From: an uncultured Verrucomicrobiota bacterium
Lineage (GTDB): Bacteria; Verrucomicrobiota; Kiritimatiellia; CAIQIC01; Lenti-01
Assembly: GCA_938003985.1 (NCBI GenBank)
Contig: CALKWZ010000076.1
Location: 11,045-75,044 of the forward strand
DNA: 64,000 bases
Direction of reading: 5' to 3'
The number at the start of each line of letters is the position of its first letter. Positions within the stretch are counted from its first letter, which is position 1. Of this stretch, positions 1 through 64,000 are shown piece by piece. The translations under genes were made by a program, and so were the position numbers. The notes beneath the pieces are model-generated. The model was not told the DNA's origin. It saw nothing but the letters and a program-made list of their open reading frames with translations, and ran no database searches.

Positions 1-65
1 ATCCCTAAAGAAAACGAACCGATCCACCGCAACCGCCAACCCCCCGCCAACCACAGGAGGCTGAC

Positions 66-1265
66 ATGTTCTTCTCCGGCATTGAACCCGCACCCGCCGA
101 TCCGATCCTGGGCCTGACCGAAGCGTTCCGCAAAGATCCCCGTCCGTTCAAGGTGAACCTGGGCGTGGGCGTGTTCGTGGACGAGAAGGGCACGACGCCC
201 GTGCTTGAATGCATCAAGCGCGCCGAGCGCCTGCTGTGGGAAACGGAGAAGTCCAAGGGCTACATGCCCATTTCCGGCCCGGCCGAATTCGGCGAGGCGG
301 TGGCCAAGCTGGTGTTCGGGGCCGACTTCCACGGGCTGGCGCTGAACGCCGTCGCCGCGGCGCAGACGCCCGGCGGCACCGGCGCCCTGCGCATCGGCGC
401 GGAATTCCTCAAGACTTTCCGGCCGGGCGGCACCGTCTGGATGCCCGATCCGACCTGGGACAACCACAAGAGCGTGTTCGGCGCCGCGGGCTGTCCCGTG
501 AAGTTCTATCCCTACTACGACGCCGCGCGGCGCGGCGTGGACGTCGACGCGATGGTCGCGGCGCTGGCGACGGTTCCGGCGGGCGACGTCGTGCTGCTGC
601 ACGTGTGCTGCCACAATCCGACGGGCGCGGACGTCGACGCGGCCGGCTGGGCGCGCGTGGCCGACGCGGCGGCGCGGGCCGGCTGGTTCCCGTTCTTCGA
701 TTTCGCCTACCAGGGCTTCGGCGACGGCGTCGCCGAGGACCGCGCGGGCCTGCGCACGGTGCTGCAGAAGGTGCCGGAAGCGCTGGTGGCCTCGTCGTTC
801 TCGAAGAACATGGGCCTCTACGGCGAGCGCGTGGGCGCGCTGCTGCTGGTGGCCGAGAGCGCCCAGGCGGCGGGCGCGGCCTTCTCGCAGATCAAGCGGA
901 TCGTCCGCACGGTCTATTCCAACCCGCCCAAGCACGGCGGCGCCTTGGCCCGCATGGTGCTGGACGACGCCGAGTTGCGCGAACTCTGGCTGCAGGAAGT
1001 CGAGGCCATGCGCGCGCGCATCGCCGGCAACCGCCAGCTGCTGGTGGACGGCCTGGCCCAGCGCAAGACGGGCATGGATTTCTCGTTCATCGTCCGCCAG
1101 AAGGGGATGTTCTCCTACAGCGGGCTGAGCGACGCCCAGGTGGAATTCCTGCGCGAGCAGAAGGCGATCTACATGGTCAAGGGCGGCCGCATCAACGTGG
1201 CCGGGCTCCTGCCCGAAGCCCTCGACCACGTCTGCGATTCCATCGCCGAAAGCCTGAAGCTCTAG
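66..1265 (+). CDS. Class I PLP-dependent aspartate/aromatic amino acid aminotransferase
   Basis: 399-aa ORF. The N-terminus FSGIEPAPADPILGL..FKVNLGVGVF and the PLP-lysine motif SFSKNMGLYGERVG are AspC/TyrB family signatures. Confidence 0.9.
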   Translation: MFFSGIEPAPADPILGLTEAFRKDPRPFKVNLGVGVFVDEKGTTPVLECIKRAERLLWETEKSKGYMPISGPAEFGEAVAKLVFGADFHGLALNAVAAAQTPGGTGALRIGAEFLKTFRPGGTVWMPDPTWDNHKSVFGAAGCPVKFYPYYDAARRGVDVDAMVAALATVPAGDVVLLHVCCHNPTGADVDAAGWARVADAAARAGWFPFFDFAYQGFGDGVAEDRAGLRTVLQKVPEALVASSFSKNMGLYGERVGALLLVAESAQAAGAAFSQIKRIVRTVYSNPPKHGGALARMVLDDAELRELWLQEVEAMRARIAGNRQLLVDGLAQRKTGMDFSFIVRQKGMFSYSGLSDAQVEFLREQKAIYMVKGGRINVAGLLPEALDHVCDSIAESLKL

Positions 1266-1389
1266 CCGCGGGCCGGACAGGCGGATCCGTCCAAATCGGG
1301 GGTTGCGCGGGCGGGGGGGGACGGAGTATGATCCGACCCAAATCATAAACCTGCGGTGCGGGGTCGCGCCGTCGAACGAAGGAGAAGCG

Positions 1390-2178
1390 ATGATGAGTCT
1401 GCGAAAGATGTTGTGGGTCGCGACGGCGCTGGGCGTTCTGGCAGGGGCGGCGTGGGCGGATCCGATGCGCACGGTGTTCACCAAGGAAAACAAATTCCCC
1501 GGGGCCCTGAAACCCGAACTCTCGCTGGCCGGCGGCGGTTCGTCGTTCGAAGTGGAAGGCGCCGACGCGGATATCGAGCGCTACTTCGTGACGCCGGGCG
1601 TGCGTTTCGGCCTGACCGACCGCCTGACCCTGCTGGCGGCGGTGCCGTACGCCGGGTACTCCGACGAGGATCTCGACGAAAGCGGCCTCGGCGACGTCGA
1701 AATCGGCACGGAATTCCTGTTCTACGAAGACATCTTCGAATACGCCTGGATCATTCCGCACGCGACGGCCATCCTCTCCACGGGCGACGAGGACAAGGGC
1801 CTGGGCGCGGGCGAAGGCCAAGGGCGCTTCGGCATTTCCGTGGGCACGACGATGCACGACGTCCTGCATTGGGCCGTGGACGTCAGCTACACGCTCAACG
1901 GCGCCGCGGCGGAAGAACCGGCGATCGACGACGACCGCGACAATCTGGTGGCCGGCGCGCTGTCGCTGATCTGGGATCTCGACGAGCGGTCGAGCATCCT
2001 CGGCGAAGTGCAGGTCCGGGACGATGCCGCGGATCCGGACGACGACTTCGCGATGCGCGGCCATCTGGGCTTGGCCTATCGGATCAACAAGAGCCTGAGC
2101 ATCATGGGCTATCTCGGCGGCTCGGATGGCCTCGAGGAAGACTACTACGGCATGGGCCGGCTGGTCGCCCAGTTCTAG
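1390..2178 (+). CDS. Outer-membrane beta-barrel protein (MetA-pathway/transport-type barrel-like)
   Basis: ATGATG start at 1390 follows AAGGAG. Signal peptide MMSLRKMLWVATALGVLAGAAWA. Alternating strand pattern with acidic loops and a C-terminal ..GRLVAQF ending in Phe. The upstream part of the tracked ORF (from 1303) is rejected. Confidence 0.6.
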   Translation: MMSLRKMLWVATALGVLAGAAWADPMRTVFTKENKFPGALKPELSLAGGGSSFEVEGADADIERYFVTPGVRFGLTDRLTLLAAVPYAGYSDEDLDESGLGDVEIGTEFLFYEDIFEYAWIIPHATAILSTGDEDKGLGAGEGQGRFGISVGTTMHDVLHWAVDVSYTLNGAAAEEPAIDDDRDNLVAGALSLIWDLDERSSILGEVQVRDDAADPDDDFAMRGHLGLAYRINKSLSIMGYLGGSDGLEEDYYGMGRLVAQF

Positions 2179-2270
2179 ACCCCCGCGGCCCTTTGGCCGT
2201 CTTCGCGAACCGGTTTTGGCGACAAAACCGGTTCTTTTACCATCCGGCCCCGGCCGGGAAACGGTGCAGC

Positions 2271-3719
2271 ATGGACATTCGGTTGGACGACATCGGGCGG
2301 CAGTTCCCGCCGCACTGGGACGAAGCCCAGGCGGCGCGCGGCAAGACGGCCTTCTTCAAGGCCCTGGCGCTGGAGGCGCACCGCTTCTACGGCGGCAAGA
2401 TCCAGATCCTGCCGCGGGCGCCGCTGCCGGGGTTCCAGTGGTTCAACGCCTGGTACACGCCCGGAGTGTCGGCCGTGTCCACGGGCATCCGGGACAATCC
2501 GGACGAGTCCTTCGAGCTGTCGTGGCGCGGCAACGTCGTGGCGGTGGTCAGCGATTCCACGCGGGTGCTGGGCGACGGCGACGTGTCGCCGCCCGGCGGC
2601 CTCGGCGTCATGGAGGGCAAGGCCTTCCTGATGAAGGTGCTGGGCGGGGTGGACGCGGTGCCGATCTGCATGGACAGCCGCGACGCCGCGGGCCGGCACG
2701 ATCCGGAAATCCTGATCGATTTCGTGCGCCGCCTGACGCCGTCGTTCGGCGCGGTGAATCTCGAAGACATCAGCCAGCCCAACTGCTTCCGGGTGCTCGA
2801 CGCGCTGCGGGAAAGCTGCGACGTGCCGGTTTGGCACGACGACGCGCAGGGCACGGGCTGCGTGACCCTGGCGGGCCTGCTCAATGCCTTGAAAGTGGCC
2901 GGCAAGGAACTGGCGCAGTGCCGCCTCGTCTTTTTCGGCGCGGGGGCGTCGAACACCACCATCGCGCGCCTGATCCTGCAGGCGGGGGCCGACCCGGCCC
3001 GGGTGGCCATGTTCGACTCCCGCGGCGGGCTGCACGCCGGCCGCGCGGACGTCGCCGCCGACCCGCGCTTCTACCGCAAGTGGGAAATCTGCCAAACGAC
3101 CAATCCGGACCGGATCGCCGACATGGCGACGGCCCTGAAAGGCGCCGACGTGCTGATTTCGCTCTCGCAGCCCGGACCGGACGTGATCCGGCCGGAATGG
3201 GTGCGCGGCATGGCCAAGAACGCCATCGTGTTCGCCTGCGCGAACCCCGTGCCGGAAATCTATCCGCACGCGGCGAAGGCGGCGGGGGCCCTGGTGGTGG
3301 CGACGGGCCGCGGCGATTTTCCCAACCAGGTCAACAATTCGCTCGGGTTTCCCGGGATCCTCAAGGGCGCGCTGCTGGTGCGCGCGCGGAAGATCACCGA
3401 CGCGATGGCCATCGCCGCGGCCAAGACGATCGCGGGCTACGCGGAGCGGCAGGGACTGGCGCCGGACCGCATCATGCCGCTGATGACCGACGACGGGGTG
3501 TTCTCCGAGACCGCGGCGGCCGTGGCGCGGCAGGCCGCGCGCGACGGCGTGGCGCGGCGGGAACGATCCCCGGCAGAGGTGGAGGCGCGCGCCCGCAAGG
3601 ACATCGCGGAGGCGCATCGGGCGCTGGAATTCCTGGCGACGTCGGGGCTGATCCCGCCGCCGCCGGAAGACATGATCCGCCGCTGCCTGGAAGCCGCGAT
3701 CGCCGCGGTGGGCCGCTAG
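2271..3719 (+). CDS. NAD(P)-dependent malic enzyme
   Basis: Real start is MDIRLDD at 2271, inside tracked ORF 1356..3719. Motifs VAVVSDSTRVLGDGDV, GVMEGKAFLMK, FGAVNLEDIS and Rossmann FFGAGASN. Confidence 0.85.
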   Translation: MDIRLDDIGRQFPPHWDEAQAARGKTAFFKALALEAHRFYGGKIQILPRAPLPGFQWFNAWYTPGVSAVSTGIRDNPDESFELSWRGNVVAVVSDSTRVLGDGDVSPPGGLGVMEGKAFLMKVLGGVDAVPICMDSRDAAGRHDPEILIDFVRRLTPSFGAVNLEDISQPNCFRVLDALRESCDVPVWHDDAQGTGCVTLAGLLNALKVAGKELAQCRLVFFGAGASNTTIARLILQAGADPARVAMFDSRGGLHAGRADVAADPRFYRKWEICQTTNPDRIADMATALKGADVLISLSQPGPDVIRPEWVRGMAKNAIVFACANPVPEIYPHAAKAAGALVVATGRGDFPNQVNNSLGFPGILKGALLVRARKITDAMAIAAAKTIAGYAERQGLAPDRIMPLMTDDGVFSETAAAVARQAARDGVARRERSPAEVEARARKDIAEAHRALEFLATSGLIPPPPEDMIRRCLEAAIAAVGR

Positions 3720-5122
3720 CCGGCCGGAGTTTTGGCGACCACGATGCGGTTGCCGCGGGCTTCGACGATCCGGACGGGGGTGCCGGCGTCGAGGAATTCG
3801 CCGGAAGTGACGACGTCGAGCCGTTCGCCGTCGATGCGGGCGCCGCCGGCGGGATGCAAGGCGGTCAGGGCCGTGCCGGTTTTGCCGACCAGGGCGGAAG
3901 CATCGGGCGCGGCCGTGTAGCCGGCGGCGGCGGAGGTGGCCGAAGACAGGGCCAGCCGGCCGAACAGGCGGCTGCGCGGCAGGAACCGCCCCAGCAGCAG
4001 GGCGCCCGCGCCGGTGCCGACGAGCGCCACGCCGGTCTTGAAAATGGGGAGTTGCAAGTCGGTCCAGACCGGCACCCAGCTTTCGCTGCCGGGCGCGAAT
4101 CGCACCATGGCCCCGAGCAACGAGACGAACACCAGCGCGATGCCGAACAGGCCCGCGAAGCCGAAGCCGGGAATGAGGAAGATTTCCACGAGGATCAGGG
4201 CGAGGCCGACGGCGAAGAGCAGCAGGTCTTCCATGCCCGCCAGACCGGCGATGTGGTGGCCCCAGAAGAACAGGGCCAGGCAGGCCGCGCCGAGGATGCC
4301 CGGCAGGCCGAAGCCGGGCGTCTTGAATTCGATGTAGAGGCCGAGGAAGCCGATGATCATCAGGATCGGCGCGGCGCCGGCGACCAGGCGCGCGATCTTT
4401 TCCGTGGACGTGATTTCCAGTTCGACGAGCGGATGGCCGGCGAGGCCCAGCTGCCGCAGCACGGCGGCCACGTCGGCGGCGGTGCCGGCGGAGAGTAGCG
4501 GCCGGCCGTCTTTGCCGGGCCGGGCGGCTTCTTCGGCGGTGAGGGTCAACAGGCGGCCGGCGGGGCTGATGACCTCGTCGCCGATCTTGTATTCCAGTTC
4601 GCGGCGCACCATTTTTTCGGCCAGTTCGGGATCGTGGCCGGCGTTCTGCGCGGCGGAGCGGACGAGCGCGGCGACGGCGGAAACGGCCTTTTCCTCGAGG
4701 CCTTCGGACATTTCCTGCACCCCGCCGAACGGCGTCATCAGGATCGGCAGCGCATCGCCGATGACCGAACCGGGGGCCATGAAGATGCCTTTCGTGGCCA
4801 GGGCGATGATGGCGCCGGCGGAGAAGGCGTCCTTTTCGACGAAGGTGTAGACGGGCGGTTGCGCGCGCTGGATGGAGCGGACGATGTCGCCGGCGGCGTC
4901 CAGCGTGCCGCCGGGGGTGTCCATGACCAGAACGATGGCGGCGGCGTTCCGGCGTTCGGCTTCGGCGATGCCGCGGCGCAGCACGTAGAGCAGGGCGCCT
5001 TCGATCTGGCCGCGGACGGGCACGACGTAGACCGGGGCGTCCGGCGCGGGAGCCGGCGGCGCCGCGCGCACCGGCGCGGCTGAAACGAAAAGCGCGGCCA
5101 GCAACGGAAGAACGGTTTTCAT
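3716..5122 (-). CDS. NfeD-family membrane-bound ClpP-class serine protease
   Basis: Signal peptide MKTVLPLLAALFVSAAPVRA (start taken at 5122; an alternative upstream start at 5158 exists). ClpP-like segment VLVMDTPGGTLDAAGDI, a multi-TM middle region, and a C-terminal NfeD OB-fold (..HPAGGARIDGERLDVVTSGEFLDAGTPVRIVEARGNRIVV). Confidence 0.75.
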   Translation of the reverse strand: MKTVLPLLAALFVSAAPVRAAPPAPAPDAPVYVVPVRGQIEGALLYVLRRGIAEAERRNAAAIVLVMDTPGGTLDAAGDIVRSIQRAQPPVYTFVEKDAFSAGAIIALATKGIFMAPGSVIGDALPILMTPFGGVQEMSEGLEEKAVSAVAALVRSAAQNAGHDPELAEKMVRRELEYKIGDEVISPAGRLLTLTAEEAARPGKDGRPLLSAGTAADVAAVLRQLGLAGHPLVELEITSTEKIARLVAGAAPILMIIGFLGLYIEFKTPGFGLPGILGAACLALFFWGHHIAGLAGMEDLLLFAVGLALILVEIFLIPGFGFAGLFGIALVFVSLLGAMVRFAPGSESWVPVWTDLQLPIFKTGVALVGTGAGALLLGRFLPRSRLFGRLALSSATSAAAGYTAAPDASALVGKTGTALTALHPAGGARIDGERLDVVTSGEFLDAGTPVRIVEARGNRIVVAKTPAG

Positions 5123-5174
5123 GCGGACCAGCATAAAGCCGAAGGCCGGGGATTTCAACGGCCGATGTGTCTCT

Positions 5175-5468
5175 TCAGCCGTTGTTGGCTTCGAGGCCGC
5201 GTTCGAGGCGGTCCATGAGGGCGCCGGAGGCGCAGTCCTTGCGGCGCATGAGGCGCGCGCCGCGGGTGACGTTGCACAGGGAGCCGCCGATGCGCCGGGC
5301 GATCTCGCGCTGGGGCAGGCCGGCGCGCAGCAGGCGCAGGATGGTCCAGCGCTTGAGCAGCGCGACGTATTCGGAGCGGGTCAGGATGTCGGCGAGGACC
5401 CGGCGCATTTCGGCGGGATCGTCGATGGCGCAGAGGGCCTGGAGGAGCTGGGTTTCTTCGTTTTTCAT
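5175..5468 (-). CDS. TrpR/YerC-YecD family small HTH protein
   Basis: Only the last 97 codons of tracked ORF 5175..6965 look real (MKNEETQLLQAL..RSEYVALLKRWTILRLLRAGLPQREIARRIGGSLCNVTRGARLM). The ATG overlaps the msbA stop as ATGA. Confidence 0.7.
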   Translation of the reverse strand: MKNEETQLLQALCAIDDPAEMRRVLADILTRSEYVALLKRWTILRLLRAGLPQREIARRIGGSLCNVTRGARLMRRKDCASGALMDRLERGLEANNG

Positions 5469-7309
5469 GGGGCGGAAACGCCGGCGTCGGGCGCCTGGTT
5501 TTCGAATTGCATGCGGTAGAGCCGTTCGTAGATGCCGCCGCGGGCGAGGAGCTCCGCGTGGCGGCCGCGTTCGGCGATGCGGCCCCGGTCGAGCACGAGG
5601 ATCTGGTCGGCGCGCTGGATGGTGGAGAGGCGGTGGGCGATGGCGAAGACGGTGCGGCCCTGCATGGCCTCGTTGAGCGCGAGCTGGACGGCGCGCTCGG
5701 ATTCGGTGTCGAGGGCGCTGGTGGCTTCGTCGAGGATCAGGATGGGCGGATTGCGCAGGAGGGCGCGGGCGATGGCGAGGCGCTGGCGCTGGCCGCCGGA
5801 GAGCAGCAGGCCGCGTTCGGCGATGACCGTGTCGTAGCCCTGGGGCATGGCCTGGATGAAGTCGTGGGCGTGGGCTTTTTTCGCGGCCGCGACGACCTGC
5901 TCGCGGGTGGCGCCGGGTTCGCCGTAGGCGACGTTGTGGAACACCGTGTCGTTGAAGAGAATGGTCTCCTGCGTCACGAGTCCGATGTGGCGGCGCAGGC
6001 TTTCGAGGGTGAACTCGCGCAGGTCGCGGCCGTCGAGGCGCACGTGGCCGGCGACGGGATCGAAGAAGCGCGGCAGCAGATTGACCAGCGTGGTTTTGCC
6101 GGAGCCGGAGCCGCCGACGAGCGCGACGAGCTCGCCCGAGCGCGCGGCGAAGTCGATGCCGTCGAGCACTTGCGGTTTGCCGGCGCCGTAGGTGAACGAC
6201 ACGCCCTCGTAGCGGATTTCGGAAATGGGGCCGGCCAAGGGGCCGGCGCCGGGCAGGTCGGCGACGTTGTCGACCATGTCGAGGATGGCGAAGATGCGTT
6301 CCGCCGCCGCGCTGGACTGCTGGACGACGAGATGGACGCGGGAGAGCTTCTTGACGGGGTCGTACATCAGCACCATCGAGCCGAGGAACAGGATGATGTC
6401 GGAGAGTTCCAGCCCGGCGTGGCGGGAGTAGAGCAGGATGGCGCAGGCGGCCAGGACCGAGAAGAATTCCATGAGCGGATTGATCGCGGCCTTGGAGGCG
6501 GTGATCTTGATCTGCCGGCGGAAGAAATCGAAGCTGTGCTTCTCGAAGCGGGCCTGTTCGCGGTCCTCGGTGCCGAAGGCCTTGACGATGGCGGCGCCGC
6601 CGATGGCTTCCTGCTGGATGCTGGCGAGGTCGGCGATGCGCTCCTGGCCGGCCTTGGAGTGGCGGCGGACGCGCTTGCCGAAGACGGCGATGGGCAGCAG
6701 GCAGACCGGGAAGACCGCCAGGCTGATCGCGGCGAGGCGCAGGTCGATGAAGAACAGATAGGTGGCCGCCCCGAGCAGGACGAACGGCTGCTGGACGAGG
6801 TCGCAGATGACTTCGGTGATGCCGCGCTCGATGAGCTGGGTGTCGTTGAGCGTGCGCGACATCAGCTCGCCCGTGCGCGACCCGGTGAAGTAGAGCATGG
6901 GCAGATGCAGGATTTTGCCGAACAGGTCGTTGCGCAGGACCATGACGACGCGCTGGGCGACCCATTCGATGAGGTACTTGCTCAGGAAGAACGTGGCGCC
7001 GCGCAGCGCGATGAACAGCAGCAGCACCGCGAGCACGGCCACGGTCAGCAAGAGGTCGTGGTCCAGGTTGCCGCCGTACCAGCTCTGGAGCCAGGCGTCG
7101 GCCGATTCCTGCAGGCGCGTGGCGCGGCCGCCGAACACCTGCGCCATGCCGCCCTTGGCGGAGAACAGCAGGCCGAACACCGACCCGCCGAACAGCATGC
7201 CGAAGACCACGGCCAGCGCGAGCCGCCCGGCGTACGGCCGGGTGCGGGCGAGCAGCCGCAGATAGATCCGTTTTTCCTGGGCCGTCAGCTTGCGCGATTT
7301 GTCGCTCAT
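5465..7309 (-). CDS. msbA: MsbA-like ABC exporter (fused permease/ATPase, lipid A/lipid flippase type)
   Basis: 614 aa. N-terminal 6-TM domain, Walker A GGSGSGKTT, signature LSGGQRQR and Walker B ILILDEATSALD. Confidence 0.85.
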   Translation of the reverse strand: MSDKSRKLTAQEKRIYLRLLARTRPYAGRLALAVVFGMLFGGSVFGLLFSAKGGMAQVFGGRATRLQESADAWLQSWYGGNLDHDLLLTVAVLAVLLLFIALRGATFFLSKYLIEWVAQRVVMVLRNDLFGKILHLPMLYFTGSRTGELMSRTLNDTQLIERGITEVICDLVQQPFVLLGAATYLFFIDLRLAAISLAVFPVCLLPIAVFGKRVRRHSKAGQERIADLASIQQEAIGGAAIVKAFGTEDREQARFEKHSFDFFRRQIKITASKAAINPLMEFFSVLAACAILLYSRHAGLELSDIILFLGSMVLMYDPVKKLSRVHLVVQQSSAAAERIFAILDMVDNVADLPGAGPLAGPISEIRYEGVSFTYGAGKPQVLDGIDFAARSGELVALVGGSGSGKTTLVNLLPRFFDPVAGHVRLDGRDLREFTLESLRRHIGLVTQETILFNDTVFHNVAYGEPGATREQVVAAAKKAHAHDFIQAMPQGYDTVIAERGLLLSGGQRQRLAIARALLRNPPILILDEATSALDTESERAVQLALNEAMQGRTVFAIAHRLSTIQRADQILVLDRGRIAERGRHAELLARGGIYERLYRMQFENQAPDAGVSAP

Positions 7310-8232
7310 GCGCCGAGGCTTTCCAGGTAGTGCATGGCTTCGATGGCGGCGCGGCAGCCCTCGCCGGCCGCGGTCACGGCCTGGCGGTAGCGCGAATCGG
7401 CGACGTCGCCCGCGACGAACACGCCCGGCAGCGGCGTGCGGACGCCCGTGGCGACCAGGTAGCCGTTCGGATCCGTCTCCAACACGCCCGCGAAGGGCGC
7501 GCTGGCCGGCACGAGGCCGATGGCCACGAACAGCGCGCCGACCTCGAGGAGGCTTTCCGCGTTCGTCTTCACGTCGCGCAGCTTCAGGGCCGTCAGTTTG
7601 CCCTGCGCGGGATCGACGAGCGCGGCGACGACGGAATTCCAGTGCACTTCGATCTTGGCGTTCGCGAGCACGCGTTCGGCCATGATCTTCGAGGCGCGGA
7701 AGGCGTCGCGGCGGTGGATGAGATGGACGCGGGAAGCGAAGCGGGTCAGGAAGAGGGCTTCTTCCATGGCGGTGTCGCCGCCGCCGACGACGGCGATGGG
7801 CTGGCCGCGGTGGAACGCGCCGTCGCAGGTCGCGCAGTAGGACAGGCCGTGGCCGGCCAGTTCCGCTTCGCCGGGCAGGCCCAGCGGCCGGTGGCCGGCG
7901 CCGGTGGCGATGATCAGGGCGTCCGCGCGCAGCGCCGAACCGTCGGCGAATGTCAGGTCCGCGCCGCCGCCGGCGGCGGGGACGAACTGGACGACTTCGG
8001 CGCCCTGGAAGCGCGCGCCGAAACGCTCGGCCTGCTTGCGCATGGTGTCCATCAGCTCGTAGCCGGGGATGCCGTCGGGAAAGCCGGGATAGTTCTCGAT
8101 GAGCGGGGTGGTGACGAGCGGGCCGCCGGGGGCGGGGCCGTCGAGGACGAGCGGGGCCAGGCCCGCGCGCGCCGCGTAGATGGCGGCGGTCAGGCCGGCC
8201 GGGCCGGAGCCGAGGATGACCAAGGATTTCAT
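7306..8232 (-). CDS. trxB: Thioredoxin-disulfide reductase
   Basis: MKSLVILGSGPAGLTAAIYAARAG (FAD site), redox-active CATCDG, GGGDTAMEEA (NADPH site). Start taken at 8232 rather than the tracked 8268. The stop overlaps the msbA start (ATGA). Confidence 0.9.
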   Translation of the reverse strand: MKSLVILGSGPAGLTAAIYAARAGLAPLVLDGPAPGGPLVTTPLIENYPGFPDGIPGYELMDTMRKQAERFGARFQGAEVVQFVPAAGGGADLTFADGSALRADALIIATGAGHRPLGLPGEAELAGHGLSYCATCDGAFHRGQPIAVVGGGDTAMEEALFLTRFASRVHLIHRRDAFRASKIMAERVLANAKIEVHWNSVVAALVDPAQGKLTALKLRDVKTNAESLLEVGALFVAIGLVPASAPFAGVLETDPNGYLVATGVRTPLPGVFVAGDVADSRYRQAVTAAGEGCRAAIEAMHYLESLGA

Positions 8233-8302
8233 GCCCGGGAAAATACCCCGCCGCGCGGCCTGCGGCAATGCGGAAATGCCGCCGCCGGCCCGCGCCGCAG
8301 CG

Positions 8303-8385
8303 TTTTTACGTACTACGTAAAACGCGCCGAAAGTTTTTACGTTCTACGTAAAAATCCGGCAAACTTTTTACGTGCTACGTAAAAA
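8303..8385. repeat. Array of three AT-rich 20-nt palindromes, TTTTTACGT-nnn-ACGTAAAA
   Basis: Read directly: tttttacgtactacgtaaaa (8303), tttttacgttctacgtaaaa (8334) and tttttacgtgctacgtaaaa (8365). Centres lie at 8313, 8344 and 8375, so the spacing is 31 bp twice. The spacers are GC-rich and unrelated. Confidence 0.85.
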
Positions 8386-8391
8386 CCGCGC

Positions 8392-9312
8392 CTAGGGGGC
8401 GGCGGGCGGGGGCGTTTCGCGGACGAAGCGGGCGATCCGGGCGGCGAGCTTGTCGTGGCCGTAGTCGAGCGGCAGGACGTGGCCGGCGGCGTGGCTCTCG
8501 GTCAGCCGCGCGGGGGCGGCGTTGGTGGCCGCGAAGAAGAAGCGGGTGGCCGCGGCATCGACGATCTGGTCGGACGGGGCGATGGCCATGTAGAGCGGCC
8601 CGCGCCACTCGGCGGCGCGCGGGCGGACGGCGTCCACGGCGGCGAAGAGGGCGCGGTAGGCGGCGCGATGGATGAATTTGTCGGTTTGGTAGTCGGCGCG
8701 GGCGGCGGGGTCGCGCAGGTCCTTGGGCAGGCGCGATTCGACGACGTCGGTGAAGACCAGCAGGCGGTCGAGGAGCGCGAACCATTGGCGCGGGGAAAGG
8801 CCGGGGCTGCGGGCGGGGGAGACCTCGACGAGCGGCGCGAGCAGGACGAGGCCGGCGATCCGGTTCGCGGGGCGCAGCGCGGCGTCGAACGCGAGGGCGC
8901 CGCCGAGGGAGTGGCCCACCAGCCAGATCGGCCGGTCGGGATTCTCCGCGCGCAGGGCGGCGATTTCGCCGTCGAGATCGGCGCGCCAGGCGGCGAGGGT
9001 GGCGTCCGCCATCCGGTCGGGGCCGCCGCCGAAGCCGGTCAGGTGCAGCGCGCGCACGGCGCAGCCCTCGGCGGCCAGCAGGGGCGCGAGCTTCGCGAAG
9101 ACGGCGGGACCGTCGGCGAAGCCGTGGACGAGCAGCAGCGCGGGCGCGCCGGCCGGATTGAGCGCGAAGGGTTCGACGGACGCATGGCCGGCGTGGCGGG
9201 CGGCGCGGGCGCGGACGTGGCGGGCGTAGAAGAAGTCGCTCGCCAGCCAGAAGATCGGCGCCGCCAGCGCGGCGGCCAGCAAACCGGTTCCCAGGCGCAG
9301 GAGCGGCGTCAC
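8392..9312 (-). CDS. Alpha/beta-fold hydrolase (lysophospholipase/esterase-like) with N-terminal TM segment
   Basis: LLVHGFADGP oxyanion region and nucleophile elbow GHSLGGALA. Hydrophobic N-terminus. Confidence 0.75.
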   Translation of the reverse strand: MTPLLRLGTGLLAAALAAPIFWLASDFFYARHVRARAARHAGHASVEPFALNPAGAPALLLVHGFADGPAVFAKLAPLLAAEGCAVRALHLTGFGGGPDRMADATLAAWRADLDGEIAALRAENPDRPIWLVGHSLGGALAFDAALRPANRIAGLVLLAPLVEVSPARSPGLSPRQWFALLDRLLVFTDVVESRLPKDLRDPAARADYQTDKFIHRAAYRALFAAVDAVRPRAAEWRGPLYMAIAPSDQIVDAAATRFFFAATNAAPARLTESHAAGHVLPLDYGHDKLAARIARFVRETPPPAAP

Positions 9313-9316
9313 GGGA

Positions 9317-10024
9317 TCATTCGCCGGCGAACCGGAGCACCTTGCCGGCGCCTTCGAGCAGTTCGCTGAAGCGGGGCTGGTCGCTGCGCCGGTCCATTTC
9401 CTTCTGGATGGCGTAGTAGACGAAGAGGGAATCGTCGGTGGCGCGATGGGCCTGGAGGCCGTCGGTGGAAATCTCGAACAGGTCGATCAGATCCGAGACG
9501 GTGTGGGACTTGAGTTCGGGATACCAGGTGCGGAAGAGGACAAGGCTGTCGAGGACGGCGTTCTTGGGCGGGGGCATGTCGTTGCGCTTGGCTTCGGCGG
9601 AAATGAAGCGGACGTCGAAGGGGGCGTTGTGGGCGATGAGGACGGCGCCGTCGATGAATTCGAGGAATTCGGGATAGATGTCGGCGAAGGTCGGACAGTC
9701 CTTGAGCATCTCGGGCGAGATGTTGTGGACCTTCTGGACGTACCAGGGGATGTAGCGCTGGGGATTGATCAGCCAGGTTTTTTCGCCCAGCTTGCGGCCG
9801 TCGCGGACCTTGACGGCGCCGACTTCGACGATGCGGTCGTTGGCAGGGCTGAATCCGGTGGTTTCCGTGTCGAAAATGACGAACGTGACGTTCTTGAACT
9901 GGGTGTTCGCGGTGGGCATGCGGAAGGGGTGCGGCACGACCGGGGTCGAGTCCGCGGCGCCGGCCGAGAACATGACGAGGAACGAGCATATCCAAACGAT
10001 ATGCCGCGGCAAATTGCGATTCAT
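9317..10024 (-). CDS. DEDDh (DnaQ/epsilon-like) 3'-5' exonuclease with N-terminal signal peptide/TM
   Basis: Exo I FVIFDTETTG, Exo II LIAHNAPFDVRF and Exo III HRATDDS. The ATG at 10024 lies 6 nt after AAGGAGG. The N-terminus MNRNLPRHIVWICSFLVMFSAGAADS looks like a secretion signal. Confidence 0.75.
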   Translation of the reverse strand: MNRNLPRHIVWICSFLVMFSAGAADSTPVVPHPFRMPTANTQFKNVTFVIFDTETTGFSPANDRIVEVGAVKVRDGRKLGEKTWLINPQRYIPWYVQKVHNISPEMLKDCPTFADIYPEFLEFIDGAVLIAHNAPFDVRFISAEAKRNDMPPPKNAVLDSLVLFRTWYPELKSHTVSDLIDLFEISTDGLQAHRATDDSLFVYYAIQKEMDRRSDQPRFSELLEGAGKVLRFAGE

Positions 10025-10192
10025 CAACGGCCTCCTTGCGGTTCCGTCTATGTGGGTCGTTGCCAAATTCCGCCGTTCCTCGGAGCAACTGGCGAAGGCC
10101 GGAGAGGCCCTTCACTTCCTCGAAAACTTAACCTGATCCGGTGAAACGGTCAACGGGAAAACGACGAAAACGTCGGCGCCGATTCGCGGCCA

Positions 10193-11068
10193 TCACTTCG
10201 GGTCGGCGCTGGAGCCGCGCCAGTGGAGCTTCTGGGAGAGGAGCTGGAACCAGGAGTAGCCGGGCAGATGGGCGAAGCAGGCGCTTTCGGGCGCCTGGCG
10301 GATTTCCAGGCAGTCGCCGCATTGCAGCCACCCATGCGACTGGCCGTCGACGGACAGCAGGAGTTTCTTGCGGCGGTCGGCGATGCGCAGCGCGACGAGG
10401 CGGTCGCTGGGCAGCACGACGGGCCGGTTGCTCAGCGTGTGGGGGCAGATGGGCTCGATCACCAGCGCCGGGGTTTCGCGGTGCAGGATGGGGCCGCCGG
10501 CGGAAAGCGCATGGCCGGTGCTGCCGACGGGCGTGGCGACGATCAGGCCGTCGCAGACGAACGAGGCGACCGGCTGGCGATCGACTTCGACCTCGATCAT
10601 GGTGGCGCGGGGGGAGGTGCCCCAGCCCAGGACGACGTCGTTGAGGGCGCGGGCGATCCGGCGGCGCTTGGCGCCGCGCACGAGGCGGGCTTCGAGCAGG
10701 GGGTAGCGGACGACTTCGAATCCGCCGGCGACGAGCGCGCGCAGGGCGTCGACGGCATGGACGTCGGGCACGCAGGTGAGGAAGCCGAGGTTGCCGAGAT
10801 TGATGCCGAGGATGGGCGCTTCGGCGCCGCCGAGGGCGCGGACGGCCTGCAGGACGGTGCCGTCGCCGCCGAGGGACAGCATCCGGTCCACGGCTTTGCC
10901 GAAGCGGGCGGGGGCGACGAGTTTGGCGCCGGGCAGGAGGCGGGCGGTTTCGCGGTCGCAGACGACGAGCTGGACCTGAAGGTCGCGCGCGGCGGCGGCG
11001 AGGTCCGCGAGGGTGGCTTCGGCGGCCGGTTTGGCTAGGTTGGCGAAAATTCCGACGTTCATGGGCAT
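10193..11068 (-). CDS. nadK: NAD+ kinase
   Basis: 291 aa with LSLGGDGTVL and NLGNLGFLT motifs typical of PpnK/NadK. Confidence 0.85.
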   Translation of the reverse strand: MPMNVGIFANLAKPAAEATLADLAAAARDLQVQLVVCDRETARLLPGAKLVAPARFGKAVDRMLSLGGDGTVLQAVRALGGAEAPILGINLGNLGFLTCVPDVHAVDALRALVAGGFEVVRYPLLEARLVRGAKRRRIARALNDVVLGWGTSPRATMIEVEVDRQPVASFVCDGLIVATPVGSTGHALSAGGPILHRETPALVIEPICPHTLSNRPVVLPSDRLVALRIADRRKKLLLSVDGQSHGWLQCGDCLEIRQAPESACFAHLPGYSWFQLLSQKLHWRGSSADPK

Positions 11069-11141
11069 ATCCGGATCATCCGGGAGGGAACTATCCCCGC
11101 AATTGGCCTTGCGCGCAACCCCCGATTTCGTAGCGGCAATC

Positions 11142-11311
11142 GTCAGGGTCAGACCTAGACAATAGACATTATAATCGTAACGACAATCGGGTTAATGAGA
11201 TAAAGGAATGCAAACTTAATTTGAAAGATTATTTATTGGACTGGAAATATTAACATGATTATTCAGAACGAGATACATCCGCAATGTCTATTGTCTAGGT
11301 CTGACCCTGAC
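11142..11311. mobile_element. MITE-like 170-bp element with perfect 29-bp terminal inverted repeats
   Basis: Left arm gtcagggtcagacctagacaatagacatt (11142..11170) is the exact reverse complement of 11283..11311. The interior is strongly AT-rich against a GC-rich background and contains no ORF. The right arm encodes the last 5 codons and the stop of tlyA. Confidence 0.55.
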
Positions 11312-12050
11312 CTGGCGGTTTGCGCCAGTAGCTCAGGAATTCGACGTTGCCGGCGGGGCCTTGGATGGGCGAGGGGCAATAATCGAGCCAGTGCCAGCCG
11401 AGGGTCTGGACGCCGAAATCGCGGATCTGCTCGACGATCCGCAGGCGCAACGCGGGATCGCGGACGACGCCGCCGTGGCCGACCTCTTCCCGCCCGGCCT
11501 CGAACTGGGGCTTGATCAAGGCGACGGTTTCGCCCCCCGGCCGCAACAGGCGGTCGATGGCCGGCAGGATCAGGCGCAGGGAGATGAAGGAAACGTCGGT
11601 GACCGCCAGCTCGGGGATTTCGGGCAGGTCGCCGGGCTGGAGATGGCGGGCGTTGCAGCCGTCGAGGACGACGACGCGCGGATCGGCGACCAGCCGCGAA
11701 TGGAGCTGGGATTTGCCGACGTCGACGGCGTAGACCTTGGCGGCGCCGTGCTGCAGCAGGCAGTCGGTGAACCCGCCGGTGGAAGCGCCCACGTCCACGC
11801 AGATCTTGTTTTCGGCGGTGAGCACCGGAAACCGCGCGAAGGCTTCTTCGAGCTTGAGGCCGCCGCGGCCGACGAACCGCTCGGGGCGGCGAATGCGGAT
11901 TTCGCAGTCGGCGGGATACTCGTGGCCGGGCTTGGCGGCGGGGGCGTCGGCGACGAGGACTTCGCCGGCCAAGATCAGGCGCTGGGCCTTTTCGCGGCTT
12001 TCGGCGAGGCCGCGCGCGACCAGCAGGACGTCGAGACGGGTGCGCTTCAC
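11295..12050 (-). CDS. tlyA: TlyA-family rRNA 2'-O-methyltransferase (hemolysin A-like)
   Basis: GTG start at 12050 (VKRTRLDVLLVARGLAESREKAQRLILAGEV, an S4 domain). SAM motif VDVGASTGGFTD. The start overlaps the upstream stop as GTGA. Tracked ORF 11295..12746 is over-extended. Confidence 0.85.
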   Translation of the reverse strand: MKRTRLDVLLVARGLAESREKAQRLILAGEVLVADAPAAKPGHEYPADCEIRIRRPERFVGRGGLKLEEAFARFPVLTAENKICVDVGASTGGFTDCLLQHGAAKVYAVDVGKSQLHSRLVADPRVVVLDGCNARHLQPGDLPEIPELAVTDVSFISLRLILPAIDRLLRPGGETVALIKPQFEAGREEVGHGGVVRDPALRLRIVEQIRDFGVQTLGWHWLDYCPSPIQGPAGNVEFLSYWRKPPGQGQT

Positions 12051-13093
12051 GGTCCCTTGGCTTTGCGTTCCTGGATGCCGCGCCAGAGCGAAGAAGCGAC
12101 GACGACGAGGGCGATGCCGCCCATGACGGACCAGAGGATGGTGTCGTAGCGCTGGTTCTGGCGGGTGCGGACGGCGCCGACGGGACCGCCTTCGCTGGCC
12201 GGGTCGATGCCGACGCCGGAGTGGACGGAGTAGGTCGGCAGTTCGTCGAGCGGGGCGGGGATGGCGGGTTTGCCGGCGTTCACCCACGCGGTGTACCACA
12301 GGGAGGACAGATGCGTGGCCGCGTCGGAAATCTGCGCGACGACGTGGTCGCCCGTCAGTTCCCACAGCCGCAGGTAATAGGTCTCGGAGTCGATGCGGCC
12401 GTTGGCGGCCCGCTTGGCGATGAGATCGGCCCGCAACAAAACCGGCGCGAGGGCGGCGGATCGCTCGACCCAGCCCATGATTTCGCGGAAGGGATTTTCC
12501 AGATAGGCGGCGGGCGCGGGCTGGATGGAATCGGGGCGGAAGAACGCCTTGGTCATGTCGCTTTCGATGCGGGCATGGGCGCCGACCTGCCAGGTTTCCT
12601 GGCCGTTGAAGTTGCGGGTGCAGTGCAGCGGCATGTGGAGGTCGGCCGCGTAGTGGCTGAGGGCGGCGCCGCATTGGGCGGCCCACGTCCAGTTGTTCGT
12701 GCGCATGGCGTCGGTCATCTGGCCGAGGAGCTCGACGATGGTCCACGGCGCGATGCCGATTTCGGCGGGGATGGCGTCCATCTGCAGGAACGCCTCGATC
12801 TGCACGGGCGGGAGCGCGCGGATGTCGGTGCCCGGCGGCAGGCGGTCGGGTTCGAAGTAGTGGCGCGGGCCTTCGTCGGGATCGCTTTCCTTCCAGAGGT
12901 CGGGATAGATGCCCGGCAGCGCCATGGGGCGCGCGAAATCGCGGAAGGCCGCCATTTCCTCCGGCGCGTTGCGGCCGGCGGCCTTGTTGATTTGGATATG
13001 CTGCTGGCCGGACCAGGCCCCGGCCGCGAGCGGCAAGGCGAGGAGCAGCGGCAGCGCAACCGGCGCGAGGCGGCGGAGCGGCGCGGCCGTCAC
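12047..13093 (-). CDS. S1/P1-type zinc nuclease (zinc phospholipase C superfamily) with signal peptide and C-terminal TM anchor
   Basis: GTG start at 13093. Signal peptide ..ALPLAAGA, then a mature N-terminus WSGQQH (the Trp1/His6 metal ligands of P1 nuclease). HYAADLHMPLH matches the H-x3-D-x-H-x-P-L-H zinc motif. C-terminal TM segment ILWSVMGGIALVVVASSLW. Confidence 0.75.
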   Translation of the reverse strand: MTAAPLRRLAPVALPLLLALPLAAGAWSGQQHIQINKAAGRNAPEEMAAFRDFARPMALPGIYPDLWKESDPDEGPRHYFEPDRLPPGTDIRALPPVQIEAFLQMDAIPAEIGIAPWTIVELLGQMTDAMRTNNWTWAAQCGAALSHYAADLHMPLHCTRNFNGQETWQVGAHARIESDMTKAFFRPDSIQPAPAAYLENPFREIMGWVERSAALAPVLLRADLIAKRAANGRIDSETYYLRLWELTGDHVVAQISDAATHLSSLWYTAWVNAGKPAIPAPLDELPTYSVHSGVGIDPASEGGPVGAVRTRQNQRYDTILWSVMGGIALVVVASSLWRGIQERKAKGP

Positions 13094-13599
13094 GGATTCT
13101 TTCCCGGCGGGAGCTGGCGCGGATCGAAGGCCATGGCGACTTCGGGGCAGGTGAGGGGGTTGTCGTACTTCGCGCAGTTCATGCAGCCCTTGTAGAGCTT
13201 GTAGAGCAGCTTTTCCTTGGAGACGGGCACGAAGCCCAGACTGGCGAAAAACGGCGGGGTGAAGGTCAGCACGATGATCTGGTCGGGCTGGAATTCGGCC
13301 ACGCGGGCCATGGCGGCTTCGACGAGTTGCCGGCCGAGGCCTTGCTTCTGGAAGTCCTCGCGCACGGAAACGGATTGGATCTCGATGGACGGGGCCCGGC
13401 CCGGTTCCAGTTCGGGCAACACGGCCCACGACGCGGTGCCGACGATCTCGCCGTCCAGATCGGCCACGAGGAAGCGGTCGATGTGCAGCAGGATGTCGCT
13501 GAGCGGCCGCGGCACGAGCTCGTTGGGATGGGACTTGATGCGCTGGAAGATGGCGGGGCCGTCGCGGAACGAGGCTTTGCGGATGACGGGGGCATTCAT
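13090..13599 (-). CDS. GNAT-family N-acetyltransferase
   Basis: MNAPVIRKASFRDG.. with the acetyl-CoA motif FQKQGLGRQLVEAA. The stop overlaps the GTG of the downstream nuclease gene (GTGA). Confidence 0.75.
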   Translation of the reverse strand: MNAPVIRKASFRDGPAIFQRIKSHPNELVPRPLSDILLHIDRFLVADLDGEIVGTASWAVLPELEPGRAPSIEIQSVSVREDFQKQGLGRQLVEAAMARVAEFQPDQIIVLTFTPPFFASLGFVPVSKEKLLYKLYKGCMNCAKYDNPLTCPEVAMAFDPRQLPPGKNP

Positions 13600-13671
13600 G
13601 GGGATTCGGTTTTCCTGTGGCGGTCGAGGGGAGAACATACCACGGCCGGGCCGCGGCGGCAACGGACGGCT

Positions 13672-14238
13672 TCAGCCGAGGCGGGCGCCGAGGGCGTCGG
13701 CCCGGGCCAGCGCGCGGCCGGCGCGGGAGACGTCGTCGGGAGTGTCGAGGCCGCCGACGAGCACTTCGCCGAGGCGTTTCCAGCCCAGGTAGTCCGCCAC
13801 GAGGCGGTAGGTGGCCTTCAGGCCGGCGAACGCGGCGGGCCGGTCGTCGGCCGCGGCGGCCAGCAGGACGGAGCGCTTGCCCTTGAGATTGCGCTGGAAC
13901 TGCGGGCTCAGGCAATAGAGGCGGTCGGTCAGCTTCTTGAGCGGCGTGGACCAGGCGTAGAAATGCAGCGGCGTGGCGAAGACGAGGACGTCGGCCTTGC
14001 GCAGGAGGGGATAGACGGAGTCCAGGTCGTCCCGCAGGACGCACGGACGGGAAGCGGTGGGCCAGCAGTCGCCGCAGCCGTCGCAGGGCGCGAACTCGAG
14101 CGCGGAGAGGCGGACGGACTGCACGGCATGCCCGTTGCGGCTGGCGGCGTCGGCGAAGGCGAAGGCCAGCCGGGTGGAATTGCCGTCCTCGCGGGGACTG
14201 CCGAGCAGGATCAAGACGTTCAAGGGGCGTTTGCGCAT
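13672..14238 (-). CDS. Flavodoxin-fold NAD(P)H-dependent FMN reductase / iron-sulfur flavoprotein-like
   Basis: LNVLILLGSPREDGNSTRLA.. followed by the Cys cluster APCDGCGDCW, typical of Isf/NADPH-FMN reductase family proteins. Confidence 0.75.
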   Translation of the reverse strand: MRKRPLNVLILLGSPREDGNSTRLAFAFADAASRNGHAVQSVRLSALEFAPCDGCGDCWPTASRPCVLRDDLDSVYPLLRKADVLVFATPLHFYAWSTPLKKLTDRLYCLSPQFQRNLKGKRSVLLAAAADDRPAAFAGLKATYRLVADYLGWKRLGEVLVGGLDTPDDVSRAGRALARADALGARLG

Positions 14239-14361
14239 GGGCGGAGTACCTTTCGATCCTCAGCCTAGCGCAGCCGGCGGCCGGTTTGAAGCCCAAAGAA
14301 CGGGGCCGCCCGCGGCGCCTTTTGCTTGAACCGCGCGCCGGGACGTGGACAATGTCCGCCC

Positions 14362-14757
14362 ATGAACAAGGAAACGCAACGCAAGGGCGCGCCGGCGGAA
14401 ATTTCCGGCGCCGAGGAATTCCGGAAATGGCTGGCGGCGCCGGCGACGGGCCAGACGCTGGCCGTGCTGTTCGGGTTGCTGTTCCTGTTCCAATGCATGA
14501 TATTGCCGCTGGTGGGCAAGGCGGCGATCGGCGGGTCGGGTTCGCCCGGCGCGGGGCCCGCGGCCACGCTGTGGAAGAACCAGCTGTTTTTCGGCGCGAT
14601 GCTGCTGCTGACGATCGCGGCCGGCGCGACGGCGTTTTATTCCAAGCAGCTGCGGCGCCGGGCCGACGGCAGCGCCTTCCCGAAATTCACCGCGGGCCTG
14701 TTGGCCTGCGCGCTGGCCATGCTGCTGGCGTTCGCGACGGGCCTGCTGGGGATCTAG
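14362..14757 (+). CDS. Hypothetical small integral membrane protein (3-4 TM)
   Basis: ATG at 14362 (MNKETQRKG..). Hydrophobic helices LAVLFGLLFLFQCMILPLVG, LFFGAMLLLTIAAGATAFY and LLACALAMLLAFATGLLGI. No recognisable family. Confidence 0.45.
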   Translation: MNKETQRKGAPAEISGAEEFRKWLAAPATGQTLAVLFGLLFLFQCMILPLVGKAAIGGSGSPGAGPAATLWKNQLFFGAMLLLTIAAGATAFYSKQLRRRADGSAFPKFTAGLLACALAMLLAFATGLLGI

Positions 14758-14776
14758 CCGCAGCGGAAAGCGCGCC

Positions 14777-15505
14777 ATGCCGTTCCGGTTCTTCAATCTC
14801 GCCGAAGCCGCGGAATTCCTGCATCTGCCGGAAGACCGCGTGGCGGAACTGGCGCGGCGCGGGGAAATCCCCTGCGAGCGCCAGGGCGCGCGGTTGACGT
14901 TCCGGCACCACGCGCTCGACGAATGGGCCTCGCGCAACTTGCTGGAATCCAGCGCCGAGAAGCTGGCGGATTTCCACCGGCGCAGCACGGCGAAATACCA
15001 CGATCTGTCGGAAGACGCGGCCATCGTGCCCGCCCTGCTGAAACCGGAATGGATCCGCGCGGGCCTGACCTGCCGCTCCAAATCGTCGGTCCTGCGCGAA
15101 ATGGTCGATCTGGCCGACGCCACGGGCCTGCTGTGCTACCGCGACGAACTGCTGGAAAGCCTCGTCGAGCGCGAGAAGCTCTGTTCCACGGCGCTCTCCG
15201 GCGGCCTGGCCCTGCTGCATCCGCGCAACCACGAGCCCTACATGTTCGAGGATTCCTTCGTGGTCGTCGGCAAGACCGTCGCGCAGGTGCCGTTCGGTTC
15301 GCCCGACGGCTCGACCACGGACGTGTTTTTCCTGATCTGCAGCCAGGACGACCGCATCCACCTGCACGTGCTCGCGCGCCTGTGCATGATGTGCCACCAA
15401 ACGAGCCTGCTGCTGGAAATGCGCGGCACGGACGATCCGCAGGAGCTGCACCGCCTGCTGGCGGCCAGCGAACAGCAGGTCGTCCGCCAAACGCCGAAGG
15501 CCTGA
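14777..15505 (+). CDS. Excisionase/MerR-type HTH fused to PTS EIIA(Ntr/Fru type 2) domain
   Basis: N-terminus FNLAEAAEFLHLPEDRVAELARRGEIP (HTH). The C-terminus carries the EIIA-2 signature with a phosphorylatable His in GGLALLHPR and ..VFFLICSQDDRIHLHVLARL. Confidence 0.8.
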   Translation: MPFRFFNLAEAAEFLHLPEDRVAELARRGEIPCERQGARLTFRHHALDEWASRNLLESSAEKLADFHRRSTAKYHDLSEDAAIVPALLKPEWIRAGLTCRSKSSVLREMVDLADATGLLCYRDELLESLVEREKLCSTALSGGLALLHPRNHEPYMFEDSFVVVGKTVAQVPFGSPDGSTTDVFFLICSQDDRIHLHVLARLCMMCHQTSLLLEMRGTDDPQELHRLLAASEQQVVRQTPKA

Positions 15506-15530
15506 CGGCGGCACCCCGGCGTCCGGGCGG

Positions 15531-17465
15531 ATGATCGAATTCCGGCAAGTCAGCAAGCGCTACGGCGGGCAAATCGTGCTCGACCGCGTGGATTTCCGTT
15601 TGTTGGCCGGCGAACGCATCGGCATCGTCGGCCCCAACGGCGCGGGCAAGTCCACGATCTTCGAGTTGATCGTCGGGGAATGCGACGCGGATGCCGGCAC
15701 GGTCGCGCGCGCCAAGGACGTCCGCATCGGGCATTTGCGCCAGCAACTGGCGCCGGGGGACGAGGCCACGCCCATCCAGGCCTACGTGGAGAAGGCCGCG
15801 CCGGATCTGGAGACGATCCGCGCCGAGATCCACCACGTCGAGGCGCGCCTGGCGGGCGACGAAGCCGAGGAATCGCGCGCGCTGCTGCGGCGCCTGGGGG
15901 ACTTGCAGACCCAGTTCGAGGCGCAAGGCGGCTACGATCTGCACGCGCGCGCGGCGGCGGCGCTGACGGGCCTGGGCTTCCGCGTGGCGGACCTGCGGCG
16001 TCCGCTGGGCGAATTTTCCGGCGGCTGGCAGATGCGCGCCGAACTGGCGCGCGCGCTCATCGCGGAGCCCGATCTGCTGCTGCTGGACGAGCCGAGCAAC
16101 TATCTCGATCTGCCGGCGGTGGAATGGCTGCGGCGGCGGCTGGAGGATTTCCGCGGCACGCTGGCGATGATTTCCCACGACCGCTATCTGCTGGAACACC
16201 TCTGCGAAACCACGCTCGAAGTGGCCGGCGGCCGCGTCACGCGCTATCCGGGGCGCTACTCGTGGTATGCGGTCGAGCGCGAGAAGCGCCGCGAGGTGTC
16301 CCTGGCGCGGCAAGCGAACGAAGACCGCCGCCGCGAGCAGATCGAGCGCTTCGTGGAACGGTTCCGGGCCAAGAACACGATGGCCACGCGCGTGCAGAGC
16401 CGGATCAAGATGCTCGAGAAAATGGAGCGCACCGAAACGGTCGAGGTGGCGCGCGGCCGCGCGCGGTTCCGGCTGGCCCCGCCGCCGCATTGCGGGCAGG
16501 AAGTCCTGCGCTGCGCAGGCGCGGGCTTCGCCTACGAGCCCGGCAACTGGATTTTCCGCGGCGTGGACCTGGCCGTGCAGAAGGGCGAAAAGCTGGCGGT
16601 GGTGGGGCCCAACGGCGCGGGCAAGACGACGCTGCTGCGCCTGCTGGCCGGGCAACTGGCGCCGGGCGAGGGCCGGCGCACGGCCGGCCATCTGGTCGTG
16701 CCGGGCTACCAGAGCCAGGAATCGGCCGACACGATGGATCGCACGCGCAACTGCCTGGAGATTCTCAAGGCCGTCGCGCCCGACGCGTCCGAAACGGAAA
16801 TCCGGACCTTGCTGGGCGGGTTCGGTTTTTCGGGCGAAGCGGCCGAAAAACGCGTGGAGGTGCTCTCGGGCGGCGAACGCATCCGGCTGGCCTTCGCGCG
16901 GATCCTGATCCGGCCGCCGAACCTGCTGCTGCTGGACGAACCGACCACGCATCTGGACGTGGAAAGCCGCGAAGCCTTGCAGGACGCCATCGCCGCCTAC
17001 GAGGGCACGGTCGTGCTCGTGTCGCACGACGTGGAGTTCGTGCGCGCCGTCGCGCTGGGCATCGTGGCCGTGGCGCCCGACGGGGGCGGGGTGCGGCGGT
17101 TCGCCGGCGGCTACGACTACTACCGCGAAAAGATTGCCCAGGAAGCCGGGGCGGCCCCGACCGCGGCCGATAAGCCGCTGGACGAAGCCAAGGCCGCCCG
17201 GATCGAAGCCATGCGCGACCGCAAGGCGCTCAAGGCCGATCTGCGCCGCGCCGAAAAAGAAGTGGCGGCGCTGGAGCGGGACGTCGCGGCGCTCGAAAGC
17301 GAACAGTCCATTCTGCACGAGAGGCTTGCAGCTTCAGAAACCGCTCTTGAAGACCGGGCATCGGCGGGCCGGCGGCTCAAGGAAATCGAAGACGCCTTGT
17401 CGGCCAAGTTGGCAGCCTGGGAAGCGGCCGGCAGTCGCCGGGATGAGTTGGCCGCGCAAGCCTAG
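15531..17465 (+). CDS. ABC-F family ATPase (translation factor/Uup-YheS-like, no TM domain)
   Basis: Two cassettes: GPNGAGKST..LSGGWQMR..LLLLDEPSNYLD and GPNGAGKTT..LSGGERIR..LLLLDEPTTHLD. C-terminal coiled coil. Confidence 0.9.
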   Translation: MIEFRQVSKRYGGQIVLDRVDFRLLAGERIGIVGPNGAGKSTIFELIVGECDADAGTVARAKDVRIGHLRQQLAPGDEATPIQAYVEKAAPDLETIRAEIHHVEARLAGDEAEESRALLRRLGDLQTQFEAQGGYDLHARAAAALTGLGFRVADLRRPLGEFSGGWQMRAELARALIAEPDLLLLDEPSNYLDLPAVEWLRRRLEDFRGTLAMISHDRYLLEHLCETTLEVAGGRVTRYPGRYSWYAVEREKRREVSLARQANEDRRREQIERFVERFRAKNTMATRVQSRIKMLEKMERTETVEVARGRARFRLAPPPHCGQEVLRCAGAGFAYEPGNWIFRGVDLAVQKGEKLAVVGPNGAGKTTLLRLLAGQLAPGEGRRTAGHLVVPGYQSQESADTMDRTRNCLEILKAVAPDASETEIRTLLGGFGFSGEAAEKRVEVLSGGERIRLAFARILIRPPNLLLLDEPTTHLDVESREALQDAIAAYEGTVVLVSHDVEFVRAVALGIVAVAPDGGGVRRFAGGYDYYREKIAQEAGAAPTAADKPLDEAKAARIEAMRDRKALKADLRRAEKEVAALERDVAALESEQSILHERLAASETALEDRASAGRRLKEIEDALSAKLAAWEAAGSRRDELAAQA

Positions 17466-17593
17466 ACGCAATCTCGCATTCATAAATTGTTAAGATTGTA
17501 TTTGATTCTCCTCCCCGGGAGGCGTACTTTTTATCCGCTAATCCCTCACAAGAAGGGGTCGGTTGAATTGTGTCCTGAGGAGACAAAGCGGCG

Positions 17594-20500
17594 ATGAAGA
17601 ACAAGTTTGTTCGTCTGGGCTTGTGCCTGTTGGCGGGATGGGGGCTGGCGGCGGTCTCCGCGCAGGCCGTGCAGGTGCGCATTGCGGACTTCAACGTGGC
17701 GTTCGGCCTCGATACGAACGACGACCGAGGCACGACCAACGACGTCGATTACGTGGCGGTGTCGAACACCCTCCGGCGCGTGCAGCCGGACATCGTGTGT
17801 TTCCAGGAACTGTATGCCGACGAAGACATGCAGGCCTGGATCGCGCTGGCCGCCCAGTTGGGCTATCCGTATTACGCGATGTCGACGGGCGGTTCGCTCG
17901 ACAACTCCATGCGCACGGGCGTCTGGAGCAAGTATCCCATCACGGGCACGGACCTGATCAAGGAAACCTATTACGATCCCGCCGCCGTGGAAATCATGCG
18001 CTGGCCGATCGTGGCGAAGATCGAAGTGCCCGGCGCCCTGTATCCCCTCTACGTGGCCTCGACCCACAACAAGGCCGGCACGACGACCAAATCCGCCCGC
18101 CTGCAGCGCGCGTTCGAAATTTACCGCACCGTCCAATACTTCAACCGCCTGGTCGCTTCCAACCCCACGGAAAACGTCCAGTACGCGATCATGGGCGATT
18201 TCAACGACGACATCGGGTTGACCCAGAACGACTTTTTCGACCAGGCCTACTATCTGTCCGTCGACCAGGATCTCGGCAACACCACGGCCACGTTCAACGA
18301 CGGGTTCGACATCCCGTGGAACACCAACGCCAGCTGGACGCTGCCCTACAGCAAGTATCCGACCGAGCGGCTGTCCTACGTCGACATGGGCTGGATCAAC
18401 CCGGTCCACACGGGCACCAACCTGACCTGGACGCACTACTACGTGACCGAAAGCGGCCGCTACCGCCTCGACTACATCCTCTTCAGCGACGAAATCATGA
18501 ACAGCGCCTACGGGGCGCCGACGGGCGAGATCTACAACGCGGAATTCGACGGCCCGGGCGTCGGCCTCTACAAGCCCGGACCCGTTCCGCCGAGCACCAC
18601 CAGCTACGACGCTTCGGACCACCGGATGCTGTTCGCGGACTTCCACCTGATCGACGCGGTGCCGGGCATCACGCCGGTCGCCATCCTCAGCGAAGTGGTG
18701 GACCATTCCGCCACGAACGGCACCTACGTCGAAATCTGCAATTCCGGCAGCTCCGCGCTGGATCTGGCGGGCTACGAGCTGGGCGTGTACCTGAACGGCT
18801 CGACGAACCCGACCAAGATCGCGCTGAGCGGCACGATCGCGGGCGGCGGCACCCACGTGGTGGCGACCTCGACCAATGGCTTCCAGACCTACTGGGGGCT
18901 GACCCCGGACCAGACGGCCGGCATCGTGGGCTCCCTCAACGGCAACGACACGGTGGCGCTGATCAAGCCCAACGGATCCGTCTCGGACGTTTTCGGCCAG
19001 ATTGGCGCCGTGCCCGGCGCCTGGACGTTCACGGACAAGGCCGCCGCCCGCAAGGCGGGGGTGAGCGATCCGCTCGCGACGTGGGATTCCAACGAGTGGA
19101 CGATCGTGTCCTACACGAACGCGACGCCGGGCTGGCACCAGGCCCTGGCCGCCGCCGAAGCCTACGTGTCCGCCGGGCCCGCGCTCGATCCCGCGGCGCC
19201 CCGGGCGACGAACACGTTCGCCATCTCGGTCGGCATCACCCCGAACATGCTGGCCTCCAACCTCGCCGCGACGGGCGTCTTCCGCGTGGCGGGCGGCAGC
19301 TGGATCGGCGCGGCCATGACCAACCAGGGCACGGTCTGGCGGACGCCCCAGCTCAACGTCTCGAAGGAGCAGGGCGACGTGCTCGACTACTACGTGCGCT
19401 TCTCGTTCCAAGGGCCGGAAGGGCTCCACACCAATGCCACCGTCACCAATGCCTACACCTTCCCGGTCTTCGGCTCGTCCACCAACCTGAAGCCGATGTT
19501 CAACGAAGTGCAGTCCGACGGCAACGGCACGGACACCAACGAATTCATCGAACTCGTCGCGCCGGCAGGGCTCGATTTGCAGGGGTACCGGATCGAACAC
19601 CGCAACGGCGCCGACGCCACCGACGGGCCGGTCTGGACCTTCACATTCCCGGCCTTCGTCGTGCCGGACGACGGCGTGCTGGCCGTGGGCGACGTGCCGC
19701 TGGGCTTCGCGGTCGTTTCCCAGAATTCCAACTACGTCGCCAACACCGATTTCATCCTGCCGGGCGGGTTGCTGAATTCGGGCGACGGCCTCATCCTCTA
19801 CGACGCGCAAAGCAATATCCTGGACGCGGTGGTCTATTTGGGCGCCACGTACGACATCGGCGTGGACGATCCCGCCACCGTGTCGAAAGAGGTGCCGCCC
19901 GGCAGCAAGAACTATCTGCATGAAATCGGGACCGACTCGACGACGGACACGACCCCGCAGGCGCCCAACAACGTGCTGATGGCGACCAACGGCACGTGGG
20001 CCAACGCCACGGCTACGCCGGGGGCGCTCAACGCCCAGCAGCAAAGCGGCAGCATCATCATGGCGCCGGGCGACGGCGATCTGGACGCGTTCCTGGACGA
20101 CGTGGACAACTGTCCCGAAACCTTCAACCCGACCCAAACCGACACGGACGGCGACGGCCAGGGCGACGCCTGCGATGCGGACATCGACGGCGACGGCGAC
20201 CTGAACGCCAACGACAACTGCCCGTATCTGCCCAACGCGAACCAATCGGACATCGACGGCGACGGCATCGGCGACGCGTGCGATCCGGACGCCGACGGCG
20301 ACGGCATCCCCAACGAAGAGGATCCCAACCCGCTCTATTCCGGCAACATCAACCTCGATTTCGAGGATGCGGCCCTGAAAGACACGTATACGGACTACAC
20401 GCCCAAGTCGATCGCCGGCCGGATGTGGGTGATCTCCAACGCGCTGGTGGTTTCAACCAGCGACGTGAACAACCGCATCGAGGGCGAGCGGGGCGTGCAT

Positions 20501-23467
20501 CTGCGCGGCACCGTCGGCGGCATTTACCTGCAAGGGACGCTGACCAACGGCATCGGCGACTTCCGGATCGCCTACGCCCGCTACGGGACGGACAAGGGCT
20601 TGAATTTCAAGGCCGAATACGACGCCGGTTCCGGATGGACCACGATCACCACGGGCAGCACCTTGAACGTCACGGCCCTGAAGACGAACGCGGTCACGGT
20701 CAACGTCGTCGGCCCGGTGGATTTCCGCATCACGTGGACCGGCGGCAGCACCCGCGACGAAGCCAATCTGGACAACGTCTGGATCACGTCCTACGTGCCG
20801 CCGGAGACCGGCCAGGCGGAATGCGCGCTCGATGCGGCGGTAGCGGCCGCCTTTGACGGCTCCGCCCAGACGAACACGTTCACGGTCACGCCGGCCGGCA
20901 TCCCGTACGCGGTGACCTATGCGCCGGCGAATCCGGTGGAAATCGGCACCTATACCGCCACGGTCGTCATCCCCGACGGCGACTACCTGCTGGGCGGGAC
21001 GTTCGTCTACCCCAATTCCGTGACGATCACCCAGGGCGTGGCCACCTGCGAGATGGCCGCGCCGATCTCCACGGGCTACGACGGCCTCCTGCACACGAAC
21101 ACGTTCGCGGTGACGACGGGGTTGGCGTGGACGGTGAGCTACGCGCCGACGAATCCGGTGGACCCGGGCACCTACGACGCCACGGTGACGGTGACCGGCG
21201 ACAGCCACTACCAAGGCGGCACCTTCGTCTTCAGCAACGCCGTGACGATCGCGGACGGGCAGGCTGCCGCCACGCTGGACGAGGCGCTCGTCGTTAACTA
21301 CGACGGCCAGGTTCACACCAACACCTTCACGGTGACGCCGGGACTGGCCTGGTCCGTGGCCTATTCGCCATCCCTTCCGGTGGCCGTCGGGGTCTACGAC
21401 GCCACGGTGGCGGTGACCGGCAACGCCCAGTACGTCGGGACGACCAACGTGTTTGCCTCGGCCGTGGTCATCCAGCCGGCCGGCGGCGGCGGCACCGCCA
21501 TCGGCGATCCGTACGTCGTCGACTTCGACTGCGGCGGCGTGCCCAGCGCCGTCTACGGACCGCACACGAATACCCTGAACGCCGTCAACCCCACGCAGTG
21601 GTTCCTCGACAACGCCTACCGCGGCAGCACCGCGACCGACGTCAAGAACTCGGGCTGCGGCACGACCAACTCGATCCGCCTGCGCTTCGTGAGCGCCGCG
21701 GCCACGACCAACGGCGTGGTGCAGAGCCTGACGCCGTTCTCCAACGGCATCCATTCGGTGGCCTTCAACTACGCGATGTTCAGTTCCGACACCGCCGGCA
21801 CCTTCGCCCTGCAGACCAGCACCGACGGCACGAACTGGACCACCCACACCAACGTGGTCGCCAACGGCATCACCGGCACGTTCGCCTACCTGTCGAACAC
21901 GATCAGCGTCGCCCAGTCGGCCTATCTGCGCCTCAAGATGGTGGACGGCACCGCCGGCCACCGCGTCAACGTCGACGACGTCGTGGTGCTGCCCTACGCG
22001 GGCATGTCCCAGGCCGACGTCTCGCTGTCCAATCTGTCCCAGACCTACGACGGCGCGGCCAAGACCGCGACGGTGACGACTTCGCCCACGGGGTTGGCCA
22101 CGGCCGTGTCCTACAACGGGTCCTATGCGGCGCCGTCGAACGCCGGCAGCTATACCGTGGTGGCCACGGTCATCGAAGCCGGCTATACCGGCAGCGCCAC
22201 CGGCACGCTGACGATCGCGAAGGCCGCGGCCGGCGTGACGTTGACGGACCTTCTCCAGACCTACGACGGCGCCGCGCGGCCCGCGGCGGCGACGTGCGTG
22301 CCGGCCGTGGCGTATGCGTTGACCTACGACGGTTCGTCGGCGGCCCCCACGAACGCGGGGAGCTATACCGTCGTGGCGAGCGTGACCGACGCCAACTACC
22401 AGGGCGGCGCCACCGGCACGCTGGTCGTGGCCAAGGCCGAAGCTTCGGTGGCGTTCGACAGCCTGTCGGCCGCCTACGACGGCACGGGCAAAGCCGCCGT
22501 CGCGTCCACCGAACCGGAAGGCCTGGCCGTGAACCTGACCTACGACGGGTCCGCCGCGCTGCCCGTGGCCGTCGGCTCCTACGCCGTGGTCGCCGCCGTC
22601 CTCGAGGCCAACTACCAGGGCGGGGCGACCGATACCTTCACGATCGCCAAGGGCGCCGCCGCGGTCACGCTGACGGGCTTGGCCCAGACCTACGACGGGA
22701 CGCCCAGGAGCGCGGGCGCGACCACCGAACCGGTGGGCCTGAGCGTGAACCTGACCTACGACGGCTCGGCGACGGCCCCGACCGCGGCCGGCAGCTACGC
22801 CGTGACCGGCACCGTGGCCGACGCGAACTACGCGGGCGCCGCCACCGGCACGCTGGTCGTGGCCAAGGCCGCCGCGACGGTCGCGCTGTCCGGCCTGTAC
22901 CACGTCTACGACGGCTACGCCAAGAGCGCGACGGTGACCACCGATCCGGTCGGCCTCAACGCGGCCGTGACCTACGACGGTTCGGCGTCCGCGCCGACCG
23001 CCACGGGCAGCTATGCCGTGGTCGCGACGTTGGCGGAAGCCAACTATCAGGGGGCGGCCACGGGCACGTTGACGATCGCCGCGGAAGGCGCGGATCCTTT
23101 CGTGCAATGGCTGCAGGACCAGGAACTCGATCCGGGCGACAGCCGCTACGACGAAACGGCCGACGACGACGGCGACGGCATGACCACCTACGACGAGTAC
23201 GTGGCCGACACCGCGCCGGACAGTTCCAACAGCGTGCTGAAACTCTCGGGCACCTACGTGCGCGCCGGCGCCAGCAACGCCACCGGCAAGATCCTGTTCT
23301 CGTTCCCGGCCAGCACCGGGCGCTTCTACCAGTTGCTCTACAAGACCAATCTGTTCACCCCCATGCTGACCAACAATCTGGGGTGGGGCGTGCCCGGCAT
23401 GGTCGTCACCAACGACTCGCTCGGCGCTTGGTTCGGAGACGTCCGCGTCCGGCTGTCGGAACCCTAG
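17594..23467 (+). CDS. Giant secreted multidomain nuclease/adhesin: EEP nuclease + 2 lamin-tail domains + TSP3 Ca-binding repeats + about 8 MBG-like repeats + C-terminal TSP3-like tail module
   Basis: 1957 aa.
- Signal peptide [25 protein letters not shown].
- EEP motifs ([42 protein letters not shown]).
- LTD segments ([17 protein letters not shown]; [21 protein letters not shown]).
- TSP3 run [50 protein letters not shown] at about 20063..20335.
- Five tandem repeats of about 76 aa of type TYDG..K.A.VTT.P.GL....TYDGS...P..AGSY.V.A.....NY.G.ATGTL.I.KA at about 22010..23090.
- Three divergent copies at about 20820..21490. Confidence 0.85.
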
Positions 23468-23592
23468 CCGCCGCAATCGGATCCGACCCCCAGGCACGTT
23501 TTCGTCGCGCCGCCGATAAAACGCTTCGACAAACCGCGCGCGTTTTGCCATATTCGCGGTTCGACCAATCGGGTCGGAGGAGTGATTCGCGC

Positions 23593-25122
23593 ATGAAATT
23601 TCCAAGAGCGTCCGGTGTACTGCTGCATCCCACGTCGCTGCCCGGTCCCTACGGCATCGGCGAAATCGGTCCCGAAGCGGACCGCTTCGTCGACTTCCTG
23701 CAGGCCACCGGCCAGCACCTGTGGCAGATCCTCCCGCTCGGGCCCACCAGCTTCGGCGACAGCCCGTACCAGTCGCCCTCGACCTTCGCCGGCAATCCGC
23801 TGTGGATCAGCTTCGACCTGCTCCTCAAAGACAAGCTGCTGACCAAGACCCAGCTCAAGAATTTCCCGGCGTTCCCGGCGGACAAAGTGGACTTCGGCCC
23901 CGTCATCCAGGCCCGCTTCGCCGTGCTGGCGAAAGTCTGCGCCGCCTTCGGCGACATGGCCTCGCCCGAGATGCAGGCGGAATTCGCGGCCTTCTGCGCG
24001 CGCAGCGCGGACTGGCTCGACGACTACGCGCTCTTTTCCGCGCTGAAGGACGCCCACGGCGGCGTGCCGTGGACGCAGTGGGAACCGGAACTCGGCCGGC
24101 GCGATCCCGCCGCCCTCGGCGCCGCGCGCGAAAAATTCGCCGCGGAAATCCGCGCCGTGAAGATCGTCCAGTATCTCTTCGAGCGCCAGTGGAAGCGCTT
24201 GCGGGCCTATGCCGCCGCGCGCCGCATCCAGTTCGTCGGCGACATTCCCATCTTCGTCGCGCACGACAGCGCCGACGTCTGGGCGCATCCGCACCTGTTC
24301 TTCCTCAAGCCCGACGGCCAGCCCAGCGTTGTCGCCGGCGTCCCGCCGGACTACTTCAGCGCCACCGGCCAGCTCTGGGGCAACCCGCTCTACAACTGGG
24401 AAGCCCACCAGGCCCAGGACTACGACTGGTGGATGGCCCGCCTGCGCCGCATCTTCGAACTGGTCGATATCGTCCGCATCGACCACTTCCGCGGCTTCGA
24501 GGCTTTCTGGGAAATCCCCGGCGGCGAAACCACCGCCATCCGCGGCAAGTGGGTCAAGGGGCCCGACCAGCATCTGTTCGAGGTTCTGTTGCGGCGCATG
24601 GGCGCCTTGCCGATCATCGCCGAAGATCTCGGCGTCATCACGCCGCCCGTCGAAGCCCTGCGCGACCGGTTCGAGTTCCCCGGCATGCGCATCCTGCAGT
24701 TCGCCTTCGGCAACGACGATCGCGCCGCCGAGTTCCGGCCCGAGAGCTATCCCGCCCATTGCTGTGTCTACACCGGCACCCACGACAACGACACCACGGT
24801 CGGCTGGTTCCGCAGCGAAGCGGGCCCGGGCAGCACCCGCACGGCCGAGGAAATCGCCGCCGAGCGCAAGATGATCCTCGATTACCTGGGGACCGACGGC
24901 CGCGAAATCCACTGGGATTTGATCGGCCTCGGTTCGCGCTCCAACGCCAACACCTTCGTCGTGCCGCTGCAGGACCTGCTCGGCCTGGGCTCCGAAGCCC
25001 GCATGAACACCCCCGGCGTCGCCGGCGGCAACTGGCAGTGGCGCTTCACGTGGAACCAGCTCACGGACGAAATCCGCGACCGGTTCGCCTACGTGACCCG
25101 CGCCACCGGCCGCATGCACTGA
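23593..25122 (+). CDS. malQ: 4-alpha-glucanotransferase (amylomaltase, GH77)
   Basis: Start MKFPRASGVLLHPTSLPGPYGIGE at 23593, inside tracked ORF 21598..25122. Motifs GDSPYQS, RIDHFRGF, IIAEDLG and YTGTHDNDT. Confidence 0.9.
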   Translation: MKFPRASGVLLHPTSLPGPYGIGEIGPEADRFVDFLQATGQHLWQILPLGPTSFGDSPYQSPSTFAGNPLWISFDLLLKDKLLTKTQLKNFPAFPADKVDFGPVIQARFAVLAKVCAAFGDMASPEMQAEFAAFCARSADWLDDYALFSALKDAHGGVPWTQWEPELGRRDPAALGAAREKFAAEIRAVKIVQYLFERQWKRLRAYAAARRIQFVGDIPIFVAHDSADVWAHPHLFFLKPDGQPSVVAGVPPDYFSATGQLWGNPLYNWEAHQAQDYDWWMARLRRIFELVDIVRIDHFRGFEAFWEIPGGETTAIRGKWVKGPDQHLFEVLLRRMGALPIIAEDLGVITPPVEALRDRFEFPGMRILQFAFGNDDRAAEFRPESYPAHCCVYTGTHDNDTTVGWFRSEAGPGSTRTAEEIAAERKMILDYLGTDGREIHWDLIGLGSRSNANTFVVPLQDLLGLGSEARMNTPGVAGGNWQWRFTWNQLTDEIRDRFAYVTRATGRMH

Positions 25123-25153
25123 GCGGCCGCATTCTCGGGGTTGCGGGCCCCGC

Positions 25154-25201
25154 GGCCTTGCGCCGTGGGGGAGCCAACTTGGCCACCCACGGCGCAAGGC
25201 C
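25154..25201. terminator. 16-bp perfect GC-rich stem-loop between convergent genes (no U-tract)
   Basis: ggccttgcgccgtggg (25154..25169) pairs with cccacggcgcaaggcc (25186..25201) across a 16-nt loop. It lies between the malQ stop and the stop of the minus-strand gene at 25284. Confidence 0.45.
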
Positions 25202-25226
25202 GTGGGGGTGCCGATCCATCGCAAAG

Positions 25227-25255
25227 AAAAGCCCCGGCCTGCCGACCGGGGCTTT
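25227..25255. terminator. Bidirectional intrinsic terminator-like hairpin
   Basis: aaaaGCCCCGGcctgccgaCCGGGGCttt has a 7-bp GC stem flanked by an A-run and a T-run. It sits in a convergent intergenic region. Confidence 0.55.
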
Positions 25256-25283
25256 CTCATGCCGTCGCGCCGCGCGCGGAAAC

Positions 25284-25625
25284 TCAATACCAGCCGGGCC
25301 GTGGTCCGTGGGGGCGGCGATGGCAGGGCGGCGGCGGGGCATAATACCCGTAATACGGCGTCGGGGCCGGCACCGGAACCGGCGCGGGCACCGGTTGGTA
25401 GTAATAATAGACCGGCGGGGGCGGGGGCGGCGGCGGCGGCGGCGCCACGTAGACGGTTTCGGCCTGGGCCGCGCCGGCGAGCATGGCGCCGGCGATCACG
25501 CCGATCACGGCGCCGGCGAACACGTCGCCGGACCGGTGGTGGTGTCGCGCCGAAGCGGTCAGGGGCAGGGCCAGGGCGGCGGCGGCCCCGACGGCGACGA
25601 GCTTGGTGGTGAGGCTGGTTTTCAT
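25284..25625 (-). CDS. Small secreted/membrane glycine-zipper protein with Pro/Tyr-rich tail
   Basis: Signal peptide MKTSLTTKLVAVGAAAALALPLTASA, glycine-zipper segment GAVIGVIAGAMLAGAA, then PPPPPPPPPPPVYYYYQPVPAPVPVPAPTPYYGYYAPPPP. Confidence 0.5.
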   Translation of the reverse strand: MKTSLTTKLVAVGAAAALALPLTASARHHHRSGDVFAGAVIGVIAGAMLAGAAQAETVYVAPPPPPPPPPPVYYYYQPVPAPVPVPAPTPYYGYYAPPPPCHRRPHGPRPGWY

Positions 25626-25834
25626 GTCGGTTTCTCCGGGGATATTCTTTCGCTCATTCCCACAAGTCGCCGCTTCGGCGCGAAAGGTTACGCTCGCGGG
25701 GCCGGCAGCACGAATAGTCCTGCATGAGATGGTGGCGGGCGCGACCTGCGCCGAAGAACGCCATGCGACCGCAAATTTCCGTTGTGCGGGGCGGGACAGG
25801 CGAGGATGATGGTTGCCAACGCGGAGGAAATCGC

Positions 25835-27169
25835 ATGCGCATGCCGAACGTGGGACCGTCGGACGTCTTGTTCGCCTTGGAATCGAAGCCGCCGCTGCGG
25901 GTGGCGCTGGGGGCCGCCTTCCAGCATTTGCTGGCGATCTTCGCGGGGATCGTGACGCCGGCGCTCATCGTGTGCGGGCTGTGCGGGGCCCCGCCGGCGC
26001 TGACGCGCCAGGTGGCCGGGGCGTCGCTCTTCATCTCGGGCGTGGCGACGTTCATCCAGATCCACCGCTTCGGCGCCCTGGGCTCGGGCCTGCTGAGCAT
26101 CCAGGGCACGAGTTCGAGCTTCATCGCGATCTTCGCGGGCATGGCCGCGGCCGGCACGGCGCGCGGGGATTCCCCGGAGCAGATGCTGGGGCTGATGATG
26201 GGCATGGGGCTGGTCTGCGCGCTGACGGAAGTGGGCTTCAGCCAGGTGCTGCCGTGGATGCGGCGGATCATCACGCCGCTGGTGGCGGGCATCGTCATCA
26301 CGCTGATCGGGCTGACGCTCATCAAGGTGTCGGCGATGCAGATCGGCGGCGGCGAGGGCGGGACGTTCGGCGCGCCGCGCGACGTGGCGCTGGCGGCGTT
26401 CACCGCCGCGGTCGTGCTGGGGCTGAACCGGATGGGGAATCCGTGGTGCCGGATGGGGGCGCTGATGTTCGGCATCGTGGCCGGGACGGCCGTCGCCGCG
26501 CTGCTGGGCGCGGTGCGGGTGCCGCCGTGGGACGGCGCGTGGTTCCTCGCGCCGGTGCCGTTCCGGATCCCGCTGGCGTTCCGGTGGGAGTGGGCGTTGC
26601 CGGTCGCGCTGATGTATCTGGCCTCGACCATCGAGACGATCGGCGACATCACGGCGACGAGCATGGTGTCCGACGAGCCGACGGAAGGCGAAACCTACGA
26701 AAAGCGCCTCAGCGGCGGCATTTTGGCGGACGGACTGAATTCGATGCTGGCGACGATCTTCGGGTCGTTCCCGACGACGTCGTTCAGCCAGAACAACGGC
26801 GTAATCCAATTGACGGGCGTGGCGAGCCGCCGGGTGGGGCTGTGGATCGCCGTCTTCCTCATGGTGCTGGGGCTGGTGCCGGCCGTGTCGTGGGTGTTCA
26901 CGCTGGTGCCGCGCGCGGTATTGGGCGGGGCCACGCTGGTGATGTTCGGCACGGTGGCGGCGTCGGGCATCCGCCTGATGGGCGCGAACGGCATCGGGCG
27001 CAAGAGTTCGCTGGTGGTGGCGACGGGCCTGGGGGCGGGGCTGGCGGTGACGCTGGAGCCGCGGCTGCTGGCGCATTTCCCGGATTGGGCGCAGCAATTG
27101 TTCGGGTCCGGCATCATGACGGGCACGACGGCGGCGATCGGCGCGCAGGCGTTGGCCGGCAAGGATTGA
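25835..27169 (+). CDS. NCS2-family nucleobase:cation symporter (xanthine/uracil permease type)
   Basis: Start MRMPNVGPSD at 25835. Multi-TM protein with QHLLAIFAGIVTPALI and ..SFSQNNGVIQLTGVASR, typical of NCS2 permeases. Confidence 0.85.
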   Translation: MRMPNVGPSDVLFALESKPPLRVALGAAFQHLLAIFAGIVTPALIVCGLCGAPPALTRQVAGASLFISGVATFIQIHRFGALGSGLLSIQGTSSSFIAIFAGMAAAGTARGDSPEQMLGLMMGMGLVCALTEVGFSQVLPWMRRIITPLVAGIVITLIGLTLIKVSAMQIGGGEGGTFGAPRDVALAAFTAAVVLGLNRMGNPWCRMGALMFGIVAGTAVAALLGAVRVPPWDGAWFLAPVPFRIPLAFRWEWALPVALMYLASTIETIGDITATSMVSDEPTEGETYEKRLSGGILADGLNSMLATIFGSFPTTSFSQNNGVIQLTGVASRRVGLWIAVFLMVLGLVPAVSWVFTLVPRAVLGGATLVMFGTVAASGIRLMGANGIGRKSSLVVATGLGAGLAVTLEPRLLAHFPDWAQQLFGSGIMTGTTAAIGAQALAGKD

Positions 27170-27375
27170 ACGGAAGATCGCACCCGCGGGGCGCCGTTCG
27201 CTTTGTGCCGGCGCCGCATCCGCATTCGGCATCCAAACAGAATCCTAAACAACGGGCGATCTGCCGGTCTTCATTTTCTGGCGTTTTCCGCTAGACCCGT
27301 CCGGTGGGTTCCACTAGATTGGGCCTTCGAAATCTAGCGGTATTTTTCAATACGCATCGAAGAGAGGTAAATGCC

Positions 27376-27945
27376 ATGGCATCGTTCATGAAGGAACTGA
27401 AAGCGGAAATCGCCCGGCTGGCCCGGAAGGAAATCAAAAAGGAAGTCGCGCCCGTCCAGCGGATCAGCGCGTCGCGGCGCGGCATGATCGCCGACCTGCG
27501 CCGCCAGGTGGCCGCGCTGCAGCGCGACGTGGCGGACCTGCGCCGGGCCCTGGCCCGGGGCGGCCCGCTGCCGCTGGCGGTCCAGCCCGCGGAAATCGCC
27601 GCCGGCGACGACGGCCGCAAGGGCTTCTGGATCACGGGCAAGGGCGTGCGCAAGTTGCGCCTGCGTCTGGGCCTGACGCAGACTGAATTCGCGGCGCTGG
27701 CGAACGTCAGCGGCCAGACCGTCGTCAACTGGGAAGGCACGTCGGGCAAGATCCCGCTGCGCCGCAAGGATTCCGCCGCGCGCCTGCAGGAAATCCGCAA
27801 GATGAAGAAGCGCGACCTGAAGAAAGCCGCGGAAGCCAAAGCCCCGGCCAAGGCCAAAGCCAAGGCCAAGGCCAAAAAGGCCAAAGCCAAAAAAGCCAAG
27901 GCCCCGGCTCCGGCCAAGGTCGAAGCCGCCCCCAAGGCCGAATAG
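27376..27945 (+). CDS. XRE-type HTH protein with N-terminal coiled coil and histone-H1-like Lys/Ala C-terminal tail
   Basis: MASFMKELKAEIARLARKEIKK.. (coiled coil). HTH LRLRLGLTQTEFAALANVSGQTVVNWEG. Tail KKAAEAKAPAKAKAKAKAKKAKAKKAKAPAPAKVEAAPKAE. Confidence 0.7.
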   Translation: MASFMKELKAEIARLARKEIKKEVAPVQRISASRRGMIADLRRQVAALQRDVADLRRALARGGPLPLAVQPAEIAAGDDGRKGFWITGKGVRKLRLRLGLTQTEFAALANVSGQTVVNWEGTSGKIPLRRKDSAARLQEIRKMKKRDLKKAAEAKAPAKAKAKAKAKKAKAKKAKAPAPAKVEAAPKAE

Positions 27946-27970
27946 GCCGCCTTCGCCCAGCGCGAAACTA

Positions 27971-27998
27971 GCCGCACCCCCGGGTGCGGCTTTTTGTT
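27971..27998 (+). terminator. Rho-independent terminator
   Basis: GCCGCACccccggGTGCGGC followed by TTTTTGTT, 26 nt after the stop of the HTH gene. Confidence 0.7.
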
Positions 27999-28176
27999 GC
28001 CCCGGCGGATTCTTCGGACGGATTTCGATTGTCTGAAGCTGGCCCCGTTGGGGGCCGGCCATGGGCGAAACAGCCCACTCCGATACGTGGCAGCCCCGGC
28101 CTCACCGAGGCCAGCTACAACAAATCCCCCCTAGAGCATTTCCAAGAATGTCGTGCGAAGCCCTCTATGGAAGACA

Positions 28177-28246
28177 AAGACCGGGACGAGGGCGTCCCGG
28201 CTCCATTTCGATCCATCTTTGGAGCCCCCGACGCCCACGTCGGGGG
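28177..28246. repeat. Three-hairpin intergenic repeat element, copy 1
   Basis: aagaCCGGGACGagggCGTCCCGG-CTCCA..TTGGAG-CCCCCGACGcccaCGTCGGGGG. A near-identical element is present at 52654..52741. Located between convergent genes. Confidence 0.8.
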
Positions 28247-28278
28247 TTGATTGCAGCTACATGATATCTTGAACCGCT

Positions 28279-29109
28279 CTAAATCCCGCCCCGCGCCGCG
28301 CGCAGGGCGGGCAGGTAGGTTTGATCCAGGCTGTGGGGCGGCTGGCCGTCGGCCGAGGCGAATTCGATCGGTCCGCCCACGTGGCGATAGCCGAGCAATT
28401 CGGGCGGGACCTTCGTCACCACGTCGCGGCGGTTCGCGATCCGCCAGGCCGCGAGGCGCTGCCGCGCGAAATGCCGCGCCCAGCGCGCGGCGCCCGTCCG
28501 CGGCGCGGCGAAGGTGAACACCTCCAGCGCGCGGTACGGCAGGCCCCCGGTGGCGACGTCCATCGCCGCGAGCGCGGCCAAGGCCCCGCCGAGACTGTGG
28601 CCCGTCACCCGGATCCGCGACTCCGGCGTGGCGTGCGCTTCGAGAAAGGCCCGGATCGCCGGCCGGACCGATTCATAGCACCGGTGGAAGCCGCGGTGCA
28701 CGTGGCCGCCCTGCAGATCGTCGAAAACGGCGTCCCGCCGCGCGGCCATGTAGTTCGAAATCTTCTCGCCCGCGCTCTGCGTGCCGCGGAACGCGACGTA
28801 CAGGCGGCGGCCGGCGCGGGCGCAGACGCCCGCGGGGGTGGTTTCGGTGCGGGTCACGTAGCGCCGCCCGCCCTTGCCGCCCGATGCGCGGGCCGTCCGA
28901 TAGGTCAGCGTGCGCCAGAACGGCTCCTCGAAAACCAGATCCCCCAGCGCGGGGAGCGCGAACCGCATGGCCCTCGGCGGCGGCTTCCCGGCATCCGACC
29001 ACTGCTGATAAAGCCCATAGGCCGCCTCCACCAGCCGCACGCACGCCAACGCCTGGCGGACGGAAAACCCCTCCGGCAACGGCAACGCAATGGGAACGCC
29101 CCGGCTCAC
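28279..29109 (-). CDS. Class 3 lipase family protein
   Basis: 276 aa with VAFRGTQS.. and the nucleophile elbow VTGHSLGGALAALAA, typical of the Lipase_3 family. Confidence 0.8.
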   Translation of the reverse strand: MSRGVPIALPLPEGFSVRQALACVRLVEAAYGLYQQWSDAGKPPPRAMRFALPALGDLVFEEPFWRTLTYRTARASGGKGGRRYVTRTETTPAGVCARAGRRLYVAFRGTQSAGEKISNYMAARRDAVFDDLQGGHVHRGFHRCYESVRPAIRAFLEAHATPESRIRVTGHSLGGALAALAAMDVATGGLPYRALEVFTFAAPRTGAARWARHFARQRLAAWRIANRRDVVTKVPPELLGYRHVGGPIEFASADGQPPHSLDQTYLPALRAARGGI

Positions 29110-29487
29110 GGCCTCAACCTAGCCGCCTCGCCCGCCCCCCGGCAAGCCGAAACCCACCCGCCGTCCCCGCCCCCGCCGCAACCGAAACGCCGGGGTGGGG
29201 GCGCCGCGGCTCGCCACGGGCGCTCGTGATGCGACGAAAATTCCAGAATACAAACCTGTGCCGCCCCCACGAAATTATAAGACAGTAAACTTATGCGTCA
29301 TTTTGTGGAAATTTTCCGCATAACTTTCATTCAACGCTTTTACTGGTGTTCTCGCCCAATGCCTGCTAGTATCAGATTTGAGATGAAAGAAAATCCGGTT
29401 CATTCTCAAAAGACATGGATCTAGTTGCCGGAATATCTGCCAACAGGCACGGCAATAATGAGTTATAATTATTATCTTGCATAATCG

Positions 29488-29501
29488 GTATCAATTGATA
29501 C
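29488..29501. promoter_or_regulatory. Perfect 14-bp palindrome GTATCAATTGATAC immediately upstream of the toxin-like gene (candidate operator)
   Basis: Read directly. It ends 4 nt before the ATG at 29506, and AT-rich -10-like hexamers (TATAAT at 29464..29469) lie just upstream. Confidence 0.4.
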
Positions 29502-29505
29502 TCTC

Positions 29506-29859
29506 ATGAGCAGAAACTATGAGCAACCGATTCCGGCCGCATGGCGAAAAGCCGTTGTCAAGGTGCTTCGAAGCGGCGACAAGACTCGAATTATCAGCAC
29601 GGTAGAGTCGAAAAATGATTGGGAAAGCACGTTTCCGGAGAGTTGGTGGCATGACCGCCCTGAAGCCATGGCCCGGGCTTTGGATGTCGATGGCATTGTC
29701 GGAAAACATGTCACGGATATGGATCCGCCCTGCGAAGCCTATGCGTTTTGGTTCCACTACGAAAAACGACAGATGTACGGAAAAATCGGGCTCTTGCCCA
29801 ATGGCGACGTAGTCATCATCTTTTCGAGCCACGTTCCGCGAAAAGGGAAGAAATTATGA
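29506..29859 (+). CDS. Small toxin-like protein (tentatively MqsR-like) of a TA/TAC module
   Basis: 117 aa. The C-terminal ..YAFWFHYEKRQMYGKIGLLPNGDVVIIFSSH resembles the MqsR C-terminal strand pattern (..VYLKITVIHDVLIVSFKEK). It sits first in the operon, and its stop overlaps the next ATG (ATGA). The call rests on memory-based similarity only. Confidence 0.45.
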   Translation: MSRNYEQPIPAAWRKAVVKVLRSGDKTRIISTVESKNDWESTFPESWWHDRPEAMARALDVDGIVGKHVTDMDPPCEAYAFWFHYEKRQMYGKIGLLPNGDVVIIFSSHVPRKGKKL

Positions 29860-30386
29860 AGAAACGGAAAACCCCGCCTGTCCCGGGTTGGATGGCCATC
29901 ACCACGAAGCAGCCGGTGTTCATTCCCAATGCCACCGGCTACGGCGTGGCCGAAACCGTCATGCAGGAGGTTCCCGCCTGGAAGGATCCCAAGACGGGCC
30001 AAATCTACTTGGATGGAACGGCCCATGAGATTCTGGATGCGGTCAAAGCGCGGCACCTCGGAATTCTGCTGCCGGAGCAATTGCGGGATTTGCGGAATTC
30101 CATCGGGATGACCCAGAAGAAGATGGCCGAGTTGCTGCAGTTGGGGGAAAAGACCTGGACGCGCTGGGAAACCGGTGCGGAGCGGCCGTCCCGATCCATG
30201 AATCTTCTCCTGTGCGCCCTCCACGAGGGCAAAATCGATGTCGGCTATCTCCGCTCCAAGCGGCAGATGCCGGCGCTCGATGAGCTTGGACGATGGGAGA
30301 TGCCCGAACAAAAAGCAGGGGTTTCCTATCAGACTCCTAAACCAACTCTGGGAGAGCCCGATGAAAGCAAAACTGGCGCCGCTTAA
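29856..30386 (+). CDS. XRE-HTH antitoxin-like protein (MqsA-like, zinc-less) with C-terminal extension
   Basis: HTH region LLPEQLRDLRNSIGMTQKKMAELLQLGEKTWTRWETGAERPSRSMNLLLCAL parallels the MqsA HTH (..LSLTQKEAAEIFGGGVNAFSRYEKGNAQPHPSTIKLLRVL). An extra tail of about 45 aa follows the HTH (GYLRSKRQMPALDELGRWEMPEQKAGVSYQ..). Confidence 0.6.
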   Translation: MKKRKTPPVPGWMAITTKQPVFIPNATGYGVAETVMQEVPAWKDPKTGQIYLDGTAHEILDAVKARHLGILLPEQLRDLRNSIGMTQKKMAELLQLGEKTWTRWETGAERPSRSMNLLLCALHEGKIDVGYLRSKRQMPALDELGRWEMPEQKAGVSYQTPKPTLGEPDESKTGAA

Positions 30387-30846
30387 GTGCCATGGATACT
30401 TCGTTACGGGGTTGATGATTGCGGCGAATCCCGAATACGACAAAAAGAAACCGAACGCCCTGCTGTTTGGTGATCTGCAAATCGATTCGACGGCAAAGCC
30501 GGTATCCAAGAAGTTCGACGGAAGACTTTGGCAAGTCATCCTGCAGATGCAGCAGAACGTTGGGCCGGACAAAAACACGCCCTACAACTTTTCGGTCACA
30601 GTGGTGGGCCACTTCGAGGTTCATCCAAAGTATCCGGTCGGAAAAGCGCAGCAATTGGTGGAGATAAATGGCAGTTCAATTCTATACAGTTCTGCCCGGC
30701 AAATTTTAAGAGATGCCATGCACAACGGCCCGTTTCCGGCGCTTGACTTGCCGACGGTCAGCTTCTTTGATGCCGAGCCCGATTTGCCGGCGAAGAAAAT
30801 CGTAGCGGAAGCCTCGGCGAACTGCGGCGATAAAACCGGAAAATAA
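30361..30846 (+). CDS. SecB-like chaperone
   Basis: 161 aa. ..FSVTVVGHFEV..GKAQQLVEINGSSILYSSARQILRDAMHNGPFPALDLPTVSF parallels E. coli SecB ..[50 protein letters not shown]. Its start overlaps the antitoxin 3' end by 26 nt. Confidence 0.7.
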   Translation: MKAKLAPLKCHGYFVTGLMIAANPEYDKKKPNALLFGDLQIDSTAKPVSKKFDGRLWQVILQMQQNVGPDKNTPYNFSVTVVGHFEVHPKYPVGKAQQLVEINGSSILYSSARQILRDAMHNGPFPALDLPTVSFFDAEPDLPAKKIVAEASANCGDKTGK

Positions 30847-30876
30847 GGCCGCGTCCGCAATAAAAGGCCCCCCCCT

Positions 30877-33800
30877 ATGTCGAAGAGGAAAAAGCAGATC
30901 GCAAACGCTGAAGGTCAACTCAATCTGGCCCTGACGGGCGATACTTTTGCTGGGCCTGCTGAAACCAACGGCGTCTTTTCTCTCGCTTACCTGTTAAGAC
31001 AATTGGAGCAGTCGCCATCTTTCGCCGCCCAATCCGATGCGGCGGTCGCTTATGAATTGGTCTGCCGGTTGTATCGGCAACACGGCGTGGCTCTTAAAAG
31101 GCAGAATGAAGCCTTTACCTGTTCCACTTTTCTCGAACCTGTCCTGGACTCGCTCGGCTGGCATCGGATTCCCCAGCAATCTATGCCGAGCAGCATGGAG
31201 ACCCGGAAGCGTCCGGACTATTGTCTTGTCACCACTGAGCAAGCCTTCATGGAGGCATCGCGTGCCGATGCCGTGAAGTTATTTCAGCTTAGCGCCACCG
31301 TCTTGGAAGCTAAGAAATGGGGGCACCCTTTGGACCGGATGTCCTCCGGAGAAACCCCGGGTTGGTTCCCTAGCCAGCAAATCCAAGACTATTTGAATCA
31401 CGCGAAAGACGCGACGGGGCATCGGTTCTTCGACTGGGCCATCCTCACGAACGGCGACGAATGGCGTCTTTACTGTGAACAATCCGCCGTGGGGGCCTAC
31501 TTCAGTTTCCATCTCGTTCGCGATGGCCAGTTGTGTACGGAGGACGAGTTCAGGCTTTTCTTCACGCTTTTCCGGGCTGCCGCCTTTGATCGCTCGCCGG
31601 AAGGCCTTTGTTTTCTCGATTCCGTGCGCGAGCAGTCGTTGCGGGCGCAGGGCGAACTAGAGCTAAATCTACGCAAGCGCATCTTTGGCGTTCTTGAAGA
31701 CCTTGGCACTGCGTTCGCAAATCGGGAAGAAAACGGCTTGCACGAGGCTGATTACCCCAAGGTCTACGAAGTTTCCTTGGTCTTTCTATATCGCCTTTTG
31801 TTTGTTCTCTATGCGGAGAGCCGGGGGCTCCTGCCCGTTCGCGAGTATGGCGCAGGGGCGAATCGCCGTTATCTAAACGATTTTTCCTTGGCCCGCTTGG
31901 CTGGCAAGTTGCGCGACAGTTCCCATTATCAAGACAATGCGTTTTGCCAGCTATACGAGGAATTGCTGCACTTGTTTGAGCTGATTAACGGCACGTTTCC
32001 TTCGCGAAATGCGTCTCTCAAGGTCACCCGCTACAACGGCGGGTTGTTTAGTCTGCGGGCGCACGAAGAAATTGGACGTTGGCGGATCGGGGACCGGGAC
32101 TTGGCCGATATTCTCAGGCAATTGATATATGTCCAGCCGCCCGCTCGTTCCCGCGAGGCTCAACGACAGATCAGCACTCGGGAAGCGATTGATTACAGCA
32201 CGCTGGAAGTCCGCCAGCTCGGCGACATCTACGAGGGCCTGCTGGGCGCGCACTTCGAAAAAGTCGAAGATCGCCTTGAGTTGCGGAACGAGAACGGCGA
32301 AAACCATCGCTCCGGGATATTCTACACGCCCGATTGGATCGTCCAGTTCCTCGTAAACGAAACCTTGTTGCCGTTGCTGTCAGAAATCGAGCGGTCGCCC
32401 GACGTCCAGCGAGCCTTGCAGGCTCGTTCAGAGGAGCGAAAACGGGACAATTCTTTCGCGTTCGGCGTGCTCAACCTCAATCTCGTCGATCCCGCCATGG
32501 GCAGCGGCCATTTTCTGGTTCGCGCGACGGAATGGCTGGCCGACCACATCATGAGCCATCCCACGACCCAGCCGATGACGATGCAAATCATTGGTCAGGG
32601 TCAAGGCCAAATCAGCCGGGAAGAAATTATCGCGCGCGGCAAGATTCCCGTGGCCCCCGGAATTTCCCAGGAACAGGCGGAGAAGGCTTATTGGCGCCGC
32701 CGCGTCGTAGAGGCCTGCATCCATGGCGTAGATGTCAATCCCATGGCAGTCGAGTTGGCGAAACTCTCGCTGTGGCTGACTTGCATCGCGGCCGACGAAC
32801 CCCTCAATTTCCTAGACCACCACTTGCGAAAAGGCAATGCCTTGCTGTCGGTCGCCCCCGATGAGCTCAAGTTGGCGCCGGATGGACAGGAGACGTTCGA
32901 TCTCGGGGAAAGGCTTCACGACGTTCTCTCCGGCATTATCCGCGACACGCTTGCCATCGAAAGGCAACCTAGCACGGAAATGGAAGCCGTGAAGGATAAG
33001 GAACGGCTATGGAAGGATTTGAGGTTGCGGCTAAAACCTTTCCTTGATCTGTCGGACCTCTGGATTTCCATGTTGGATGGAGTGCCCCTGGTCGAGATGG
33101 AATATCTGTCCGTTGCACGTCTGTTGCTGGGCGACCAGACTCTTACAGGACCAGAAAAGCGAGATGCCAAGCGGCGCCTGGATTCCATTGCTGTAGCGCT
33201 AGCGTCGAAGAAGGCGGACCTGATGCCCTTCCACTGGCGGTTGGAATTCCCGGATGTTTTCTACGACGAAAGCGGGGAGGTATCGCCCCCGAACCGATGC
33301 GGATTCGATGCCATTCTCGGCAATCCCCCGTATGTGTCCATCCACACGGCGAAAGAGATTGGCAACCGCAAGATGCGCGATGCCTTGGAAAAACGCGCGG
33401 GCTATCTGGAAGACCTCTATGTCCATTTCACCGATCTTGGTTTCCAACTACTGCGCAAGGGCGGCGGGTTCGGGTTCATTGTATCGGACACTTTCTTTAC
33501 GCTGGCCTCCAAGTTCCGCATGCGAGAAATACTCCAGAGGAATTCGCTCGACTGGCTCGGTCAATGCGATCCCTTCGATGCCACGGTAGACGCAGCGGTT
33601 TTCGTTGCCCGCAAGCAGGTGCCCGAGGCAAACCATCGCTTCCGCTTTGTTCAAGCCAGGCCCCGCAAGCGACCCGACGGTACTCGCACCGTGCCCGATG
33701 AGAACTTGGAAAAACTGTCGCAAACCAATGCTCTTGCATGGAATGAACCCGCAACGCTGACGCCGTTCGGCGATGTCTTCCATGCCACGGTGGCCGAGTT

Positions 33801-35352
33801 GCGGCTTCATGAAATTCCGCTTTCCTTGCATGCCGCGGCCCACAAAAAGGTATTTTTCGAGCCCCGTCCTGGCACTCTGCACCTTTTCGACCGCTTCAAC
33901 GCCAATGTGAAGGAGCTTGTTGCGGAATGGTGGGAGAAGATTGAAGACTCTCGCGAATTCAGCGCCAACCTTCCTGAAATCCAAGCCTATCACCGCACCT
34001 TGCGCCCCGGCGACATCTCGCTAGTCGGGCTTGTGGCGGAAGGTGGGCAAGGAATGCGCACGGCCAACAACGCCCGTTTTCTAGCCTATCTCGACGGCAC
34101 CCCGCAGGCAGAGGAAATCAAGGAGAAGTCGCGGGCATGGTCTGCCTCTTGGCTGGCGAACGAACGGGTTGGATCAACTTTCCGCGAACTTTTGCAACAA
34201 GCGGGTGGGGACGCCGCTCGACCGACTGCCAACCGGCCCGCATGGGAAGCCGCCGTGCATGGTCTTCGCGAGCGATTCACGCCCGCCCAACTGGGCTTGG
34301 GCCGAACCTTCCTTTTCCGCATTGCGCCGCCGGACCTCGTTGCCGGGGCAGAGGATTTCGCCTATTCCTTCTTGCGCCGCAAGGCGGAACTCCTTGTGCA
34401 TTGGCAGGGACGGTCGGAATTCATGGGCTTTTGGGACGACAAGATGGAGATTGGCGGGAATTTTGTGGCCCATTCGGACTGTCGCAAGGCCAAGACCATT
34501 TCGGACGCGGATTTCTGCGAGCTTTGCCAGCACCTGCAGCTTTGGGTCAGACATGAAAACGCCGTGAGGAAACCGTCGCAGCGCATTCCTAAAGAAGCCA
34601 TAGGCTTGCGATCTAGTGAAGACTACTCCGATCCGGCTGACGCTCCGCGAATCGCCGCGATTTATAATGGCCTTTTGGGCCGCGCCCAATATGTCCCATT
34701 CCGGAAGGGGGACCCCGAAGGAAGCCGGTGGCTGGACAACGAACCGCTCTTTTGCGATTGGTCAAAATCATCTGTGGATTGGCTCTCAACAGATAATTCT
34801 GCACGCTGGCAGGGTCATCGATTCTTTTTCCTTCCAGGTGTTACATGGACCGCCGTAGCTAATCATGTCGCGCTTAAATCAAGGTTCCAAGAGCCATGCG
34901 TATTTGATGCCGATAGTATGAGGCTTACTCCGTTACCAAGCACTCTTTCGGCTGAAGCATTCGTGGCGATTCTTAACAGCGATGTCTTCAGTTACTTCAA
35001 GATGCGATTCGTTCAACACACGCAAAAGTGGGAAATCGGGAATTTGCGTCAGATGCCCATTGTGATGCCAAATAAGAGGCAACAGGACTCGCTTGCGAAA
35101 CTGGCCTCGCTTGCGATGGCCGCAAAACGGCATGAGTTTTCGGGAACATCCCCCGACAATGATTTGGTTGCGCGTGTTCGCGTAATTAGTGCGCGGCTGC
35201 GTGCGGATGGGCCAGATTATTTGCAGCCCAGCGCCCAAGGATTATTGCTGGCAGGCCCCAACGATTGTCTGGAAGTGATCGAAAAAGCCATCAACTGGGA
35301 AGCCGAAAAACTCTACGGCGTTGAAGGCCTTGGCCCATTCGACGAATTTTAA
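30877..35352 (+). CDS. Type IIG restriction-modification fusion enzyme (N-terminal PD-(D/E)xK nuclease + gamma-class N6-adenine MTase + PglX/TaqI_C-like specificity region)
   Basis: 1491 aa.
- N-terminal HsdR_N-like nuclease motifs RKRPDYCLV..VLEAKKWG..QIQDY..ILTNGDEWRLY.
- MTase motif I VDPAMGSGHFLV and motif IV ILGNPPYVS.
- C-terminal YVPFRKGDPEGSRWL..FFFLPGVTWT..ILNSDVFSYF..EIGNLRQMPIV, as seen in PglX/MmeI-like enzymes. Confidence 0.8.
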   Translation: MSKRKKQIANAEGQLNLALTGDTFAGPAETNGVFSLAYLLRQLEQSPSFAAQSDAAVAYELVCRLYRQHGVALKRQNEAFTCSTFLEPVLDSLGWHRIPQQSMPSSMETRKRPDYCLVTTEQAFMEASRADAVKLFQLSATVLEAKKWGHPLDRMSSGETPGWFPSQQIQDYLNHAKDATGHRFFDWAILTNGDEWRLYCEQSAVGAYFSFHLVRDGQLCTEDEFRLFFTLFRAAAFDRSPEGLCFLDSVREQSLRAQGELELNLRKRIFGVLEDLGTAFANREENGLHEADYPKVYEVSLVFLYRLLFVLYAESRGLLPVREYGAGANRRYLNDFSLARLAGKLRDSSHYQDNAFCQLYEELLHLFELINGTFPSRNASLKVTRYNGGLFSLRAHEEIGRWRIGDRDLADILRQLIYVQPPARSREAQRQISTREAIDYSTLEVRQLGDIYEGLLGAHFEKVEDRLELRNENGENHRSGIFYTPDWIVQFLVNETLLPLLSEIERSPDVQRALQARSEERKRDNSFAFGVLNLNLVDPAMGSGHFLVRATEWLADHIMSHPTTQPMTMQIIGQGQGQISREEIIARGKIPVAPGISQEQAEKAYWRRRVVEACIHGVDVNPMAVELAKLSLWLTCIAADEPLNFLDHHLRKGNALLSVAPDELKLAPDGQETFDLGERLHDVLSGIIRDTLAIERQPSTEMEAVKDKERLWKDLRLRLKPFLDLSDLWISMLDGVPLVEMEYLSVARLLLGDQTLTGPEKRDAKRRLDSIAVALASKKADLMPFHWRLEFPDVFYDESGEVSPPNRCGFDAILGNPPYVSIHTAKEIGNRKMRDALEKRAGYLEDLYVHFTDLGFQLLRKGGGFGFIVSDTFFTLASKFRMREILQRNSLDWLGQCDPFDATVDAAVFVARKQVPEANHRFRFVQARPRKRPDGTRTVPDENLEKLSQTNALAWNEPATLTPFGDVFHATVAELRLHEIPLSLHAAAHKKVFFEPRPGTLHLFDRFNANVKELVAEWWEKIEDSREFSANLPEIQAYHRTLRPGDISLVGLVAEGGQGMRTANNARFLAYLDGTPQAEEIKEKSRAWSASWLANERVGSTFRELLQQAGGDAARPTANRPAWEAAVHGLRERFTPAQLGLGRTFLFRIAPPDLVAGAEDFAYSFLRRKAELLVHWQGRSEFMGFWDDKMEIGGNFVAHSDCRKAKTISDADFCELCQHLQLWVRHENAVRKPSQRIPKEAIGLRSSEDYSDPADAPRIAAIYNGLLGRAQYVPFRKGDPEGSRWLDNEPLFCDWSKSSVDWLSTDNSARWQGHRFFFLPGVTWTAVANHVALKSRFQEPCVFDADSMRLTPLPSTLSAEAFVAILNSDVFSYFKMRFVQHTQKWEIGNLRQMPIVMPNKRQQDSLAKLASLAMAAKRHEFSGTSPDNDLVARVRVISARLRADGPDYLQPSAQGLLLAGPNDCLEVIEKAINWEAEKLYGVEGLGPFDEF

Positions 35353-35374
35353 CGGCCACTGATGACCGGAGATG

Positions 35375-35942
35375 TTTATAGGCGCGCAGCTCATCGAGGG
35401 GGAAGTCGCCAGGGGTGCGTTCGTAGGTCCAGAAGGCAGAGTCGTTGAGGGGGGCGAGTTTGTACGAGGTGAAATTGCGCGATGCTGTTGCCGAGTGTAT
35501 ATCAATCCCGCCTGACTGCATTATCAAGGTAATCAAGGATTCTCCGATTGGTATATTTGCCGGCAAGCTCGAACAGGTGCATGCCGCGCACGTATTCAAC
35601 GATTTCGCCGGTTGAGAAGGGCGGAGTTGCCTGATCTTCACAATCGACTTGCCAGTCGATGCCTTCGGTTGTTTGGAGTCAGATGGCGATCATCTCGTAC
35701 TGCTCCAGCTTCTCGACGTGGGCAAGAATGAGGGCATCGATCGTATGCTCGTAGACGTCCCACAAGACGGACTGCTCGTATTGGATTTGGACGCAAACCT
35801 CTTCCCACGTGTTTTTGAGACCCGTGTCGTCGCCAAGTGCAAGGGAATCGGTCAATTTTCGTAGCTCACGAGCGGTTTTTCGGGCGATGGCGGACGACAC
35901 CCGCAGGGCCAACGCGCGCACAACCTGTTCTTCGACATTCAA
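35375..35942 (-). pseudogene. Degraded gene: in-frame TGA plus a +1 frameshift, with a RAMA-like C-terminal remnant paralogous to the neighbouring gene
   Basis: The reading frame from TTG 35942 (..NVEEQVVRALALRVSS..EKLEQYEMIAI) hits TGA at 35679..35681. It then continues in the same frame as LQTTEGIDWQVDCEDQATPPFSTGEIVEYVRGMHLFELAGKYTNRRILDYLDNAVRRD, stopping at 35502. A shifted frame continues IDIHSATASRNFTSYKLAPLNDSAFWTYERTPGDFPLDELRAYK. This aligns with the C-terminus of the 35945..36637 protein (VRRDGTIRYAGKLYNSPSLAA..NGWEFWNYQRAPGDWVPLDALRS). Confidence 0.4.
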
Positions 35943-35944
35943 CG

Positions 35945-36637
35945 CTAGCTTCTCAGCGCGTCGAGGGGGACCCAGTCGCCGGGGGCGCGCTGGTAGTTCC
36001 AGAATTCCCAACCGTTGCAGGTGGGGCGTTTGCAGGCGGCGGCGGCGGCGAGCGAGGGCGAGTTGTATAGCTTGCCGGCGTAGCGGATGGTGCCGTCGCG
36101 GCGCACGGTGGCCTTGAGGATCTTGCCCTTGAAATGGGCGCGGAGGGGAAACGCCGTGGTGACGTATTTGGCGAGGGGCGGGGTGCGGCCATCTTTCTGT
36201 TCCTTGGCGGCTTTGCGGCGAGCGGGATCGGGCGCGGTGAGCATGTCGAAAACGGAATCTTCGAAATCCCGCTTCATGTCGCGCAGGAAGATGGGGCGGA
36301 GGTCGCTGGACCGGGCGAATTGTCCCTTCTGCTTGTTGCCGGCGGGCTTGACGGTGCGGAGGATGAGGGCTTCCAGCTCGCGCAAGTGGCGGTCGCCGAT
36401 GGTGAGGTAGACGGAGAAGCGGTCCCAGGAGTCGGCGTGACGGTCGCGGAGGTGCTGCTTGAGGCGGTTGCGGAGGTTGGTGGCGAGGCCGACGTAGTAG
36501 AGCTTGCCCTTGCGGTAGAGGACGTAGATGCCGTGGCGCCCCCGCACGTACTGGCGGATGATGTTCTGGTATTCCTCGAGGGCTGCGCGGGAGATGTTTT
36601 CGAGGTGCTGGCAAACGAGCTGGGCGTTGCGTTTCAT
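35945..36637 (-). CDS. GIY-YIG nuclease-domain protein with C-terminal RAMA/DUF4357-like domain
   Basis: GIY-YIG core RHGIYVLYRKGKLYYVGLATNLRNRLKQH. C-terminal ..GKLYNSPSLAAAAACKRPTCNGWEFW resembles the restriction-enzyme/methylase-associated (RAMA) domain signature. Confidence 0.65.
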   Translation of the reverse strand: MKRNAQLVCQHLENISRAALEEYQNIIRQYVRGRHGIYVLYRKGKLYYVGLATNLRNRLKQHLRDRHADSWDRFSVYLTIGDRHLRELEALILRTVKPAGNKQKGQFARSSDLRPIFLRDMKRDFEDSVFDMLTAPDPARRKAAKEQKDGRTPPLAKYVTTAFPLRAHFKGKILKATVRRDGTIRYAGKLYNSPSLAAAAACKRPTCNGWEFWNYQRAPGDWVPLDALRS

Positions 36638-36754
36638 ACGGATGAGAAGTCTAGCGCGCCGCGCGGATGCTGAAAAGCGGAAACCGCGTGTCGCGATTCC
36701 CGGAGAACGAGCTCTCGCGGTGGCAACGAGGGGAAGCGGTCGGGAGGCTCAGAA

Positions 36755-36847
<93 letters not shown>

Positions 36848-36937
36848 GCAAAATCACATCAACTCATATCACAGAGCTTTCCCCGCCCCGGCCAAGGCCG
36901 GGGCGAGGCCTCGCCCCGCTGTCATCAGCGGGGCGGG

Positions 36938-36976
36938 CAAGCGGGCGCGATCGGCCACTCCGCCACCTCTCCGCAA
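36938..36976 (-). repeat. 39-bp perfect duplicate of the 5' half of tRNA-Ser (plus 4 nt of 5' flank)
   Basis: caagcgggcgcgatcggccactccgccacctctccgcaa occurs at 36813..36851 (inside the tRNA) and again at 36938..36976. The 86 bp between the copies is GC-rich hairpin sequence. Confidence 0.9.
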
Positions 36977-37077
36977 CAGGCTAAATTCAGATTTCAAGCA
37001 TCCCGGCCGTCGAGCCCGGGATTCCGGCCGTTCCGGCCCCGCCGGGGCCGGCTACAGCAAATCCGAAACATCGCAAT

Positions 37078-37163
37078 TGGTACCGGAGAAGGGACTTGAA
37101 CCCATACGCCCGTGAAGGCGCCAGATTTTGAGTCTGGTGCGTCTGCCATTCCGCCACTCCGGC
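37078..37163 (-). tRNA. tRNA-Leu (anticodon CAA), CCA encoded
   Basis: The reverse complement reads GCCGGAGTGGCGGAATGGCAGACGCACCAGACTCAAAATCTGG..GGGTTCAAGTCCCTTCTCCGGTACCA. Anticodon loop CTCAAAA. Long variable arm. Confidence 0.9.
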
Positions 37164-37240
37164 ATTCTCAATGGCACGCGAAACCTATCCGCCCCGCGCC
37201 GCCGGCGCAAGTCAAAAGAAGGGGGGTTGGGTTTACGAGT

Positions 37241-37329
37241 GAAGAGTTCAAAGTTCACGGTTCAAGGTTGGGGGGCGGGGGGAAGGGGAGAAGAGTTCAG
37301 AGTTCACGGTTCAAGGTTCAAGGTTGGGG
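37241..37329. repeat. Two imperfect direct repeats rich in GTTCA words, upstream of cstA
   Basis: gaagagttcaaagttcacggttcaaggttgggg (37241..37273) and gaagagttcagagttcacggttcaaggttcaaggttgggg (37290..37329). Confidence 0.8.
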
Positions 37330-37502
37330 AGGGGCACGGTGGTGCGTGGGCGGCGTGCGGGCTTCGTTCGTAGTCCAGCCTTCAGGCTGGATTTTCGCGC
37401 AGGCATGCCGCCGGGGCCACAGGCCGCAGGGCAAAATGCGCTGGATTTTCGGCGGGGAAGGGGGAGAATGGCGTGCGTTTTTCCAAGGAAAGCGGGTTGG
37501 CC

Positions 37503-39203
37503 ATGTTGAGTCTGATGTTCCTGGGCTGCTGCGCGCTGTTTTTCGCCGCCTACAAGATCTACGGCGGCTGGATGGAGCGCAAGCTGGACGCGATGGACGA
37601 GCGGCTGACGCCGGCGCACACGCTGCGCGACGGCGTGGACTACGAGCCGGGTCCGGACGCGGTGGTGTTCGGCCACCATTTCAGCTCCATCGCGGGCGCG
37701 GGGCCGATCGTGGGGCCGATCGCGGCCGCGCTGCTGTTCGGCTGGGGGCCGGCGCTGGTCTGGATCGTGCTGGGCGTGATCTTCGTCGGCGGCGTGCAGG
37801 ACTACACCTCCATGATGGCCAGCCTGCGCAACAAGGGCCAGAGCCTGGCGCAAATCGGGCGCACGACGATGGGGCCGCTGACCTACCGGCTGTTCCTGCT
37901 CTTCATCCTGCTGGTGCTGATCTACGTCATCATCGTCTTCCTGGACATGACCGCGGCGACCTTCGCGCCCGCGACGCTGGCGCGGGGCGACGCGGTGCCC
38001 GACGGTCCGCGCGTCGGCGGCGTGGTGGCGACGGCCTCGGTCTTCTACATCCTGCTGGCGGTGTTCTTCGGCCGGATGCTGAACCGCTGGCGGGTGTCCC
38101 TGCGCCGCGCCACGTTGATCGCGCTGCCGCTGGTGTTCGCCGGGTTGTGGCTGGGGCAACTGCTGCCGCTGTCGCCCGCGGTCGTGCCCGCCGTGCTGGG
38201 CTCGGACAAGTATTTCTGGTCGCTGGTGCTGATGGTCTACTGCCTGGCCGCGTCGATCCTGCCGGTGAACGCGCTGTTGCAGCCGCGGGATTACCTCTCC
38301 TCGTTCCTGCTCTACGCCTGCCTGGTCGGGGGGGCGCTGGGCCTGCTGGTAGGCTCCGCGACGGGCGGGGCCGAGATCGCCTGGCCGGCATTCAAGGCCT
38401 GGAGCTCGCCCAACGACGGCTTCATCTATCCGGCCCTGTGCGTGATGATCGCCTGCGGCGCGGTGAGCGGCTTCCACGCCGTGCTGGCCAGCGGGACGAC
38501 GTCGAAGCAGCTGAACAAGGAAAGCTCCGCCAAGCGCGTGGGCCTCGGCGCGATGCTGGTGGAAGCGGTCCTGGGGCTGCTGGCGCTGGCGACGGTGATG
38601 ACGCTGAAGGACATGCCGGCGGGCGCGCCGCCGGCGATCTTCGCGGAGGGCCTCGAACGCTTCTTCGCGCCGCTGGGCGTGGGGCAGGGCTGGATCCGGG
38701 CGTTCGCGATGCTGGCGGTGAGCACGTTCGTGCTGACGACGCTGGACACCTGCACGCGGTTGAGCCGCATCATGCTGCAGGAACTCACCGGCATCGACGC
38801 CAAGACCGTTTCCCACCGGGTGCTGACGACGCTGATCGTGCTGGCGCTGCCGGCGTTCGTCGTGTTCCGGGAAATCCCGGGGGCGGGCGGGGCGATGATG
38901 CCGGCCTGGAAGGCCATCTGGCCGGCCTTCGGCGCGACGAACCAGCTCATGGGCGCGCTGGCGCTGCTGATGGTCCACGGCTGGCTGCGCCGGCAGGGGA
39001 AAACCGCCTGGTTCGTGTTCCTGCCGATGGTGTTCATGTTCGTCACCACGCTGCTGGCCCTGGGCCAGATCGTCTGGCGCAATTTCGCGCAGGGCGGCAG
39101 TCCCTTGGTGGGCGGCCTAAGCGCCGTGCTGTTCGTTTTGGCCCTGGTCGTGCTGGCGGACGTCGCCGGCCGCGCCCTGCGGCATCGGCCGGCGGCCCGC
39201 TGA
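37503..39203 (+). CDS. cstA: Carbon starvation protein A family peptide/pyruvate transporter
   Basis: ..YKIYGGWMERKL..DGVDYEPGPDAVVFGHHFSSIAGAGPIVGPI.. is the CstA N-terminal signature. Multi-TM protein. ATG at 37503, with an alternative GTG at 37473. Confidence 0.85.
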   Translation: MLSLMFLGCCALFFAAYKIYGGWMERKLDAMDERLTPAHTLRDGVDYEPGPDAVVFGHHFSSIAGAGPIVGPIAAALLFGWGPALVWIVLGVIFVGGVQDYTSMMASLRNKGQSLAQIGRTTMGPLTYRLFLLFILLVLIYVIIVFLDMTAATFAPATLARGDAVPDGPRVGGVVATASVFYILLAVFFGRMLNRWRVSLRRATLIALPLVFAGLWLGQLLPLSPAVVPAVLGSDKYFWSLVLMVYCLAASILPVNALLQPRDYLSSFLLYACLVGGALGLLVGSATGGAEIAWPAFKAWSSPNDGFIYPALCVMIACGAVSGFHAVLASGTTSKQLNKESSAKRVGLGAMLVEAVLGLLALATVMTLKDMPAGAPPAIFAEGLERFFAPLGVGQGWIRAFAMLAVSTFVLTTLDTCTRLSRIMLQELTGIDAKTVSHRVLTTLIVLALPAFVVFREIPGAGGAMMPAWKAIWPAFGATNQLMGALALLMVHGWLRRQGKTAWFVFLPMVFMFVTTLLALGQIVWRNFAQGGSPLVGGLSAVLFVLALVVLADVAGRALRHRPAAR

Positions 39204-39325
39204 TTCCCGCGCCGTTCCGGAAAACCGTCCGGTGCGTTTTACCGGTAAAATGCGCTACATTTTACTTGCGCCGTCGAGCGGTTTACCGGACACTCGCGCC
39301 TATCAACCTACCGAAGGAGCCCCCG

Positions 39326-40354
39326 ATGAAACGCAGGACCATCAAGGACATCGCCAAGGAAAGCGGTTTTTCGCTCAGCACGGTTTCGCTGGTGCTGAAC
39401 AACCATCCGCGCATCAGCCAGGCCACGCGCGACCGCGTCATGGCGGTGGTGAAAAAGTACAATTTCTTCCCGAACAGCGCCGCGCGCGGGCTGGCCTCCA
39501 AGTCGAGCAAGACGCTCAGCGTGGTGGTGCCGAACCTCACGCGCGTGTTTTCCGACATCTACCTCGGCGAACTGATCTCGGGCATCTACGAGCGCGCGAC
39601 GTCGCAGGGCTACAAGATCCTGCTGGACATCGCCACCGCGCAGTTCGTGAAGTCGCAGGAATACCTCAAGCTGCTGGCCAGCCGCCGCGCCGACGGCATG
39701 CTGTTCATCGCTTCCGACATCCACGCCGACTATCTCAGCGTGTTCGAGAACGGCCCCTACAAGTTCCTGCTCGTGAACCATCTCTTCCCCGGCAAGAAGC
39801 TCAACTACGTCAGCGTGGACTACGCGGCGTCCGCGCGCCTCGCCGCGGAGCACCTGCTGGGCCTCGGCCACCGCCGGATCGGCCTGATCGCCGGCACGAA
39901 CACCCACACCGGCCTGCAGTTCCGCGACGAATTCGTCCGGGTCGCCAAGGGCTGGCCCGCGGGCAGCGCGCAGGTCGCCTGGGTGGACGGCGGCGAGGAG
40001 TGGAGCCAGCGCGGCGGCTATGCCGCCGCCGCCAAGCTCATGGCCCAGATGCCCGACCTGACCGCCATCATGGCCGCCAACGACCGCATGGCCATCGGCG
40101 CCATGCGCTGGCTGGCCGACAACCGCCGCGAAGTGCCCGAGGAAGTCTCCGTCATGGGCGTCGACGACATCCAGCTGGCGGCCTACGTCAACCCCGGCCT
40201 CTCGACCGTCCGCCACGACCTCTACCAGGTGGGCATCGAGTCCTGCAACCGCATGCTCCAGCTCGTCAAGGGCGAGATCGCGGAATGCAGCGACCTGCTG
40301 CCGACCTCGCTCGTGGTCCGCGGCTCCACCGGCCGCGCCCGCGGCGGCAAGTAG
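39326..40354 (+). CDS. LacI/GalR-family transcriptional regulator
   Basis: MKRRTIKDIAKESGFSLSTVSLVLNNHPRISQATRDRVMAVVKKYNFFPNSAARGL (LacI HTH) plus a periplasmic-binding-fold core. AAGGAG lies 6 nt upstream of the ATG at 39326. Confidence 0.9.
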   Translation: MKRRTIKDIAKESGFSLSTVSLVLNNHPRISQATRDRVMAVVKKYNFFPNSAARGLASKSSKTLSVVVPNLTRVFSDIYLGELISGIYERATSQGYKILLDIATAQFVKSQEYLKLLASRRADGMLFIASDIHADYLSVFENGPYKFLLVNHLFPGKKLNYVSVDYAASARLAAEHLLGLGHRRIGLIAGTNTHTGLQFRDEFVRVAKGWPAGSAQVAWVDGGEEWSQRGGYAAAAKLMAQMPDLTAIMAANDRMAIGAMRWLADNRREVPEEVSVMGVDDIQLAAYVNPGLSTVRHDLYQVGIESCNRMLQLVKGEIAECSDLLPTSLVVRGSTGRARGGK

Positions 40355-40365
40355 CCGCCCGCCGG

Positions 40366-40473
40366 ATTTTCACGTCGTACGTAAAAACTTTTTACGTACG
40401 ACGTAAAACCCGTTCAACGTTTTTTACGTTCCACGTTAAACGCGCGGAACGTATTTACGTTCCACGTAAAAAT
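40366..40473. repeat. Array of four AT-rich palindromes of the TTTACGT-nnn-ACGTAAA family
   Basis: attttcacgtcgtacgtaaaaa, ctttttacgtacgacgtaaaac, ttttttacgttccacgttaaa and tatttacgttccacgtaaaaa. Centres lie at 40377, 40399, 40431 and 40462. Located between the convergent LacI-regulator and glycosyltransferase genes. Confidence 0.85.
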
Positions 40474-40486
40474 CCGCGGGGGCGGA

Positions 40487-41695
40487 TCAGAGCGCGTCGG
40501 GGTTGCGGCAGACGTCGGCGGCGGCGCCGAGGAGCTGGCGGTAGACGCCGGCGAGGCGGCGGCGGTATTCGCGGTAGTTGTACGTCGTGCGGTGCAACTC
40601 GCGCCCGGCGGCGCCGAGGCGCTCGCGCAACGGGGCGTCGTTCGCCAAGGCGACGATGCCGGCGGCGAACGCGGCGGAATCGGGCGCGACGAGCCGGGCG
40701 GTCGTTTCGTCGAGGATCAGGCGGTTGGCGGGATTGTCGCAGGCGACGATGGCGCGGCCGGCCTTGAGGTAGTCGAGCAGCTTGAGGGGGGTGTTGCCGC
40801 CGGCGATGCGCGGCGACAGCAGGACGTCGGCCGCGGCCAGCACGTGCGGCAGTTCGTCGGGGTGGATGTGGCCGGGGAACAGGACGCGCTCGGCCAGGCC
40901 GGCGTCCATGAGCGCCGTCTGGCGCAGGGCCACCTGGTCCGGGCTGCCGCCGATCACGGCGAAATAGAGGTGGGGATGTTGCCGCAGGGCGGCGGGGATG
41001 GCGTGGAAGAGCAGGTCGATGCCCTGGTAGACGGCGAAAGAGCCGACGTAGAGCGCGAGCACCGCGCCGGGCGGCAGGCCGAGGCGCGCGCGGGCTTCCC
41101 GCGTTTTCGCCGGATCGGGCTCCACGAGCGAGGACGGGATGTCGAAGACGTGGTGCACGGGTTTGCCGGGGGCGATCTGTTGGGCCTGGGCGACGAGCGC
41201 CGGGCCGGTGCCGATCACGGCGTCGGCGCGCCGGATCGAAAAGCGCTCGACGCGGCGATAGGCGGCCATGACGAGGTTGCGGACGAACCCCTTCTTGTAG
41301 GACGCGGGGTCGGAGTGCTTCTCGAAAATCATCTTGGCGCCGTGGCGGCGGGCGAGGACCGCGGCGATGGGGCCGGCATCCTCGATGCCGTGGATGACGT
41401 GGTAATGCCGGCGGCGCGCAAGGGCGGCGGCCTTGAAGTAGAGCGCCACGTCGAGCAGGGCCTTGGGCGCCGAGGGACCGATGGGCAGATCCTGGACGCG
41501 GATGAAATTGGGCGCGCGGTGGTGGGTCACGCCGGGAATCGCCAGGTCGTCGCCGACGGGCATCGTCAGCAGATCGACGTCGTAGCCGAGTTCGGCGAGG
41601 GCCTGGGCGTTGAACCGCACGCGCAGGGGCGAGCCGCGCCACTGGAAAAACGGCTGCGGGGAAATCAGCAGGACGCGCGGCATTTCCGGAATCAT
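40487..41695 (-). CDS. GT-B fold glycosyltransferase (family 4/1-like)
   Basis: Start MIPEMPRVLLISPQPFF at 41695 (ATGA overlap with the upstream stop). C-terminal ..LLSPRIAGGNTPLKLLDYLKAGRAIVA resembles the E-x7-E region of GT4 enzymes. Confidence 0.8.
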   Translation of the reverse strand: MIPEMPRVLLISPQPFFQWRGSPLRVRFNAQALAELGYDVDLLTMPVGDDLAIPGVTHHRAPNFIRVQDLPIGPSAPKALLDVALYFKAAALARRRHYHVIHGIEDAGPIAAVLARRHGAKMIFEKHSDPASYKKGFVRNLVMAAYRRVERFSIRRADAVIGTGPALVAQAQQIAPGKPVHHVFDIPSSLVEPDPAKTREARARLGLPPGAVLALYVGSFAVYQGIDLLFHAIPAALRQHPHLYFAVIGGSPDQVALRQTALMDAGLAERVLFPGHIHPDELPHVLAAADVLLSPRIAGGNTPLKLLDYLKAGRAIVACDNPANRLILDETTARLVAPDSAAFAAGIVALANDAPLRERLGAAGRELHRTTYNYREYRRRLAGVYRQLLGAAADVCRNPDAL

Positions 41696-42495
41696 GGCTG
41701 TTTTTTCTCCTGCGCGTTGCGGCGCAGCCGGCGGAAGACGTCCAGCGGCGTCCCGCGCTGGCCGCCGAAGCGGATGTCGACGCGGCCGGTCGCGAGCGCG
41801 GCCTTGAGCGGCGCGACGAGGCGCGCCGGATCGGCGGGGGCCGGAATCTCGAAGGTGCAATGATAGGAGCCGGCGACGTCTTCCTCGCCCGCGAAGGGCA
41901 GGGGATCGGAGCCGGCCAGCACGGCGCGGCCGGCGCGGCGGGCCTGGGCGTAGAGGCGCGGCGCGGGCCAGCCGAACGGGCGCAGGGAGGTATCCACCAG
42001 CACGAGCTGTTCCGGCGGAAATTCGGCGACCAGTTCGCGCACGAGCCGGCCGCGGCCGAAGAGCCATTTGCCGGGCGCCCAGTCGAGCGCGGGCAGGCCG
42101 CCGGCGGCCCGGATGGCGCGGACGATTTCGCGCGCGGGCCGGCCGTCGGGGAGGGGTTCGTCGCTGCAGAGGGAACAGACTTCGATGCGTTCGGCGGAAA
42201 CGATCTGGCGGCCGGCGAGGATCCAGACGTCGCGGTGGTCGGGCAGATGGCGCAACTTGACGCCGCCGTCGGGGTCCCAGGCGACGACGCGCCAGCGGTC
42301 GCCGGGCAGGCGGATTTCGTCCTGCGCGAGGGCCTGGAAGAACGCGCAGTCGGCGCGTTCGGCCAGCGCGAGGACGCGCTGGTCGGTGGGCGCGCGGCGC
42401 GGCATGCGGTCGAGCGCGGCCCGCAGGAGGCGCGGCAGGTCGTGGAAGGGATAGACGTGGACGTGGGCGTCGAGATGGATGCGGAGGGGCTTCAT
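41692..42495 (-). CDS. Hypothetical metal-dependent hydrolase-like protein (PHP/amidohydrolase-like HxH start)
   Basis: MKPLRIHLDAHVHVYPFHD.. 267 aa. ATGA overlaps at both ends. The family assignment is weak. Confidence 0.45.
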   Translation of the reverse strand: MKPLRIHLDAHVHVYPFHDLPRLLRAALDRMPRRAPTDQRVLALAERADCAFFQALAQDEIRLPGDRWRVVAWDPDGGVKLRHLPDHRDVWILAGRQIVSAERIEVCSLCSDEPLPDGRPAREIVRAIRAAGGLPALDWAPGKWLFGRGRLVRELVAEFPPEQLVLVDTSLRPFGWPAPRLYAQARRAGRAVLAGSDPLPFAGEEDVAGSYHCTFEIPAPADPARLVAPLKAALATGRVDIRFGGQRGTPLDVFRRLRRNAQEKKQP

Positions 42496-44225
42496 GGATT
42501 TTCCGGTGGCGTGAGCGCGGCGACGGTCCAGGCCGGCAGCGTGAAGACGAAATCGCGCCCGCGCAAGGTGGCCAGCCGCGGACCGTCGGGGGCGGTTTCG
42601 GCGCCGACGGTCAACGTGGCGGCGATGCCGCTGGCGCCGCGCAGCCGGACGGAGAGGACCAGATGCGGCGGGTCGAAGGCGGCGGGCGGCAACTCGGCGG
42701 CGGCCGGCAAAATGCTTTCCGCGCGCAGGGGCGCGAGCGCGGCCAGCAGGCCGTCGAGCCACGGCGCGGCCGGCACCCATTGGCCGGTGCTGGGATCGCG
42801 GTCGATCTGGACGGTCGCTTCGCCGGCGGCGATGCGGATGCGGTCGACGTCGGCCGGCGCGAGTTCGAGGACGTCGCGCGCGCGGTAGGGCCGGGGATCG
42901 AGCGGGAAATCCAGCAGGCGGGCCGGGGCCGCGACGGCGACGCTGGCTTCGCCCTCGACGGCGACGCGGCAGGCGTCGGGGTTGTCCGGCACCGGCGCGA
43001 CGCGCAGGACGACGTCGGGGGCGCGGTCCCGGCGCGGCGTCAGGCGGATTTCGCGGGTCCACTCGGGCGGCGGGGCGGAGGTTGCGGCGTTTTCGAAGGC
43101 GCCGAGGCGGACGTCCGCCCAGGACCGCAGGAGGTCGCGGACGGCCTCGGCCTCGGCCGGCGCGCGGAGGGGCGCGACGATGCGCCAGGCGCCGTCGTCC
43201 TGGCGGAATTCGAGGGCGGTTTCGCCGGCCTCGACGCGGAGGCCGCGGAGTTCGTCGGGATCGAGGCCGGGCAGGCGCCGGTCGCGCAATTCGTCGGGGG
43301 CGACGAGCAGCGCCTGGCGGACCTCGCGCGGGACGGCATAGATGGAATTCTCGGCTTGCAGCCGGGCATAGACGAGGGCGGGGTCGTTCGGCAGGGGATC
43401 GCCGAGGACGAGCACCTGGGAGCCGTCGCCGGCGTCGGTGTTGAGCACGGCGGAGACGGCGCTCTGGCTGTCGAGGCCGTAGGGGGCGAGATCGCCGACG
43501 CCGTCCTGCACGAACTGGACGACGGAACAGGCCAGCAGTTTTTCGACGAGGGCGGCCACGCTGGCGGAATCCGCGCGGGCGGCGAAAGGCTGGTAGAGGC
43601 GCCAGCCGTTGTGTTCGGCGCGGGCCAGCTGGAGGTAGCCCCCCGGGCCGCGGACGTCGAGGCGGTCGATGTCCGCCGGCGCGCCGGCCAGCAGCGCGCG
43701 GTCGCGCAGCGCCTCCGCGCCGGCCGGCAGCAGGCCGAGCAGGGCGGGATCGAGGCGGACGAGGCCGGCCTGTTCGGACTGGCGGACGTAGACGCCGTCG
43801 CCCAGCGGCGTGCGGCGGCCGATGAGGATGCGGTTGGTGGCGGTGCCGGAGAGCAGGGCGATGGCCGCGCGCGGCGCGTCGAGGCCGTAGGGCGCATAGG
43901 GATTGCCGGCGCGCTTGGGCGGCAGGAGGACGTCGCCGCGCGGCAGCTCCTGCAGCGCGCCCAGCAGGCGGGCGATGGCGAGCGGATCGGCGCGCGCCGC
44001 GATGGGCCGGACCAGCCGCCAGCGGCGGCCGTCGTGGCGGCACTCGATGGCCTGGCCGTCGGTCTCGATGATCAGGCCGTCCACGCGCGCGGGATCGAAG
44101 CGGAACGCGCGGCGGGTCTGTTCGAGCCGGGCGCGGGCGGTTTCGTCGTCGCGGTCCGCGAACGCGATCAGCAGCGCGAGCGCGGCGGCGACGAGGGCCA
44201 ACATGCCGGTCAGGCGGAAGCTCAT
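42492..44225 (-). CDS. DUF4340-like protein (accessory protein of GldG-type ABC systems)
   Basis: 577 aa with an N-terminal TM segment (LTGMLALVAAALALLIAF) and repeated beta-rich modules. The position directly after a GldG-like gene matches the usual DUF4340 context. Confidence 0.55.
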   Translation of the reverse strand: MSFRLTGMLALVAAALALLIAFADRDDETARARLEQTRRAFRFDPARVDGLIIETDGQAIECRHDGRRWRLVRPIAARADPLAIARLLGALQELPRGDVLLPPKRAGNPYAPYGLDAPRAAIALLSGTATNRILIGRRTPLGDGVYVRQSEQAGLVRLDPALLGLLPAGAEALRDRALLAGAPADIDRLDVRGPGGYLQLARAEHNGWRLYQPFAARADSASVAALVEKLLACSVVQFVQDGVGDLAPYGLDSQSAVSAVLNTDAGDGSQVLVLGDPLPNDPALVYARLQAENSIYAVPREVRQALLVAPDELRDRRLPGLDPDELRGLRVEAGETALEFRQDDGAWRIVAPLRAPAEAEAVRDLLRSWADVRLGAFENAATSAPPPEWTREIRLTPRRDRAPDVVLRVAPVPDNPDACRVAVEGEASVAVAAPARLLDFPLDPRPYRARDVLELAPADVDRIRIAAGEATVQIDRDPSTGQWVPAAPWLDGLLAALAPLRAESILPAAAELPPAAFDPPHLVLSVRLRGASGIAATLTVGAETAPDGPRLATLRGRDFVFTLPAWTVAALTPPENP

Positions 44226-44228
44226 CGC

Positions 44229-45686
44229 TCAGCGCCTCCTGCGCCAGACGGCCCACAGGCCCAGCGCCGCGACGCATCCGGGGAGGGCGCCGCCGGCGAT
44301 CCAGAAGAGCTGGCGCAACTGGCGCGCGTCGAGCACGAGGCGGAGTTCCTCGAACGCGGCGGGCGCCGCGGCGAAACCGCCTTCGCTTTCCAGCAGCCAG
44401 CGCACGGCGTTGAGGAAGAAGTCGGCGTTGGCGCCCATGAGCCCGCCGTTGGCGGCGAAATCGGAATCGCCGACGACCACGAGGCGGGTGGGGCGGATCT
44501 GCACGTGGACGCCCGGCACGGGGCCGCGCTCGACGGCGACCGCGACGGGCAGCGGCCCGGGCAGGTCCACCTGCGGATCGAAGTGCGCGGCCGGATCGTC
44601 CGGATCGAACTCCGCCCAGCCGGACGCCGAGCAGGTGGCCAGCGGAGCGACGCTCGGTTTGTCGGCGCCGGGTTCGGGGTCGCGGGCGCGCACCGACCGC
44701 GGCAGGAAGAAGACGCTGGCGAGGCCCTGCAAGGGCGCGGTGATGGCGTGCGCGGGATAGGCGGACACGTGGAGTTCGCGGCCGCTGAGGGTGCGGGCTT
44801 CGTCCACGACGACGTCGTTGCCCAGCTCCACGCCCCAGTCGCGCAGCAGCGGTTCCAGCCCCGTGGCGGTGCGGGCGTCCAGCAACAGGAGCAGCCGGCC
44901 TTTGCGGTTGAGATAGTCGCGCAGGAGGGCGATCTCGAACGGCGCGAATTCCCGGACGGGGCCGGCGACGATCAGGACCGCGCAGCGGTTCGGCACGGTC
45001 TTGCTTTCGCCGAGATCGAGCCGCTCGACGTCGAGGTTGGCGTCGCGCAGGTGCGCGGCGATGCGGGAATAGCCCGCGTGCCGGTCGAAGTCGTCGGGCG
45101 CGCGCTCGCCGTGGCCCTGGAGGAAACAGGCGACGGGCCGCGCGGCCTGCGCGAGCCCCTGGATCGCGCGGCCGAAGAGCGCCTCGCCGCGGAACGTCCG
45201 GCGGGGCGGATCGTCGGGATCGGCGGCCGCGGCGTACTCGACGAGATCGGCGGCGGGCACGATCTGGTGGCGGCCGCCGATGGCGACGGCGACGCCTTCG
45301 CCGCCGGTCCAGCCGTACTGCGCGACGAGCTGCTCGGTGCGCGCCCGGTCGCGGTCCGGGTCCACGAATTCGACGGCGACGTTGGGCGCCCGCGCGGCGT
45401 ATTCCCGCAGCAGCGCTTCCGTGGCGCGGTAGGCTTCGTGGTCCGGCCGCAGCAGCGCGACGAACCGGACGTCCTGCGCGACGGCTTCCAGCTGGCGCCG
45501 GCTGGCGTCGGACAGCCGCGCGAACGGCCGGCGGCTCCAGTTGAAGCGCTCGTAGTGGCGGCCCGACAGGACGTTGGCCATGGCGAAGATCGCGACGCCC
45601 AGCCCGATGGCCGCGGCGACGTTGGCGCGCAGCAGCCGGCGCCGGGCCCGGTCGGAGAGGTGGAGGATGGGCGCGTGGTCGGCCAT
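44229..45686 (-). CDS. GldG-like ABC-transporter auxiliary component
   Basis: 485 aa with N- and C-terminal TM segments. ..RFNWSRRPFARLSDASRRQLEAVAQDVRFVALL.. and the overall architecture resemble the ABC_transp_aux/GldG family. Confidence 0.65.
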   Translation of the reverse strand: MADHAPILHLSDRARRRLLRANVAAAIGLGVAIFAMANVLSGRHYERFNWSRRPFARLSDASRRQLEAVAQDVRFVALLRPDHEAYRATEALLREYAARAPNVAVEFVDPDRDRARTEQLVAQYGWTGGEGVAVAIGGRHQIVPAADLVEYAAAADPDDPPRRTFRGEALFGRAIQGLAQAARPVACFLQGHGERAPDDFDRHAGYSRIAAHLRDANLDVERLDLGESKTVPNRCAVLIVAGPVREFAPFEIALLRDYLNRKGRLLLLLDARTATGLEPLLRDWGVELGNDVVVDEARTLSGRELHVSAYPAHAITAPLQGLASVFFLPRSVRARDPEPGADKPSVAPLATCSASGWAEFDPDDPAAHFDPQVDLPGPLPVAVAVERGPVPGVHVQIRPTRLVVVGDSDFAANGGLMGANADFFLNAVRWLLESEGGFAAAPAAFEELRLVLDARQLRQLFWIAGGALPGCVAALGLWAVWRRRR

Positions 45687-45690
45687 GGCG

Positions 45691-46437
45691 TCAGCGCAGG
45701 CGGCGCGCCTCCAGGATGCGGACGGCCGCGAACAATGCCAGCGCGGTGCCGCCGACGTACCAGACCACGGCGCGGGTATCCACGATGCCCGCCGCGAAAT
45801 CGGCCATGTGCCGGGTCGCCGAAACGGCGGCGGCGAATTCCCGGAACGGCGCGGTGTGGGCGTAGAACGGCAAGCGTCCGCCGGCCAGCGCCAGGCCGGC
45901 GGCCGCGAAGCCCGCCATGGCGGCGACGGCCTGGTGGCGCGTCAGCAGCGAGCCCAGCAGTCCCAGCGCCACGAAAAACGCGCCGATCAGCGCCGTGCCC
46001 AGATAGGCCGCCGCCACGGGGCCCCAGTCCACCGGCGGCAGGTTCGCGCCGCATTGCCGCAGGATGGCGGCGTAGGCGAGGGTGGGCAGCCACAGCAGCA
46101 GGAACGCGGCGTAGGCGGCCGCGAACTTGGCCAGCACCACCTGGGTTTCCGTCACCGGCGCGGCCAGCAGGGTTTCGAGCGTGCCCGCGCGCTGCTCTTC
46201 CGCGAACAGGCGCATGGTCAGCAGCGGCGTCGCGACCAGCAGCGCCAGCCAGTAGACGGGCGTGCCGAACAGGTTCTGGACCAGATCGCCCTCGGCCGCG
46301 CTGCGGGCCAGGTGCGCGGCCTGCCGCCACAAGCCGAAGCCGGCGATCGCCAGGAAGCAGGTGCCGGCGACGTAGCCGATCGAGGTGCGGAAGTAGGTCG
46401 CCAGCTCGCGCCGCCAGAGCGGGAAGAACGCGTTCAT
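45691..46437 (-). CDS. ABC-2 type transporter permease (GldF-like)
   Basis: MNAFFPLWRRELATYFRTSIGYV..EEQRAGTLETLLAAPV.. is typical of ABC-2 permeases. 6 TM segments. Confidence 0.75.
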   Translation of the reverse strand: MNAFFPLWRRELATYFRTSIGYVAGTCFLAIAGFGLWRQAAHLARSAAEGDLVQNLFGTPVYWLALLVATPLLTMRLFAEEQRAGTLETLLAAPVTETQVVLAKFAAAYAAFLLLWLPTLAYAAILRQCGANLPPVDWGPVAAAYLGTALIGAFFVALGLLGSLLTRHQAVAAMAGFAAAGLALAGGRLPFYAHTAPFREFAAAVSATRHMADFAAGIVDTRAVVWYVGGTALALFAAVRILEARRLR

Positions 46438-47201
46438 GCGCCCCTCCGTTGGCCGGGATTGCGCACCAGCGGCAGCGGCGTGGTCAAGCGGCGGTAGGCC
46501 TCCGCGAACGTGGTTTCGCCGGCTTGCGCCAGCCGGGCGGGGGCGTCCGCGGCGGCCAGGCGGCCCGCGTTCAGGATCAGCGCGCGGTGGCACAGGCGCT
46601 CGGCCTCGGCCAGCACGTGGGTCGAAAACAGCACGCAGCGGTCCGGGCCCAGTCCTTGCAGCAGCGCGCGCACGGCGTCCACTTGCGCCGGATCCAGGCC
46701 CGCCAGCGGCTCGTCCAGCAGCAGGACGTCCGGCTCGTGCAGCAGGCAGTCCGCCAGGCCGACGCGCTGGCGGTAGCCGCGCGACAGCGTGCCGATGGCG
46801 CGGCGCAGGACGTCGCCGAGGCCGCCGCGCTCGACCGCGTCGCGCAGGCGTTCCGCCAGGCGCGCGCCGCGCAGCCCCCGCAGCCGGCCGCGGAACGCCA
46901 GGTATTCCTCCACGCGCATTTCGGGATAAAGGGGGACGTTTTCGGGCAGATAGGCGATCCGGCGGCGGACGGCCAGCGACTGGAACGTCACGTCGTAGCC
47001 CGCGATGCGCGCGCGGCCGTCCGTCGGCGCGAGCGCCGTCGCCAGAATGCGCAGGGTGGTCGTCTTGCCGGAGCCGTTGGGGCCGAGCAGGGCGACGATC
47101 TCGCCGCGCCGGATCTGGAACGACACGCCCCCCAGCGCTTCGCACCGGGGAAAACGCCGGACCAGATTGTCCGCCTCGATCAATGTTTCCGCGCCCGCCA
47201 T
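46434..47201 (-). CDS. ABC transporter ATP-binding protein (GldA-like)
   Basis: Walker A GPNGSGKTT, signature LSRGYRQR, Walker B LLLDEPLAGLD. Confidence 0.9.
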   Translation of the reverse strand: MAGAETLIEADNLVRRFPRCEALGGVSFQIRRGEIVALLGPNGSGKTTTLRILATALAPTDGRARIAGYDVTFQSLAVRRRIAYLPENVPLYPEMRVEEYLAFRGRLRGLRGARLAERLRDAVERGGLGDVLRRAIGTLSRGYRQRVGLADCLLHEPDVLLLDEPLAGLDPAQVDAVRALLQGLGPDRCVLFSTHVLAEAERLCHRALILNAGRLAAADAPARLAQAGETTFAEAYRRLTTPLPLVRNPGQRRGA

Positions 47202-47337
47202 GGTCGTTCAGTTCCGGTGCCACTCTACCCGCAGGGCCCCGGCCGAATCAATCTTTTCCCCCCGCCGCCGTCCGCCGCGGCGCGCGCCGGAAAACGGCCC
47301 CGGAAATCGGTTTTCCCCGCCGCCGGAAACCGCTAGG

Positions 47338-48789
47338 ATGCGCCCCATGTGGAACGGATTTCCATTCCGGCCGCTGGCGGCCGCGCTGGCGCTGGCGGCC
47401 GCGGCGTCCGGGGCCGCCGCGGGCGAAGCCCTGCCGCTGACCCTCGAAGACGCCGTCGCGCGCGCGCTGGAGCACAACCGCCGGCTCGTGAAAGGCGCGC
47501 TGGACCTGCAAGGCTATCGCCTGGCGGCGGACCGCGCGCGGGAAACCGTGCGCGGCTTCCGGGTCGCGCCGACGGGCTCCGTCGGCGCCGGATCGGATTC
47601 CGAAACCGCCCGCGCCGGTCTCGCGGCCGAAGCCACGGGGCCCTACGGCACGCGGGTGGCCGTTGCCGCCCTCGCCCAGCAGATCGAAGTGGACGAGGCG
47701 CCGGCGAACCGCCGCGGGGAGATCCGGCTGGAGGTCGAGCAACCCCTGTTCCGGAATTTCGGTCCGCTCGTGCGCAACGAGCCGGTCGCGGTCGCCAACG
47801 AAACCCTGCTGGCCGCGCGCCGCGCCTGGGAACGCGACCGTTCGGCGCTGGCCGTCGCCGTCGCGGAACTGTTCGAAAACCTGATCTATCTGCGCCACCA
47901 GATCGCCGGCGACGAAGCCTTCGCCGACCGCCTGGAACGGCTCTACGCCTTGGCCGACGCCCGCGAGCGGCAGGGGCGCGCCACCCGCACCGAAGTCCTG
48001 CGCATGGATCTCCAGCGCGGCGAGGCCGCCCTGCGCCTCGAGACGGAACGCGCGCAGCTCGCGGTCCAGTTCCAGGAATTCGCCGAACTGCTGGGCCTGC
48101 CGCTGGAGACCGCGTTCCGGCTGGCGCCGCCCGATCTGCTCGACCTCGGCGGGAGCGACGCCGAACGCGCGCTGGCCGTCGCGCTGGACCAGCGGCCCGA
48201 CGTCGCCCAGGCCTTGCAGGACGTCGCCACCGCCGACCGCCAGGCGCTGCTGGCGCGGCGGAACCTCCTGCCGGATCTGCGGCTGACCGCCCGCCAGTCC
48301 ACCTTCGGCGAAGGCGAGGAGTGGAGCGATGCCGGCCGCTTCGACCAGGACGACTGGTTCGTCGGCCTCGTGGCCGACGTGGACTTGAACCTGCGCGGCG
48401 CGCGGCTCGACGTCGCCCGCGCCGAAATCGACGTCGAGGCCCGCCGGCAGGTCGCCGACATCGTCCGCAACCGCCTGGCGCTGGAAGTCAACTCCGCGTG
48501 GTCCGCCTATCGCCGCACGCGCGCCGCGCTGGAACTGGCCGCGCGCAACCGCGAACTGGCCGCGAACCGCGCCGAACTGGCGCGGGCGCTCTTCGATGCC
48601 GGCCGCGCCAGCGCGGATTCGGTCTCCGACGCCGAAGCCGACGGCCGCGCCGCCGAATTGGCCGAACTGGCCGCGCGCCGCGACGCCTCCGTCGCGGCTT
48701 ATCGCTTGCTGCACGCGCTGGGCACGCTGGTGCCCGCGCCCCGGGAAATCCTGCGCGAGGAAACGAACCATGCGAAACACGACGATTAA
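47338..48789 (+). CDS. TolC-family outer-membrane efflux protein
   Basis: Signal peptide then LTLEDAVARALEHNRRL and two OEP repeats (..NLLPDLRL..). Confidence 0.8.
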   Translation: MRPMWNGFPFRPLAAALALAAAASGAAAGEALPLTLEDAVARALEHNRRLVKGALDLQGYRLAADRARETVRGFRVAPTGSVGAGSDSETARAGLAAEATGPYGTRVAVAALAQQIEVDEAPANRRGEIRLEVEQPLFRNFGPLVRNEPVAVANETLLAARRAWERDRSALAVAVAELFENLIYLRHQIAGDEAFADRLERLYALADARERQGRATRTEVLRMDLQRGEAALRLETERAQLAVQFQEFAELLGLPLETAFRLAPPDLLDLGGSDAERALAVALDQRPDVAQALQDVATADRQALLARRNLLPDLRLTARQSTFGEGEEWSDAGRFDQDDWFVGLVADVDLNLRGARLDVARAEIDVEARRQVADIVRNRLALEVNSAWSAYRRTRAALELAARNRELAANRAELARALFDAGRASADSVSDAEADGRAAELAELAARRDASVAAYRLLHALGTLVPAPREILREETNHAKHDD

Positions 48790-49975
48790 CCGGCTGGCCG
48801 CGGGCGCGCTCGCCGCGCTGGCCCTGGCCGGCTGCGGCCGCGGCGCCGCCGAGGCGCCGCGCACGACGGCGACGGCGCGCGGCCCCGTCCGCATGGCCCT
48901 GCCGTTCCGCGGCGAGCTGGAAGCGCGCCGCGTGGAGACGATATCCGTCGGCGTGCAGGGCTCGGCCGTGCTGGCCGAACTCGTGCCCGAAGGCACCCGC
49001 GTGGCGGCGGGCGACCTGCTGGCCCGCTTCGACGCCTCGCAGATCGCGCAGGATCTGGCGCGCCAGGAAAACGAACTCGTCCGCGCCCGCCAGGAGCTCG
49101 ACAGCCTCGAGAAGGCCGAACTCCCGCTCGAATTGCTCGAACTGGAAACCAAGCGCCTGGACGCGCGGACCGAACTCGAAGCCGAAGAGCGCTTCCTCGC
49201 ATCCGTGCGCGACCTGGCCGGGCGCGGCCTGATGGCGCCCGAAGAAGTCGCCCAGCAGGAAGCCAAGATCGCCGCGCTGAAAACGCGCGGCGAGCAGCTC
49301 GACGTCCGGCTCGAACTGACGCAAAAGCACGTCCACGCCGCGCGCCTGGCCAAGGCGCGCGCCGCGCTGGAAGCCGCCGAGCGGCAGCGCGACTTCACCG
49401 CCAGCCAGCTGGCCCTGTGCGAAATGCGCGCGCCGGTGGCCGGCACCGCCACGCTGGTGCCGCTGCCCGTGGGCGGGGAGTACCGCGTCGCGCACGTCGG
49501 CGACACGCTCTACCACAACCAGGCGTTCCTGTGCCTGCCCGATCCCGCCGAGCACGTCGTGCGCGGCTACGTGGGCGAGGCCGAGCTGCCGTGGATCCAG
49601 CCCGGACGCGCCGTCGCGGCCGTCCCCGAGGCGTTTCCCGACGTCCAGTTGACCGGCCGCGTCGAAAGCGTCGGCGGCATGGCCCAGTCCCGGCCCGGCC
49701 AGCCCGCCTGGCGCAAGTTCTTCCCCGTGCTGATCGCGCTCGATCCGTTGCCGCGGCCGCTGCCGGTGGGCATCACCGTGCGCGCCGACGTCGCCGCGGG
49801 CGAAGCGGCCGATGCGCTCTGGCTGCCGCGCGAAGCCGTCGCGTGGCGCAACGGGACCGCCATCGTGCAGCGGGCGTCGGGAGAAGAAGTGTCCGTCGCA
49901 ACGGGCCTGGCCGACGCGACCCGGATCGAGATCGTTTCCGGTCTCGCCGCGGGCGACGAGGTGCGCCTGCCTTGA
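48770..49975 (+). CDS. HlyD/MacA-type periplasmic adaptor (membrane fusion protein)
   Basis: Lipoprotein-like N-terminus ..LALAGCG, a long coiled coil (ARQELDSLEKAELPLELLELETKRLDARTELEAEERF) and beta-barrel/lipoyl segments (..MRAPVAGTATLV). Confidence 0.8.
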   Translation: MRNTTINRLAAGALAALALAGCGRGAAEAPRTTATARGPVRMALPFRGELEARRVETISVGVQGSAVLAELVPEGTRVAAGDLLARFDASQIAQDLARQENELVRARQELDSLEKAELPLELLELETKRLDARTELEAEERFLASVRDLAGRGLMAPEEVAQQEAKIAALKTRGEQLDVRLELTQKHVHAARLAKARAALEAAERQRDFTASQLALCEMRAPVAGTATLVPLPVGGEYRVAHVGDTLYHNQAFLCLPDPAEHVVRGYVGEAELPWIQPGRAVAAVPEAFPDVQLTGRVESVGGMAQSRPGQPAWRKFFPVLIALDPLPRPLPVGITVRADVAAGEAADALWLPREAVAWRNGTAIVQRASGEEVSVATGLADATRIEIVSGLAAGDEVRLP

Positions 49976-51117
49976 GGAAATTCGCGGCAGACCTGTGGGC
50001 CGGCGTGCGGACGGGACCCGCCCGCGCGGGGCTGGCCTTTTCCAGCCTGGCGCTCGGCCTGTTCGCCGTGACGGTCTTGCTGGCGACGCTCGAAGCCCTG
50101 CAACGGCAGGCGCGGGAACTGGTCGATTCGTTCGGCGCCGGCTCCGTCGTCTTGACCCGCGCCGCCGAACCGCGCTGGAACCGCCGGCAGGTGGATTTCT
50201 TCCGCGCCAACCTCGGCGCCGAAGCGTGGGTGTCCGGCGTGAAGACGCTGCCCTCGATTCCGGGCGTGGATTTCGCCGTGGCCGCGGCCGACGGCGAACT
50301 GGCCGGCGCGCGCGGCTGGCGGTGGGCGTCCGGCCGCGCGCTGGACGAACTCGACGTCCGCCAAGGCGCGCGCCACGCCGTGGCGCCCGTCGAACTGTGC
50401 CGGCAACGCGGCTGGCGGACGGGGGAGACGATCGCCGTCGGTCCGGAACTCTATCGCCTCGTGGGCACGTTCGCGGCCGGCGGCGAATCCGTGCCGGGTC
50501 TTGCGCCGGAAACCGTGTTCGTGCCCCATACCGCCGATGCGTTCGAAACGGCCGATGCCGACGCCTTGGCGCGGGTGGATGCCTTGCTGTTCCGGGCCCG
50601 GCCGGGAACCGCGCCCGAGGCGCTCCGGCGCCGCATCGCGGCCCTGCTGGCCCAGCCCGGTCTCGGCGCGGACGGCGTCGAGTGGACCACGCCCGAAACC
50701 CTCCTGCGGGGCGTCCGCCGCTGGCAGCGGGCCATCGGTTGGACGGCCGGGACGGGCGGGGCGCTGGGCCTGCTGCTGGGAGCGGCCACGCTGGCCGGCA
50801 TGCTGTTGACGGGCGTGCGCGAACGGGTTGCGGAAATCGGCCTGCGCCGGGCCCTCGGCGCGCGCCGGCGCGAAATCGCCGGCCTGTTCGTGGCCGAGGC
50901 GCTGGCGCTGACGGGCGCCGCGGCCGTGGCCGGCCTGCTCGCGGCCGAAATCGCCCTGCGTCTCTGGGGCAGCCGCTTCCCGCTGCCGTTCGAATTCGGG
51001 GCGCAAACCCGGCTCTTGCCGCTGGCGCTGGCCGCGGGACTTGCGTTAGGCTGTTCCGCAGGGCCGGCGTGGATGGCCGCGCGCCTTCCGCCGGCGGAGG
51101 CCTTGCGCAATGAATAG
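49972..51117 (+). CDS. FtsX/MacB-type ABC permease (no cognate ATPase adjacent)
   Basis: TTG start overlapping the upstream stop (TTGA). One N-terminal TM, a large periplasmic domain, then the FtsX 3-TM bundle (..GVRERVAEIGLRRALGARRREIAGLFVAEAL..). Confidence 0.7.
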   Translation: MRKFAADLWAGVRTGPARAGLAFSSLALGLFAVTVLLATLEALQRQARELVDSFGAGSVVLTRAAEPRWNRRQVDFFRANLGAEAWVSGVKTLPSIPGVDFAVAAADGELAGARGWRWASGRALDELDVRQGARHAVAPVELCRQRGWRTGETIAVGPELYRLVGTFAAGGESVPGLAPETVFVPHTADAFETADADALARVDALLFRARPGTAPEALRRRIAALLAQPGLGADGVEWTTPETLLRGVRRWQRAIGWTAGTGGALGLLLGAATLAGMLLTGVRERVAEIGLRRALGARRREIAGLFVAEALALTGAAAVAGLLAAEIALRLWGSRFPLPFEFGAQTRLLPLALAAGLALGCSAGPAWMAARLPPAEALRNE

Positions 51118-52648
51118 AAGCATCTGGATGGCGGTCGCGCTGCTGCTGGCGGGCAACGCCTGCGCGCGCGAAGAGGAGGCTCCCATGAAAAAGACCTGCA
51201 TGGAATCGACCTTGGCGGGCTCGTGGTACGACGCGGATCCCGGCCGCCTCCGGACCGAACTGGAAGGCTATCTCGCGGCGGCGCGCGTGGAATCCGATCC
51301 GGCCATTTTCGCCGTGGTCGTGCCGCACGCGGGCTATGCCTATTCCGGGCCTTGCGCGGCCGTCGGCATGCGCGCCCTGGCCGCGCGCAAGGACCTGGAG
51401 CGCGTGGTGGTGATCGGCTTTTCCCACCGCGTGCATCTGCCCAACCGCGCCAGCCTGCCCGCGACCGAAACCCATTACCGCTCGCCGCTGGGCGAAACCC
51501 CGCTGGACGTCGCCGCCATCGCCGCGCTGATGGAAAACCCGCTCTTCGTGGACCGGGCCGACACCCGCCGCGGCGAAAACAGCGTGGAGCTGCAGTTGCC
51601 GCTCCTGCAGGTCGCCTTGGCCGGGCGCGACTGGAAACTGATCCCCGTCACCCTCGGCCAGCTCGACGACGGCGTCCGCGAGCAGGTCGCCGCGGCGCTG
51701 GGCGAACTGCTCGACGGCAAGACCGCTCTGGTCGTCAGCTCCGACTTCACCCACTACGGTCCCAATTTCGGCTACGTGCCGTTCCGCACGGACGTGGAGG
51801 CCAAGCTGCGCCAGCTCGACGGCGGCGCCATCGCGAAGATCGTCGCCGGCGACGCCGACGGATTCGCGGCCTACTGCGAAAAAACCGGCGCGACGATCTG
51901 CGGACAGGATTCCATCGGCGTCCTGCTGCGGATGCTGCCCGAGAAATTCACCGCCCGCGAAATCGCCTACGACACGTCCGGGCGCAGCACCGGCGACTGG
52001 CGCAATTCCGTCAGCTACGCCAGCATCGGCTTCTACGGTTCCGGCCGGCCCGCGAAAAAAGCAGCCGCGGCCCCGGCCGCGGCGCAGCAGGCCGCCGAAC
52101 TGACCGCAACGGACAAGAAGGTCCTGCTGGCCTTGGCGCGCAGTGTCATCGGGCGGGCGTTGAAGAATGAGCCTTTCTCGGCCGACGACCCTGACGCGCT
52201 GTGCACGCCGGCGCTGAAACAGAAAATGGGCGGCTTCGTCACCCTGACCATCGGCGGCGAGCTGCGCGGGTGCATCGGCGAAATCTTCCCGCGGCGCCCC
52301 TTGGCCGATGTCGTCGTCGACCACGCCCACGACGCGGCGTTCGAAGATCCGCGCTTCCCGCCGCTGACGGCGCGGGAGTTCGCGCAGACGAAGATCGAGA
52401 TCAGCGCCCTGACGCCGCCGGTGCCCGTGGCGTCGTACGACGACATCGAGATCGGCCGGCACGGCATGGTGCTCGAACTGGGCGGGCGTTCGGCGGTGTT
52501 TTTGCCGCAGGTCGCGCCGGAGCAGGGGTGGGATCTGGCGACCACGCTGACCTACCTGTCCCGCAAGGCCGGCCTGCCCGGCAACGCCTGGAAAGACCCC
52601 CGCGCCAAATTCACCGTCTTCGAGGCCGTCGTCTTCCACGAAGAGTAG
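51110..52648 (+). CDS. Memo-like (AmmeMemoRadiSam system protein B) fused to AMMECR1 (protein A), with N-terminal signal-like peptide
   Basis: N-terminal half SWYDADPGRL..VVPHAGYAYSGPCAA..FSHRVH..ENSVELQLPLLQ (Memo). C-terminal half ..GGFVTLTIGGELRGCIGEI..AFEDPRFPPLT (AMMECR1). N-terminus MNRSIWMAVALLLAGNACA. The start overlaps the upstream gene by 8 nt. Confidence 0.8.
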   Translation: MNRSIWMAVALLLAGNACAREEEAPMKKTCMESTLAGSWYDADPGRLRTELEGYLAAARVESDPAIFAVVVPHAGYAYSGPCAAVGMRALAARKDLERVVVIGFSHRVHLPNRASLPATETHYRSPLGETPLDVAAIAALMENPLFVDRADTRRGENSVELQLPLLQVALAGRDWKLIPVTLGQLDDGVREQVAAALGELLDGKTALVVSSDFTHYGPNFGYVPFRTDVEAKLRQLDGGAIAKIVAGDADGFAAYCEKTGATICGQDSIGVLLRMLPEKFTAREIAYDTSGRSTGDWRNSVSYASIGFYGSGRPAKKAAAAPAAAQQAAELTATDKKVLLALARSVIGRALKNEPFSADDPDALCTPALKQKMGGFVTLTIGGELRGCIGEIFPRRPLADVVVDHAHDAAFEDPRFPPLTAREFAQTKIEISALTPPVPVASYDDIEIGRHGMVLELGGRSAVFLPQVAPEQGWDLATTLTYLSRKAGLPGNAWKDPRAKFTVFEAVVFHEE

Positions 52649-52653
52649 GGGCC

Positions 52654-52741
52654 AAGACCGGGACAACCGGGACGAGGGCGTCCCGGCTCCAAACCGCCGC
52701 CGGATTTCCGCCTTTGGAGCCCCCGACGACCCCGTCGGGGG
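52654..52741. repeat. Three-hairpin intergenic repeat element, copy 2
   Basis: Same element as 28177..28246, with an extra CCGGGACAA duplication and a longer middle loop. It begins 6 nt after the stop of the Memo-AMMECR1 gene, in a convergent intergenic region. Confidence 0.8.
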
Positions 52742-52875
52742 ATTGGAGCGGAGATGTTTCGACTCCGGCGCGGTGCGCCTCCGCTCAACATGACCGGAAC
52801 GTTTCCGAGTTCGCTGTGGCTGGCCTCGTTGAGGCCGGCGGCGGTTCGTTCGAAGACCGGCCCCGGCGGAACCGG

Positions 52876-53280
52876 CTATGAATCGGAATCCGCGTTTTTC
52901 GCCGGCCGGTCGAACGGATCGGTTCGCGTGGACAGGCCAACGTAGGCGATCCGGAGCGCGCCGAAGATCGCCAAGGGCAGGGCCGCGCCGCCGAGGACGA
53001 TCGCCACGCCCCAGACGAAGCCGAACGAGTTGGCGGCGACCGACAGCCGCACCAACTTGATCCCGGCATCCAGCGCAAGGAACATCAAGGCTCCCAGGAC
53101 GTAGGGGTCTTTCCGAAACCAACCGTACGTCGTGAAGTAAACCAGAACCAGCAGGCTGGCCGCGGCGGCTGCCGCCAGGACGGCCGGTCCCTTCCCATAG
53201 GTCGGATCAGGTGCCGCGAAAGCGGCCAAAGCAAACAGGACGCCGATGAGAATCACGACCACAACGGTGAATGTTTTCAT
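52876..53280 (-). CDS. Hypothetical 4-TM membrane protein
   Basis: 134 aa, MKTFTVVVVILIGVLFALAAF.., with four hydrophobic helices. No family recognised. Confidence 0.5.
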   Translation of the reverse strand: MKTFTVVVVILIGVLFALAAFAAPDPTYGKGPAVLAAAAAASLLVLVYFTTYGWFRKDPYVLGALMFLALDAGIKLVRLSVAANSFGFVWGVAIVLGGAALPLAIFGALRIAYVGLSTRTDPFDRPAKNADSDS

Positions 53281-53349
53281 GGACGTTTTCCGGGATTCGT
53301 TGTCACTCGTATTCCTCTTGGTTCGCGTCGATGTATTTCGGCTGCCCGT

Positions 53350-53730
53350 TCAAGGTTCGGGGCGCGCTTCCCTCAACCGCACGCCTTCGTCGTGGAACCG
53401 GCGCGCGTTTTCCAGCAGATCGCCGCGCGTTTCATAGGTCAGCCGTTGCGACTTCCGGAAGTCCCGGAGCCGCGCCGCAAACCCGGGTTCTTGGGCGTCC
53501 AGGGCGGCGAGGCTTTCATCGAGCAAGACCCGGACCGCCGCCGCGTAATAGGATTGATCGTCCAGTTGCGTCAAGGCGACCGACAATGTGCTCGCGACTG
53601 GCACCGAGATGAAAATGGCCAGAAGCCCGAGGGCGATGCGCTTTCGCTTCGATCCGCGGTTTTCCGTGGCGATCCAAAACGCGACCAGACCGCCGAACGA
53701 CGCGCCGAGAATAACCAGCATTGCAATCAT
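53350..53730 (-). CDS. Hypothetical membrane-anchored protein
   Basis: 126 aa with two N-terminal TM helices and a helical soluble tail. Coding-like composition. Confidence 0.45.
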   Translation of the reverse strand: MIAMLVILGASFGGLVAFWIATENRGSKRKRIALGLLAIFISVPVASTLSVALTQLDDQSYYAAAVRVLLDESLAALDAQEPGFAARLRDFRKSQRLTYETRGDLLENARRFHDEGVRLREARPEP

Positions 53731-53739
53731 GGGTTCACC

Positions 53740-54183
53740 TCAATCATCCAGCCAGTGGCCTGCGATTCTGTTGCTGGCGACGCCGATTTCGATCGTCGTC
53801 CAGCCGATCATCCACCACGGATTCGGGTCGTAGATCCAGATTTCCCGCGCGCCGCCCGCATGGACGCGGGCCGGTCGGCCGAAACGCACGATGAAATCCC
53901 CGGCATCGTGACCGACCGGACATTGCGACCGCATGGCCGCAACCAGCCGTTCGGCGTTTTGGTCGCTCGCCCGGCAGAAGATCATCATGTTTGCGATCGG
54001 GTTGGCCAGCGCCGCCGCGGCCGCGGCCAGCAGGAAGGCGGTGCCGAGACCGAGAAACGCCGGCCGTTTCCGTTTGGCCGCCAACGCGAATGCCGTGACG
54101 GCCGCCGCCAAGCAAGCAACGCCCAGCAGGACGGTGACGCCGGTCCAGACCCAGCCCAACACGCTTGCCCAAGGTCCGTTCAT
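53740..54183 (-). CDS. Hypothetical membrane protein with BamE/SmpA-like C-terminal module
   Basis: Start MNGPWASVLGWVW.. at 54183. Two TM helices. C-terminal ..FGRPARVHAGGAREIWIYDPNPWW..TIEIGVASNRIAGHW resembles small OmlA-like folds, though the match is weak. Confidence 0.4.
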   Translation of the reverse strand: MNGPWASVLGWVWTGVTVLLGVACLAAAVTAFALAAKRKRPAFLGLGTAFLLAAAAAALANPIANMMIFCRASDQNAERLVAAMRSQCPVGHDAGDFIVRFGRPARVHAGGAREIWIYDPNPWWMIGWTTIEIGVASNRIAGHWLDD

Positions 54184-54214
54184 TGCGGTTGCTTGCTTGC
54201 GGAAACGTGGATGT

Positions 54215-54616
54215 TCACGGCCGATCCTGGTTCTTGGCCAATTCCGCTTCGACCCGGGCGGACGCCGTGCGCAGCGCCTGGAGCCGGTTGCGGGAGAGCG
54301 AGTGCGGAGCCGTGCCGGGCCGGAATTTCGCCAAGGCCGGCTCGGTCTTGGCCGCCATGGCCGCCAGCGCGCGGAGGGCGGCCCGCAAATCGTCCGGCGA
54401 GAATTCCGTTGCGGCATCCGTGCGGTCCTCCAGCAGCGCTTCCGCGAGGCGCAGTGCCCGGAGGTTGTCTTGCAGCATCCGGTATTGCCAGGTGGTCGGC
54501 GCCAATTTTAGTCGGGCCTTTTCGGACTTGCCGATCAGCGAGGCGATCGGCCCCCGCGCGGCCTGCGCGTCGGCGGCCGTGAGACTCAAGCCATTCCTGG
54601 CGGCAGGGGCGGTCAT
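54215..54616 (-). CDS. Hypothetical helical protein
   Basis: 133 aa, MTAPAARNG..TTWQYRMLQDNLRALRLAEALL... The start overlaps the upstream phosphatase stop (ATGA). Confidence 0.45.
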   Translation of the reverse strand: MTAPAARNGLSLTAADAQAARGPIASLIGKSEKARLKLAPTTWQYRMLQDNLRALRLAEALLEDRTDAATEFSPDDLRAALRALAAMAAKTEPALAKFRPGTAPHSLSRNRLQALRTASARVEAELAKNQDRP

Positions 54617-55230
54617 GGGGAGTTCCCGGGCGACGCCGGCTTGCCGGCCAGTCGTTGGGCGGCCACCGCGATTCCGGCTTCCCGCCGGATGGCCTCGACG
54701 TCGAGGCCGGCGACCCAGCTCGAAAAGACCTGCCAGGCCTTGTGATAGCCGAATCCGCCTTGGGTCATCTCCCGGATGGCTTCTTCCTTCGACCAATCCT
54801 GCACCACGACGCGGTACAAGGCGCACATGGTGCCGGTGCGGTCGGCGCCGAATTGGCAGTGGACGAGGACGGGGGTGCGCGCCGGATCGGTGACGATCCG
54901 TAGAAAGCGCACGATTTCCTTCCGGCCCGGATGCCACGGCCGCATGTCGATCTGTTCGAGCCCCAGTTCCGTGTCGCCGATTTCATCGCGGTCGGAATGG
55001 AAAGACCGGAGACACACGACCGTGGCGACGCCCTGCTGCTTGAGATTCCGCATGCCCTGCGCCGTCGGTTGGGCGCTGCGGAAAAGCTGCGCGCTGACTT
55101 CATGGAGGTTGGGCACGCCCTCCAGCGCCAAGGGCCGAGCCCACGTCGCCGGGCGGCCGGCTGGCTCCGCGGCCGCCACGGCGGCCCCCACGAGCATCCA
55201 TCCAACCCAAATCGCCAGCCTTGCCTTCAT
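54613..55230 (-). CDS. Secreted Cys-based protein tyrosine/dual-specificity phosphatase-like protein
   Basis: Signal peptide MKARLAIWVGWMLVGAAVAAA. Active-site loop VLVHCQFGADRTG (the HCx5R motif). Confidence 0.75.
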   Translation of the reverse strand: MKARLAIWVGWMLVGAAVAAAEPAGRPATWARPLALEGVPNLHEVSAQLFRSAQPTAQGMRNLKQQGVATVVCLRSFHSDRDEIGDTELGLEQIDMRPWHPGRKEIVRFLRIVTDPARTPVLVHCQFGADRTGTMCALYRVVVQDWSKEEAIREMTQGGFGYHKAWQVFSSWVAGLDVEAIRREAGIAVAAQRLAGKPASPGNSP

Positions 55231-55245
55231 CGCGAGAGCAGCGCG

Positions 55246-55680
55246 TCAGGGGGCAGGGGACCCGGTATTTTGCGACGGGCACCCTGGACCCGCTGGCGCG
55301 GCATTTTTCCTGCGGTGGACGTAATTCTTCGTCACTCGAAACAGAAGTGCGGCCGAGATGCACCAGAGCAGGGTTGCGCCAGCCAAGCCGCCCCACGTCC
55401 GCGGATCGAGTTCCGGCCGGCATGAGACAAGCCGGGCGCCGACGACGGGCGCGGCAATGAAAACAGGACCAAAGAGCAGCCACATCCCGACCAGGACAAT
55501 CGTCTTCGGCGGACCGGAAACGGCCTGCCGGTAGGCAAACCCTTCCGACTGAATCCGCTCCCACGGCCCGGTAACGGACATGGCGCTGAGCGGCGCCCCG
55601 CATTTCACGCAGAAATCGCGCTCCGCCTCGTTTCTCTCAAGACAGTGCGGACAAGCGATTCGACTTTCGGGTTCGCTCAT
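55246..55680 (-). CDS. Zinc-ribbon membrane protein
   Basis: N-terminal CPHC..x..CVKCG zinc ribbon followed by hydrophobic helices. Confidence 0.55.
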   Translation of the reverse strand: MSEPESRIACPHCLERNEAERDFCVKCGAPLSAMSVTGPWERIQSEGFAYRQAVSGPPKTIVLVGMWLLFGPVFIAAPVVGARLVSCRPELDPRTWGGLAGATLLWCISAALLFRVTKNYVHRRKNAAPAGPGCPSQNTGSPAP

Positions 55681-55769
55681 TTTCTTTTTTCCTATCGAAC
55701 TCCACCTTCACCGTTTTCAGTCTGCGTCTACGCGGGGTGAAATACGGTACGAGGCGTGGTTGGGTGTTC

Positions 55770-56306
55770 CTAGATTTGTCCTCCGCATCTGATGAATAGT
55801 GCGCCTGTGCCAACCGTGTTTGACGAGGAGGGCGTGAACTTGATTCGGACTGTGTACGCCTGTTTGTCTTGGGGATCGAAGAAGCTCTTGTCGAGGTCGT
55901 ACAGATTGAAATCGTCCCGCGACCCGGATGCCCAGATCATTTGATCCGTATTCAGGCTGACTTCCCGGAGAGAGTCGCCTGCAGTGCCCAGGAGTGTGAG
56001 GTTCCAGTGCCCAACATTCGTCTTCTCCTTCGGGCCGTTGATCCCCAAGTAAAGCCCGCAATAGGGGAGAGTTGGCAGGTTGGCGAGCGTGTATTCTTCG
56101 GATGTGGGGCTGTTGAGAGGGAAGGACGGGAAGGATATCTGGTAGCCTCTGATCTTGTACCAGAGGAAGCGAAGGGAAATGTCTTTCATCTGACCATCTC
56201 CCCGATAGGCTGCGATCTCTTGCTTCAGATATGGTCTGTGCTCTGCGGACGCGCAAGCGCATAGCAACACGCACAAGGCCAACGCAATTGCCGGTCTGTA
56301 TTTCAT
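55770..56306 (-). CDS. Hypothetical lipoprotein (lower-G+C islet)
   Basis: MKYRPAIALALCVLLCAC lipobox. 178 aa. AT-richer codon usage than the surrounding genes. Confidence 0.55.
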   Translation of the reverse strand: MKYRPAIALALCVLLCACASAEHRPYLKQEIAAYRGDGQMKDISLRFLWYKIRGYQISFPSFPLNSPTSEEYTLANLPTLPYCGLYLGINGPKEKTNVGHWNLTLLGTAGDSLREVSLNTDQMIWASGSRDDFNLYDLDKSFFDPQDKQAYTVRIKFTPSSSNTVGTGALFIRCGGQI

Positions 56307-56328
56307 GATCTTCGCTTCACGTCACGGG

Positions 56329-57021
56329 TCAGCGGACCCGACACCTTGTGGCGGGTACGCTGGACCCGCTTGTTGGCCCTTTTTTGTTCCCAACGATCAT
56401 ATACTGCATGTCATCATATCGTTTAGCAGTGCTCAATAATCGGTCATAAGTCATGATCTCAATATCATGTTCATATCCATAACTGGATCGGATTATGTCG
56501 TTTTGTTCTGACAGTGCCGTTCTACGACCGATCATAATATAGTACTTGTAGGTTATATATGTACGCGGATCGCGTAGATACTTGCCAGAGAAGGTGAGGG
56601 GTTCTTTGTCACGTGGTTTATTGAACACGTCGGTAGTTCGCGCTGCGTCAGCAAGCTGATTCCGAAAATCTGTTGGATTAGCATGTACATATCTTGCCCA
56701 GTCGCCGATTTGTTTTTGCGCATGCCGGAGTCGTGGAGATTCGATACCTTTAGAATTATATATGGCGTCGTCAATTGGTTCTAGCTCAAGGAAGTGAACC
56801 TTCCAGCCAGTCGAATATCCCTGAAGAAGCATAAAGTCGCATCTAAGCGATTTTCCAATGCCAAATTCTGGCAATACATAGTGCGCGTGTCCCCCACAGT
56901 CAAAAAACGCCCAATAGAGAAATTCTGGATTTGCCTTCAAAAATCGCGCAATGCCGCGTTCCCCCGTCGAAGAGGCGAGCGCTTTCGCTACAATAGAAGT
57001 GTTATTCATAATTGTGGCCAA
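56329..57021 (-). CDS. DUF4263-type (Shedu SduA nuclease-domain-like) protein, minimal form
   Basis: ..RFLKANPEFLYWAFF..HYVLPEFGIGKSLRCDFMLLQGYSTGWKVHFLELEPIDDAIYNSKG.ESPRLRHAQKQIGDW matches the DUF4263 pattern (FL..nP.ll..; D-F-hl; hhhhElK-like strand; A..Q). The canonical Lys after E-x is not obvious. TTG start at 57021, with an alternative ATG at 57009. Confidence 0.5.
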   Translation of the reverse strand: MATIMNNTSIVAKALASSTGERGIARFLKANPEFLYWAFFDCGGHAHYVLPEFGIGKSLRCDFMLLQGYSTGWKVHFLELEPIDDAIYNSKGIESPRLRHAQKQIGDWARYVHANPTDFRNQLADAARTTDVFNKPRDKEPLTFSGKYLRDPRTYITYKYYIMIGRRTALSEQNDIIRSSYGYEHDIEIMTYDRLLSTAKRYDDMQYMIVGNKKGPTSGSSVPATRCRVR

Positions 57022-57029
57022 CAGTTTTA

Positions 57030-57068
57030 TTCACCCTCCTTCAAGGAGGCTTTACGTGGCGGGGTGAA
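57030..57068 (-). promoter_or_regulatory. 5'-leader hairpin embedding the Shine-Dalgarno of the DUF4263 gene
   Basis: The minus-strand RNA would read UUCACCCCgccacguaaagCCUCCuugaaGGAGGGUGAA. The GGAGG that serves as the only obvious RBS can pair with CCUCC (5-nt loop), and the flanks UUCAC/GUGAA extend the stem. Confidence 0.4.
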
Positions 57069-57085
57069 TTTTCCTGAGTGGCAAA

Positions 57086-57114
57086 AGGATAGCGGAAAGG
57101 TGGGGGTGGGTCAA
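57086..57114 (-). promoter_or_regulatory. Candidate sigma-70 promoter for the DUF4263 gene
   Basis: The minus strand reads TTGACC (57109..57114), a 17-nt spacer, then TATCCT (57086..57091). Confidence 0.3.
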
Positions 57115-57800
57115 TGGCGCAACGGGCTGCGGGCTTGGGGAATAGGGAGCGGGCGGGCCGGCGTGAACCGAGCGCGAAGGAGGCTTTATGCCGGTTTGGG
57201 GGCGCCGCGCAATGCCTCCTTCGCAAAAGGGGGCTCGCGGGAGGCATTTTTCGGACGAAAATGACCGCGGAGGGCGTTTTCAGGGCCGAAAATGGCTCGC
57301 AACGGGCCTGGATACGGCAAAAACGGGTTGGAAACTACGAAATGCGCGAAAAACGCGAAATTTCGGGTTTGGATCCGAAAACGGGGATTTCTAACCGCAA
57401 ATGAACGCAAATGGACGCAAATGAGGGGTGAAAAACGGCCTGAAAGCGGGGGGGGGCCGAAAAGGTCCATTTGCGTGAATTTGCGGTCCATTTTCGGCTG
57501 GATGAGGCCCGCGGAGGCAAAAAAACGCGAAAAAACGCCTCGCAACGGGCTTGGGCGGGCAGAAAAAGGGGCTATTCAGCAGGAAAACGGGGAATTTGCA
57601 GGAAAACAGGAGGGGATGGAGGGCTTCGTCCTGTTTTCCTGTGTGTTTCCTGTTTTCCTGCTGGGCTGTTGGGGGTGATCGGACCTGATTCACCCACGGG
57701 GCCAGACTTCGCCAAGGCTTCGTCCGGCAGGCAAGCCCGTGGGGGTCTTGGAGGGCGGAAGAGAGAGTCTGAATATCCAATAACCAATGTCGCGAAGGCG

Positions 57801-58325
57801 CTATTCGACTTCTTGCATGAGGCGGAGGGCTTCGGAGGTGCCGAGCGACTGGAGGCGCGCTTCTTTGCGCTCTTTTTCTTCCAGCGCCTTGAGGATGGCT
57901 TCCTGGAGGGTGTAGTCGCTGCCCGTGGCCTGGATGGCCGCCAGGTCCGCCGGTTCCGCGTTTTTGGCCTGCGCCATGGCGATGCCGGCCTGTTTCAGCC
58001 GCTGGCGCTGGCGCTCGACCGCGTCGCGCAGGCTGTCCAGCTTGCGCTGGGCGGAAGCGGCCTTTTCTGCGCCGGTGTAGGCCGCGTCGACGTCCGCGAG
58101 CAGGTCGCGCAGTTCTTCCGTCGCCGCGCTTTTTTCGGGGCCGGGCTCCATCCGGTTGATCTGCCGGATCAAGAGATCGGCCTGGCCGAACCGGGCATCG
58201 AGTTCGTCGGCGCGGGTCGCGGCGGCCGGCGGCGCGGCCGAATCCGGCGGCGCATCCTGGGCCAGGGCCGGAACCGTTCCGGACAGGAGCGCCAGAAGAA
58301 TCGTCGCCGGAATTCGCTGCGTCAT
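57801..58325 (-). CDS. Secreted coiled-coil protein, function unknown
   Basis: Start MTQRIPATILLALLSGTVPALAQ at 58325. The rest is charged and helical (..RKLDSLRDAVERQRQRLKQAG..). Confidence 0.55.
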   Translation of the reverse strand: MTQRIPATILLALLSGTVPALAQDAPPDSAAPPAAATRADELDARFGQADLLIRQINRMEPGPEKSAATEELRDLLADVDAAYTGAEKAASAQRKLDSLRDAVERQRQRLKQAGIAMAQAKNAEPADLAAIQATGSDYTLQEAILKALEEKERKEARLQSLGTSEALRLMQEVE

Positions 58326-58351
58326 GGTCGGCTTTCGGTTTGCGGAGGGGT

Positions 58352-60157
58352 TCAGGGGCGGAGGGCGCGGAGATGGTAGAAGGTGGCGGCGCCGGTGGGG
58401 GCGACGGGGAAGCGGAGGGTGCCGGACTGGAGGCGGTTGGTTTCGGCGACTTGGCGCCAGACGATGTCGTTGCTGCCGTACTGGCCTTCGTAGAGCCGCC
58501 AGACGGAACCGGAGGAGAGCGCCCCGCAGACGATTTCCGTGGGCGCGAGGGTGGCGGCGAAGACGGAATGGCGGTCGTTGGTGGCGGTGCCGGCGATGAT
58601 TTCGTGGGTGTCGGTGACGCCGTCGCCGTCGGAATCGGTGCCGAAGATTTCCTCGACCCATTCGGGATGGTCGACGTACGGGTTGCGGTTGGACTGGTAG
58701 TTGAAGTAGATGAGGTCGTTCTTGTTGCTTTCGAAGGCGTCGGGGGGATCCAGGGCATGCCAGAGCAGGAGGGTCGTCAGCTTGCCCATGGAGTTGGTAT
58801 GGGACGGATCGTCGGAGAACCAGAGGGCGGAAGTTTTGTCGGCGGTGCCGTCGTAGCGGGTGGCCATGTAGAAGATGGCGCGGGCGACGTTGCCCTTGGA
58901 GGCGGGCGGCGGCTCGAAGGAGTTGGAATCCATGGACGTCAGCGGGGCGACGTTGGTGGCGGGCGCGCGGTAGCCGGGGTCGAGGGGATCGCTTTCGTCG
59001 AAGTAGAGGTTGCCGCGGAGGGCGTTGGCCCCGATGTGTTCGGCGAAGAGATTGTGGACGTCGACCTGGTCGGGGCCGTCGTTGCCGAGGCCGCGCGATT
59101 CGGGCCAGCCGTGTTCCTTGTTCCAACCGTTGGGGGCGTTGTTGTAGGCGGATTTGGGGAGGGAGGACGTGGGGTTGTAGAGGAGCAGGACGTTGTCGGG
59201 GTTGGCGGGATCGGTGTGCAGGACCTTCATCGCGTCGTTTTCCTGCGTGTCGTTGAGCTGGCGCGTGCCGAGGGAAACGATTTCATGGAGCTTGGCGCGG
59301 AGGGCGGTGCCGGTGAGGCCGAGGGCGTAGTGGTAGTAGGGATAGATGGGGGTGACGTCGACGGTGAAGGTGCGCGAGTTGGTCCCGTCCTTGTCGCCGG
59401 CGTAGAAGGCGATTTCTTGCGTGCCGGTCTGGGCGGACGTGGGCCGCCAGGAGAAGGCGGCAACGAGCGGGGCGGCGCCGGTGGCGCCGGCGAAGGTCGC
59501 GCCGGCGGGCAGGCCGGCGGCCCACAGGCGGACGTCGTCGACGTTGGGTTCGGTGGCGGTGACGGTGAGCTGGACGAGGTTGCTGTAGGCGGTCAGCACG
59601 AAGTTGGTGTCGGGGGCGAAGAAAAGCGCCGGCGGTTCCGGCGCGGCCCCGCCGTAGGAAGTCCAGGCGAGGTTGTCGATGGCGACCTGGCCGGCGGAGA
59701 AACTGCCCTGCTGGATCTTGAGGGTGAAATTGCCGCCGACGTGGATGGGCAGGTCGACGACGTGGTTGGTGACGTTCTGGACGCCGCCGGTGATGGTGTA
59801 GCGGACGACGTCGTTGATCAAGATGTCGAAATCGCAGGTGCTGGCGAACATCCTCATCCAGTCGAACGAGAGGGTGCCGCAACCGCCGGCGATGGTGCCG
59901 GAAACGACGTGGGCGGCGGGCGTCTGGCCCTTGTGGAGGCCGGGGGTCCGGGGCGGGCCGATGATTTTGTCGCCGCGGCACTGGTGGAAGGTCCACGTGG
60001 AACTGTCCTGGCCGGCGAACGTGCCGTTGGTGTAGGTGCTGCCCGTGATGGGGAAATTGTTGAAGTTCTCGGATCCAGCGGCCCGCGCGGCCGTTCCGGC
60101 GGCCAGCCATGCGGCGGCGCAGAGGGCCGGGAACCAGATTCGGAGCGATCGCGACAT
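58352..60157 (-). CDS. Secreted Endonuclease I family nuclease with N-terminal beta-rich extension and C-terminal TSP3-like tail
   Basis: Start MSRSLRIWFPALCAAAWLAAGTAARA at 60157. Endonuclease_1 motifs NKEHGWPES, DVHNLFAEHIGANALRGN, SKGNVARAIFYMATRY and NYQSNRNPYVDHPEW. Tail TDSDGDGVTDTHEIIAG... Confidence 0.8.
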   Translation of the reverse strand: MSRSLRIWFPALCAAAWLAAGTAARAAGSENFNNFPITGSTYTNGTFAGQDSSTWTFHQCRGDKIIGPPRTPGLHKGQTPAAHVVSGTIAGGCGTLSFDWMRMFASTCDFDILINDVVRYTITGGVQNVTNHVVDLPIHVGGNFTLKIQQGSFSAGQVAIDNLAWTSYGGAAPEPPALFFAPDTNFVLTAYSNLVQLTVTATEPNVDDVRLWAAGLPAGATFAGATGAAPLVAAFSWRPTSAQTGTQEIAFYAGDKDGTNSRTFTVDVTPIYPYYHYALGLTGTALRAKLHEIVSLGTRQLNDTQENDAMKVLHTDPANPDNVLLLYNPTSSLPKSAYNNAPNGWNKEHGWPESRGLGNDGPDQVDVHNLFAEHIGANALRGNLYFDESDPLDPGYRAPATNVAPLTSMDSNSFEPPPASKGNVARAIFYMATRYDGTADKTSALWFSDDPSHTNSMGKLTTLLLWHALDPPDAFESNKNDLIYFNYQSNRNPYVDHPEWVEEIFGTDSDGDGVTDTHEIIAGTATNDRHSVFAATLAPTEIVCGALSSGSVWRLYEGQYGSNDIVWRQVAETNRLQSGTLRFPVAPTGAATFYHLRALRP

Positions 60158-60218
60158 ACGAAACAAGCATACCGACTTGCCGGCCAAACGCCACCGAAAA
60201 GGGCCGGACGCGGGCACG

Positions 60219-60244
60219 AAAAAACCGGAGGCCGCAGCCTCCGG
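60219..60244 (-). terminator. Rho-independent terminator
   Basis: The minus strand reads CCGGAGGCugcgGCCUCCGG followed by UUUUUU, 18 nt after the stop of the 60262..60564 gene. Confidence 0.75.
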
Positions 60245-60261
60245 TTCGCGGAGCGGGAGCG

Positions 60262-60564
60262 CTACTCCCACTGGATTTCGTCGCGCTCGATGTCGACGAA
60301 CACGACGTAGCGGTCGGTCGAGGCGAAGCCGAGCTTGACGTACTTGTCCGGCTCCCAGGCGTAGTCGACGTCGCGGATGCCGGTCATTTTCCGCCGCTGG
60401 CCGGGGGCCAGGGCGAAGCCCGTCCATTCGATGGACAGCGAGGTGACGACGATCGTGTAGGAAGAGGAGTTGATGAATTCGAGCGGCTGCTCGTCGTAGT
60501 CTTCGCAGCCGGCCAAGGCCGCCGCCATCAGGACCGTCAACAGGACCAGCAAGGCTTTTTTCAT
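60262..60564 (-). CDS. Small lipoprotein, function unknown
   Basis: MKKALLVLLTVLMAAALAGC lipobox. 100 aa. Confidence 0.55.
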   Translation of the reverse strand: MKKALLVLLTVLMAAALAGCEDYDEQPLEFINSSSYTIVVTSLSIEWTGFALAPGQRRKMTGIRDVDYAWEPDKYVKLGFASTDRYVVFVDIERDEIQWE

Positions 60565-60611
60565 GCGCGTCTCCCTCTATGGCGGAAGTATGCGCCCGGG
60601 GGCCGCGCGCG

Positions 60612-61166
60612 TCAAGGGGCCTCTGCCGCCGGAACTTCGGTTTTCTTGGCGATGCGGGTGGCGTCGTACAGCACGCCGAAGCCGAACCGTTCCCGCACGG
60701 CCTGGAATTCCACGACGGCCTTTTCGCCGGTCATGGGCAGCCAGCCGGCCGGTTCCCACTGGGTCCGGCGGCTGGAGGAAAACTTGACGGCCTGGCCCGA
60801 TTCCAGTTGGCCGATGATGCCGGACTTGCCTTTTTCCACGATGGTGACGACGGCGGGGCTGGCCAGATCGGCGATGGTGCTCGGGCCGGCCTCGACCAGC
60901 TTGGCCTGGGTGACTTCCAGCTGGCCCTTGTTTACGACGAAGGTCACGTCCACCTTGTCGCCGACCGTCGGCCGCCAGGTGACGGGCTCGTACATGGTTT
61001 GCCGGGCGGAGAGGTGGAAAAGGCGCAGGGTGCCGTCCTGGTCGAGGGTGAAGGTGCCGCGGGCGCAGGCCTGGACTTGCCCGGCCGCCTGATCGGCGCC
61101 AGCCGTTCCCGGCAGGACGAGGGCGAGCAACAAGGCGGCGAAGATGCCCAACCGAACAGATCTCAT
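60612..61166 (-). CDS. Secreted beta-rich protein, function unknown
   Basis: Start MRSVRLGIFAALLLALVLPGTAGA at 61166. 184 aa. Confidence 0.5.
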   Translation of the reverse strand: MRSVRLGIFAALLLALVLPGTAGADQAAGQVQACARGTFTLDQDGTLRLFHLSARQTMYEPVTWRPTVGDKVDVTFVVNKGQLEVTQAKLVEAGPSTIADLASPAVVTIVEKGKSGIIGQLESGQAVKFSSSRRTQWEPAGWLPMTGEKAVVEFQAVRERFGFGVLYDATRIAKKTEVPAAEAP

Positions 61167-61290
61167 GGCGTGCTCCTTTGCGGATGGTTCTCGATTTCCA
61201 GGCGCACTGTAGCAGGTGCGCGGCCGGCAGCGCAATCCCCGCGACGCGCCGACCGGTGGAAAACCGCGCGCGGCGTCCGGGCCGGGGACG

Positions 61291-61372
61291 TGGTCGGGAG
61301 GGGACTCGAACCCCTACTCCTTGCGGAACCAGCTCCTAAGGCTGGCGCGTCTGCCAATTTCGCCACCCGACC
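61291..61372 (-). tRNA. tRNA-Leu (anticodon TAG), CCA not encoded
   Basis: The reverse complement reads GGTCGGGTGGCGAAATTGGCAGACGCGCCAGCCTTAGGAGCTGG..GGGGTTCGAGTCCCCTCCCGACCA. Anticodon loop CTTAGGA. Confidence 0.9.
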
Positions 61373-61499
61373 AGCGGTGCGGCGTGCATTAGAGAGCCCG
61401 CGCGGGCGGATTTCAAGCCATTTGCACGGGCGCGTTTTGGGGTTTGTCGGATGCGGGGCGGGGATGGTAATGTCCAAGGGTTTTAGTGGAGGAAACACG

Positions 61500-61934
61500 A
61501 TGGCGACCATTTACGACTCGAAAGACATCCTGGGCATCCTGCCGCACCGGTACCCGTTTATCCTGGTGGACCGGATCGTGGAGTGCAACGACAAGGACTG
61601 GATCGTCGGGCTCAAGAACGTCGCGGCGAACGAGCCGTGTTTCCAGGGCCATTTCCCCGGGCAGCCGATCTTCCCGGGCGTCCTGCAGCTCGAAGCCATG
61701 GCCCAGACGGCCGGCATCCTGCTCAACAAGGTGCTGGGGTCGGAGGGCAAGGTGGCCTATTACCTCGGGGTGGACGGCGCGAAATTCCGCCGGATGGTGG
61801 TGCCGGGCGACCAGCTGCGGATGGAAATCAAGTTCCTGAAGCTGCGCCTGGGCATGGCGAAGGTCGAAGGCCGCGCGCTGGTGGACGGCGAGCTGGCCTG
61901 CGAGGCGACGATGATGTTCGGCGGGGGAAAATAA
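61500..61934 (+). CDS. fabZ: 3-hydroxyacyl-ACP dehydratase
   Basis: ILPHRYPFILVDRI..EPCFQGHFPGQPIFPGVLQLEAMAQ is the FabZ signature. Confidence 0.9.
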   Translation: MATIYDSKDILGILPHRYPFILVDRIVECNDKDWIVGLKNVAANEPCFQGHFPGQPIFPGVLQLEAMAQTAGILLNKVLGSEGKVAYYLGVDGAKFRRMVVPGDQLRMEIKFLKLRLGMAKVEGRALVDGELACEATMMFGGGK

Positions 61935-62710
61935 TGGCCACGACGATCCATCCGCTGGCGGTGGTCGAACCCGGCGCGGAGCTGGGCGTCGACGTGGCGA
62001 TCGGCCCCTTTTGCCGCGTGGGCCCCCACGCGCGCCTGGGCGACCGCGTGGCGTTGCGTTCCCACGTCAGCGTGGACGGCCACGCGACGCTGGGCGCCGG
62101 TTGCGAGGTCTGGCCGTTCGCCAGCGTCGGCGGCAAGACGCAGGACCTGAAGTACAAGGGCGGCGCGCCGCGCCTGGCCGTGGGCGACAACACCGTGATC
62201 CGCGAGTGCGCCACGCTCAACTGCGCGACGTTCGACGGCGGCGAAACCCGCGTGGGTTCGAAATGCCTGATCATGGCCTATTGCCACGTGGCGCACGACT
62301 GCCTCGTCGGCGACCGCGTCATCATGGCCAACAACGCGACGTTGGCGGGGCACGTGATCGTCGAGGACGACGCGATCATCGGCGGCCTGACGGGCATCCA
62401 CCAGTTCGTGCGCATCGGCCGCATGAGCATCCTGGGCGGCACCACCAAGGCGGTCAAGGACGTGCCGCCGTTCATGATGGCCGACGGCGATCCGCTGAAG
62501 GTCTATGGCCCGAACAAGGTCGGGCTGGAGCGGCACGGCGTGTCGGCCGAAGCCCAGCAGGCGCTGAAAACGGCCTACAAGATCGTGTTCCGGATGGATC
62601 TGACCACGGACAAGGCGCTGGAGCGCATCGCGGCGGAATTGCCGGACCTGCCGGAAATCCGGCAGTTCGCCGATTTCATCCGCACGAGCGAACGAGGAAT
62701 CTCCCGATGA
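61934..62710 (+). CDS. lpxA: Acyl-ACP--UDP-N-acetylglucosamine O-acyltransferase
   Basis: Left-handed beta-helix hexapeptide repeats, MATTIHPLAVVEPGAELG.., ..AYCHVAHDC.. and a C-terminal helical domain. Follows fabZ with a 1-nt overlap. Confidence 0.9.
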   Translation: MATTIHPLAVVEPGAELGVDVAIGPFCRVGPHARLGDRVALRSHVSVDGHATLGAGCEVWPFASVGGKTQDLKYKGGAPRLAVGDNTVIRECATLNCATFDGGETRVGSKCLIMAYCHVAHDCLVGDRVIMANNATLAGHVIVEDDAIIGGLTGIHQFVRIGRMSILGGTTKAVKDVPPFMMADGDPLKVYGPNKVGLERHGVSAEAQQALKTAYKIVFRMDLTTDKALERIAAELPDLPEIRQFADFIRTSERGISR

Positions 62711-64000
62711 ACACACGGCGGCGGAATTGGGCGGGGCGGGTCGGGATGCTGGTCGCGGCGTGCGGCGCGGCCGTCGCCGCGGCGGCCGACCGGGGCGGGG
62801 CCGATCCGGCGCCGATCCTGGCGCCGGGCTACGCCGCGGAAGAGGCCGTCACGGCTTCGGCCGGCGGCGGCCTGGTGCAGTTCAGCTTCGAGCAGGCGGA
62901 CATCCGCCTCGTCACGCAGATCGTCGGCAAGCTCACCGGCAAGAAGTTCGTGGTGCCCGAAGGCGTCACGGGCAAGATCACGATCCTGGCGCCCGGACCG
63001 GTCATGGTCGCGGAAGTGTATCCCCTGTTCCTGAGCACGCTGGAAGCCAGCGGCTACACGGTGGCCGAGCGCGACGGCGTCTACCGGGTCGTGGCCATGC
63101 CCGGCGGGCCCGCGCTGCCGGCGGGCAGCGGCGTCGGCGGCGGCCTGGTCACCAAGCTGATCCCGCTGAAGAACGTGGCCGCGGCCGACGTGAAGAAGAG
63201 CTTCGAGCCGCTCGTGCGCGGCGGCAAGGAAGGCGCGCTGGAGGCGTTCGCCCCCGGCAACCACCTGATCGTCACGGACACGGCCGAGAACGTCGCGCGC
63301 CTGGAAGCGCTCGTGGCGGAAATCGACCGGCCCGGCGCCGGCAGCGCGATCGAGGTCGTCGCGCTCAAGCACGCCGGCGCCGAGGAAGTCGCCCGGCAGC
63401 TGCGCGCGACGTTCGGCGCGGCCGACAGCGCCGTCAACAAGGTCAACCGCCACATGCAGCAGGTGGCCGGCGGCCTCGGCGACCTGCCGACGGACTTCAC
63501 CGTCGTCGCGGCGCCCCAGGCCAACAGCCTGATCCTCGTGGGCCTGCCCATGCAGATCGCCGAGACCAAGCGGATCATCGCGATGATGGACGTGGAAAAT
63601 CCCCACGGCTTCGGGCGGCTGAACGCGATCTTCCTGAAGTACCTCTCGGCGGAAGAAGCGGCCAAGAGCCTGAACGCGCTTCTGGGCAAGGCGCCGGCGG
63701 CGGACGGCGCGCCGGTCGAGCGGGACATCGCGATCGAGCCGAGCGTGCCGAACAACGCGCTGCTGGTGGACGCCTCGCCGCAGGATTTCGAATACGTGCG
63801 GCGGCTGGTGGAACGGCTCGACGTCGTGCCGCAGCAGGTGCTCGTCGAAGTGCTCATCGCCGAGGTCAATCTCGAGCAGGGGCTCGACCTGGGCGTCGAG
63901 TGGTTCGGCATCGACCAGCCCGAAGGCAGCGGCACCGGCGGTTTCGGCCGCTCGCGCTACGGCGACAGCGATTCGATGATGGGCCTGCTGACGGAAGGCG
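62707..64000 (+). CDS. gspD: Type II secretion system secretin GspD (5' partial, runs off the window)
   Basis: ATG at 62707 (ATGA overlap with the lpxA stop). Signal peptide, an N0 domain (VQFSFEQADIRLVTQIVGKLTGKKFVV) and repeated N1-N3-type modules (IPLKNVAAADV.., VALKHAGAEEV.., FLKYLSAEEA..). No stop codon before position 64000. Confidence 0.8.
   Translation, partial: MNTRRRNWAGRVGMLVAACGAAVAAAADRGGADPAPILAPGYAAEEAVTASAGGGLVQFSFEQADIRLVTQIVGKLTGKKFVVPEGVTGKITILAPGPVMVAEVYPLFLSTLEASGYTVAERDGVYRVVAMPGGPALPAGSGVGGGLVTKLIPLKNVAAADVKKSFEPLVRGGKEGALEAFAPGNHLIVTDTAENVARLEALVAEIDRPGAGSAIEVVALKHAGAEEVARQLRATFGAADSAVNKVNRHMQQVAGGLGDLPTDFTVVAAPQANSLILVGLPMQIAETKRIIAMMDVENPHGFGRLNAIFLKYLSAEEAAKSLNALLGKAPAADGAPVERDIAIEPSVPNNALLVDASPQDFEYVRRLVERLDVVPQQVLVEVLIAEVNLEQGLDLGVEWFGIDQPEGSGTGGFGRSRYGDSDSMMGLLTEG

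Follow-up and report, generated by a model that had tools for sequence, protein, structure and literature searches.

The gene-free stretch of about 780 bp that lies upstream of a Shedu nuclease gene in this Kiritimatiellia genome is probably a patchwork of the native 3' flank of the preceding gene, the promoter and leader of the Shedu gene, and gene-less foldback elements or their relics that are associated with genes of the GxxExxY family. The stretch has been analysed within a window of 64 kb, which is the whole of the DNA considered here (64,000 nucleotides); other loci are referred to by L numbers. The original prediction, made from the letters of the DNA, had divided the stretch into three repeat modules (A, B and C), and had seen in them either a structured RNA, possibly a partner of the nuclease, or an iteron-style relic of a mobile element.

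The Shedu locus and its variable insertion

The genes of the locus are encoded on the minus strand in the order endonuclease I, a 174-aa secreted-protein gene, the 780-bp gene-free stretch and Shedu, followed by a lipoprotein-like gene, a zinc-ribbon gene and a phosphatase gene. The features of the locus, in the direction of these genes, are as follows.

57801-57803, minus strand: stop codon of the 174-aa gene
57737-57800, minus strand: native 3' flank of the upstream 174-aa gene; homology with the syntenic relative L261 reaches 57737
57570-57670, no strand, flanks included: module C, a gene-less foldback with arms 57577-57611 and 57629-57663
57541-57550, plus strand: third CGCAACGGGC word, within the stretch aligned to the L085 segment with CCGCAAATGGGCGCC
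57385-57498, no strand: module B, a gene-less foldback of the CGCAAATGNN x3 family with arms 57385-57424 and 57465-57498
57320-57674, no strand: block homologous to L085 (Verrucomicrobia bacterium UBA2281), where the flanking genes are unrelated
57298-57307, plus strand: second CGCAACGGGC word, with CGAAAATGG directly before it
57174-57248, no strand: module A, two overlapping hairpins of AAGGAGGC words (inverted repeats)
57108-57126, minus strand: 19-mer CCCGTTGCGCCATTGACCC, spanning the first CGCAACGGGC word and the -35-like TTGACC
57086-57114, minus strand: sigma-70-like promoter match TTGACC-17-TATCCT towards Shedu, a consensus match
57029-57069, minus strand: putative Shedu leader hairpin, ATTCACCC ... 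GGGTGAAT around CCTCCTTCAAGGAGG, read from the sequence
56329-57009, minus strand: stand-alone Shedu nuclease gene, 226 aa, SduA_C domain only, ATG at 57009
55232-57796, minus strand: 2565-bp insertion relative to the closest syntenic relative, L257, which has 148 bp there

The gene adjoining the repeat region had been described as Shedu-like and this assignment is confirmed. The 226-aa product carries the SduA_C (DUF4263) nuclease domain by which a Shedu defence system is recognised, with matches to PF14082 (E 7.8e-14) and to the PADLOC SduA model (E 1.9e-21), and in the Pfam and PADLOC models used Shedu consists of this single protein. To our knowledge no RNA component of Shedu has been reported. 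A search of representative sequences has revealed 546 relatives of the protein, the nearest of which is 54% identical, and a word-indexed search with the Shedu protein returned nothing beyond the protein itself. The leader hairpin is unchanged in a strain variant of the locus (L002). The scan for the promoter consensus gave one site against 0.5 expected.

Homology with L257 extends over 60498-57797 of the window and restarts at 55231. The endonuclease of L257 is 87% identical and its phosphatase gene is situated 148 bp past the 174-aa gene. The insertion of the window comprises the repeat region, Shedu, the lipoprotein-like gene and the zinc-ribbon gene, and the G+C content over approximately 55680-57800 is 40-58%, against about 69% in the surrounding Kiritimatiellia genome. 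The island is absent from L257 and the same spot holds different cargo in L259, L260 and L261. This spot is a variable insertion hotspot in which foldbacks have resided for some time and are decaying in some lineages. The sole piece of the 148-bp spacer of L257 that is shared with the window is the 19-mer CCCGTTGCGCCATTGACCC (100% over 19 nt, E 1.3e-6).

Most of the T-tract words of this spot, in the window as well as in L260 and L261, are found on the sense strand of the genes. Palindromes piled up at random would not predict such a bias, which counts against the patchwork reading.

Repeat modules and their relatives

All the words and inverted repeats listed in the original prediction are present. 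The word said to open each module, CGCAACGGGC, stands at 57118 and 57298 as given, and its third copy begins at 57541 rather than 57540; the trailing G that had been included in the word is wanting in the first copy, which reads on as TGC. Three of the five exact CGCAACGGGC copies in the 64-kb window fall in this region. The word CAGGAAAAC occurs seven times in the window against 0.41 expected, with four copies inside the region, as are four of the five copies of CGCAAATG. Words of the form CG[CA]AAA[ATC] number 13 in this 800-bp bin, the mean being 1.15 per bin. The folding of both strands, proposed earlier as a check, is more stable than that of shuffled sequences, with z-scores of -9.0 on the plus strand and -5.5 on the minus strand. 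The earlier finding was to fail if the same words were common low-complexity sequence of the genome; the 9-mers of the region are not concentrated elsewhere in the 64-kb window, so that the region does not appear to be sequence of this kind. Repeats and hairpins alike are genuine and greatly exceed what chance would give.

The absence of a credible ORF is likewise borne out. Eight ORFs of the region (45-128 aa) were scanned and none has a Pfam match at E<=0.1, and a pseudogene or small-protein reading is rejected on this ground. A tandem duplication of three homologous modules has also been considered. The three units share the opening word and otherwise align poorly, with a mean column identity of 58% and large gaps, and the second and third units have a common left-arm layout (GAAAA-N-GGGG / N-T-N-T-T-C / word-word-word / GGGG).

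The predicted inverted repeats of module A are located at 57174-57187 / 57211-57224 and at 57211-57219 / 57240-57248, the latter being followed by TTTT. Module A is identical in L002 and unmatched in L085, and together with 57118-57320 it has no homologue outside this species at the sensitivity used. The CGCAACGGGC opening words line up with CGCAAATGGGC in a relative, and the third of them is read against CCGCAAATGGGCGCC inside the alignment of 57461-57662 with L085 5741-5918. Based on these counterparts and on the CGAAAATGG that precedes the second copy, the opening words look like decayed B-type words.

Module B is as previously described, with three CGCAAATGNN words at 10-bp phase (57396-57425) opposite inverted copies at 57465-57498, and its inverted repeat 57394-57416 / 57465-57487 is 91% complementary. 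A profile built from 139 arms matches 57385-57424 on the plus strand (nhmmer, E 1.1e-11) and 57492-57465 on the minus strand (E 1.6e-5), with no other match below E=1 in the 64-kb window. Since the arm profile matches the window only there, module B is considered a bona fide member of a foldback family in which both inverted arms carry three or more CGCAAAT words spaced at a phase of 10 bp, together with an outer consensus, and it shows all of these features. No clear target duplication is seen in its flanks. When the region was compared by BLAST with plasmid and phage collections, the single match was one of 36 nt between module B and a Thiodictyon plasmid, in which (CGCAAATGNN)x3 likewise stands opposite inverted copies. 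The window has one copy each of the B and C elements.

A scan of 596 Gb of species-representative genomes with CGCAAATN3CGCAAATN3CGCAAAT has identified at least 120 loci, against about 0.3 expected by our own estimate with equal base frequencies. The hosts among the matches listed, as taken from the record titles, include Gamma- and Alphaproteobacteria, Desulfobacterium, Myxococcales, Planctomycetota, Verrucomicrobiota, Hydrogenedentes, Armatimonadota, Methylomirabilota, Bacteroidota, Chlorobiota and Clostridia, and many contigs among them come from single genomes, notably a Lamprocystis and a Thiodictyon MAG. The arms typically occur as plus/minus pairs (59 pairs by relaxed arm matching among the matches listed), which mostly measure 66-250 bp end to end. 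In the contexts read the B-type loci are intergenic, one element being placed directly upstream of dnaJ. The arm consensus, proceeding outward, consists of an A-rich part, TTT, R-N-C and then CGCAAATGAA CGCAAAT(G/A)AA CGCAAAT. The arms are common across phyla and the loops are wholly different between genomes. A variable base two positions outside CCGCAAAT is the same in both arms in all 19 strictly matched pairs, being T in 10, G in six and A in three.

Three copies of the family in Lamprocystis (L027, L031, L095) are 95-96% identical over about 170 bp, the loop included, and have unrelated flanks. Two of these have perfect target duplications of 5 bp (ATCAA, TTCAG) and the third has a CTCAA duplication that is offset by 1 nt. 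To judge from these transposition footprints in Lamprocystis the CGCAAATGNN family behaves as mobile DNA, and the target-site duplications argue for transposition rather than site-specific recombination. Clustering of the ORFs near the 120 matches listed has revealed no protein, transposases included, that recurs in more than nine loci, and the idea of a recurrent neighbouring gene at these B-type loci is rejected. The genes found between the arms at these loci are GxxExxY genes in three cases and one GNAT / DUF1778-like pair, and nothing else.

The inverted repeat of module C (57577-57611 / 57629-57663) agrees with the earlier description; it is 35 nt long, 83% complementary and folds with a z-score of -5.2. 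Its arms are abutted by the direct repeats GGCTATT (57570-57576) and GGCTGTT (57664-57670), which match at six of seven bases. The probability of such a match at fixed positions is about 0.001 by our own calculation, and a target duplication at module C is suggested by these sequences. Of the six mismatched positions of the stem, five would allow a G-U pair on the plus strand. The module has decayed less than would be expected of a neutral relic; this and the G-U mismatches leave room for selection or recent gene conversion, and count against the patchwork reading.

Relatives of module C were sought in metagenomes with two CAGGAAAAC words 9-11 nt apart. The matches are mostly single ones lacking an inverted partner nearby, together with clear homologues of module C, of which L169, L152 and L085 are gene-less. 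The block 57320-57674 is covered by L085 over 340 nt at 69-91% identity, the longest alignment being that of 57461-57662 with L085 5741-5918 (E 1.7e-21). Within 1.5 kb, L085 carries C-type arms five times and B-type arms twice. Beside the block there are genes for an AbiEii-like nucleotidyltransferase and a DUF456 protein, and the AbiEii-like gene is situated between direct repeats of about 220 bp made up of B- and C-type modules. Module C of the window is nearer to these non-syntenic copies in L085 (86%) than to the syntenic copies; the remnants in L259 and L261 are 61-70% identical and fold no better than shuffled sequences (z +0.8 and -1.6), and the copies in the window, L085 and L169 have z-scores of -5 to -7.

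A gene is found between the arms in the larger members. The B-type elements of L081, L104 and L117 (465-507 bp) enclose a gene of the TIGR04256 'GxxExxY protein' family (130-146 bits), the start codon of which lies inside the arm in two of the three. In a metagenome contig (L201) the C-type arms AGCAGGAAAACAGGAAATTTACAGGAAAACAGGA / TCCTGTTTTCCTGCAAATTTCCTGTTTTCCTGCT surround a 133-aa protein of PF13366 (E 7e-38), the element being squeezed between two host genes. Related arrangements are seen at plasmid-borne GxxExxY genes of other phyla. A Bacteroides gene has inverted arms with 10-bp-phased CACAGAGGA-type words, and in the inverted arms of a Sphingomonas gene, located between fabD and fabG, CGCGAAGG-type words recur every 9-10 bp or so. 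In Treponema there is one inverted arm of 16 nt per side, and in Gemmatirosa an empty CGCGGATNN foldback adjoins the GxxExxY gene. The repeats flanking the genes of Fusobacteria and Persicobacter are direct, not inverted. Modules B and C, with loops of about 40-48 nt and 17 nt respectively, have no TIGR04256 / PF13366 gene between their arms, and tblastn with three GxxExxY proteins found no such gene in the window.

PDDEXK_3 is given as 'function unknown' in a superfamily survey. No solved structure for GxxExxY was found by sequence, and no description of a link between GxxExxY genes and phased-word foldback arms was found in the searchable literature. The foldbacks apparently constitute a widespread, undescribed family with a GxxExxY gene in its full-size members.

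Functional readings of the region

One of the two readings offered in the original prediction is a structured non-coding RNA that works with the adjacent Shedu nuclease or regulates it. The folding of both strands well beyond shuffled sequences and the G-U-compatible mismatches of the module C stem agree with this proposal, as does the closest Shedu homologue (L003), whose upstream DNA is free of genes and rich in T-tracts over more than 500 bp, a contig end cutting the stretch. However, over the family the G-U mismatches number 20 versus 15 and show no clear bias to the transcribed strand (13 co-directional contexts). The linkage to DUF4263 genes that had been put forward as a test does not hold either: the B/C block of L085 adjoins unrelated genes, and L002 encodes an identical Shedu protein with the B arm undetected and one C arm truncated by a 21-nt deletion, this variant being 99.5% identical up to 57360 and divergent beyond. 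Among four contexts of other short Shedu genes L003 is the one with a comparably long gene-free stretch; the upstream gaps of L004, L005 and L007, whose proteins are 36-51% identical to the window Shedu, are just 40-210 bp.

The Rfam search proposed earlier also counts against an RNA. At the gathering threshold only three tRNAs pass in the window, and no rRNA. At E<=10 the region gives sub-threshold matches to miRNA precursors, which fall on module C, and the flanking gene gives a single sRNA match, also sub-threshold; at neither threshold is a family matched. A Shedu-associated RNA is thus very improbable. As no evidence has been obtained for such a partner, the long spacer in front of the gene is not to be taken as a component of the Shedu system.

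The other reading offered earlier was an iteron-style relic. The part that concerns mobile DNA stands, in that the modules are mobile relics with phased words resembling iterons. Three features would fit the remnant of an origin of replication or a partition site from a plasmid or phage, with iterons for a Rep- or Par-type protein. These are the iteron-like words phased at 10 bp, the phased A-tracts and the CGCAAATNNN word, which forms direct arrays of at least three copies in 27 viral contigs. These viral arrays are intergenic in the contexts read, with one inverted pair among the 27 contigs, and in one group of phage contigs of about 40 kb the array stands immediately ahead of an AT-rich stretch that is promoter-like by eye. 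Based on these direct arrays the CGCAAATNNN word may well be a protein-binding site on mobile DNA.

An origin in the window is nevertheless highly unlikely. The Pfam scan of seven neighbouring genes reveals no Rep, Par or integrase domain. The words stand in inverted arms rather than as direct iterons beside a Rep gene. They are dispersed in chromosomal intergenic DNA. In many phyla the same arms are found within operons of the chromosome, one of them ahead of dnaJ, and a genome can have several of the short inverted pairs, with target duplications. The plasmid and phage comparison, with its one 36-nt match to module B, speaks in the same direction.

A region of any origin might by now have become cis-acting. 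The hairpins would then act on read-through out of the endonuclease / 174-aa operon, by stopping or processing it, and putative curvature of the A-tracts upstream of the -35 would modulate the promoter or attract a silencer of foreign DNA. The region follows a co-directional, convergent-free operon and precedes the promoter-like site 57114-57086, a placement that is compatible with such a role; the A-tract words return at a phase of about 10 bp, and L260 and L261 have gene-free, T-tract-rich DNA at the same position. The role is rendered unlikely by the hairpins not being conserved in L002, L259 and L261, by L257, which lives without the whole insertion, and by the sense strand, on which no canonical intrinsic terminator is found past the stems.

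Comparison with known elements and implications

Further points against the patchwork reading are the single copy of each element in the 64-kb window, the lack of a recurrent transposase or other protein near the listed loci, the flanks of module B, in which no clear target duplication is seen, and module A with 57118-57320, for which no homologue is found elsewhere. The elements can be set beside the small mobile elements already described. MITEs and other foldbacks are similar in being small (mostly 66-250 bp), non-coding and intergenic with long terminal inverted repeats; here too a single genome can contain several nearly identical copies that differ in their flanks and show target duplications of 5 bp. 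The present elements differ from MITEs in that no autonomous transposase partner with matching terminal repeats is found near the 120 loci listed, that the arms comprise at least three phased 10-bp words and not a single terminal repeat, and that the loops are genome-specific while the arms are cross-phylum, the sole recurrent cargo being a GxxExxY protein of 125-140 aa.

REP sequences and REPINs, which RAYT transposases mobilise, are also dispersed intergenic palindromic doublets that form long hairpins and have many copies in some genomes. A 5' GTAG is a hallmark of REP sequences, and REPs are lineage-specific; the derived arm consensus has no 5' GTAG, the arm sequence is common to several phyla, and no recurrent protein is found near the listed loci. 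The attC sites of integrons are comparable as imperfect, variable hairpins beside single, often defence-type genes at a variable locus, but no integrase is present among the scanned neighbours. The core sites R''/R' of attC are RYYYAAC / GTTRRRY. An attC reading of the modules is rejected, as these are absent by eye from the ends of modules B and C.

The nearest described analogue is the intervening sequence (IVS) of 23S rRNA, exemplified by that of Coxiella burnetii, which is about 430-500 nt long with a terminal stem of about 28 bp around one small ORF (PMC4990558). The IVS is a selfish element, its S23p ORF, which is prone to decay, encodes a four-helix bundle of no assigned function, and the stem is excised from the transcript by RNase III (PMC4990558). 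The elements described here would be similarly selfish, the full-size members having terminal inverted repeats around one small ORF. Unlike the IVS, which is inserted in a helix of the 23S rRNA, they are intergenic, the window being without rRNA, and they have phased iterated words and, in the members with a cargo, a protein of the PD-(D/E)XK fold instead of S23p.

The following course of events is suggested. The words of the foldback arms recur about every 10 bp, that is, once per turn of the DNA helix, and may be bound by a protein that is responsible for moving or processing the element. The full-size relatives of B and C enclose a GxxExxY gene of the PD-(D/E)XK fold, which the copies in the window would have lost or never had. 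The elements insert into intergenic DNA with short target duplications, as seen in Lamprocystis and only suggested here, for module C. The foldbacks would then be selfish passengers of the island and no functional partner of Shedu, and their long stems, if transcribed, may be incidental substrates of RNase III or barriers to read-through.

A broader proposal, which is doubtful at present, is that GxxExxY together with its hairpin arms forms an undescribed class of selfish element found across phyla, whose protein would bind the phased words and cut the ends. Clusters of such elements and their gene-less derivatives would in this case give rise to hotspots of recombination, by which single defence genes are swapped in behind resident promoters, Shedu in the window and the AbiEii-like gene in L085.

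For annotation, there is reason to mark hairpins of this type as mobile DNA and not as candidate riboregulators. The foldback family with phased-word arms is common to at least a dozen phyla, and through it the widespread GxxExxY / PDDEXK_3 proteins, functionless to date, are now tied to a defined DNA architecture. This suggests as a hypothesis for the GxxExxY family that its members may bind or cleave the arms that flank their own genes.

Genes bracketed by foldback arms

Elements in which inverted arms of the B type (as in window module B, 57385-57498) or the C type (as in module C, 57577-57663) enclose a GxxExxY gene have been identified in contigs that include the following three.

L104, 6204-6711: B-type element carrying a GxxExxY gene
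L117, 5544-6007: B-type element carrying a GxxExxY gene
L201, 1114-1582: C-type element carrying a GxxExxY gene

The start codon of the GxxExxY gene in all three lies inside an arm or abuts it, as exemplified by an ATG within CGCAAATG, so that part of the annotated N-terminus of each of these proteins is translated repeat sequence.

In the contig L085 of Verrucomicrobia bacterium UBA2281, an AbiEii-like gene lies between two direct repeats some 220 bp long (5990-6210 and 6905-7130). Each repeat contains one B-type arm together with a C-type foldback and a solitary left arm of the C type.

L085, 6276-6848: AbiEii-like nucleotidyltransferase gene

Another locus, L115, identified in the genome scan for B-type arms, has a pair of such arms 1.1 kb apart (3556-4675). 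Judged from a reading of the translations alone, the enclosed DNA looks like a GNAT-toxin and DUF1778-antitoxin pair, which could be cargo, or the arms could be two unrelated solo arms.

Foldbacks built from other phased words (CACAGATGAA, TTCCGTG and CACGGATNNA) are nested in or beside the CGCAAAT-type elements, the family of module B, at five scanned loci (L035, L044, L096, L107 and L122), near their CGCAAAT arms. Different word types are thus found clustered, as in the window.

Other repeats and a second low-G+C stretch

Two tandem palindrome arrays have also been identified in the window.

8295-8385: intergenic array, 3 copies, period about 31
40367-40471: intergenic array, 3 copies, period about 31

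The repeat unit of both is the palindrome TTTTTACGT-N4-ACGTAAAAA, with GC-rich linkers between the copies. These arrays are a second repeat family of the genome, unrelated to the foldbacks, and are either REP-like or an operator array.

The word CGCAAATNNN occurs in direct arrays of at least three copies in 27 viral contigs of IMG/VR (L262-L288), only one of which has an inverted pair. In a group of phage contigs of about 40 kb among them, an AT-rich stretch, promoter-like when judged by eye, begins shortly downstream of the array.

A second low-G+C stretch of the window (29000-36000, about 55% against 69%) contains a long ORF, adjoins two tRNA genes and looks like another horizontally acquired island.

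30877-35352: ORF of 1491 aa
36757-36847: tRNA-Ser
37078-37163: tRNA-Leu

DNA around the Shedu gene

The closest Shedu homologue (51% identical) is preceded in its contig, L003, by gene-free DNA (150-240) in which words combining GCGC with a T-tract occur along with a hairpin of GCGCACTTTT / AAAAGTGCGC, and where the contig ends.

A promoter-like 19-mer is common to the window insertion (55232-57796) and the short spacer (7263-7410) of L257, the closest syntenic relative. In the window, this 19-mer on one side and the phosphatase start codon on the other enclose the genes for Shedu, the lipoprotein and the zinc-ribbon protein, and this cargo may therefore have landed behind a promoter already resident at the locus.
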